This document shows, one piece after another, positions 1 through 57,235 of a stretch of 57,235 bases of DNA. The stretch covers positions 268,673 through 325,907 of the forward strand of contig NW_004797660.1 in assembly GCF_000002075.1 (NCBI RefSeq). Direction: 5' to 3'. The translations under genes were made by a program, and so were the position numbers. Every line of letters begins with the position of its first letter. Within the stretch, counting starts at the first letter, position 1. A model generated the notes under the pieces. It saw nothing but the letters and a program-made list of their open reading frames with translations, had not been told where the DNA came from and ran no database searches. The DNA comes from Aplysia californica. Its lineage: Eukaryota.

Positions 1-329
1 AATGGCTACGTGTTATATGATGCTAGTCCCTGTTCTTCGTGCTAGTTGCATCTGTATGTTATGTGGTGTACCCAGTGTTATTTCATGTTACGTCATAGTT
101 GTATTACTCATTGTCTCTGTAAATCTATCTGTTCACAGATGATATCATCATCTGCCGTTTATAATCAATGAACTAGACAGCGAAGTCTTTCTTCATGATG
201 ATTTCATCGCTTTGAGAGCAGCCACACTAGCGTTCTTCATGACGGTGTCGGCTTTATGAGAAAGTTTGAAAGCAAGTGATCACCCAAGATAACTAACCCA
301 CCGGTCTTCAACCCACACAACTCGGCAAC

Positions 330-1698
330 ATGGTCATATGCCCCTTCCCAGTCTGTGACTATGAAATCGGCGAAGGAGACGCCCAGATTGTGGTGGCACT
401 GCTCAATATACATGCCCCCAAACACACGCTCTAACTGCCCACCCTCCTGCATCACCTCAACCAACCAGAACTCGACCGTCCCAGAATTGACATCGGGGTA
501 GAGGACGAAGTATGGAACGGGTTCGTAAGGAGATATGAGGCTTTCAAAATAGGATGGGGCACAAACGAGGTCACTGCTTCAATGCAACTGTTTCAATGTG
601 CGTCAGAACCCCTGGGCGATCAGATACTGAAGGCAGACCCTAATATCCAGTCGAAACCAGTCAAGAATGTCAAGTCAATAATGCGGGAATTTGCTGTGAT
701 ACCAATCACCATTGGTGTGAGAAGGGCAGAACTCATGCAGCTACGCCAGGCACCTGACGAACAATTTCGCATTTTTGCTGCCAGGGTGAAGGGCAAGGCT
801 GAAACCTGCAGCATGTTCACAACGATCGCTAAATACACAAGCAACGAAGTTGTTCAAGCTGACTACACAACTGAGACAGTCAGGGACGTCCTCCTGGCAG
901 GAATTGCAGACCTCGACATTCGCAGAGAGGCCCTTAGTACACGGGACATTCAGAAGAAAAGTGCCAATGACGTCATTGCTTTCGTTGAAGGCCGCGAGAT
1001 GGCTAGAAATGCCCCGCCTAGCACATCCAAGTCAGCACTCTCAGCGTTCAAGAAGAGATCAATCGTATGAGAATAATTCCACCAAGAGGCCCACTCCTCC
1101 AGATACCAACAGATCTAATGATCTCACTAAGGGGCCTTCTCCTCCAGATACAAACAAACCGGTGTCATGCCCTGACTGTGGGGAGAAATGCAATGTATTC
1201 AAGCAAAGGGCAAACAGCTCCTGGAACACTGAACCCCACACGAAATGCCTCAATTGTTGGCAAGCTAGATCTAGTCGTCACAGAGAAGAGCTCACATCTC
1301 TCAGCTCCTTGTCAAATGAGCCGGCTGTGTCCCAGACTGGTGCAGTGGCTCTGCATCGCGAAGTTATCTCCAAAAGTGACCTAAACAAGTCTAGGAGCTC
1401 ATGCCATCCTCGTGCAGAGCTCTGCATCACAATAGCCGGGCTCAAGAAGGACACAGACCAGCCTGAAGCCCTCGTGAGAGGTATCGTGGACAGCGGGGCC
1501 ATGTCAAACCTGTGGGGTCTAAAGAACTTCACTGAAAGTGGCTTCTCAAAATCTGACCTTCTGCCTGTGACCATGGACGTGAGAGCCAACAATAAAAACC
1601 CAATAAACATTGTTGGAGCCTTTAATGCATTAGTTAAGGATAAATCACCCAGTGGTGGAATTATTGCTAGCACATGCTTAGTGTACATATCAGACTAA
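330..1698 (+). pseudogene. Gypsy gag plus aspartic protease, frameshifted
   Basis: ATG 330 gives MVICPFPVCDY...; ORF 582-1070 is gag-like (LRQAPDEQFRIFAARVKGKAETC); ORF 850-1698 has a Cys/His cluster and GIVDSGA. Confidence 0.85.
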
Positions 1699-4528
1699 GT
1701 GAATTATTTCTTTTTATCATATTATGACACGATGCTTGATTTAGGCATCATTGATAAATCTTTCCCAACAATTGGAACATGCATGAACAGATGTTTTGAG
1801 CCAACAGCAAACGAACCAGAAAAGGAACATCAACAACATGTGAAGTTAATTAACTCTGGTTGCGCTGATGCACAACAAAACGAGCACGACTGCAATTGCC
1901 CTCAGCGAGGGTCCATACCCCAAAGGCCCACTTCACTGCCTTTTGCTCCTGTACCGGAGAACAATGAGAAGAAGTGTGATTGGCTGCTGAAGAGGTACAG
2001 TAGGTCCCCCTTCAACACATGCCCTCACAGGCCCTTGCCTTGCATGACAGGACCCCTTATAGAAATACAAGTTGAGGAGACTGCCAAGCCCAAAGCCTGC
2101 CACACTGCAGCACCCATACCCCTTCACTGGCAAGAGCAGGTCCATAAAGACCTGGTGCGGGATGAAGCTTTGGGTGTAATAGAAAAGGTTCCCTTCGGAG
2201 AGCCAGTTACCGGGTGCCACCGCATGGTAGTCACAAGGAAACACGATGGCAGCCCGAAAAAAAGTGGATCTCTCCCCTCTCGATAAAGTTAGGAAACGAG
2301 AAACCTTTTCGGTAGAAGGCCCTTTTCCTCTTGCGAGGCGCATCCCTGGTAAGACATGACAGACCGTTACTGGTGCATGGAATGGCTACTACAGTGTGCC
2401 ACTAAGAGAAGACCTCACTACCTTCATAACCCCATTTGGGAGATGGTGGTACACTTGAGCACCACAGGGCTTTCTTTCCACACGGGGTGGATACAGCAGA
2501 CGGTTTGATTCCATCCTGTCAAACTTCGAGAGGAAGGAGCGATGTGTAGATGACACATGTCACTATGACGACAACCTGGAAGCACATTGGTGGAGGACCC
2601 TTGATCTCCTATCCACATGCGGAGCAGCTGGCATAGTCCTCAACCCAGACAAGTTCCAGTTTGCACAAAGAGAGGTTGACTTCGTCGGATTCAGGATACC
2701 AGAAGACAAAATCCTCCTGCTGCCAAAGCACCTTAATGCAATCAAGTCATTTCTCACCCCTACAAGCCCAACAGACATTCACAGTTGGTTTGGGCTGATC
2801 AATCAGGTGGCCAATTTAGCCCAGCATAGAGATGCACTGAAGCTCTTCCGATCTTTTCTCAGTCCCAAATACTAATTTTTCTGGTCCCCAGTCCTGGACA
2901 GGACATTTGAGGAATCCAACCTTGCGGAATTTTTTTTTACATTAAAAGACCCACATGCCTTCGCCCAGACAGGTCAAAGAAAGATATTGGCTACGTCCTT
3001 CTACAGAAACATTGCACCTGCGAGTCTGCGATGCCAGACTGTTGCGCTGAGGGCTGGAGAATCTCCCTAGCAGGATCACGCTTCCTCAAAGGTGCTGATG
3101 AACGTTACGCAGCAATAGAAGGTGAAGCACTAGCAATAGCATGGGGTCTGGAGCAGATCAGGTATTTCACCCAAGGCAGCCTGGACTTGTTGATAGTCAC
3201 AGACCACAAACCCCTGAAGAAAATTTTTGGGGACTGGACGTTGGATGAGATATCAAACACACGGCTCTTTCGTTTGAAGCTGCAAACGTTACCGTAGCAC
3301 TTCCGCATCGAGCATATGCCAAGGATCACAAACAACGTTGCTGATACAATGTCAAGATACCCCTCACCACATGTGAACAATACACCGTCCATTGCAGACA
3401 TGTCAGAAAGTATAATAGCAGCATCCATAAGCAGTGATGTGGTAGATGTCACCACCATATCATGGGACTGCATAGTCACAGAAACCCAAAAGTACAGCGT
3501 ACTCTTAGCCCTACTCAGTGCACTTATATCATCAACTGATCGACAATGGGAAGATAGGCCAGAACTGAATGAGTACGCGAGGTATCGTGAGTCCCTATAT
3601 CTCTTGGATGGTGTCATCCTTTACAAAGATAGGGTAGTCATACCATCGTCCCCAAGGAAGACCATTACTGAGGTTTTCACGTTGCTCACCAAGGAGTCTC
3701 ATCAAAGGAGATACGGTCTCAGTCCATTGTGTTCTGGCCAGGAATGACTAAGGACACACAGCATGTTCGAGCCAGATGCACGGATTGTAACAAGAACGCA
3801 CCGTCTCAAGCCCAACTTCCTTCAAACCCTGCCCTCCCCCCTCAACCCCATTCGAGAAAGTTTTTGCAGATTTCTTTGACTATAGGGGCCACCACTATGG
3901 GGTGATCGGTGACCGTCTTTCTGGGTGGCCCGAGGTTTATTCCACCGGTACAGGAAGTGTCCATGCTGGAGCAAGAGGTTTTATAGCATGTCTACAGAAA
4001 TTCTTTGCCACATTTGGAGTACCAGAGGAGTTGTCATCAGAAGGCGGCCCTGAAATCACTGCCAACCAGACAAAGGATTTCCTGTCCACATGGGGTGTAC
4101 ACCATAGGAAATCATCCCCACACCACCCACAATCCAAAGGGCGTGTAGAAGTAGCTGTCAAATCCGCCAAGCGCCCACTCAAGTCCAACATCAACCCCTC
4201 AGGAAGCCTTGACAGCGACAAATTCCTGAAAGCCCTTCTGCAACTTAGGAACACTCCAGACCCCGATTGCAAGTTGTCACCTGCTGAGATTGTCTTCGGG
4301 CATCCTATCAGAGAAATATTCTCTTTTGCTAATAGGCTTGAAAAGTTCAGTAATAAAGCCATACAACCCACTTGGAGAGAGGCATGGGCAGCCAAGGAAA
4401 CTGCGCTACGGACAAGGTTCGTAAAGACATCAGAGAAGCTCAACGAGCACGCAAGAAATTTTCCAAAGATGTCCATTGGTGACAGATGTTTCGTTCAGAA
4501 CCAGACTGGCAATGGTCCTAAAAGATGA
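1699..4528 (+). pseudogene. Gypsy pol (RT, RNase H, integrase), disrupted
   Basis: ORFs 1699-2286, 3031-3297, 3316-3747 and 3902-4528 carry successive pol motifs in shifting frames. Confidence 0.9.
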
Positions 4529-6197
4529 GACTGAACAGGCTTCATTGTTGAAACCAGCCCCAATGACCAATACAGAGTCAAGAATGATGGCTCAGGATAT
4601 CTGACATCAAGAATCCGCGCGCTTCCTTTGCCAGTTCCAGCCTGCCACTTTGACGATACAACTGGCACCGGCACGTAACAACTCAAATGACTTTGAGGTT
4701 ACTTTGCCTTTGGAGGAGGAGATCCATACAGGATATGAGTATGCGACTGAGCCAGTCAAAGGGAAGAGGATTGCCCCAAGCCCTTTCCCTTAGCCCTAAT
4801 CTCCAGAGGCACCTCAGGAGGCAAGGAAAAGTCTCCCCGCAGCCCTGAAATGCCTTCTCCCACACAGTAAAGAGGGGTTACAGGAGGCGGTCAAACCTCA
4901 GGAGCATTGGGGAGGAGGGGGGANNNNNNNNNNNNNNNNNNNNNNNNNNNNNNNNNNNNNNNNNNNNNNNNNNNNNNNNNNNNNNNNNNNNNNNNNNNNN
5001 NNNNNNNNNNNNNNNNNNNNNNNNNNNNNNNNNNNNNNNNNNNNNNNNNNNNNNNNNNNNNNNNNNNNNNNNNNNNNNNNNNNNNNNNNNNNNNNNNNNN
5101 NNNNNNNNNNNNNNNNNNNNNNNNNNNNNNNNNNNNNNNNNNNNNNNNNNNNNNNNNNNNNNNNNNNNNNNNNNNNNNNNNNNNNNNNNNNNNNNNNNNN
5201 NNNNNNNNNNNNNNNNNNNNNNNNNNNNNNNNNNNNNNNNNNNNNNNNNNNNNNNNNNNNNNNNNNNNNNNNNNNNNNNNNNNNNNNNNNNNNNNNNNNN
5301 NNNNNNNNNNNNNNNNNNNNNNNNNNNNNNNCCCCGCCCCTAAAAAACACTTTAAGAAGAGCTTCTAGGCAGGCTAGATCTACTAATTGATAGGCTTACA
5401 GTAATTACTCTATGGCTTTGTTTTTACAATGAACTATGCTCATTTGATAACATTAGAAATGATTCTAAGTGCATAGTCTCCTCTTAGAATATAATCTACT
5501 GTTCTATTCGGAGGTGGATGCTATTCGAAAAAAAGATATCTCTGTCTTCATTAGAAAGTTCGACATTGTTGCCACAAAACATTGGAAAGTAAATTCCAGA
5601 ACATACTTGAACACGAATGAAATTTCTGTACAAAACAGCAGGGTTAGTTTATCTGTTGCCAACGGCTAAAATAAATCTTTTTGCATAGAAGATCGAAGGA
5701 GATAACTCTAGATTCTATGCGTGAGGCTCATCCACATCCTAAACATTGCTGGACTTCCGTTGATGGTGCGTCTTTCGGCTTTTGTTATTAAATAGTTACT
5801 GGACTAGATTTTAGTTCTAACTGTACGTATTATTAAAGCTTAAAGACGTTTATGAGAACACGTGAAATGTGTTGTTTTGAAAGATGAAAAACCTCCTTAC
5901 AGACTTTCATTACAGCAGAAGTCTTTTTTTTTGGAGTAGGCTAAACCATCCATAGATCAACAACTGCGTCTGCAGCGAGGCACCACCAATAAACAAAGCA
6001 GATTTTCATTTGTCTTTGTTTTATGTTTCAGTGACAAGACCGCTAGATCAAGCCTTTGTTGGGGTTGGGCCTTTGCTATGGCTTTGAGGTTGAGGACATG
6101 GTTAGGGGTTTTGGGTTGTTTTTGCACAATTTTGTAGATTCACCCTTTTTCTTTAACTTTAGGAAGAGGCTAGCCGTACTTAATTTTAAGGCCGGCA

Positions 6198-6321
6198 TTA
6201 TTTCTCCGAACGTTCGGGAAAATAAAGCTGGGCACTATTTCTCCGAACGTTCGGGAAAATAAAGCTGGGCACTATTTCTCCGAACGTTCAGGAAAATAAA
6301 GCTGGGCACTATTTCTCCGAA
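6198..6321. repeat. 37-bp tandem repeat (about 3.3 copies) with palindromic core CCGAACGTTCGG
   Basis: TTTCTCCGAA recurs at 6201, 6238, 6275 and 6312; a related perfect 30-bp palindrome lies at 7704-7733. Confidence 0.9.
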
Positions 6322-6930
6322 CACTCTGAAATATCATCCTTTCCCCCAAATTTCGGATATTATATAGATCTAGATCTATAATTATAGTATGGGCCTACCA
6401 AAGATTGTTCGTATACAATATGGTTCAATCGGTCCAAAAAATGTCCGCCGTAAATATTTATATAAAGAAATGCTACAATTCCAAACAGTTTTTCGCTATA
6501 GATATGACGTGTTGCCTATGAAAGGTGCTGCTTTTAAACGTAATGTGTTGTGTTCACTCGTGTGCTGTCTAGATCTAGATCTACGGAGGGTTATTGATAA
6601 CTACACATAGAACTGGCATCTGCGTTTGTCACTGCTGCGACCAATGTACTGACACTGGCAAGCCCCTTAATGTGTGTGATTCCATAATTTACATGTAATA
6701 TCCTGTACTTTTTTTAAAATTACGCACATTTAGGGTTAAAACTGCCAATCTTCTTCGGACAGGTGGACACACGCCCTTATTTGTTAATGTTTGTTGTTGT
6801 TTATGGGCTGTTCTAATTTTGATTTCTTTCTGTTATGAAACCTTTCTTTTTCACGTTTTTACACTCATCTAAAAATCTCATCTAGACTAGCTGTTGAAAA
6901 TTGAAATAGATATAGACCCAAAAATTTGCT

Positions 6931-6932
<2 letters not shown>

Positions 6933-6979
<47 letters not shown>

Positions 6980-7040
6980 GTGAGTGTTTGAGTGTGTCTG
7001 TGTGTGGTAGTAAGTGGAGAGTGAGGAGTGTGTGTGTGTG
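6933..7040. repeat. (TG)n microsatellite and degenerate flank
   Basis: Directly visible; another (TG)n run lies at ~8601-8628. Confidence 0.9.
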
Positions 7041-7959
7041 TTTGTTTTTCGGGCTTTATTTCAGCCTTTATTCAGTAACAGTTCAAAGTATACAAAAATA
7101 GAAACACAGGATCCATTCACTCCAGGACTCATGAGTCATTCGTCTCTTTCAGTTTCTTCACTCTTTCATTCAATTCCCGTGTTCTCTCCCGCGGCTCATC
7201 CCCGTCCGCATGACTTTCATACCCCACCCCATCCCTCCAGGCACACACAAAGAAAATCTCACTTGTTCCCTGCGAACCATGGACAATAATATAGGCAAAA
7301 CACCGCCTGAGCTGCATTCCTTTTGTTCGTGAGCTGTGGACCAGGCCAGGGGTGGTCAGTGTCGTCGTCTTTTAGTTGCTGTCGCCTGTGGATACACTCG
7401 CACATTCTTCCTTTCACCCGCTCTTTCACTCACACTGTCTCTCCATCCACAGTTCAGCTCGTCATACGTTCAAAAGTTGCCCACTAGTTATGTTTAGTTA
7501 GTGTGTGTACATGTGCATGATGGTGATGGGTGTGTGGTGGGTGTTACTGAAGGTTGTCTGTAGGCGGGCTTGCCATGCGGTACGTGTTCCTTCCCAGACC
7601 AGAGGCAAAGGCAGAATGAAAGTTGGCGCCGAACTCTCGCAATAAATAGGCAAAAAATCACGAGACCGGAAGCCGAAAACCGTTCGGAGAAATAAAGATC
7701 GGCACTATTTCTCCGAACGTTCGGAGAAATAGTCACTTCGTAATTTTAATGACGGCTAGACTCAGTCTAGAAATCTAGCTGTATTCTTAATATGGTGGCT
7801 AGACTGACCATTTACAAAAAATAGGCCTACTGAATTGTAAATACATACATTTTTAGTGTGCAGTACCTAAAGTATTTGTATTTGAGACGAAACCAGGTGC
7901 CTTAATGACAGTGCATGTATTTTAAACCTCCTGTTTTCTAATGTTAATAGGGCCCAAGA

Positions 7960-8061
7960 TAAGTACGGCTAGACTGGCAGTCTAGCCGTACTTAAGTACG
8001 GGTAGACAGCCAGGCTAGCCGTACTTAAGGACGGCTAGACTGTCAGGCTAGCCGTACTTAA
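7960..8061. repeat. Three tandem 33-bp palindromic units (AAGTACGGCTAGAC...CTAGCCGTACTT)
   Basis: The first unit 7960-7994 has perfect 17-bp arms; a further partial copy lies at ~8249-8295. Confidence 0.85.
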
Positions 8062-8601
8062 TATTGATGGCTGAATTGTAAATGAAATTTTTAGTTTGCA
8101 ATGACTAAATAACTAAAGTATTTGTATTTCAGACAAAACCAAAAGGCGGTGCCTTACTGACTTGCATGTATTTGAACCTGAATAATTACTAGATCAAATA
8201 AGACCTGTGTACTTAACAGGCTTGAGTCGATAGGGCCTAACCTAGATCTAAGTACGGCTAGACTGGCAGTCTAGCCACTTGGCAGTCTAGCCACTTCGTT
8301 TTCTTAGGCCTAGGCCATAGATCTGCTAGGTGAGAATAACTCATCATGATCCCGCTTGCTTCCCCTCCCCCCCCTCCCAGACATCGACAGTGAATGTAGA
8401 TCTATATTTTTAATGTAATAGTTCGGCCTGCTTCAAGCGTTCTGTCCCATGAGACGAAGGAGTGCTCTTACAGAATTAAAGTCGATAAGGCTGGCTCAAA
8501 AATAAACTCTATTCGCTTACCGTTCTCGAGATTTGTTGATAATTTGTGAATGGAATGGACAGCGCGTGTTTACGTGTGTGTAGGTGTGTATGTGTGTAAA
8601 G

Positions 8602-8632
<31 letters not shown>

Positions 8633-9100
8633 TGTGAACGGGGGGGGGGGGGGGGGGGAAGGGAGAGTGGAGGGATTTTTTGTTTGTTTGTGAAGGATTT
8701 TAATTTTTGCTTTAGGGGTGACTAAATGAGAAATAGGTTACTACTGCCAAGGTCGAGCAGTCTTGTTTTCTCGCAGTACCTAGAAGACATTTTTAAATGA
8801 AGTCCGGGAACTTTGCCCCCACCACAACTGAATATATTCTGAATGATAGTTATCTTTGTTTGAGTCTGGTGTTGTAAAAGTAAATGAAGGAAAACAAAAA
8901 CAGTGATTTAATGAAACCATTATATATACTATGAAATACTGTAGAAATATCTATTAAGTCATGCTTTCTTTTCAGTGTAAACGGTGATTGAGTGATTTCC
9001 TGTGATCTCAGAAAAGGGTGACAGTCATTTCATATCTCGGTGCAGTTGATGCACTTGATGAATAATTATCTATCACTCCAAGTGACAAGTGGCTGCAGTC

Positions 9101-9152
9101 ATGTATGAGGTCATTGTCCTGAAAGAAGGCTACAACCATCCGGAGACACAAG
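9101..9152 (+). CDS. MBLAC1: MBLAC1 coding exon 1 (MYEVIVLKEGYNHPETQ); probable 5'UTR from the acceptor at 8975
   Basis: ATG 9101, GT donor 9153, phase 1 matching the next exon; VIVLKEGY is typical of the family N-terminus. Confidence 0.8.
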
Positions 9153-9594
9153 GTATATAAATGACTTATTGACTTATTGCATTATAATAACTTTCAATAT
9201 CAATCAATGCTGATTGGTATGGTGCGTCTTTAGAAAGTACCCTTCTATTCCCTTTCCTTTTCCTCATTTTTTACTTTTTAAACCCTGAGTTTTTCCCACC
9301 GTTTCCCGGAGTTTTTTTCTACAGTCCCCGAAACCTGGTACACTATGTATCATTTTAACCCCAGAAGCTTGCCTCCAACCACTAAATAGCGAAAACAAAG
9401 GCTTAGTCATTACTAAAAAACTTGGATCGGGAATAGTTCCGAAAAACAAGAAGAAACTAGCACTAAATGAAATGATACAGTTGTCACTAGTGTCGGACGC
9501 TACCAGCGTCTGAGTGCAGCCTTGCCGTAAACATATTTGATCTGTTGTTTCAATCGTTGTGATCTTTTGTGTTACATTATATATCAGCATCGTC

Positions 9595-9745
9595 ATCATC
9601 ATCAGAAGAAGGAAGAAAAAAAAAAGAAGAAGAAGGAGGAGGAGGAAGGTAAGAAGAAAAGGAGAAAAGGAGGGGGAAGTGGAGGAGGAGGATAAGGAGA
9701 AAGAGGAAAAGGGGGAGGAAGAGGAGGAGTAAGAAGAAGGAAGAG
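9595..9745. repeat. GA-rich low-complexity tract
   Basis: (GAA/GGA)n runs. Confidence 0.85.
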
Positions 9746-10261
9746 GTGTAGGACGATTTTATCGCTTCCATACTATCAGCTGCAGTTATTTTAGTGCTAG
9801 AGAGGCAATTCGGGTGAAAACAGCGGTCACAATGTTGAAAATTTACTAGAAGTAGAAAAAGCAGAACACAGCAATGGGTCTATTAACTACATTTGAAGTA
9901 GAAGAACAGGAGGCTCGAAGAGTAAGGGAGAGCAGCAATAGCAACAACAACAGCAACATAAAGAAAATGTGAAGAAAAAAAATTATGAGGAGAAAAGACA
10001 GTAATCCGAATAGGGGGAAATGCCTTCACAATTCAGTGACTTTCCAGTACAAAGGTAAGGAATTTCTAATGTTTTAAAGATATTTCTAGACAAAGTTCAG
10101 ATCTGTCCATGAGTGAACTTATGAAATGGACAATTATTATCGATAGAGCCAATAGTTTTTAAAAAATAATATTTTTTGGTTTAATTGGTTTTATCACTAG
10201 GCCGACGATATATGCTGTTTACATTATGGCTGTTCAGCCAGACAATTGATAAAATTGATGA

Positions 10262-10666
10262 AATCAGGCGCTTGTCAAAATGATGAAAATGAAAAAAAAA
10301 CAGGCATTTTTCTGCCAGTTTGGCTATTTTGATCAACATCTTTTATGTCCATATAAAAACACATGTCCATGTGTATTTGACCGAAAAACGTTGAACGAAG
10401 GCACAAAATATGTCATTTTTCAGGTTTCAAGAACTCTCAAGCTATTGAAGTGATTGAACTTTGACAGTCATTTTCTCACTCTTTTACCACTGAAACGGGG
10501 TGATCCCACCTCCTTCAATCACAAAAAATGTCAACGTCTTTTCAAGATAGATGGGTATATTTTTTTTCCATTGAAAACGAGGCAAATGAATAAGATTTTA
10601 GATGATAGCAATAACTCCACATGCCCAAAAATTGAGGAGCGCCCGTTTCCGCCGCGTCGTGACACA
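10262..10666 (+). mobile_element. Copy of the ~440-bp TGTGA...TCACA MITE, 5' end eroded
   Basis: Colinear with the complete copy at 54721-55162. Confidence 0.75.
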
Positions 10667-10712
10667 ATCATATAAGCTCTTGTACTGAAGAATATTGTGG
10701 TTTCTCTTTCAG

Positions 10713-10811
10713 GTACCACGAGAGCCGGTGCCACTGTCACTCTCCTCAAAGGTCCCAGCAATATCATTGTGGACACTGGCAGCCCTTGGGACAAAGATGT
10801 TGTTCTCAAAG
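10713..10811 (+). CDS. MBLAC1: MBLAC1 coding exon 2 (TVTLLKGPSNIIVDTGSPWDKD)
   Basis: AG/GT bounded, phase 1-1, contains the metallo-beta-lactamase VDTG motif. Confidence 0.92.
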
Positions 10812-11734
10812 GTGAGGCTATGACAGACTTACTCAGGCCAAGCACTCCAATCGAATAGGAGTTGTCTCACTTTTTTTTTTTCGTTTGAAGTACCCCGATA
10901 AGACTTTCATGAAATTCCATTTTTTTTCTTGAATTCTTTTTCTGACAGGTCATATGCTACTTACAACCTGCTGCTCTGTTATTAGTGCTCTTTTCTTGAC
11001 TCAAAAACAAATGATCGTTATTGTGTCGAAGTGCCTCTTTACTGAAACAAACTACTGTCTAACCTGCTCTTATGACCGCCTGATAAAGACAATCACCCGT
11101 GCAAACGGCCACTTCCTATAAAATCCTCCCTTGCGTGTTTCTTTTTAACGTTATAAGGACACTGTAAGACATCCACCTGTCCAAGAAGGCCAGTTTTCAC
11201 CTTTGATAGCGTGACTTTCCTCCCTCTCCTCATGCCCTATATTCCCCATTTTACTTATAACTGTCTTAACCCTCCTAGCACCATGAATAGGTCAGCAGGT
11301 CAGCTCAGCAGAACCAAAATGGCGGCCAGCTGATGGCTTCCCAGAACCAAATTATTTCAGTGTTTTGCAGAGGTTCAGGTGGTGTAGCAAAGAAATTGCT
11401 TTGGTTTTTTAGCCAAGCGACGTATTTCAATGAAATTTCACATACAAAGGCCATGGACATCTGCATCTAGATTTAGAATGGCCTACGCTGAAGGCGGGTG
11501 CATCAGGCCGGTAAAATCTGGTATGGCTCTACAGAGGGAAAGCCGGTAAAAGCTGATATGGCAACATGACGGGAAGACTGGTTTAGGCTCAATTTTGACC
11601 CTCTGATAATTTGAAGAGAGCATCGGAGCATCAATGGACATGCCTGAAATGCAGGGATGCTACTTCCTGAAACAAATAACCATGAACAGTGGCTCAAAAA
11701 GGGTCAAGCAATTTTTCGACTGATGTTCTTCCAG

Positions 11735-11898
11735 GTCTGGCGGGGCATAACCTGAAGCCGGAGGACATCCAGTACGTGGTCTGCTCCCACGGCCACAGCG
11801 ACCACGTGGGCAACCTGAACCTGTTCACACAGGCGCTGTTTGTGGTGGGCTACGACATCTGTCGGGGGGACCAGTACCTGCTGCATGATTTCAAGGAG
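11735..11898 (+). CDS. MBLAC1: MBLAC1 coding exon 3 with the HGHSDH metal-binding motif
   Basis: VVCSHGHSDHVGNLNLF matches HxHxDH; AG/GT bounded, phase 1-0. Confidence 0.96.
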
Positions 11899-11920
11899 GT
11901 AATTCCACAGATGAGGGTGG

Positions 11921-12431
11921 TAGTGTTTTACGGCGCTCGCAACTGCATGAGGTCATATGAATGAGCGCGCGGGACACATTAAACATATTAGTTGGTAGGA
12001 AATTTTGAATTTTGCCAGAGTGGCGGCCGAAGCCTCTACTCTTATTGATTTTAGGTCACCAAGGGATCTTTAATGTGTGCTACTTGCATGCGGGACCTCT
12101 GAGATTTGTCGCCCTTGTCCGAGAAGGCTGGGTGTAGATCTTTCCTACCAGAAGATCAGGGGTATGGCTGAAAGACAGCAGTAAGGAGTCAAGGAGAAGC
12201 AGTAGAAAGGCTGCAGAAAGAGTTAGGAGCCCAGAGGAAGGGGCAAAGGAGGTGAGGGGGTGGGGGCAGAAAGTGGAGACGAAAGCAGACAACAGAACAT
12301 TGCTAGAGAGCAGGAAAGGAGGCGAAAGGAGACAATTTTAGAGAAGAAAATTTTTTGGTTACTACCCGGATTTGAACCCGGGACCTTTGAATGAGAGGCG
12401 AACACCTTATCCTCTAGGCCACGAGAGCCCC
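11921..12431 (-). mobile_element. tRNA-derived SINE (Glu-CTC-like head), full length
   Basis: Minus strand shows A box TGGCCTAGAGG, CTCTCA loop and B box GGTTCAAATCC; the body recurs at 24627-25133, 28910-29122, 39334-39632 and 41985-42275. Confidence 0.88.
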
Positions 12432-12436
12432 TTTTC

Positions 12437-12694
12437 CATAGATGAGTTGCTACCTTAGAATTACAAAGTTCTATGTGGCACCTTTGGCCATTTTGAGTTA
12501 CAAAGACCAAGAAGTCAGATACCAAATGTTCTATTCCCTCTAACAAAATCGTAGTCGTTATCAAGATATTTAAAGATTTGCATTCCTAAAAGCTTGACAT
12601 GTTGTGAAACTCAAAATGTTTGACACCAAAATTTCTCAAAACCAGGTTCTGAATAGATAGAACTTTGTAATTTTAAGGTAGCGAAGTGTCTCTG
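12437..12694. mobile_element. MITE with ~28-bp inverted ends
   Basis: GCTACCTTAGAATTACAAAGTTCTAT ... ATAGAACTTTGTAATTTTAAGGTAGC. Confidence 0.7.
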
Positions 12695-12973
12695 ATCAAA
12701 CATTTCGCGACCTCCGTGCTTTAATGTCGTATATATCCATTTTTTTAAACCGTGAAAACAGTTCATAACAAAGAGTGAGCTTAAGAAGAAGTCACATTTT
12801 CATTGTTTTAAAAAAATGGAGATACGACAGGAAAGCACTGAGGTCACGATTTATCGTCCTTTCTCTCCTCTTTCTTTTTTATGTTTGTTACTCTCTTGTA
12901 ACACCTCTAATCTTCAGCACTTATATTGTGATCTTGTTGTGTTGCAAGACTAAAAACGAACTTTTTGTCGCAG

Positions 12974-13088
12974 GGCATTCCGTACGAGATTGACGAGGAC
13001 GTGGAGGTCTGGCCGACCCCCGGTCACACCGGCAACGACGTCTCTGTGGTGGTCAAGAACACAAACCTGGGCACCGTTGCTGTCGTTG
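12974..13088 (+). CDS. MBLAC1: MBLAC1 coding exon 4 (VWPTPGHTGNDVSVVV)
   Basis: TPGHT motif; AG/GT bounded, phase 0-1. Confidence 0.95.
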
Positions 13089-13626
13089 GTGAGTGGCCTA
13101 GTGTAAAGTTACCTGGCCGTCCGATGAGTCAGGTCTGTCAGGGGGCCCCCGTCTAGGATAGATGTTGCCTTGTCCCTGTCCTGTCTGCGACCGAATCTCT
13201 CAGTGAGTGTCTCTCGGACGACGTCGGCCTATTTCCCGCTGCTCAATGTGATGTCATCCGAGGGCGTGCTACTCCCCTAATTATCTTGTCCCCACGGTAA
13301 AGATAAGAGTCATGTCCCTTGACTTCACAGCCTGGGAGAGGGAAAAATCACTAAATCTGTTTTTGAATTAGGGTGTGGTAAGTTTGGTTTAGGTTTACTT
13401 TGTTTTGTTTTTTTTTGTTTAAAAGAAAAAAAGATAATCGCTTTTTTTTTTCTTTTGTGTATTTATGATCATGTTATTTGTGTTGATGTTTATCATAGTT
13501 TTTGCTTTTTTGTAGTAATTTCTGTTCTCTTCTGTATTTGTTCACCACAGTTATTGCGTTTTTGTTTATCATAGTTATTGTGCTTTTGTATTTATATAGT
13601 TTTTGCTGTTTTTGTTTATCAGAGGC

Positions 13627-13805
13627 GGGCGGTTGGCGGATGCTCTGGTGTGGTTTGCTCCTTCTTTCCTATCAAATATCTATCGTCCTTATCTTCCCTT
13701 CTTCTTTTTTATGTTTATTACTCTCTTGTAACACCTCTAATCCCCTGGCGCTCATATGACCTTATGCAGTTGCGAGCGCCTTAAAACCCTCTACTAAAGA
13801 CTAAA
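13627..13805 (+). mobile_element. ~170-bp dispersed retroposon (probable LINE 3' end), representative copy
   Basis: GGTTGGCGG(G/A)TGCTCTGGTGTGGTTTGCTCCTTCTTTCCTATCAAA...GTTGC(A/G)AG(T/C)GCC recurs at ~12852, 24145, 32010, 35035, 37847, 38535, 39105 (+) and 44960-45115 (-). Confidence 0.8.
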
Positions 13806-14349
13806 GTTTATCAGAGTGCTTGGGTTTTTGTTTATCATAGTAGCCTATATGTGTTTTTATTTATTATGATTTGGGGGGTTATTATTTTTGCTTTTATCTT
13901 AGTTTTTTTTGTTTCTGTTTATCTCTGTTCTTGTATAATTGTTGATACGGTAATGGTGCACTTTTTAATCATCTGCTGTACTTTGACATACGTTGACGCA
14001 TCATTTGTGAGGCAGCATGGTGAAATCAGGCGTTCGTCAAAATAACAAAATCGTAGAAACAGATATTTCTCTGCCAGTTTGGACATTTTCATCGAATTTT
14101 TATCTATTGGCTTAACCTCTTTTATGTCCGTTTAAAAACATATTTCCATGTGAAATTTACTGAAAAACATTCATAAAAGGCAGAAAATATGACATTTTAA
14201 AGTTTTCAAGGACTCTTTAGCTATTGGAGTTACCAAACTGGCGGCTATTTTCTCGCTAATTTCACCACGTAAACCAAGCGATATCACTTCTTTCAGTCGC
14301 AAAAATCTTGAGTTCTATTCAAGAGAAATGGATATTTACTATATGGATA

Positions 14350-14645
14350 TGTAACTGTGCCTGAACTGCTACAGGGGAACTGCTTCTTTTTCTTTCCTAA
14401 TCCTTACTATCTTCATTTTCCTCTACTTCTTTTGTATGTTTGTCACACTCTTGTGACCCCGCTATTTCCGGGGTGCCATTATAGTCGAAGCAGACTTTTG
14501 GGCTGTTGAAGCTAGAGAGGTGAGCAGAGTAAGCCTGATTCCCTGTGAAGACTTCTCTATTGACACCCACCCCTTGGCAATCATATGACCTTGTGCAGTT
14601 GCTAGTGCCATAAAAACTCTACTAAAAATCTTACTAAAGCTAAAA
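14350..14645 (+). mobile_element. Dispersed retroposon fragment; second copy at 19282-19522
   Basis: Near-identical GTCGAAGCAGACTTT...GAGCAGAGTAAGCCTGATTC block; ends in the shared TGACCTTGTGCAGTTGC tail. Confidence 0.75.
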
Positions 14646-14679
14646 AACTGTGTCAATGTGCATCTCTTTATACAAATAT

Positions 14680-15003
14680 ACCACGATTGCCTAGTGGTTA
14701 GGCTCTCAGACTCGCAACCGTACGGTCATGGGTTCGAATCCCGTCAGGGACCCGGCGTTGTGGTCTTGGGAAAGGCACTTTACTCAAATTTTCCTCACTT
14801 CACCCAGGTGAGAATGCGTACCCAGCTATAGACAGCGAAAGATGCTGTCAGTTTGTAAGTGTTTAAGCGCTTAATCAGCTGCTTAACCTGTATGCTTCCC
14901 GGAAAGCTGAGAATGTTTCTGAATGTTCTATGGTCTGTTGGAGTAATAATATAGCGTTTAGTGCACAGAGCTTGCTGCACACCGGGGGTATGGGCTATAC
15001 ACA
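14680..15003 (+). mobile_element. tRNA-derived SINE with CORE-like central domain
   Basis: A box TGCCTAGTGG, B box GGTTCGAATCC, then GGTCTTGGGAAAGGCACTTTAC...CACCCAGGTG; the tail is repeated at ~40003-40100. Confidence 0.8.
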
Positions 15004-15358
15004 NNNNNNNNNNNNNNNNNNNNNNNNNNNNNNNNNNNNNNNNNNNNNNNNNNNNNNNNNNNNNNNNNNNNNNNNNNNNNNNNNNNNNNNNNNNNNNNNN
15101 NNNNNNNNNNNNNNNNNNNNNNNNNNNNNNNNNNNNNNNNNNNNNNNNNNTTATTATTATGATCATGATTATGATTATTATGATGATGATTTTATTATTA
15201 TTATTGTTATTATGATTATGGTTGTAANNNNNNNNNNNNNNNNNNNNNNNNNNNNNNNNNNNNNNNNNNNNNNNNNNNNNNNNNNNNNNNNNNNNNNNNN
15301 NNNNNNNNNNNNNNNNNNNNNNNNNNNNNNNNNNNNNNNNNNNNNNNNNNNNNNNNNN

Positions 15359-15499
15359 CTTTTTGAGTGTGAGGCTGACCTGGACTGTCCGAGCCTGTGG
15401 CAAGACCACAGCGAGAATCCGTACCTGCAGGAGAAATGTCGCATCAACATCCTCCGAGAGGCCGACTATATTGTGCCGGGCCATGGAGCTATGTTTCAC
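15359..15499 (+). CDS. MBLAC1: MBLAC1 coding exon 5 (start hidden in the N gap; ...ADYIVPGHGAMFH)
   Basis: LFECEAD and IVPGHG motifs; GTAAAT donor at 15500. Confidence 0.9.
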
Positions 15500-16739
15500 G
15501 TAAATCTATTTCTTCCTGATTCATTTTATGTTGATAGGTTTATGTTTATATAATCCTTGTTACTGGTTTCTTGCAAATATAAAACAGACGAAAAAGTCTT
15601 TTGATAATAAATGATGAGAGAATACATACAAGTGGGTGTGCAGTGCTTTTATATAATTTGCTGTTTATTCAGACTCCTGCAGATTTTTATTGAGATCAAC
15701 TTCGGCAAGGGTTTTCAAACCCTCCCAGCCCCATGCGCATATATTTTCAGCAGCACGTGTACCTCCCACCATCCCAAGAGCATATATTCTCAGTTTGGGG
15801 GGGGTTTCAGATTTGTGCATTTTTTTAAATTAACAAACCTAATTAAACTTTAACATTCATAATATTTGTTCATTTACCCTTTAACATTGTTATATGTTAC
15901 TATCTAAACCTCTTTATAAAGATACTACATCACTTTTCAGAATGCCTGCCTCTTTTTCTGAAATACTGCTGTATTGGCTGGGACTGGGGTTAGGGAGTGC
16001 ATAAAAATGGCTGGGCCTGGAAGGGTTGACAAAGAAAATTTACCTGTTTCTTCCAATTACATTGTTGAAAGATAACACGATCAATATGCTCTATGTGGAC
16101 AAAGGCATTTTCAAACAAATTCAATCATTTTGTGTTTTGTTCACCTTTTTAGCTACAGTTTTACAAATGCAGTGAATTACTCTTGACAGTGTCATGTCAT
16201 TGCTTGTAAATGTACAGACGGTACATCAAAATCCATTCTGAATTTGATAGACTCTCAGTAGAAAGGGATGAGGACTGTGTCAAAAAAGTTGAGTGCCTTT
16301 GATCTCTTAGACACTCCTTTCAGATTGTTCTGGCCCTGTAACATAAATATTGCCAAAGAGAAACATGTGGTGATGAGTCAGTATGTATAACTCTTTTAAC
16401 TCGCTGACTGCTAATACCAACACTGCATCGATGGGCTTCAACATATGAGAGATGCCGAATCCACACCCCCGTCGGTTTCCCAGAAATCAGTGTTGGCTGT
16501 AAGAACATGCACACACTGGCAACAAAAGGGTTGAATGATCTAACAGTGTGTCAATGGAGGCCTAAAACATTTACGATTGAATAAATATTCTTTAAATTAT
16601 AAACGGATTACAATTTATTGTTGCGCAATGGCTATTTCTTAATTTATTTCTACTTAGTCTGGAACTTCTTACATTCGTTTCCTCGTGCTGAGCTTTGTTT
16701 CAATATCGTTTGTTTTTCTGTCTCACCCCTTGGACTCAG

Positions 16740-16856
16740 GTCCCGAAAGAGAGCAAGAAACAGCTTCGAGTTGTCATGTTGAGTGAGGAATTCTTCAGCT
16801 GTGGGGAGACTGTGTCTGCGACCAAGTCAGAGTGTATCATTGTGGAGACAGATTAA
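16740..16856 (+). CDS. MBLAC1: Probable MBLAC1 terminal exon (VPKESKKQLRVVMLSEEF...ETD*)
   Basis: Pyrimidine tract plus CAG ending at 16739; phase 0; 39 open codons ending TAA; AATAAA at 17386 and 17422. Confidence 0.7.
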   Translation, partial: VPKESKKQLRVVMLSEEFFSCGETVSATKSECIIVETD

Positions 16857-17739
16857 ACGACGCGCTGGACACAAAGAATCGGGGAGAGGGACAGATAGAG
16901 AGAATAGAGGAAAAGGACAGACAGACGAAACACCTGGCTGATGCACAGAATAGGGGAAAGGAACAGACAGACTTAAACACCTGGCTGACGCACAGAATAA
17001 GGGAAAGTGATGGACAATCTAGAGTGCTGATTGACACACAGAACAGAGGAAAGTGACAGAGGATGCATAGTGAGCAAGTCCAGATGGCAAGGGGCCACCG
17101 TATTGCTTGAGGAACACATAATGAAAGTTTCATCTTATCATCAAGACTTAATGGTGGGTAATTGTGACTGACGCACATCTTAATATGAACAATATATTTA
17201 TGTGCTTAAAGATGGTCTGTATTAAAGAAGCTTTCAGTGCTTATGCCTTGTGCTCACTGCAGAAATGTTTCTCCATTCCCCTTTTGACAATAGCTGATCC
17301 TTTCAAAGGTGGCCATTGAAAGACTTCACATGCTCTAGTCTAATCATACAGATCAGGTCCATTTGACCAATGAGCACACCTTCTTAATAAAACAGACCTC
17401 ACATAGGTATCAGGTTTAGGAAATAAATGTATGCAGACATATCAGGCGTCAGTGGTTTCCTTGCAGGATTCTGTTTTTTTATTCCTGATTTGATATTGAA
17501 TGAGAAATGTATTATAAATATGCTCAATTCATCACATCACATTGCATCATTTGGATTATAAATGAAGTAAGCCATTAAGAGACTCCCAGTATTTGGCTTT
17601 CATTTCTGATGTGATATTTGTAGTTGAAAAATGCATCATCAGCTCAAAGGTTTTGATCTTGTGAATTTTTTTTGGCTTTTTAGCGAGTGTCGTGATTTGA
17701 TCTCAGCCTTGTGATCTAATTGGATGTGAATGTTAATTA

Positions 17740-18493
17740 CAGTATAATCCACTTATATCGACATGCTTTGGGAAGTGGATTTGATGTCGATATATAAATG
17801 TTTATAAATGAAAATGTACAGCCAAAGAGGAAAAAACAAGGGGAGGTCAGCTGTAAAAGACAACACTACTTATTTAAGCTGGTTGCTTCCCTTGATTCTT
17901 GAAACTAACTAGAGGCAGAGGAGAGGGGGGGGGGGGCAAAGACCAAGCAAGGCGAGGTGCACACGACACACCAGCACAAACTTTGTTATAACATCCTTGT
18001 AAGGCCTGTTTATGACCGCCCTGCTGGGGAAAAAGGAAAGGCGAGGCACTGACTCACTGACCGTGGCACTTGCCAGCAACCGACTGAGAATGGGATGGGG
18101 AAGGAGAGTCAGCGATCGGGAAGGGGGTAGGGAGATGATACCCAGCGCGCGAGACGCTCACGTCTGCGAGGCACTTTACATACTGTGTTGGAGACTACAC
18201 TGTGTAGGCCCAGTATGACCTTCTAAAGCCTGGTGTGTCGAGGCTACTGGGCGGGTATGCGGACTTAATGAACAACTAATGCGTTGACCGTTAGTGTGGA
18301 TTTTTCCCCCATTTATGTTCGTGTGCTTCGCCAGATACCCAGGAAGTATGTCGATAAAGCAGAGTGGGCCGAAAAAAGTCGATATAGAGAAATTGTTTCG
18401 TGAAGATATTGAAGGAAAAATTTCGTAATTGGAAAATATGTCGATACGTCAAAATGTCGATGAATCGAATGTCAATATAAGTGGATTATACTG
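17740..18493. mobile_element. Tc1/mariner-type (pogo/Tigger-like) MITE
   Basis: TIR CAGTATAATCCACTTATAT / ATATAAGTGGATTATACTG with TA on both flanks; partial copy at ~55375-55660. Confidence 0.85.
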
Positions 18494-19141
18494 TACTTAA
18501 TTTGCTCCTGGTAGTTCTGGACTTTCAGAGACGTCAAATGTTTCAAACCATCTGTTTGTTAATAGACTGTTTACAATGTTGACATTTCCTCATGAAGTTC
18601 TAGAAATCCTATCAGTCAGCTTCAGTTGGCTACATCCTATATTTCCAGCAATTTGTGGGACTGTTTCAATGCTGTTTAACTGTAACTTTTCCAATACCAT
18701 TCTGTATCAAGATTGTTGGATTTGTGAATTAGAAGATGAATCTAGACATTTAATCAATAAGCAGATAGCACCCACATTGTTTAATGTCCCAACATTATTT
18801 CCAGTGTTCTTGTAATTTATTTATGGATAGTCATAAGAAGAATAACTGCCTATGAAATGGGGATTATTTTTTTGTTTCCCATATTTGTCCCTGTTGGTTT
18901 TGAAGTGTGTGAGTGTGTGTGCTTGTGTGCGTATTTTATCGTGTGTCTTATATTCATTCCTTGTTCTCCTGTGTGTTTTTGACACTCTAAGCGGACGTGA
19001 AGTTCGGCATTTTTTTTTTTAACTTAAAAGACCAGTTTGGATGTTTTATGGCATTGCTATAGGTAATCTTTCGCAAATGAAAACCAATGATATACCATAT
19101 CAAATTAAAAGGGCACATAGTGCTTAAGATCACAGAGTTTG

Positions 19142-20207
19142 TTAACCCAATTCACCCTGCGCCACCCCCAGGGATGGTGCTACTGACTGAAGCGTCTTTA
19201 GGCCATTCCCAAAGTGGGGACATTAACCTGTTCTTATGCACAGTAAAATTGTAAATGGGCTGATTCATCAATGTCATGTTCATAACTGTACCTGAACTGC
19301 AACAGGGAACTGCTGCTTTTTCTTTCCTAATCTATTATCATTTGCCTCTATTGTGACCCTCTATTTCCAGGGTGCCTTGATAGTCGAAGCAGACTTTGTG
19401 CTGTTGAAGCTAGAGAGGTGAGCAGAGTAAGCCTGATTCTCTGTAAAGGATTCTCTGTTGACATTCACCTCTTGGCGCTCATATAACCTTATGCAGTTAC
19501 GAGTGCAGTAAAACCTCTACTATTTTGTACCCTGCGTTGCTGTAGGCCGGGGGAAAAAGTCAGTCTGAACTCGACACACTAACCTTAGACATGCATTGTG
19601 CCCAAACTATTTAAGCTATCTGTATGAAATTTCGCTTAGAATTTTCTGAAAATGGAGGAAGGAAAGAGCAGAGAAAACGATCTAATTCTTCGTCTGACTA
19701 CGACTCACCGGCACTCAATTTACCTCTATAGCAACTTATAGTATGGTCTAGATCTTGCTTTTCTTCGAAGTTTTCATGGCACTATAATCAATCAAATCAC
19801 CTTGTTTTTCTAAATGTATCATGTCTACTTTCTTTTTCTTCGCTGCTTATGCCCAAAACAAAACCAAGAACATAGTTCGCGTATTTTAACAAACACAAAA
19901 ATAGCCTTTGCACAGTTGGTTTTTTTGGTGGTTGTTTCTCTTTCTTCTCATTCACAGAGATTTCGGTGCTCGCTTTCTAACCTTGATTTGCGGTGACATG
20001 ACAACAAAACTAATTCGTACTTAGCATAAAACTGGATCAAAACAAGCTAGCGGAAGTTTTCACAAGTTACAAGTGACCTGTTATTTTCAATAGAAATCTA
20101 GGTAAGTAGTTCGGACTCGATTTTGTGGACTGGTAATAGTCGTAGCTTGGTGGACAGAAGCGCGCTGCAGCTAGGAGTATACCTGAAGCGTTGATGAAAT
20201 GGGTTAA
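19142..20207. mobile_element. TTAA-flanked non-autonomous element (piggyBac-like ends)
   Basis: TTAACCCAATTCA ... TGAAATGGGTTAA. Confidence 0.55.
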
Positions 20208-22329
20208 TGGACATGTCTTGTTTTCATAAAAAATGTTTTTCTCTCATAGAATTTTCTTTTTTTAGTAAAATTTATTGCACATACAGTCTGCGCTGAATTC
20301 TGACTTTTGAATGCATTAATATTACTTGCAAAATGTGACGTATTTAGACTGACAGATGCTTTAAGTTAAGCTGTTGTGAATAAATGTAATTTATATGCTG
20401 ACTAGTTTCTTCCAAAGATCTCATAAACTGTTGCCGAAGTGACTGTGAATGGTATACTTTATACGAGATTTAACTGCACACAGGTGTGGAATTCATGATT
20501 TCATTAGTAGGCTTTATGAAACGCTGTGTTGTATTCACGGCTATAAGGCAGTGTGTTTTCTCTATTCAGAGGCCCTGATATGTTTTAAAATATTATATTA
20601 TGAAAGCATGCAATACTGTTGTACAAAAGATTTTAAAAGACCAATTTAAAACTGATTATGAAATGAACAGACTGAGTGAAACGGAAAGCTATTCACTATT
20701 TTACCACTATAGACATCTATTATTTTTACATGAATGAGATATTGTATGTAATTTATGAAACCGCACTCCTTCATTTGCGTGCTCTCTCTTTTTCTATCTT
20801 TTTTTCTCGATTGTATGTAAGTGTATGTCCTTTGGGGGGNNNNNNNNNNNNNNNNNNNNNNNNNNNNNNNNNNNNNNNNNNNNNNNNNNNNNNNNNNNNN
20901 NNNNNNNNNNNNNNNNNNNNNNNNNNNNNNNNNNNNNNNNNNNNNNNNNNNNNNNNNNNNNNNNNNNNNNNNNNNNNNNNNNNNNNNNNNNNNNNNNNNN
21001 NNNNNNNNNNNNNNNNNNNNNNNNNNNNNNNNNNNNNNNNNNNNNNNNNNNNNNNNNNNNNNNNNNNNNNNNNNNNNNNNNNNNNNNNNNNNNNNNNNNN
21101 NNNNNNNNNNNNNNNNNNNNNNNNNNNNNNNNNNNNNNNNNNNNNNNNNNNNNNNNNNNNNNNNNNNNNNNNNNNNNNNNNNNNNNNNNNNNNNNNNNNN
21201 NNNNNNNNNNNNNNNNNNNNNNNNNNNNNNNNNNNNNNNNNNNNNNNNNNNNNNNNNNNNNNNNNNNNNNNNNNNNNNNNNNNNNNNNNNNNNNNNNNNN
21301 NNNNNNNNNNNNNNNNNNNNNNNNNNNNNNNNNNNNNNNNNNNNNNNNNNNNNNNNNNNNNNNNNNNNNNNNNNNNNNNNNNNNNNNNNNNNNNNNNNNN
21401 NNNNNNNNNNNNNNNNNNNNNNNNNNNNNNNNNNNNNNNNNNNNNNNNNNNNNNNNNNNNNNNNNNNNNNNNNNNNNNNNNNNNNNNNNNNNNNNNNNNN
21501 NNNNNNNNNNNNNNNNNNNNNNNNNNNNNNNNNNNNNNNNNNNNNNNNNNNNNNNNNNNNNNNNNNNNNNNNNNNNNNNNNNNNNNNNNNNNNNNNNNNN
21601 NNNNNNNNNNNNNNNNNNNNNNNNNNNNNNNNCCTTCCCTCCCCCTCCTTTTTCCCCCATCTGACCTTGTCGGACACATCTCATTCTTCTTGTTGTTACA
21701 GTAAGTAAGCTTCTCTGTTTTCTCTACCGTTCTTGATCACAAGTGGCTCATTAAAATATAAATTATAAATGTACGTTATAATCCTGATCACACAGCGCCT
21801 AACTTTGTGTTTGGAAACACTGTTGATTTCAGGGAAATATATTTTACTGATCCTGTTTAGGTCATGTTCCCAAATATATTTTGAATTGTGATTATTACAT
21901 AATATATATATATAAATCGTCTTTGAAGTCATCAGTTTCTTTCCTTTTTTTGGTTTACTTTTTGATTGAGACTGCCATCACAGTGAACTCACTCTGTGAC
22001 ATCTTCTACATCTTTTCTTCTTTTTTTTTTGGTCATCAGTATTACCTCATTATTTGGATGATTTTACTTTTTTTCTTTTGGTATTGAATTGTATCAGCTT
22101 ATCTCGTTTTCCTTTTAAACTAGTTTCTGTAGTTACACCCCTCTGTTCTGTTTCTCCAAGTTTTGATGGGGATTTTTTTTCTGTAGTGAGAACAGTTTTT
22201 TTTTGTGTGAGTTCTTTTAATAAAGGATGTTCCTCTCCTGACTGCTTTTTGATGACTCATGAATAGTTTCAGGGAGTGCCATTTGTAGGTCCTATTTCTT
22301 TTCTTTCCTTCTATTGTTTCTGTTTGTCT

Positions 22330-22800
22330 CTCTGGGTTTTTTTGTACACTATATGACCATATTTGTCGGTTTGCTTCTCTTTACTTAAATAAACCAACAA
22401 CTTTCTCTATTTTTTTAAAGTTTCCACTGGTAGATTTTACTTCTTTTCTTTGTCTTTATTTTTTCTCTCTGTATAACCTTTTCCCAGCACTAAATGACCA
22501 TTTTTGTGTTGAGTTTATGTGCTTCTATGAATAGAAACAAACAAACTTTTCCTGCACTACTAAATGACCATCATTGTGTCAATGTGCTGCTCTTAATATT
22601 CAAACTCAAAACTGGTGGAAAACGTTAGCATAGATGGATAGATTCTTCTCAATTTTCACATCCTCTAAAATTGAGCTTTTTCCAAAATTTCAAAACAGTT
22701 TTTCTCCAAATACTGGGTGTATCCCTTTCTAGATGTGGCAGTCTTGCATTGTGCCCAATATCCATCATGTGTTCTGTGCTTAATTTGCTGCCAGAAAACG
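22330..22800 (-). mobile_element. Possible highly decayed retroelement ORF1 with repeated zinc-knuckle remnants
   Basis: Three spaced TGGTCAT(T/A)TAGT (GH[L/I]V) motifs on the minus strand at ~22350, 22490 and 22560; no intact ORF. Confidence 0.3.
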
Positions 22801-23109
22801 TCATTAACTTATGATGGATTATGTGTAATTTTCTTTCCTCTTTTCATGTTGTTTTTTTAAAAAATCACAATTGTTTTCCCATTTCTCATTTTGCTTGGGA
22901 GATGACGATGTTGTTTTACTGAGCATTACTTACCAGGCACAAAATGGCTTTTTTCAACTCATATCCTATTTATGGATCTGGTGTCAGTTCTTCCTGTGTT
23001 TTGTATTTTTTAAACACAAAAACTTTGTATTACATGTCATATACTTGCTTCTGTGGAAGTACGGTTAGGATCTTTGCCGTTGTTGCACAATGCACCGAAA
23101 ATGTCAATT

Positions 23110-23556
23110 TGTGAGGCATCGCAGTGAAATCAGGTGCTCATCAAAATTTAATGGTGAAATCCAAGAAATCAGCATTTTTTTGGGCCGATGGGCACGGTTT
23201 TTCTAATTTTATTTTTTTGCCTCAACACCTTTTATGTCCATTTAAAATCACATTTCTATGTGGATTTTACTGATAACCATTGATTAAAGGCTCAAAAAAT
23301 GTAAACTTCCAGTTTCCAAGGACTCTTAGGCTATGGAAGTTAACAAACTTTGACTGCCATTTTCTTGCTAATTTTACCTCTGAAACCGGGCGGCCCTGAC
23401 CTCCTTCAATTGCAAATATTTCGACTTCTATTCGATATAAATGGATATTTTTTTCACCAAAAGGAAGACAAACGAAGAGGCTTTAAGATGATATCAATAA
23501 CGCCATATATATGCCCCAAAATTGACGAGCGCCTGATTCCACCACGTCGTGATCAA
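23110..23556 (+). mobile_element. TGTGA...TCACA MITE copy
   Basis: Colinear with 54721-55162. Confidence 0.8.
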
Positions 23557-24626
23557 CTCATTTGGTTTTCCAGTCGGCAAGTTTTTGTCAGGTACATTTT
23601 GTATCTCTGACAGTCTACTGGGATGTTGTGTCCTAACCAACCCGCCTTGGTCCTGACAATTACGGTCTTAGCAGCCTGTCGCCTAAATGATCTAAATTGT
23701 GTCGATAGGGGTGTGAAAAGTGAAATATTTGCAATTTCAATTTAGGTTTAGTATTAGAAACTTTATGATTTACTTTTAGCACTTGAGCCCAGGTTGATAA
23801 AACTGATGGGTGCTTTATAATGGCTAGATTACTTTTTCTCCTTGTTGTATAGTTATAATAGACCTCTTTAAGCCTACGCATAGCTGAGTGTTGACTCTGT
23901 ACTTCATTGGGTTTTTTTTTTAACAAGGCTTTTTGTTAGAACCAAGCACTAGTCTTGAGACGCTTGTTTATCTTATCAATGCAAATTGTTCTTCCTCCAA
24001 GTTGTTGCAGAACCTGTTTATTTTGCTGGGCATTCTGAGTCAATAAACTGAATATATTGCGTATTATGTCTACCTGGACTTGTCTTGTTCCTGTTTTTTT
24101 GTTATGTGTATTCATTTTCTTGTTTTGAGTCATTTTTAATACTTGGTGGGTGGTTGACGGGTGTGGTTTGCTCCTTTCCCATAAAAAGATATATCGTCAT
24201 TATCCATCTTCCTTTTTTTCTGTTTGTTACTCTCAAACACATCTAATCTTCAGTACTTATTTGACCTAATCGGGTTGCAAGTGCCGTAAAGCGCTAAGAC
24301 ACATTTGCTGCGGTAAAGTGTGCTGTGGTACTGTGAGTTCCAAACACTTGGTAGGTGGTTGGAGGGTGCTACTGGTCGGTCCTACTTCTTTTCTTTCCTT
24401 TGTTGTTTCTGTCTGTCTGTCCTCTTCCAAGTATTAAATCATCTCTGTTTCAGAGTACTTCTCTTTATTCAAATCAAATAAACAAAGTGTGCTGTGAGTT
24501 CCAAATACTTGACTCTGAACTGAGAAGTTCATGGAAATTGGTGGTTGGTGGGTGCTCTGGTGTCCTACTTTTCTTTCCTTTGTTGTTTCAGTTTGTCTAA
24601 CTCTTTTTATGTGTGTGGTAGATCTA

Positions 24627-25133
24627 AGTGTTTGACGGCGCTCGCAACTGCAAAAGGTCATTATGAGCGCGCGGGGCACACCAAATATTTTCAGTTGGTA
24701 GAAAATTTTGAATTTCGCCCGGGTGGCGGCTGAAGCCTACTCTTATTTTATATATCGATTTTAGACCACCAAGGGATCTTTAACATGTGCAAGACCTCCG
24801 AGATTTTTCGCCCTTGTCCCAGAAGGCTAGGTGTAGATCTTTCCTACCAGAAGTTCAGGGGTGTGGCTGAAAGACAGCAGTAAGAAGGAGCCAAGGAGTA
24901 GCAGTAGAAAGGCTGCAGAAAGATCCGGAGCCCAGAGTAGGGGGCAAAGGAGGTGAAGGGGTGGGAGAAGAAAGTGGAGACGAAAGCAGACGACAGAACA
25001 TTGCTAGAGAGCTGGAAGAGAGGTGAAGGGAGATAAATTTAGAGAATAAAGTTTTTCCGTCGCTACCCGGATTCGAACCTTGAACCTTTGAAGGAGAGGC
25101 GAACACCTTAACCTCTAGGCCACGAGAGCCCCC
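24627..25133 (-). mobile_element. tRNA(Glu-like) SINE, full length
   Basis: Same head, body and tail as 11921-12431. Confidence 0.88.
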
Positions 25134-25191
25134 GTCTGACTCTTTCCAGGCATTAAAAGGCTGTTATTGTGTCAGTGTGCTTCTCCTTACT

Positions 25192-25360
25192 CATTGGACA
25201 GACAATGCGGAGAGAAGCATTGGAGAATATTGTAACAACAGGCAAGTTTGATGGAAAGAGAGACTGAGGCAGACAGGAGGGAAAGATACACCATTGCTGC
25301 AACGCAAGACAGATTGAAGTGGAGTGGAGGTCCATGATCGCCCACCCCAGTAGGCAAGGC
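25192..25360 (+). mobile_element. RTE-clade LINE 3' fragment
   Basis: Translates as GQTMRREALENIVTTGKFDGKR, typical of the RTE ORF C-terminus. Confidence 0.65.
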
Positions 25361-26274
25361 ACCGGAAAGCCTGCCTCCTAAATGATCTAGAATGGGGACG
25401 TAAAACGGCTACTTGATTGTTGTTTTTTTAAACAAATTATCTTGGATCTCTGTCTCGCACAATACCAACATTTTTCAGGATAGCCCCCTTGTGCTTAAAA
25501 GGAACCAGTTCTGATCTAGATGTTCGTCCATGTAGGCTTATATGACCACCAACCCCGTTTTACGTCCCCATGGACACCATCTAGATCATTAAGGAGGCTG
25601 TCTTCCGACCATTCCTGTCAGGCTAAGAGAGATTTTTAACATCCCAGCAGAAAGGTCGAGATACTTGAGGTGCTGACGACCAATGTTCGAACTCCTCATG
25701 GAGGCAGCAGCAAGGATCAAAGAAAACTAAACACCTTCGTCAGCAGATTAATCTAATTACATTTGTAGTTGGTTCTTTAATGCCCCAATTGGGATGTCAT
25801 AGTCATAGGCTTATATTATTCATCACCCCAAGACCGCAGTAGGCGGCTTTTTGTCTATATTTCCTGGCAACGTTAAGAATGAATAATGGTAGGCCTGCAG
25901 AAAGGTTATTGGAATTGAAGTAAATGAACTGGAATCTACTTTGCTTGAATAAAAAATACCTCAGATGTAATGAAACTGAATTGAATGACCCCGAAAGACT
26001 AGATCTAGACAATTTTCTATCATACCGTAAGACAAGAATTACCGGAATTAACAAACTTTGCTCAAAGTGGAACGGTTAGCTGAGAGAATGCCAAGCTCGT
26101 GCTGAATGACTTAGCCTTCTGTATTGTGTTGATTATCACCNNNNNNNNNNNNNNNNNNNNNNNNNNNNNNNNNNNNNNNNNNNNNNNNNNNNNNNNNNNN
26201 NNNNNNNNNNNNNNNNNNNNNNNNNNNNNNNNNNNNNNNNNNNNNNNNNNNNNNNNNNNNNNNNNNNNNNNNNN

Positions 26275-26464
26275 GGGTACGAACAGATTTGGAGAGAGTG
26301 AAGAAACGCACGCTCGAAAGGGCTGTTTGTTTTATTTTTGTCTTCTAGTACCTTATAACCAAAAAGTGACTACATGTACTGAATAAAAGAAAGGTACTGT
26401 CTAAATCCCAATACGTTACGTAACAGTCATAACAGAGGTGTTATGTAAAGTACATGGTACCACA
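26275..26464 (-). repeat. 3' LTR of the minus-strand Gypsy element
   Basis: Minus strand: polypurine tract GGGGGGAGA immediately before TGTGGTAC at 26464, internal AATAAA, and GTACCC running into the N gap. Confidence 0.75.
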
Positions 26465-28905
26465 TCTCCCCCCGAAGTTATTGTCTAAATTATGGTTGAT
26501 CATCTATTTTAAATAAGAGTGTCGTCAGGCACTGTCAGGTTACCGTGTCGAAGACGGTACGTGTTGACCCTGGGCTCTTGTGTTGTAGTAGTTGTAGTCG
26601 GCTCTGGGGTAGCCACGAGATGACTTCTGTTGCGGCGGACAGTGCTCCCTTTTTCAGCTGTCACTGTGTAGGAGCGCGGATTGGGGCGTCTGTTGTTAAC
26701 GATGCCCGGTCGGCTTAGGTCTCGAATATGGACAGAATCACCGGGATTAAGTTCTAGAAGAGATTTGACACCGTGTCTCTTGTTGTATAGCAAACGCATG
26801 ATCTCTTTCCTCTTCTCCTCCCTTAGACGAATAGAGAGTAGATCAACAGAAATTGGATGTAAGTTGTCCTGCATAATGGACACTTTGGTTTGGAGTTTCC
26901 TTCCCACGAGGAGCTCACTTGGGGCATACCCGTTTTGTAAAGGAGTAGCCCGGTATAGAAGGAGGGCAGTGTATTGATAGTTGGCTTTCTTGAGGAAAAG
27001 CTTCACTGTTTACGCTGCTCTTTCTGCCTCACCATTGCTCTGGGGATATCTTGGAGAGCTGGTGATGTGAATGAAACCAAACGCTTTTGAAAAAGCTTGG
27101 AAACTGCCGCTTGAAAACTGAGAGCCATTGTCGGACACGACTGCCTCTGGGATGCCATGAGTGTCAAAGGTGGACTTGAGTTTATTGATAACGAATACAT
27201 GTACGCTGTTGAGCTTTTCGAATAAGCGTAGCTCTACCCAACAAGAGTAATAGTGGACCACGACGATGTAGGTCTGACCTTTCAGGTCAAACAGATCCAT
27301 GGCCAATCGAGACCAAGGTCGGTCTGGTGACGAGGAAGGGAGTAGAGGTTCCTTCTGGACTGGACGAAGTTTTGCACAAGTGTTGCTCTTCTTCACCATG
27401 TCCTCGATCTGACTGGTGATGTTGGGCCACCAGACTCAAGTTTGAGCTAGAGCTCGGCACTTCGTGATGCCAAGATGGCTTTCGTGGAGTCGATTCAGAG
27501 TGTCTATTTTCGTGGAATGACAAGTCGGTCGTCAAACAAAAGGATATCACCCACAATGCTGAAATGATGGTGATTAGTCCAGTACTGTTTCATAAGTAAA
27601 TGTTCAGGCATGTATGCTGGCCAGCCTCTGGCACAGTATTTCTGGACTTCCGACGTTTCTGGGTCGCTCTTCTGCTGGGAGACAATATTTTGACGTCTCT
27701 GTGGTGAAGCAGGGAGGCCGTCAATAGCATGTTGTGCGAAGTCAGCCACTTCGTCAACAGAGAGTGATTCTGCATCTGAAGGCAGATTTGTCGGAGCACG
27801 ACAAAGTGCGTCAGCTGTGATCTGATGCTTTCCCGGAACATGCAGCATATTTGGTGAAAAGCGCATCAGCCTCAGACGGAATCGTTGAATCCTTGGTGGC
27901 ATTTTGTGGAGTTCCTTGGTAGAGAGAAGAAGGACCAAGGGTTTGTGATCAGTCTCCAATGTATACTGCTTGTATGCTAACAGGTCTGCAAGAACCACCA
28001 TCTTGTATTTGTAGAAGTACTGCCCCGAGGGAAGACATGGAAGCATCTGTAGCAACGATAGTCTCCCGGTCAGGCGAGTAGTGTGCCAGTATATGTGTTG
28101 TGGTGAGGCCATTTTTGGTGCTTTGAAAAAGATGCCTCTTGATGTTCTCTCCAGGTCCACAATGAGTCTTTGTTTAGCAATGCTCGCATAGGTTCAGCTG
28201 CAGAAGCCAAGTTGGGATGTAATTTTGCTGTCTGGTTCACTATACCCACAAAGCCTTGTAACCCAGGGACGTTCTTGGGCTGAGGGAAGTTTCGAACAGC
28301 GTCCACTTTTGCAGGATCTCACTTGAGGCCTGGGTAATTGTTCACGATGTGCCCGAGAAACTTGATGGACGGCTGCGAAAATTCACACTTGTATCCTTAG
28401 TTCTCTGGAGACGCTTCAGGACTTGTCTGACACGCTTATTGTGAGTGTCCTGATCAAGCGCGTGTATGAGAATGTCATCTATGTGACAAATGACACCTGG
28501 AAGGCCGTCCAGAATGTAACGTTTTCCTTTGGAAGATTTCTGGGGCTGAGGATATGTCGAATGGAAAACGGTTAAAGCAGAATCTCCCAAACGGTGTTAT
28601 GAAGATAGTGTACCTTCTGGAGTCTGGAGCGAGAGGGATTTTCCAGAATCAGCTAGTCGTATCCAGCTCAGAGAATACATGTACCGTAGACCCTGCAAGC
28701 TTGGCAAGCTGTTCGTCTATGGGTGCCAGAGGATGGACTTCTCATCGCACTGCCTTGTTTAGACTGGTGAGGTCCACGTAGATTCTAACAGCCGTTTATC
28801 TTTGGCACAACTACCATGCTGGAACACCATTCAGTGGGCTCCGTTACGGGTGCATTTCGGTGTTGGCTTTTGGCAGTAGAGAGTGTGCGACTTTTCGTGC
28901 TGTGT
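26275..28905 (-). mobile_element. Decayed, 5'-truncated Ty3/Gypsy element (pol plus 3' LTR)
   Basis: RT (GVICHIDDILI), RNase H (ETDHKPL, RIQRFRLRL), integrase (VSDNGSQF, SPRYPQSNGEAERA), PPT and LTR. Confidence 0.93.
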
Positions 28906-28909
28906 ACAA

Positions 28910-29122
28910 GGTCATACATGTAGGAGCGCGTGGGACACTTTAAACTTTTTCATTTGGTAGGAAATTTTGAATTTTGCCCCGGTGGCGGCCGAAGCCTTCT
29001 CTTATCGATTTTAGACCACCAAGAGAAAGGAGATAATTTTAGTGAAGAAAATCTTTCTGTCGCTACCCGGATTCGAACCCAGGATCTTTGAATGAGAGGC
29101 CAACACCTAGACCACGAGAGCT
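28910..29122 (-). mobile_element. Internally deleted tRNA(Glu-like) SINE, followed by an inverted tail piece at ~29130-29195
   Basis: Head and 3' body match the other copies. Confidence 0.75.
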
Positions 29123-29809
29123 CCCAAATGTTTGGTGTGTCCCGTGCGCTCATATATATGACCGTATGCAGTTGCGAGCGCCGTGAAACACTTACAAAAA
29201 TAGTTTTTAAAAATTTAGGCCTTCCTTTCATAGGCCTGTTAGGTCAACAAATAAATGTAACTAAAAATATAGATCAAGTATACAAGTACGCAACGAAACC
29301 CCGGCGAGTTATGACGGAAACTGAAAGTTGGATCCGAAACTGCTTATTATGATTAAAACTATGTATTGCTAATACACGCACTATTATAATACGGTAATCA
29401 TAGATATAGGAAGTGTATACTCTTATAGAGTATACACTTCCTACATTATGACGGTAATAGATCTACTATTAGCGCAATAAGGTAAGATCGAAAGTAAAAG
29501 CTTCCACGGAAAGAAGAATTTTCGGAAATTCCCTTTGCCTTTCCTTTAGAAACGGGTTTTTAGTGGACGAAAATAAAAACTATTCGTCAATAATTTGAGG
29601 AAGTAAATGAGCCACAGATTTATGCTAACTTTTTAAAAACAAATATGATTCCAGCTGATGTTTATGTTTGTATTTTTTGTTTTTCCTAGAATGAAAGAAT
29701 CACCATGTTATGGTCTCTAGCACAGAATTCTACACTTAGTGTAGAATCCTGTGGTCTCTAGTAAACTAGAAATTATTTGTTTCGAAATTTTTGCCTAAGC
29801 CCCACAAGC

Positions 29810-30042
29810 TACAAAAACGGAAGTAGTGAAACGATGTAAACATTGGTCAATAATAAAGTGTCAATACTTCTCTCTCTCTCCTCTGGAACTCTTGACTTTT
29901 GAGACTTTCACTTTCAGAAGCAATGACCCCTACTAGGCTACCGTGTTTTTTGACCTACTCGCTGTCCTGATATTGAATCTAATGCATACGTCGCCTTCTA
30001 ATTTGCAGATGAATAATCCTGATTATTTTTTTTATCTTTCAG
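29810..30042 (+). promoter_or_regulatory. Putative RCBTB1 promoter and non-coding first exon
   Basis: ETS-type CGGAAGT at 29818-29824, strong donor CAG|GTAAGT at 30042/30043, and a matching acceptor TTCCAG ending at 32806. Confidence 0.4.
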
Positions 30043-31719
30043 GTAAGTGAAATCTCTGAAATCCTTGTGACAAGTGAGACGAAGTTAGGTCTAGAATCTA
30101 CACGCTCTTCTAGACTCTAGACACTACAAGTCTAGATTCTAGATCCAGATCTAATATATAGATCTAGACTGAAGTCCTAGAACTGGGCGGTCAAAGAATG
30201 TGCTTGATGTGGCGGCAGTCACTAGACTAGAGACACACTCCCTGCCTTAAAGTCCAACAGTAGGTTCAGTTTGGCATTGTATGAGGCTCGGCGCAAGGGG
30301 AAGGTATACCGTGACTTCTGTTGAAGTGACTCTGATTCCACTCGCTGACTGGAGCTGCAGTGTGCTCCTTCTTGCTTTGGCGATCTTGTAGTTCCGTTTG
30401 TTAAAGACCACGATCCATTTGTTTACACCCAGAGTCCAGAGAATTAATCCAGAAGTCTTGATGACCAAATATAAGGCAACTCAAAGAACCTAATTGCAAA
30501 ACATCAAATTATGGTAAAATTCAACGAACGAAACAACAAAATCACCCTTTTTTTAACTATGGTCGTTTCCGCTCCTGAGGTCCCTCATATCTTCGCAATG
30601 ATCTTCAACACAGATCAAGAATCTTCAGATAGCAATCTACTGCCTCTGTTGGTATACCATATATAAATATAGTCTTCAACATATATAGTCTTCAACCATG
30701 AACCTGTTTGGGCCTATGAGTCCTACTGTAACCCACGCATTCTGTGTGCGCAGGTTTCAGTCAACAACGTTGTCTTGTCTTTCAGACCTACAGTGAGACT
30801 GTTGGGCTCAATCTGCGAAGCCAGAAGTCGGCACTGAAGGTATCATACAAAACATGCGCATTCAAAAATGAAAACTTAGCTTAGATGTACCTGCTCTGTA
30901 GCCTACTTTAAAAAAAAGAGGGATCAGAAACAGGATTATGTCTTGTCAAATACAAAAGCGAATTAGACAGTTTCATCAGTGGCAGTAATCCAAACGGCTC
31001 AGGAAGAAGAAACAATGGTGATCTTAAAGTACTGTTGGAGACCAAACACTGCGCAGCATGATCTCTACTGACGATCTTTGATTGTATGACTTAGTGTTGA
31101 TGTCATTTATTATTTTTAGCAGCGGGGTTTCGTTTTGTCCAAGACAACCCAAAATTTATAAAAAGAGGAGCCCTGTGTGCCTTGCGTTACATGTGTTCAA
31201 CTGTCAGAAATACTTACATCTTGATCGTATTGTCTTGAAAGAAGAAAAGCTTGGGAGCACAACGATACTAAACATATTATGGTGACATGGAGACACATAT
31301 GATGGTTCTTGTCATGTTCCAATTATGGGCTAATTTGAAGAAAACACGCCAACTTTTGAGAAGGGTGCCCTCCGGAAAATGTCTGTAACAGTGAATTTTG
31401 TCTTTTTTAAAATGAAACATCAAGCGATATCGATTCTGTAGACATTCAAGTACCCAAAAATGGACAGAGTAAAAAATCAAATTTTGACCTAAACATCGTG
31501 TTTTGCAGACCCGTGTCATGCCTTAAGATGATTCCAATAACTCCATATGCCCCAAAATTGACGAGCGTCTGATTCCACCGCGTCGTGACACATATCTCAA
31601 AAATTCAAAAACCTCTGTGTTCAGCATTGAATGTCCTATTAGGTACTAGTTCTAACCCTTAATTCGAAATGGTTAAAATCCGACTTTTGGTACATTTCTT
31701 TAGGCACACACACGTATAT

Positions 31720-31985
31720 ATATGTTCTTGTAGGCTGTCCTGGTCTTGGTGAATGAGGCTCTTGTCATCAGCGAAGAGCAGTTTGTTGAGTTGTTCTGAG
31801 ATGTTATTTGCTTTTGTGTTATCTTGTCCTTGTATACTATGAAAAGTAATGGTGATAGGACACCTGCTTTGTCTGATGCCTGATGTCACTTTGAACCAGT
31901 CCACATGTCCCTCTTTAGTTGTTACCCAACTTGGAATATTTTCGAATATCAGTGCGTTGATATTACAAAGGAGTAGGTCTTCCAC
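31720..31985 (-). mobile_element. Non-LTR retrotransposon RT fragment
   Basis: WFKVTSGIRQ and LLFADD motifs in ORF 31659-31985. Confidence 0.8.
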
Positions 31986-33109
31986 TCTGTATATATTCTT
32001 TCAAAGTTTGCTGTGCTCCTTCTTTCCTATCAAACAACTATCGTCCTTATCTCCCCTCCTTCTTTTTTATGTTTGTTACTCTCTTGTAACACCTCTAATC
32101 TTCAGCACTTTTATGACCTTATTGTGTTGCCAGTGCCGTGAAACTCTTACTAAAACTAAAAAAGTTTGCTGTCAACTCGGTCAAATACCTTCTCCTGATC
32201 CACGAACACTTATATTCAGGTCTCTGCTGTGTCTATAGATCTCTCACAGATAGGATTAAAGGTGATTGCAGCATGTTACACTGTTAGGGTTAATGTAAGG
32301 TTTGGTATTATGTCGCTGTGTGGGTTTATCAGGTTAGAAAAATAGATGTATGAGGCAGCAACCTTGTTGAGGATTTGTCTTGTCGATTTGGAAGACTTTC
32401 AAAGATAAAATTTGGGGTCATGTAATGTTTGTTTCTAGCCAGTAGATGATTTTAGAGTTTTCTCTTTTATGTGTTATTTATGTGCTGTTTCTGCCTTATA
32501 ATGTGAGCAAATAAAGCAACGGAGCGTGAGATTGGGATTTCCTTTTCTCTTTAACTCGACGCGGCCAGCAGTACAAAATACCCCATCTGTTCACCCAGCC
32601 AGGTGAGTGACTGCAACAGACTTCTCGGGCCTGGCGCAGTGCCTGGGGCAGAACTGCTCCAGGTGACCGGAACGGAGAATTTTCACCGTCGCGCTATTGC
32701 GCCAAGTGACCTCAAAGTGTTAATGTGGATATTGTTAGTAATTATATATTTATTGCAAACTTATGACGTATGTACATGTATATTAACTTTTTCTTTTTGT
32801 TTCCAGGTTTTTAATGACTGGGAGTGTGAATACTTACACAAAAGTTTTCAGAGGACAGACTGTGGAATGTGTCAAATTTTTGTCGGGCCCTGTTGCTAGA
32901 AGCAACACTTGAACAACGTTGTCTTGGGGATTTGACTAAGTGACTTATTCAGCTCTTTTCCATTACTGTTACCAACCAGGACACTGAGCTACTTCCATTG
33001 GGGGCGTTGAGTGGTCAAAGGCTCTGCAAGGTTTCCCTTTTCCTCCTCCATTGGTTGCTTTCTTTTGTCGCGGTCTGAGATGTAGACCAGACAACTAAAT
33101 CCGTCATTT

Positions 33110-33482
33110 ATGAGTTTTAGCTATCCGGTAGAATTTGTAGAAGAGTTGTTAGATTTTGAAGATTATTATTCTTGCTGGAGTTTCTCTGAAAGTTCTGACT
33201 CGATGGCAGAGAGTGGAGACTGTTGGGCTCAATCTGCGGAGCCAGAAGTCGGCACCAAAGCTCCAACTTTGAGCTTCAGTCCTAGGATTCCGGATCTTTT
33301 TCCCAGTCGGCATTTGACTGACTTGAGCCGATGGCCACTGTTCAGCGTCCTTGATTTGGACTTGATCTCCACCATTAAAAAAATCTGCGTGTTTGGGAGT
33401 GCGGGCAACGAAGCTGTCTTCATCACCGAAAATGACGATGTCTTTGCTTTTGGCTCTAACTGCAGTAGCTGCCTTGGTTTAG
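33110..33482 (+). CDS. RCBTB1: RCBTB1/2 first coding exon (start ATG 33110 or 33203)
   Basis: DLSRWPLFSVL...ICVFGSAGNEAVFITENDDVFAFGSNCSSCLGLG matches the RCBTB1 N-terminus; donor GTAAGC at 33483. Confidence 0.88.
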
Positions 33483-33681
33483 GTAAGCTCTTTTCCTTGA
33501 TATCTACTCTTCTTGTCGTCTACTTTTTCTCCACCCCCTCCTCCTTCTCCTCTTCCTCCTCCTTCTCCTCCTCATCCTCATCCTCTTCCTAATCCTCCTC
33601 AATTGCCAGGTCTGAAACAGACATCAGCAGTCATGGTTCGCCACCCGGTTCTTTGCTAGGATGCTCTCATAAAGCTATATA

Positions 33682-33919
33682 TGTGAGATGTGCTGACAAA
33701 ATGAGTTACTTCTAACGATCCAAGAATGGAGATATCGGCTGAAAATCGACACTGGGGTCAGATTTATAAATTTTCAATTGATGCCATTTTGTTCAAGTTT
33801 ACTGTGTCTTTTACTATTCCATGCTCATAAACTGTACAAACTTCAGCTATCAAGTTGATGTGTCAATTTCCATAAGGCTGAAATCCGAGAAGTAACTCAT
33901 TTTGTCAGCACACCTCACA
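33682..33919. mobile_element. 238-bp MITE with ~32-bp TIR, TGTGA...TCACA ends and TATA flanks
   Basis: TGTGAGATGTGCTGACAAAATGAGTTACTTCT / AGAAGTAACTCATTTTGTCAGCACACCTCACA. Confidence 0.85.
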
Positions 33920-34734
33920 TATATATTGTCCTTGTCTTTCCCTTCACCCATCTTTTTCCAGTTTTCTAAGTTGGTTGCTCTGCTGCCTCTGCCTTCAGTT
34001 TTAATAATGGACAACAACATGTTCAAGGCTAACTACTCACAACCTTTTGAAATCTCAATTTTTGTTGTCTTCATATTAATGTCATTGGTATTTCAGGTCT
34101 TGTTAACATGCGTTTTGCTGTGGTTTCTGACCTCTCTCTCTCTATATTTCTCTGCGCCCTAAAGTAAACCTTCAGAAGAAATAGTCAAATAGTCTCATCT
34201 GTTAAACTATATAGTTCTCATGACATAGATCTCTCCTTTAATGTATCATTTTGGACATCCTCCCAGTCCCTAATTATTAAAGGACTAAAACATGAAATGG
34301 CAAATGCAATAATTAATCTGATTTCCATATTATATTTTATAAACCCCCCACTTTTTCTGTNNNNNNNNNNNNNNNNNNNNNNNNNNNNNNNNNNNNNNNN
34401 NNNNNNNNNNNNNNNNNNNNNNNNNNNNNNNNNNNNNNNNNNNNNNNNNNNNNNNNNNNNNNNNNNNNNNNNNNNNNNNNNNNNNNNNNNNNNNNNNNNN
34501 NNNNNNNNNNNNNNNNNNNNNNNNNNNNNNNNNNNNNNNNNNNNNNNNNNNNNNNNNNNNNNNNNNNNNNNNNNNNNNNNNNNNNNNNNNNNNNNNNNNN
34601 NNNNNNNNNNNNNNNNNNNNNNNNNNNNNNNNNNNNNNNNNNNNNNNNNNNNNNNNNNNNNNNNNNNNNTTTATCATCATCTATTACAATGACCCTAAAC
34701 ATGTTCTCCCTCCCCCCCTCTGCCCACCCCACAG

Positions 34735-34842
34735 GAGACACGCACAGTAGCTTTGAGCCTCGAAAGATTGACATTCTCTGTCGGAAGAAAGTTGTGGACA
34801 TCGCGTTCGGAAGCGGACCTCATGTTGTTGCTGTGACCAGAG
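34735..34842 (+). CDS. RCBTB1: RCBTB1/2 exon (FGSGPHVVAVT)
   Basis: GSGPHV motif; AG/GT bounded, phase 1-1. Confidence 0.93.
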
Positions 34843-35957
34843 GTAAAAAAATGTGTAGCAACACCACACACATGGGTCATGTGTTGTTCTCAGCTGTTTC
34901 AAGATACGTCGGGCACAACCTTGATTTTTCTCACAACTGTCTGCTTTTGACTCCCCAAACTTCCAAGCTATTGTAACCAAAACAGCTACACTATTATATA
35001 TATATATTATCTATATATATATTACGTTACTTGTAGGTAGGTGGTTGGCGGGTGGTCTGGTGTGATTTGCTCCTTCTTTCCTATCAAATATATATATTAT
35101 CCTTTAAATTTCTCACCCTGCTTTCATGTGTTTGTTACTCTCTTGTAACATCTCTAATCTTTAGTATTTATATGGCCTAATTGTGTTGCAAATGCTGTAA
35201 AACTGCTGTAAAACAGAAAAAAAAAAAAATACTTGTAGGACTTGGAACAAATTTTTTAATTGATACTCAAAGTGTTATATTTTTGTCAAAATAGGATACA
35301 CAACTCAATGGATCAATAAATCGTCATGGTGTTTGCACCATTGTGTAAGTTATTGTTTGTTGCTTTGAGAAAAGTTCTATCATAGGTACTTATCAAGTCA
35401 GCCTTATGACGTTTAACAAAACGGAAAATGTGTCAATAATTGAATTTTTAGTACATTAAACAAAACCCTGTTGTATTGAGGATACGAAACAAGTAATATC
35501 TTTTCACCGTATCAATAACTCTGTAGGCCTACCTGAAAAAAAAAGTCTCAGGTAGTAGTAGCATTAAGACGGTGATAAAATGCTTTTTTTTTACACATTT
35601 TGTCAGAGCCGCAATTGTCACACCATTTTAATCAACATTTTTTACACATATGACACTTGAGTAGACTTGGTCCACGGTATACACGGTAAACAATGACAGA
35701 AACTGTACCATGTAAATTCCTCCCCCCCACCCTTCCCCATCTCCCCCCATCCTCTCTCCTCTGCTCCTCCTCCCCTCTGCTCCTCCTCCCCTCCCTTCCC
35801 CATCTCCCCCCATCCTCTCCCCTCTGCTCCTCCTCCCCCAACTCCTTCTACACTCCCTCCACCCCTCCCCTATATTATAATTATGACACTCGGCAAGCTG
35901 CCCACCTGTGGAAGATGACCGCTTTTATCCTCAACAATGATTTCGGGAAAGTTCATT

Positions 35958-36395
35958 TGTGTCACGACGCGGTGGAATTAGGGGCTCGTCAATTTTTGGG
36001 CGTGTGGAGTTTTTGGTATTGCCTTAAAGCATGTTCATTTGCCTTGCTGTAGATAAAAGAATTACCTGTTTATCTTGAGTACATGTCGAGGTATTTGCGC
36101 TATTGAATGAGATGGGTGTCACTTGGTTTCAGAGATAAAATTAGTCACAAAATGGCTGCCAAAGTTTGGTTATTTACAAAGCCTCAGAGTCCGTGGAAAG
36201 TGACAATTTTCATTGTCTGTGCCTTTAATCAACATTTTTCAATATAATTCACACTGAAATGGGTTCCTCAATAGACATAGAAGGTGTTAAGTCGAAAAAC
36301 AAAATTTCAATAAAAATTGCCAAACCAGCGGAAAAGTGCCAGTTTTTTTACTTTCATTATTTTGGGAGCGCCTGATTTCACCACGCTGTCTCACA
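35958..36395 (-). mobile_element. TGTGA...TCACA MITE copy
   Basis: Both TIRs present; reverse orientation relative to 54721-55162. Confidence 0.8.
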
Positions 36396-36520
36396 TTTGT
36401 ATTTCCGTCTGTATTCATGTGACTTGATAAGATTTTATATGTATTTACGTGTAACTAGATATAACTCTATTTGCACATTAAGCTTTGGTATTGCATATTT
36501 TTCTGATGCACCTGACTTGA

Positions 36521-36892
<372 letters not shown>

Positions 36893-38061
36893 TGATTCTA
36901 GCTTGGATCCACATATCCATGTTTAGAATAAAGGATATAGTATAACATTGACTTCCGGGTCAAACGTTTTTATCGAAAATTCTACCTTTTGTATTCAAGT
37001 TTTAAAACCCGATTTCGAAGTTTATACGACTTTGTTTTATGGTTATACCCAAATTATAACCCAGATACCAGTCTTAGCACTTTTACAAAACAAAGTGTAT
37101 CATTATTTTGCTTACTTAAGAAATGTATGACTCTTCTTTAGAATATTGATACTATATTTGTAAAATGGACTCAAATTGCCATTGCTCTGTTATTGAGTAA
37201 TCGATATTTTTCAGTGCTAGATCTAAATTGTCAAAATATTTTTTTTCTCCCCCAAATCTCTAATTTTTAGTAAAATTACACAAAAAATACTACTCAAGAA
37301 ACATGTAGTTTATTCAAAATGCAATTTTGAATGATTCCATATAAGATAATTGTGAATTTTCGGGATTTTGTTCAAAAATTTTATTTTTTCAATATCGAAT
37401 GTTTTGATTCAAATGTACAAATTATGTGGAATGTATGTAAAGAAATGCAAAATTTTCAATATTTTCCAGTTTTATTTTCATTTATGGTTATTTTGTTATG
37501 TATCGTATGACTAGATCTAGGTGCAAACATATTTTTTGACTTTCACCAAAGATGATTAATTTTGAATTTTCAAATTTCATCCACATCCATGCAAAATTGT
37601 GTTGCGCAGTCGCCTCTAATAGGAACCAAAGTTGAAAACTATACAAATAAGCAATACAGATGTATTCTACAAATCATACTGAAAATTTTGGTAGCCTGTA
37701 TAATAATGTTGATATTTATTTGAATTTGTGGCCCCAGAGACCTGTGAATTGCGCTCTAGTCATCATCTCAAACAAACAAAATGCTTTGCTAAATGACAGT
37801 TATTGAATCGATGTGTTTGTCTTTACTCCAACAAATGAAGAGCACTAGGTGGGTAGTTTGCGAGTGCTCTGGTGTGGTTTGCTCCTTCTTTCCTATCAAA
37901 CAACTCTCGTCTTTGTCTCTCCTCCTTCTTTTTTATGTTTGTTTCTCTCTTGTAACACCTCTATTCTTCTGGCGCTCATATGACCTTATGCAGTTGCACT
38001 TACTAAAACTAAAAACTAAACTTACTCAAACAAATGAAGAGTGCTTGTGCTGAAGTTGTGA

Positions 38062-38265
<204 letters not shown>

Positions 38266-38700
38266 TGATATTTTACTTGTAAAGTGGGTGGTTGAAGGGC
38301 GCCACTGGTAGGTTGTGCTTTAAAAATACCATAATAATGATAATGCAAAAAATTTCTGTGTCTCGCTATTCTCACCCCCCCTCAGGTTTGCTAACAGTAG
38401 GCCTATGGCTATATCCTATAGGACAGACACACTCAGAACAGCACTGAGAATAACTTATAAGTTGTAGAGATAAGTTTCAGGTTTAGTTTATTTAATGGGC
38501 TGGGTAAAGTTTTCGACACTTATATTACCTAACTGTGGGTGATTGGTGGGTGCTCTGGTGTGGTTTGCTCCTTCTTTCCTATCAAACTTCTATCGTCCTG
38601 ATCTCCCCTCCTTCTTTTTTGTGTTTATTATTCGCTTGTAACACCTAATTTTCGGCACTTACATGACCTTATTGTGTTGCAAGTGCTGTAAAACTCTTTC

Positions 38701-38852
38701 CTAACACTTTGCAGTCACACAGCCAGCAGTACAAAATACCCCATCTGGTCACCCAACCAGGAGAGTGACTGCAACAGACTTCTCGGGCCAGGTTTCCAGA
38801 ACGGATAATTTTCACCAGCGCATTATTGAGTCAAGTGACTGCAAAGTGTTAA
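38701..38852. mobile_element. ~150-bp MITE; related copy at ~32550-32723
   Basis: TAACACTTTGCAGTCAC ... GTGACTGCAAAGTGTTA inverted ends. Confidence 0.75.
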
Positions 38853-38906
38853 GCACCCCCCGCCCCCCCCTCCCCCCTTACCTCAAACTACATACTTTCC
38901 CTGCAG

Positions 38907-38958
38907 GTGCTCTGTGCGCTGTTTCCATCGCCTGTGGTCAGACATCCTCTGTAGCCCT
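38907..38958 (+). CDS. RCBTB1: RCBTB1/2 exon (SIACGQTSSVAL), end hidden in the N gap
   Basis: IACGQTSS motif; acceptor CTGCAG ending at 38906. Confidence 0.9.
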
Positions 38959-39333
38959 NNNNNNNNNNNNNNNNNNNNNNNNNNNNNNNNNNNNNNNNNN
39001 NNNNNNNNNNNNNNNNNNNNNNNNNNNNNNNNNNNNNNNNNNNNNNNNNNNNNNNNNNNNNNNNNNNNNNNNNNNNNNNNNNNNNNNNNNNNNNNNNNNN
39101 NNATGTGGTTGGTTAGCGGATGCTCTGGTGTGGTTTGCTTCTTCTTTCCTATCAAACATCTATCGTCCAATCTCCCCTTCTTCTCTTTTGTGTTTGTAAC
39201 TCTCTTCAGCACTTATTTGACCTTGTTGTGTTGCAAGTGCCGCAAAACTTTTACTAAAACTAAACTAAATAAATAAATAAATAAATACGTAAATAAAGAA
39301 ATTAATTAATAAAGAAATAAATGAATAAATATA

Positions 39334-39632
39334 TAGATCTTTCCAACCAGAAGATCAGGAGTGTGGCTGAAAGACGGCTGAAAGGAGCCAAGGTGTAGCA
39401 GTAGCAAGGCTGCTGAAAGAGCCAGGAGCCCAGAGGAGGGGGCAAAGGAGGTGAGGGGGTCAGGGCAGAAAGTGGAGACGAAAGCAGATGACAGAACATT
39501 GCTAGAGAGCAGGAAAGGAGGAGAAAGGAGACTGTTTTAGAGAAGAAAATTTTCCCGTCACTACCTGGATTGGAACCTGGGACCTTTGAATGAGAGGCGA
39601 GAACCTTAACCTCTAGGCCACGAGAGCCCCCC
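39334..39632 (-). mobile_element. tRNA(Glu-like) SINE, 3' truncated
   Basis: Matches 12137-12431. Confidence 0.85.
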
Positions 39633-39779
39633 TGAAAATAAATAGATAAATGTCGCTTGCAGAAAAATAAACCCGTCAATGAATAACTACATAAATACCA
39701 TTTTTACTGATCTCCATGAGAAATTATGGGTTACAAAATAATTTGGCAAGTACAATATATATGACCATGCATTCTATAA

Positions 39780-41226
<1,447 letters not shown>

Positions 41227-41380
41227 GTGGTGTAATAGAAATGATTTGAGAGTAGAAGAATGTGGACCTGTAAATTTCAGCATAGTGGTAATGAGAAATA
41301 GTGTGCAGATCATAAGAGAGATGTGGGAGACGTAGAAATGTCATCTGTAAAAAAAATTTAATTGTAAAAAAGGAAAAAAT

Positions 41381-41819
41381 TGTGTCGCAACGCGGTGGAA
41401 TCAGACGCTCGCCAATTTTTGGGCATATAGAGTTATTAGTATTATCATAAAACTTGTCCATTTTTCTTGCATTTGGCGAAAGAAAATACCCACCTATCTT
41501 GAATGAAGTCAAAATGTTTGCGATTGAAGGAGGTTGGGGTCGCTTGGTATGTGAGGTAAAATTAGCGAGAAAATGGCTGCCAAAGTTTGGCAACTTCCAA
41601 AGCTGTAGTGTCGTTGGAAACTCGAAATATACATTTGTTGTGCCTTCAATGAACGTTTTTCGGTAACATCCACACAGAAATGTGTTTTTAAAAGGATGTA
41701 AAATGTGTTGAGTCGAAAAAAGAAATGTTAAAAAAAAAATTACCCAGCGTCCAGAAAAGTGCCTATTTCTTTGATTTAATTGTTTCGAGGAGCGTCAGAT
41801 TTCACCATGCTGCCTCACA
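41381..41819 (-). mobile_element. TGTGA...TCACA MITE copy
   Basis: Both TIRs present. Confidence 0.8.
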
Positions 41820-42339
41820 ATTACTATTTTACTTCTCTTTTGATGCAATGCAGGTCATTTGGGGAGGCAGGATGCTTTTTGTCCTGTAGGGTTGAGTCTG
41901 GTTGAGTGGGATGCGCTATCATTGTGGACATATGAAGATACTGGATAAGTAACTTTCTTCCTGGAGAATTGAACTCATGTCAAGGGACGCTCATGGTGGA
42001 GAGGTTACTGTGTCCGCCTCTGATTCAATAGGTCCCGGGTTCAAATCTGGATAGCGACGGAAAATTTTCTTCTCTAAAATGTTCTTCTTTCCCCTTCTTT
42101 TCTGCTCTCTAACAATGTTTTGTTGTCTGCTTTCGTCTCAACATTCTGCTGATTACAGCAGCCTTTCTGCTACCACTCCTTGGCTCTTTCTTACTGTTGT
42201 CTTTCTGTCATACCTTTGATCTTATGATAGGTAAGATCGAATGCCTAGCCTTATCAGATAAGGGTGAAAAATCTCCTGCTACCTTCCCTTTCTCTCCTCT
42301 CCTGCTCCATTCCCCTGCCCCCCTTGTAAATCTTCCTAA

Positions 42340-42624
<285 letters not shown>

Positions 42625-44374
42625 TAAGATTGGTTAATACAGTGGCATCTGCTTAAACCAAAATCTGCGGAAATGCAGGTTTTACAGTTTAGAGACAGCT
42701 TATCACCCCAATATTCATACCAACATTGTGCAACCAGTGCAAAAGGTGGATCGAGGGTGTCGAGGAAACCCTGAGAAAACATAATAAATAATATCACAAC
42801 TGAAAGAGCTGCGGAGCTGGCCTACCATAGAAAACTGCATCTCCCCTTGACGTTTAACAGCAACAGAGGATGAAAAAGTAAAAGTAAAGTAAGAGTTTTT
42901 GGTAAAAAATTGGGAAATTTCTTTTCTTTAAGTTTGCTGCTGTCTTGAGATTAAAAGTGTGTGGTTTAACACTTTTCACCCACCCAGTGCGCACAGTGCA
43001 CGACCTTTGTCCCTGGGCATCAGGAGGCAGATGGGCTACATCACTACTTTATTGTATCTCTGCAAAAATACCCCAGTCATGATGACATTTTAGGCGCACT
43101 GAGAAAATTGAATGTGGTAATTGCATGTTCACCAAAAAAGGAATTAAAAACTTAAGGTCTAGCACATTCTCACCCAAATTCTCATCATGTCGTCGGTGTA
43201 AAGCAGCACCCATGTCATGTCTACTGGACATAAAAATTTTTTTTTTTACTCCAATTGTTGTAAACAATCTGATTTTCGCTCTCAAAGGGCACACAAATCA
43301 TTCAGAACAGAAAGGAAATTATAACTAACTAGTGCACATGTCTTAAAGGAGATCCTTCCTACAAACATTTAATGTTTTTGTTACTATATCACACCATGGC
43401 TGATCGGTGTTCTGTGGGGGCAAAGTGTTAGGCTGACTCCACTGAAATTTGTCGCTTTCAAGGACAAGCGGGCTAACCCAGACTTCGGGGGTTTCCAGAA
43501 ATCTTGACCATCTTGACCTACACCAAAAGTGGGCATTGCCCTACCTGTAGGAGAAGTTTAGTTTCATTGGTGTGTATATTTGTTTGATTATAGTAAAAAC
43601 TCTCCTTGTCTTTTAAAGAAACTGAACAAGGGGGCAAAAACTTTTCCTTCTATTTTCTCAATACAGCATTTTTCGGGACAGCCCCCTTGTGCTTAAAAGC
43701 GACCAATTGTAACTGCAAATGCAGAGACAAAAATAGAAATGGGCTGGTCACATTAATGAAAAGAAGGGTAACGGATGAACGAAAAGATGCACTGAATGGA
43801 GACCAAAAAGAGGAAAATGATCAAGAGGAACAGAATGATGGTTGCGAGGGAATTTCAAAGAGTGGATGGGTACAATCACAGTTGAGGAAAGTGGAGGTAG
43901 TCGTTTTGAGGGTTGAATCCTGCAGTGGGCGGACAATGCATAAAAAGGAAGTAATTCAAGAGCACAGAAGGAAAATGGCCCTTGTAGATAAATACTAAAT
44001 TTTATTTGAGAAGGATGTAGTAACATACTGGTGACGTATTTTATCTTTATCTGAAAGGGCGGGTAAACCCCCTATGCCAGGGCCCTGTTTTGGTACAAAA
44101 TCTAAAAATGACAAATCCGTCACATGGTTGGTCATTAAATGAAAACAATCTAGCCTAATAAATGAACTCCCAGTAAAAGGGACCTGTTTTCGGTAATTGC
44201 TAAAATGTAATTTGATTTCAAAGTTGTCATAAAGGAATGTTCACGAGCTGCTGCCAGCAGCTCACTTGTATGGCAGTTTTGACTGCGAGCCGCTTGGAGC
44301 AGTTTACCGGAGATAAGGAGTTAAAAGAGTCGTGTATAGAATGAACGGCATTATTATATGTGTAAATGTTAATG

Positions 44375-44533
44375 GATGTTTGAGGGTAAAGAAGGAGCCA
44401 GCCCCAGCAGAGCCCCCGCCAGCCACCCACACAGATGTCTGACAGTAAAGAAGAAGCCCCCCCCAGCAGAGCCCCTGCCAGCCACCCATACAGATGTCTG
44501 ACAGTAAAGAAGAAGCCCCCGCCAGCCACCCAC
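44375..44533 (-). repeat. Three tandem ~45-60-bp copies of the dispersed retroposon 5' end, starting at the PRPF8 donor GT
   Basis: Minus strand (G/A)TGGGTGGCTGGC...CTTCTTTAC...A(G/A)ACATC repeated three times. Confidence 0.8.
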
Positions 44534-44915
44534 CTGAGCGCGCAGGTCGGAGATGATGATGAACTTCTTGAGGACGTTCTTGGGCAGGATGTAGGTGTAG
44601 CCTGTCTCCTTGATGTCGTCTGAGCTGACGTAGATGTGGTTGGTGCGGAGGTGAAGGTTGGTGGCCGAGATGGCTCGCACACGCCACTCCGTCTTGGAGG
44701 AGAAGGTGGCGGTCTCGTGGTTGGAGGTGGTGGTTGTGATGATCTCGTCGCCGTGCTTGTTGACCGTGCGCGTGGTGGTGGCCGTCATCTGAGACTGCTC
44801 CTTGGTCTGCTTCTCGATCTCCGCGATCTGCTGCCGCTGGGCGCTTGGGGCTGAGATCTCCATGCCTAGGATGATGTCCCTTGTCTCCGACTGGGTCAGG
44901 GACTTCACGTTCACG
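44534..44915 (-). CDS. PRPF8: PRPF8 exon (end of RNase H-like domain, linker, start of Jab1/MPN)
   Basis: [25 protein letters not shown]...[12 protein letters not shown]...SDLRAQ; AG/GT bounded, phase 2-0. Identity is certain; whether it is functional is not. Confidence 0.92.
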
Positions 44916-45220
44916 CTGGGGGGGAGAGGAAACACAGGAATGAGCAGCGCTGGTGCTTGTAGGATTAGTCTGTGTTTTACGGCACTTGCAACACAATTAG
45001 GTCATACAAGTGCTGAAGATTTGGTGGTACAAGAGAGTAACCAACACAAAAAAGGAGGAGAGATAAAGACAAGACATGTTTGATAGGGAAGGAGCAGACC
45101 AGCTCAGCGCACCCAATTTCTGGTGATTTCCAGATCCCGCGGTTATTTGAGTCAAGACATCAAGGGGCATTTTGCACTACAGCTCATCTTATTTCCTTTC
45201 AGTGTGTGTGTGTGTGTGTG

Positions 45221-45790
45221 ACTGACTTGTTCTTCTAGCCATAGTCGGCCCTCCTCTCTCTATCTCTCGTTCTCTCCCTCCTACACAAAGCACACTCAAT
45301 GTAAAGAGTCAACAAAGAAGACAAAAGCTCTCGTTGACGACATGACTGACTTGTTCTTCTAGCCGTGGTCGGCCCTATACCTTGTATTTTGTATCACTCT
45401 ATGTACAGAGACAAACAAAAGATGTGACTGACTTGTTCTCCTTGACATAGTCGGCCCTATACCTTGTGTATCTCTCTATGTAAAGAGACAAACAAAAGAT
45501 GTAACTGACTTGTTCTCCTTGACATAGTCGGCCCTATACCTTGTGTATCTCTCTATGTACAGAGACAAACAAAAGATGTGACTGACTTGTTCTCCTTGAC
45601 ATAGTCGGCCCTATACATAGTACTTTGTATCTCTCTATGTACAGAGACAAACAAAAGATGTGACTGACTGGTTCTCCTTGACATAGTCGGCCCTATACCT
45701 TGTGTATCACTCTATGTAAAGAGGCAAAAAGAAGACAACTGACAACAAGCTATAGACATAACTGACTTGTTCTTCTTGCCGTAGTCGGCC
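45221..45790 (-). repeat. Tandem array (77-124 bp spacing) reiterating the last 24 nt of the PRPF8 exon plus its donor
   Basis: ACTGACT(T/G)GTTCT...GTCGGCC at 45221, 45345, 45427, 45504, 45581, 45663 and the true junction at 45761. Confidence 0.92.
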
Positions 45791-45960
45791 AGGATGAGGT
45801 CCTTGAGCTGCACCTCAATCTTCATCCACTCCTCGTCCGAGAGCGTGGGCCAGATGTGGTGGGCCTCGGTCACCGTCGTCTTGTCCGGCTTGAGCAGGAT
45901 CTTGGTCTTGTCGTTGTTCACGTGCAGGGCGCGCAGGATCAGGATCAGACGGGAGAACGC
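45767..45960 (-). CDS. PRPF8: PRPF8 exon ([15 protein letters not shown]...[10 protein letters not shown])
   Basis: Unmistakable PRPF8 peptide; AG at 45962-45961, GT at 45766-45765, phase 0-2. Confidence 0.92.
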
Positions 45961-46633
45961 CTNNNNNNNNNNNNNNNNNNNNNNNNNNNNNNNNNNNNNN
46001 NNNNNNNNNNNNNNNNNNNNNNNNNNNNNNNNNNNNNNNNNNNNNNNNNNNNNNNNNNNNNNNNNNNNNNNNNNNNNNNNNNNNNNGACATAACCACCCA
46101 CCTTGAGTTTTGAGACTAGCAAGACATTGGTGTCAGGGCCGACAGTAAAATAAATGGGTTATAATGCCATTCCTAAATCGGCTGGACACTGAGTGAAATC
46201 TTTTTGTAGGTGTACGAATTTCAGGATTATCTTTGAATTCCAGTCTATATCAAGGGAGATAAAAAGCAAGTTGGACAGCACTGTTAAAATCTTACATGAT
46301 TGATTGATACATGTACTACTACCACACCCTATGCTACGTTTTGCAGACTTAGTATTCAGTATGTTCAGGTTTTTAACATTTTATCCACCTCTGCTGGGAA
46401 CAGCAATTTTTCCTTGATCAACAAAGCTCCTCTCTGCTTCTTTTGATCCGCCAGTATCCCCTCTCTCCGACGACTTCACCTCAACCTGTCACTGCAGAAT
46501 ACATGACGTACTGGCAAGCTATCGTGTAGAGAGTAGTGGGACAATGGGGTTTTGACTGTATGCTGCAGGGGAGCATTGCGCAGTTCAGGGCATGCTTTTT
46601 GATAATTAATGAATGGCCCAAAACACGGATCTC

Positions 46634-48534
46634 CATAGCTGCCAAGTTTTCAAAATTAAAAAACAGACTTTCATCGCAGTCGGAGAAAGAGACCAGTTCT
46701 TACTTCAAAAAGATACCAAAAGACAACTTGTACTCAAATGATAAGCCCACCACAGACACATGCATGCTGTGCAGCCAGATTGATAAGATGGCAAAGATGT
46801 CTGGCTGGGACTCCCTAAGCTTTGTTATAACTCCATTGTTTTGTCCTATCATCACTGGAGCATTGTCTGAACTCAGAGAGGTGCAGTGCATAAAGGGAAC
46901 ACCAAAGGTTTCTAATTCTCTCAATACAAGTTCTCCTATGTTAACACCACTTGACGGACCATTGTCATTGAGGACGTCGGCACACCTTGTTTGTAGAAAG
47001 CATGTTTGTTTGATAACTTCGATGCAGTGATGAAGTTGAATTCCTCTGAATACTTGGCACAGAAGGTGTGTTCGCGAGGTTTTGCCTTACAACTGGTTGG
47101 TTTTAAAAACGCATCCATCACTTGAAAGCACAACGCGCGTCCGTGATCAAAGAAATAGTTTTAGCTCCTGCATGCAATCATCACTAAGGCTGCCCGCAAC
47201 ACCCACACACACACACGATGACCCGTGACCCGATGTGAACGAAGGAGAAACAAAGAAGACCCGTAGGCAGACCTGCCACTCAATGAAATCTAAAAATCAG
47301 GATTTTAGAGTAAGAAAATCAGGATCTAGAGTCTAGATCTAGTGAAAAAAATCGGGGTCAACGGCAAATCAGTCATAAGCGGCACTGGGGGAAAGGGGGT
47401 GGGGGTGGTCCCGGTTCTTTATGAGGCAAGTATGCAAGACAAAGCTTTTTGAAAACTGAAAGACAGCATTATTATATGTTACTCGAATCGGAGTTGGATA
47501 GACTGGGGGAGCGCAGGTAGCACTAAAGCTGAAACTCTCGTAGTCTTGAAAATAGCTGACACATAACTCCTATTATCCAGGGGAAAAGTCCGCTTTTTCG
47601 TACAGTAACAACGTTTGACTTCCATCGCATATATACACTCAAGGTACCCCCACCCCCTCCCCGGAAAAAATCGCGCCAAGGTTTTTCATTTATTTTTTTC
47701 TTATTATTCCTTTCCCCTCAATTAGTCTGGATCACGGCACGCACTTTAAGCCCAAGTGTCAAAAAATACCCCCCCCCCCCACTGGTTAAAAGTCCCGGAA
47801 AACACCTCGATCATTGCGACCGGTGTGAATGAACTTTGTTGACCCCGACAGCCGACGGTCTCAGACACACGCGCTACTCACCACACGTACGAGGTCAGCG
47901 AAAGTAGATCTTGAGCGTATTCAAGTGGGAATTCAAAATTGATACTACTACGTCGATTTTAGTAGAAATAACGAGCGTGAGTCAACTACTAGATTCGGCA
48001 TAGATCTAGATGCTTTAGAAAATAGCGTTCCAAGTTCCAGCGGATAAAAAGTCCAATCGGTGCTTCCAAGCAAAAGAGATTGCAGAACTTTTTATATTTT
48101 TTTCTAAGAATCGGACGCAACAGACACAACGACAAAAAAAAAATCAGGATACTGGCGATCGAAATCGGGAAAATCGGGATGCTTGAGATTTGGGGCAAAA
48201 AAAAATAAAATCGTGATGAGTGGCAGGTCTGCGTAGGTTACTTCCCGCTTTAATAGCGCATGCTCAATAACAAAGAAATACAGAAGGGGCACCACTCGCG
48301 GAAGGAGGTCAACTTCCAGTTTAATTGCAGGGACACTACTCTCGTCGTCTTGTTGACTCCCGTACTTCGCCTATCCGGTCATAAATTTTCTAATTTTTCT
48401 TGCTTGAAGCCAGTTTGTATTGAAACTAAGAGGAGAAAAGTTGAAAACGTATTTTCCAATGCCAAAACGGATTTCCGTACTCAAACCAAAAAATCGTACT
48501 AAATACGTATTTTACGTACTACTTGGCAGCTATG
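46634..48534 (-). mobile_element. Defective hAT-like DNA transposon with 6-bp TSD
   Basis: TIR CATAGCTGCCAAGT / ACTTGGCAGCTATG, TSD GATCTC on both sides, transposase remnant SSDNAPVMIGQNNGVITKL (ORF 46700-46924). Confidence 0.82.
47268..48231. mobile_element. Nested non-autonomous element with 6-bp TSD
   Basis: TIR CAGACCTGCCACTCA / TGAGTGGCAGGTCTG, TSD CGTAGG. Confidence 0.85.
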
Positions 48535-48852
48535 GATCTCTATGTCAATGTGTAGAACTGTACTGAAAAAGAAACTTCCTTTTCATATACTCAGAGGCAT
48601 AGGAAGAGCGAAATTTTCATCGTCGTAAAAACGGTAGTTAAAATTTCTATTGGTGAGTAGGCCTACTCACTACTTAAAAGTTAATAAATATGTCCGAATG
48701 AAACATGGTCTGAACCTATTAGATAGCCGTCATTCGAACAATGCAATGCATTGGTTGTTTATGCAACAAACAACCAAACAAGTAACATGGCTCATAGGTA
48801 CTTTTCACACTGTTGAGTTATGAGTTTGTGTTCATTAGGCCGAGGTCACATA

Positions 48853-50663
48853 AGCCTGACCTATAAATTTGAAGTTGAAGCCTCAGAATGGAATTCAGTT
48901 GGAAACGAAAGCAGTATCAAGATGCCGAAATTTCCGTCAGAAAACCATGAGAGAGCTACAGTATTGGTTGACTACATGCTGGAGAGTCAGCTCTACATAT
49001 AATATATGGCAACTGTTACAGGCGCGCATGTCTCCATCGTACACAGAATACAGAACCAGTTTCAAGCCACCATAAGGGCCATCAGATCGCCCCCGAGTGG
49101 AAGACCAAAGGCAACAACAGCAGCTCAGTATCTCCTCATAGTGCGCCAATACCGGATTAATACCTTCCTGACAACCAGGAACATCATCGGATTAAGGGGA
49201 TAATAAGGGAGTAGTACCAGAACTGTACTGTATGACGGAGATTGCACTCCACATGCCTCTGGTCTGTCCCCGTAGAATTATGTGAATTTAGATGGCCAAA
49301 TTATGCCCAAAAAAAGCCAAATTATGCAAAAATTATGCAAGTTACCGTAACACCTTTCGCGACATGTTTTGCACTTTTTCAACACAAATTTTCATGACTT
49401 TTATGTTTTAAGTATGCCTACAGAGAAATTTAAAACAGAACATATCAGTATCAGTAATTTGTAGTGTATTTGGAAAGAAAACAATACACATCTGTAAAAA
49501 AAAAAAAAAAAAACTAAAAAATATAATCTCTGTAACTTTCAGCTGTAATCTATCTAAATCTAGATTATTATCTAGATCTAGATCTGGGAAAGAAAATTGT
49601 ATTTAAAAAAAGAAAAAAAAAGGACATCTGGACCTCTGATGCTGGCACATTACTAAAACCAGGAACACCTGTCAAACATGAAGCATCAGCAGACATGAGA
49701 ACAACAACTTCTGATGGATTGAAAAATTGAACATTCTCAAAAGGAACAAAATCCCAAACCATAACCAAGATGTTCTACCAAGGGAAATAACCAACTTTTC
49801 ACTTAAATAAGACTTATTACGGTGATTATTTCCCTTTAGTCACATGGCGAGGCGTTAATTAACAAAATTAATTGTTTTGTTTACAAAAAAGGGGAAAAAA
49901 CGTGAAAAACGCGGGGAATCCAAAATTATGCAAATGTGCAAAATTACGCGAAAAAAACGCGGCCGCACAATCGCATAATCCTACGGGGACAGTCTGGTAC
50001 AGAGGTCTGCATCACAGACCAGTTCTGACCCCTCAGCACGGCAGTGTGTAAATTAGACGAATCAAAATGTTATTTCCACATGATGAACCCTTGTTGAGTT
50101 TAGTGTTTTGTTCATGCTTTAGTTATTCGCATCTTTTACCTCTGAGTTTATTTGCATTGATAAGTGCACCAAACACAAGCCTGAATTTGTCAATTATGAC
50201 AAAATGTTGCGAACATCTCATTCTGAAAAAACTTTAAGCAGCTTTTAAAAGTTCAACAACATTTTCCTTCATCTAGGTAGCCTAGTTTTTAAAAAAAAAG
50301 AAAGAAAATCAAGTAGCCTACTAAATCAAACTAAGGATAGGTAAAGACTCATAATCATAAAAAATGTTTACACACGATGTATTCACAGTAGGCCTACAGT
50401 GCAGCATAAAAAATATGTAACATGAACACAGAGTAGAGAACTTGAAATCATGAATAGCTCATACAATTTGCTATTCCCGACTGACATCTCTCTTTAATTT
50501 TTCACAGTTAACCTGAATTTTGGACATGTCAAACACATTGTTAATCCCTGATGTGTTTGAGTTATCCGTGCCTGACTGTAGAATGAATCAAAAGTTAACT
50601 AACAACTAATAATCACTCAGCACTCTTTCAAAAACTCAAATATTTTCAACATTGCATTCTATC
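48853..50663 (+). mobile_element. Tc1 fossil plus flank, copy A (catalytic region deleted)
   Basis: RSPPSGRPKATTAAQ HTH-linker motif; colinear with 50850-53972. Confidence 0.78.
49264..49992. mobile_element. MITE inserted in Tc1 copy A
   Basis: TIR CTGTCCCCGTAG / CTACGGGGACAG, direct repeat TCTGGT on both sides; absent from copy B. Confidence 0.82.
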
Positions 50664-50849
50664 NNNNNNNNNNNNNNNNNNNNNNNNNNNNNNNNNNNNN
50701 NNNNNNNNNNNNNNNNNNNNNNNNNNNNNNNNNNNNNNNNNNNNNNNNNNNNNNNNNNNNNNNCTATGGGTGAATTTGACTGGACAATGTTTCAAAATTA
50801 GGAAGGGAAGCAGTGATTATTTGATTATAGACGCTTCGCCTCTGCATAG

Positions 50850-52900
50850 GCCTGACCTATAAATTTGAAGTTGAAGCCTCAGAATGGAATTCAGTTGGAA
50901 ACTAAAGCAGTATCAAGATGCCAAAATTTCTGTCAGAAAACCATGAAGGAGCTACAGTATTGGTCGACTACATGCTGGAGAGTCTGCTCTACATATGGCA
51001 ACTGTTATAGGCGTGCATGTCTCCATCGTACACAGAATCAAGCCACCATAACAGCCATCAGATCTCCCCCGAGCGGAAGACCAAAGGCAACAACTGCAGC
51101 TCAGTATCTCTTCATGGTGCGCCAAATCCAATACCGGATGAACACCTTCCTGAAAAAGGGGAACATCATCGGATGAACGGGACAAGGGAGTAGTACCAGA
51201 ACTGTACTGTATGACGGAGATTGCACTCCACATGCCTCTGGTACATGTACAGAGGTCTGAATAGCATCTGCATTTGTTGCGGACGCGATTTTTGGCATTT
51301 TTTGGTCCGCGATTGTGATTTTTGCATTTTTCAAAAAAACAAAAACAAAACCACTGCTAAGGAATAAAAATGTTTTTAAAAAAGAAAAGGAAAAAGAAAA
51401 GGAAAAGAAACCGAACCTCTTTACTTTTAGAAAGAAAGTTCATTTTCACTTCAGCTTCACTCTGTCTCTTCTTTCTCACTTGTTGACACCACGTTGATTT
51501 GAAATTATTGTTTACTTGAACAGTATACTATGAGTACATTACATACTATTTCTATTGCTGTTTCTCTTTTATTTTTCCTTCTGTTTTGTGTTTTAATTTT
51601 TTTTTAATTGTTATTTTTGTTCTGTGTTGTTTTACCATTTTTTGTTTTTATTATAGCAAAATGTCATTTAATTTGAGGTTGTTCCTACCTATATTATATA
51701 TAATAGAAAATGTGTTATGTTAGAGTGCGTCTCCACTGAAACCGCACACTGACATTGTGTATGATTTCATAATTTAAATGTAATATCTTGTAGGCCTACT
51801 TTTTCTTGAATTGCACACGTTTAGGGTTTAAACGGCCAATTTTCGGATATGTGGACACACGCACTTATTAAAATTTGTTAATTTCAGTGGTTGAGTATGT
51901 GCTGTTCTAATTTTTTTTTATTCGGTTGTGAAACCTTTATTTTTCACGTTTTTACACTCTGTGTGGCTACAAATGATATTCTGGATTCTGCACATGAAAT
52001 TGTGGTGCCTTAGATTAAGTTACCTTTATCAACAAATTGCTCTATAAGTCGTCAAAGTCAAAGAGAGATGAAAGCTTGAAAGTTAATGGCAACTTTTATG
52101 GCAATTTTTGCCATTTTTGTGGCAACTTTTGGACAAAAAAATGGCAACAAACGCAGATGCTAGGTCGGCATCACAAACCAGTTCTGACCCCTCAGCACGG
52201 CCGTGACTGGCTTCGGTGGGCACGGACTCATGTGAACTGGAGGAAAAGACCATGGAGAAGGGTGCTGTTCATCAACAAGAGCAGATTCTGCGTTGATCTG
52301 GCATATGGGCGCAACTGTGAAAACTGTGTGTAGCGCACAGACCTGATGTGCTGATGCCGACTTCATGGAGAGACTCTCGGGGATGGACACGCATCATCAT
52401 GGTTTGAGGAGTCATCACCCTCTAAAACCAAAGAATTGGACTAGCGTTCTTCCAGAACATGGGTCATGGACAAGGAAATTGGGTCACAACTCAGCACTAC
52501 ACCGTCCAAGTTCCTCAACAGTTTCATAAGTCATATGATGCCCTTTTCCCAGAAACACCCAAACATTTTGTTTCCAGTAATACCTCATATTGCCAGTGTA
52601 ACACAGCAGTTCCTGGGGCAGAACAGCATCAATCTTTTGCCACATCTGGCTCGTTCACCTGACTTAAATCCCAATGAGCACTTTTGGGACACTACATGTG
52701 TATGCTGATGCAGCTCAACTAGCTACAGCCAAGACCACAGAGAGCTCCTCAATTACTCAAGTGGCCGCAGCCTTCAGCCAGGTGTGGGTACAGATCCCAG
52801 GTCAACAAATAAACACTTTCGTGAACTCTATGGGTAGAAGATGCAGACCAGAAATTATAAATTATAATAGCAGCCAATGGAGGTCACACAGTGCTGACTT
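50850..52900 (+). pseudogene. Tc1 transposase fossil, copy B
   Basis: SGRPKATT, WRRVLFINKSRF (from VLFSDESRF) and ARSPDLNPNEHFW (from SPDLNPIEHLW). Confidence 0.88.
51262..52162. mobile_element. hAT-type MITE inserted in Tc1 copy B
   Basis: TIR TAGCATCTGC(A/G)TTTGTTGC; flanks GGTCTGAA / GGTCGGCA versus the empty site GGTCTGCA in copy A, consistent with an 8-bp TSD. Confidence 0.82.
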
Positions 52901-54720
52901 TCTGTCCCACGGTCAAAGTCATAGAAATATCATTGTGATGCTAAAACCACACTATAATAACACTAACACCCACCTATTGACAACCTTGTGGTTGTGTAAA
53001 TTAGACGAATCAAAATGTTAATTCCACATGATGAACTCTTGTTCAATGTTGAGTTTAGTGTTTTGTTCATGCTTTAGTTATTCGCATCTTTCACCTCTGA
53101 GTTTATTTGCATTGCTAAGTACACCAAACACAAGCCTGAATGTGAACATCTCATTCTGAAAAAACTTCATGCAGCTTAAAAGTTCAACAACATTATCCTT
53201 CATCTAGGGAGTTTTGTTTTTTTTTAAAGAAGAAAATCAAGTACTAAATCAAACAAAGGATAGGTAATGACTCATAACCACAAAAAATGTTTACACACGA
53301 TGTATTCACAGTACAGTGCGGCAAAGATATATGTAACACGAACACANNNNNNNNNNNNNNNNNNNNNNNNNNNNNNNNNNNNNNNNNNNNNNNNNNNNNN
53401 NNNNNNNNNNNNNNNNNNNNNNNNNNNNNNNNNNNNNNNNNNNNNNNNNNNNNNNNNNNNNNNNNNNNNNNNNNNNNACACAAGCCTGAATGTGAACATC
53501 TCATTCTGAAAAAACTTCATGCAGCTTAAAAGTTCAACAACATTATCCTTCATCTAGGGAGTTTTGTTTTTTTTTAAAGAAGAAAATCAAGTACTAAATC
53601 AAACAAAGGATAGGTAATGACTCATAACCACAAAAAATGTTTACACACGATGTATTCACAGTACAGTGCGGCAAAGATATATGTAACACGAACACAGAGA
53701 ACATGAAATCATGAATAGCTCATACAATTTGCTATTCCCTGACTGGTAGCCTATAATCTCTCTTTAATTTTCCATTCAGTTAACCTGAATTTTGGACATG
53801 TCAAACCTGAATTTTGGACATGTCAAACACATTTTAATCCCTGATGTGTTTGAGTTAGAGCTATATCCGTGCCTGACTGTATGATGTATCAAAAGTTAAC
53901 TTTACTAACAACTCATAATCACTCAGCACTCTTTCAAAAACTCAAATATTTTCAATATATTGCATTCTATCAAACACTCACTCAATATTTTCAACATTAT
54001 TCAGTTCCAGTACCGGTACATCTGATACAAAAGGAGGCAAGAGTTCAACAGTGCATGAACCTTTCCAGCACCAGAGTCTTCGAAGCTCTCAAAACAATAC
54101 ATGTAATAAAAGCAAGTCTTAGCTTCACCGAAATTAAGATTGTCTGAGATTGTCATTTTTGGAAAATGCAAATTTCCATTTTTTTGAGCCCTTGATCGTT
54201 TTTCCATAAAATCCATACAATACACAGTAGAAATGGCTATAGCGGGACTTTTGGTTCTAAAAAAAAAATCTAGCTGTAGGCAAGTTCCCGCAAAAGGGAT
54301 GCAAAGGGGAAATTACCAGAAAATTTCTAAAAATCCACATGATAACCCCCCTTCCATAACAATAAAATTTGCGCTTTAGACAAATTATTAGATTAGTTGC
54401 CCTTTTTTTGTCTACTTTGTTGATTATCTCGGCCTTTAATTTGAGTGAGAAGCAATTCCTTATGTCATGTCTTTGTTAGAAGCCATATTTTCCTCGGTCT
54501 TGTTGCTTGTGCTGTCTATCGTACCGGTAGGCCTACTGTAGAAATGGTGAAGTGGATGCATGCGTATGCCTTTAATGACTATAAGCATCAACTATCGCAA
54601 TTCAATGAATCAGGAATCACACACACGCTCTCCTCTTCTTTTACTTTTTGGCCTGGCCTAGGCCTAGATTATGGCCTAGCCTATTTTATGTAATGTGTTT
54701 TTTAATGGACATGATATATA

Positions 54721-55162
54721 TGTGAGGCAGCGTGGTGGAATCAGGCTCTCGTCAAAATAATCAAAGTGAAGAAACTGGCATTTTTCTGCAGGTTTGTGTA
54801 TTCTTATAATTTTTTTGGTTTTTTGGCTCAACACCTTTCATGTCCATTTAAGAATTCATTTCTGTTTGGATTTTTCTGAAAAACATTGATTAAAGGCACA
54901 AAAAATGAAAATTTTCAGTTACCATGAACTCTTAAGATAAGGAAATAACTTATAAAACATCTTTTGCGGCCATTTTCTCATTAATTTTACCTCTGAAAAC
55001 AGGTGACCCCCACCTCCTTCATTCGCAAATATCTCGACTTGTAGTCAAGTTAAAAGGATTTTTTTTAAATCTTTAAGCTTTAAAAACAAGCTTTAAGATG
55101 ATACCAATAACTCTACATGCCCAAAAATTGACGAGAGCCTGATTCCACAACGCTGCCTCACA
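54721..55162 (+). mobile_element. Complete 442-bp MITE with 35-bp TIR and TATA flanks
   Basis: TGTGAGGCAGCGTGGTGGAATCAGGCTCTCGTCAA / TTGACGAGAGCCTGATTCCACAACGCTGCCTCACA (one mismatch). Confidence 0.9.
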
Positions 55163-55869
55163 TATATAGATATATATAGGCTATACAACTCAGATAGCTG
55201 GTTGATCAGAAAAATAAAGGAAAGTAAAGTAAAAGTAAGTAAATGAGCATAAAAGGTGTCGGGACTAAAAAAAGAAAATCAATAAAAAAACTGACCAACA
55301 GGCAGAAAAATGCCAGTTTTTAGATTTCCTTATTTTGAAGAGCGCCTGATTTCACCACATGGTCACACATATAATATAATCCGCTTATTAAATATCGACA
55401 TGCTTTGGGAAGTGGATTTGATGTCCATATATAAAAATGTTGATAAATGAAAATATAAAGCCAAAGAGGAAAAAACAAGGGGGGTCAGCGGTAAAAGATT
55501 TATAACACTACTTTTTTAACCTGGCTGCTTCCCATGGTTCTTGAAACTAACAAGAGGCAGAGGGGAGGGGGGGTTGGAGTTACGGTACCAAATACCGAGC
55601 AACATGAGGCACACACTGCACACCAGTGCAAACTTTGTTGTAGTATTCTTGAAATAAATTGACTAAACAGTTAATAAAGTGCAAAACCGACAAAAAGTTT
55701 TGATCTGGGAATAAAATAACATATTCTGAGGAGTGCAGTTGGTGCACACAAGGGAATGTAGTCTCGCTCAGTGGTGCACTCTGATTTAGTGGGTTCATGT
55801 TTATTTTTTTTTTTTTTAACCTGAAGAAAAACTAAAACCTGTTCATCAATCATCATTATAATCCCCCAA

Positions 55870-56140
55870 AAAATAATAATAATAATCTAATAAGCGCTCA
55901 TGAATCTGCTCAACAATCTTAAACCCCTTCGTTTCCAAGAGAGTGAGTTCCTACAGTCACTGTCAGCACTGACTCTTTAGTAAAGCTCACCAAGACAGTA
56001 CATGATGATGTAGCCTCATCATGTCTCAGTGTAAGTGGATTTGTCATCAAGATGATAGACCTAGCCCACTTGTGACATTTCAAAACCCTGGGTCTTCGAC
56101 TGTCCTTATTTCCCTCTATATTCACCCATCTGCTGACCCG
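55870..56140 (-). mobile_element. Probable retroposon 3' part with (ATT)n tail
   Basis: Minus strand ends ATGAGCGCTTATTAGATTATTATTATT; single copy in the window. Confidence 0.4.
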
Positions 56141-57235
56141 ATATTTAAAAAAAACTTGCAAATATATTTTATAAGTCAAAAGGTAAAATTTGTTGCCTTT
56201 TGAAAATTATTCTATGTTTTGTAACACTAACAGCAAGCCTCCATCCATAAGAAGACTTAAGAACATATATGAGCCATTGCCAAAACGTGGGGAAAAACAC
56301 ATACATTTCACATTAGTGTGCATAAAATGTGATGCATTAGTATTTATTCCTCCAAAACTTATACATATTTTAAATATAGGATGTAGAACCTGCATTAGCA
56401 GTTTCAGACCCCATGTCAGCTTTACAATCTTGAGTTTGTAAATTTTTTGCCAAAAATGTTTGGTTTTTTGTGATTCCTGGACTGTCATTTTGAGCACACC
56501 AATGCAAACTTCCAAGAATGTCCAAAATTTAGTATTTTTGGGTGTGTTTTTTTAACTTGTGCTTTGATTCTATGCTATTTGTGATCGAGAAAGGTTCATT
56601 TGCTCAAAAAATCGGTTTATTTGTTTGCAAATAAACGATTAATTCAGATCACTTGTGCGTCAGTGGTGTCGTCACAGACTAGGTGTTTCAGAAAACACCA
56701 TTATTTTTCAGTAGAATCACCACAGCTGGTTAAATCTGGTTAAAACATTCGCCGTTAAGTTAATGGCGTCACTTTGCGATGTACCGGAAGTCTGAATTTT
56801 AGCCTACTTTTGTTTTGAACGGATCATCAACAGTGCCCGGATATAATTGTTTTCCTGAGTGACTTCCCCTTACCCGCTTCCCCAGAACAGCGGAAGCAAC
56901 AGGGGAAAGGGAAAAACGAAAGTAGTCATTGCCGTCACCCTACGGTTACGCACAAGAATCTTGCATTGAATGTGACGTACTGGACTGTTTTGCGTGTTTT
57001 TAGGCTACCCTATTGAATATTTTTGTGAAATTGAAATTGCAGTGTTTACACTGGATTCCTGGAACAAGAGTGTGATGTGTGAACAAACTTCGAGAGATGG
57101 ATCATTTCTGTGGTTATAGATTTAGCTTTTGTGCTTAGTGATGACGTTTGGGGTGTCGTCATGCAGTCAAGACTGACTGACGTACTAGAAATTACACTGT
57201 CCTAAGAGCAAACATTTTTTATGTCATGTGTGCTC

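Follow-up and report, generated by a model that had tools for sequence, protein, structure and literature searches.

The intron that follows one of two PRPF8 exons in the gastropod Aplysia californica opens with six copies of the end of that exon, each with its splice donor attached. We consider it very probable that this array is a junction-spanning ('mirage', F7-type) minisatellite, in which the copies are silent passengers and the first, genuine donor is the one that is used. Its first unit spans the authentic exon-intron boundary and the units that follow head to tail repeat the splice signal. The analysis covered a stretch of 57,235 nt (contig NW_004797660.1, positions 268,673 to 325,907), here called the window, and all positions below refer to it.

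Structure of the array

The exons, the array and the remainder of the intron are arranged as follows:

45767..45960, minus strand: PRPF8 exon A (64 codons encoding the PRP8 domain IV core), preceded by AG, with donor CAA/GTCAGT; starts 2 nt past an N gap (45963-46086)
45767..45790, minus strand: source 24-mer (the amplified exon end)
45221..45766, minus strand: junction-spanning minisatellite; its six units measure 77-124 nt and consist of an intron start (53-100 nt), the 24-mer and GTCAGT
45712..45714, minus strand: first in-frame TAG for any read-through from exon A to a later donor, after 18 codons
45669..45692, minus strand: copy 1, open frame, ends AACCA
45587..45610, minus strand: copy 2, open frame
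45510..45533, minus strand: copy 3, open frame
45433..45456, minus strand: copy 4, open frame
45351..45374, minus strand: copy 5, in-frame TAG
45227..45250, minus strand: copy 6, in-frame TAG, GA run before, CA run after, most diverged spacer
44957..45115, minus strand: dispersed repeat (about 150 nt) in the remainder of the array intron, with 71-82% similarity to 8 other sites in the window
44534..44915, minus strand: PRPF8 exon B, 127 codons; donor CAG/GTGGGT; acceptor ranks top of the 76 AGs scored across the intron

On the minus strand, the copies of the 24-mer start at 45692, 45610, 45533, 45456, 45374 and 45250. Each has AG immediately 5' and GTCAGT 3', and 26-28 of these 30 nt are identical to the original. 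The original prediction had described exactly this, a sixfold repetition of the last 24 nt of the exon plus GTCAGT, with AG directly before, GT after and the reading frame kept, and it holds in phase for all six copies. The phased translation also agrees with its count of four open copies, which read KADYVKEN(N/H), and two copies (45374 and 45250) with an in-frame TAG. TRF reports the array with a period of 77, 5.0 copies, 89% matches and a score of 584. The 13-nt junction occurs six times in the 1.5 kb past the exon A donor, compared to 0.04 expected from the rate in the rest of the window. The six-copy array is thereby confirmed.

From each donor to the next AG, the pieces measure 74, 58, 53, 53, 58 and 100 nt in order. 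Another 311 nt are left between the last copy and the real acceptor at 44915, and the whole intron is 851 nt long. The six bases 5' of the 24-mer match the exon at none of six positions. The AG therefore marks where the duplicated stretch of intron stops and did not arise from the CTG of the exon by mutation, as had been proposed. The pyrimidine tract noted upstream of most units does exist, except in the last copy, which has GAG and no tract; however, it stops short of the cassette AG, at a CATAG that lies 19-24 nt upstream. Three to four other AGs (nine for the last copy) fall within 30 nt upstream of the cassette AG. Since each unit carries 4-14 AGs in two or three frames and the copies come from one event, an AG in the right frame is unsurprising.

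The PRPF8 exons

The PRP8 domain IV core is recognized by PF12134 (E 1.5e-21). The boundary of exon A was set by homology and by a RefSeq model. The exon pair contains no stop and has four intact splice sites and a GC3 of 0.93, and 191 of its 192 residues are identical to PRPF8 from the land snail Candidula unifasciata (CAG5126031.1). The exons are intact, but what the window contains is two PRPF8 exons and not the gene. They cover 192 of about 2,330 PRPF8 codons, and no further PRPF8 exon was found in the 57 kb with nine longer PRPF8 proteins, partial to full-length, as queries. An upstream exon is possible beyond 11 kb or in a gap.

We also considered that the exons could belong to a decayed pseudogene. 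Three residues (T116, M148 and H171) were missing in all 220 homologues first compared, and a set of three private residues of this kind was seen in none of 39 close homologues. This reading was rejected: Candidula has all three odd residues and differs at 1 of 192 positions, and relative-rate tests were not significant (p 0.06-0.73). T, M and H (PRPF8 residues 116, 148 and 171 of P0002) are shared by Aplysia and Candidula, while nearly all other PRPF8 sequences examined, including those of Pomacea and Patella, have I/V, L and Y. The three residues thus look like heterobranch-type changes in a very conserved protein. We take Aplysia to belong to the Euopisthobranchia and Candidula to the Panpulmonata. 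The split between these two groups is given as 230 +/- 50 million years ago (PMC7931591).

The best homologue of exon B is the RefSeq protein XP_005103871.1, an Aplysia californica 'PRPF8-like' entry of 286 aa. It is composed of stretches at 52645 and 52238, exon A, exon B and a read-through into the next intron. Its N-terminal 40 residues come from Tc1-like DNA (52577-52645 and 52179-52238, minus strand), an assignment made from a weak transposase match on the opposite strand (E 0.025), and its C-terminal 54 residues come from the intron read-through. The gene model is likely spurious.

Other repeats and mobile element traces lie close to the exons. A 59-nt tandem repeat starts at the exon B donor (44375-44526), and it is 75-78% like the head of a dispersed element that recurs elsewhere in the window at several sites. 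Broken frames at 46530-47160 (minus strand), some 0.6 kb upstream of exon A, resemble a hAT-family transposase; the one frame scanned had no Pfam match. Farther away, the window carries two decayed LTR-retrotransposon-like pol remnants (435-4528, plus strand, and 26509-28600, minus strand) with stops and frame breaks in their ORF translations, and a metallo-beta-lactamase-fold gene of at least five exons (10713-16850, plus strand; Lactamase_B match, E 5e-09).

Divergence of the copies

Six distinct changes were found in the 24-mer, one of them silent and five missense or nonsense, with 12 of the 72 possible changes being silent. The copies thus appear to change neutrally, and no pattern of purifying selection on the cassette is seen, although the power of six changes is low. 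GTCAGT is intact in all six copies while the 24-mer took these six changes, but the corresponding probability, (24/30)^6 = 0.26, is not significant.

Spacers 2-5 are alike at 49/53 to 52/53 and 54/58 positions, compared to 43/58 to 56/63 for spacer 6. Inner units that are alike next to a diverged edge unit are the pattern of concerted evolution, as also described for amphioxus mirages (PMC3087553, PMC3902484). Each copy departs from the exon sequence at 2-4 of 30 nt, and between spacers up to a quarter of the positions are different. Given this divergence beside exons that are still intact, the array predates any relaxation of constraint on the exons, and it likely arose in a working PRPF8 gene. 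Since the exons show no decay, a working gene probably carries the array, and in that case selection may act on it.

Splice sites within the array

Acceptors were judged against the 11 real ones that could be placed in the window, leaving out sites in or against gaps. The matrix was built from these 11 sites only, and the real sites were scored leave-one-out among the 6,885 AGs of the window. All 11 are CAG, with 10-18 pyrimidines in 20 nt and the nearest other AG at least 17 nt away. The six cassette AGs, in contrast, are TAG or GAG, have 2-7 pyrimidines in 20 nt and follow another AG at a distance of 1-10 nt. They have neither the pyrimidine tract nor the AG-free zone of a usable 3' splice site. 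Real acceptors score at the 81st-99.9th percentile and cassette AGs at the 6th-38th. Splicing neighbouring copies together would need introns of 53-100 nt, while nine measured introns of the window are 724-2,524 nt long; the shortest introns given for Lymnaea hemocyanin are 118 bp (PMC7931591). The reading as 24-nt microexons is weak. The earlier suggestion of exon birth by junction amplification stands for the amplification of the exon-intron junction, but finds no support for microexons with such acceptors.

The true donor has a C at +3, the sole case among the 12 donors listed, and it may be weak enough to leak. Transcripts that used a later donor would meet the TAG at 45712..45714, so any poison route would go through the donors and not through microexons. 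The AG of this TAG doubles as the best cryptic acceptor in unit 1.

A second array in RCBTB1

The neighbouring gene provides a comparison case:

33110..42623, plus strand: RCBTB1 exons, residues 1-353 of 599
39957..41229, plus strand: donor-derived arrays in an RCBTB1 intron, units of about 32 nt and 36 nt

Three queries failed to locate residues 354-599 of RCBTB1 in the window, and the PRPF8 exons lie antisense to this half of the gene. Two of the 12 donors tested in the window are amplified, that of PRPF8 exon A and the RCBTB1 donor at 39957. The latter has 12 junction copies (0.0 expected), and the intron holds 25 AG/GTRAG sites compared to 0.4 expected. This donor array is larger than the one in PRPF8 and lies about 4 kb away from it. 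RCBTB1 is not known to be a splicing factor. As it nevertheless has the larger donor array, the structure in PRPF8 needs no autoregulatory explanation, and the proposed tie to the autoregulation of splicing factors is not supported.

The RCBTB1 intron arrays contain 23 GGTRAGT sites (0.21 expected) and 13 YAG/GTRAGT sites (0.07 expected). The YAG/GTRAGT sites resemble recursive splice sites but have no pyrimidine tract. Read-through stops at the fourth codon. About 45 nt of the first coding exon of RCBTB1 (33211-33258, plus strand) have a near copy 2.4 kb upstream, at 30782-30838.

Status of the locus and the assembly

The two exons could be a very young partial PRPF8 duplicate in or after an RCBTB1 intron, a reading to which we give a little more than an even chance. 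It would fit the missing further PRPF8 exons, the gap-free 1,910 nt from the last RCBTB1 exon to exon B, and the fact that RefSeq built its chimeric model at this locus. It has to be set against the lack of any decay in the exons. In addition, a misjoin could explain why RCBTB1 and PRPF8, facing each other, both break off before their 3' halves within one stretch of 1.9 kb, and why the RCBTB1 protein is found under two RefSeq accessions on two contigs. A full-length Aplysia PRPF8 was seen neither among the best 120 of 3,094 matches nor among the 105 listed members of 10 clusters, which is not evidence of absence. The alternative, a misplaced piece of the working PRPF8 gene in a draft assembly, comes close to an even chance. 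The region in question, 42624-44533, is gap-free, with the 3' halves of both RCBTB1 (plus strand) and PRPF8 (minus strand) lost, and a misjoin or a rearrangement breakpoint is possible there.

It is very improbable that the array itself is an assembly artefact. The assembly is a draft with 10 gaps in the window, one of them 2 nt from exon A, but substitutions and indels set the units apart from one another, and they do so in a nested pattern. Moreover, of the words sampled from the stretch, 0.81-0.87 are present in three samples from a single study, one other than the study behind the older DNA-type runs, whereas only 0.66 of the 1,447 distinct 31-mers do not touch the array. This places the unit sequence outside the study from which the assembly may have come, although such shares reflect the sequence of the unit and not its copy number. 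None of the matching runs was listed as RNA, and rows presumed to be RNA, with shares of 0.42-0.87, do not count here as evidence for expression. Elsewhere in the window, identical 219-nt copies (53128-53346 and 53478-53696) flank an N gap and are likely a scaffolding overlap.

Origin of the array and possible effects on splicing

The array could have started with a single tandem duplication across the donor, covering about 98 nt (24 nt of exon and 74 nt of intron), which would have set an intron AG beside the 24-mer by chance. Slippage or unequal crossing-over may then have multiplied the unit and homogenised the middle copies. The TAG would have arisen once and been inherited by copies 5 and 6. 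Going by the F7 precedent, the most upstream donor would be chosen and give a normal mRNA, and the rare use of a later donor would lead to the stop after 18 codons and to removal by nonsense-mediated decay (NMD) as noise. That the spliceosome uses the first donor only and ignores the later ones is likely, judging from precedent and from the predicted gene model. In XP_005103871.1, a predicted model that is chimeric at both ends, exon A is joined from its first donor straight to exon B.

A leaky but unregulated array is an unlikely alternative. Here, later donors, or a pseudo-exon of 43 or 48 nt starting at CATAG, would be used in a measurable fraction of transcripts, which would go to NMD. The five CATAG acceptors, placed at 45711, 45634, 45552, 45475 and 45398, reach the 80th-92nd percentile and overlap the weakest real sites; of the five exons they would create, three shift the frame, one has an in-frame stop and one is an open 16-codon insert. 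In addition, five of the six copied donors equal the true donor from -3 to +6, and extra donors are reported to be used in human 6-16 and CBS (PMC1557585). However, these candidates are TAG where all real acceptors are CAG, and for F7, LAMIN B2, PDGF and the amphioxus mirages use of the first site only is described (PMC1557585, PMC3087553, PMC3902484).

Very improbable is the model of the original prediction, in which 24-nt cassettes are spliced in or regulated poison or decoy exons feed back on the PRPF8 level. It accounts for AG, 24 nt and GT standing in phase in six copies, two of them with TAG, and strong purifying selection acts on the gene from which the exons come. For human PRPF8, an action via 5' splice-site strength is reported (PMC4578845), and SF3B1 has decoy exons (PMC6097662). 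Nevertheless, the acceptors score at or below random AGs, the spacers are far below the real introns in length, the changes among the copies look neutral with no conserved peptide, and RCBTB1 has the same structure. Decoys are furthermore described mainly from introns longer than 1 kb with highly conserved cassettes (PMC6097662), whereas this intron has 851 nt. The idea of a tunable poison or decoy array is thus not upheld. Highly doubtful, too, is a variant in which a working PRPF8 gene would carry the array behind its weak C+3 donor as a poison-donor rheostat, with spliceosome activity steering donor choice and copy number setting the loss to NMD.

Relation to known arrays and significance

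A junction-spanning minisatellite has well-described relatives. In intron 7 of human F7, the boundary lies within the first unit of a 37-bp VNTR, and splicing uses the first donor only (PMC1557585). As in F7, where there are 5-9 copies, the first unit of the Aplysia array crosses the exon-intron border and the donor is repeated downstream. F7 differs in copying 4 exon bases, whereas the PRPF8 array copies 24 and has an AG before them (PMC1557585). The same source lists PDGF and LAMIN B2, with comparable units of 81 and 100 bp and use of the first donor only, and 6-16 and CBS, in which two further donors are used.

In amphioxus, mirages are reported for the globins BflGb6 and BflGb9, Adh3, troponin C and PGBD5, with 3-6 units that are 81-100% alike and splicing that is apparently undisturbed (PMC3087553, PMC3902484). 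The PRPF8 array resembles them in its duplicated exon boundary, in AG/GT in many units and in its homogenised middle units. Exon or intron birth has already been proposed for these mirages (PMC3087553, PMC3902484). Donor choice and length polymorphism were measured for F7 (PMC1557585), and the amphioxus cases, from a cephalochordate, have RT-PCR support (PMC3087553, PMC3902484).

Boundary tandem repeats in human segmental duplications are also similar, being minisatellites at a boundary and possibly in a duplicated gene piece. They are described with new splicing patterns and novel introns in expressed paralogues (PMC2812944), and there is no sign of such for the PRPF8 array. The decoys of SF3B1 intron 4 share with it the cryptic cassettes, some leading to stops, in an intron of a core splicing factor. 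Those decoys are described as highly conserved, binding U2AF and lying mostly in retained introns longer than 1 kb (PMC6097662); the PRPF8 copies, unlike them, have poor acceptors, drift freely and lie in a shorter intron. Among the papers listed, judged by title or abstract start, we found no report of such an array in Aplysia, PRPF8 or molluscs, and none of PRPF8 autoregulation by a poison exon and NMD.

The PRPF8 array adds a gastropod to the hosts of junction-spanning minisatellites, and the window holds two examples separated by 4 kb. Annotators should be wary of junction-spanning arrays, which look like microexons, and of XP_005103871.1, in which transposon-like DNA and intron read-through are fused to two real exons. 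On the most likely reading, the array matters little beyond being one more member of the minisatellite class. If its later donors were used and regulated, it would be a feedback element made de novo by repeat expansion in the gene for a core protein of the spliceosome.
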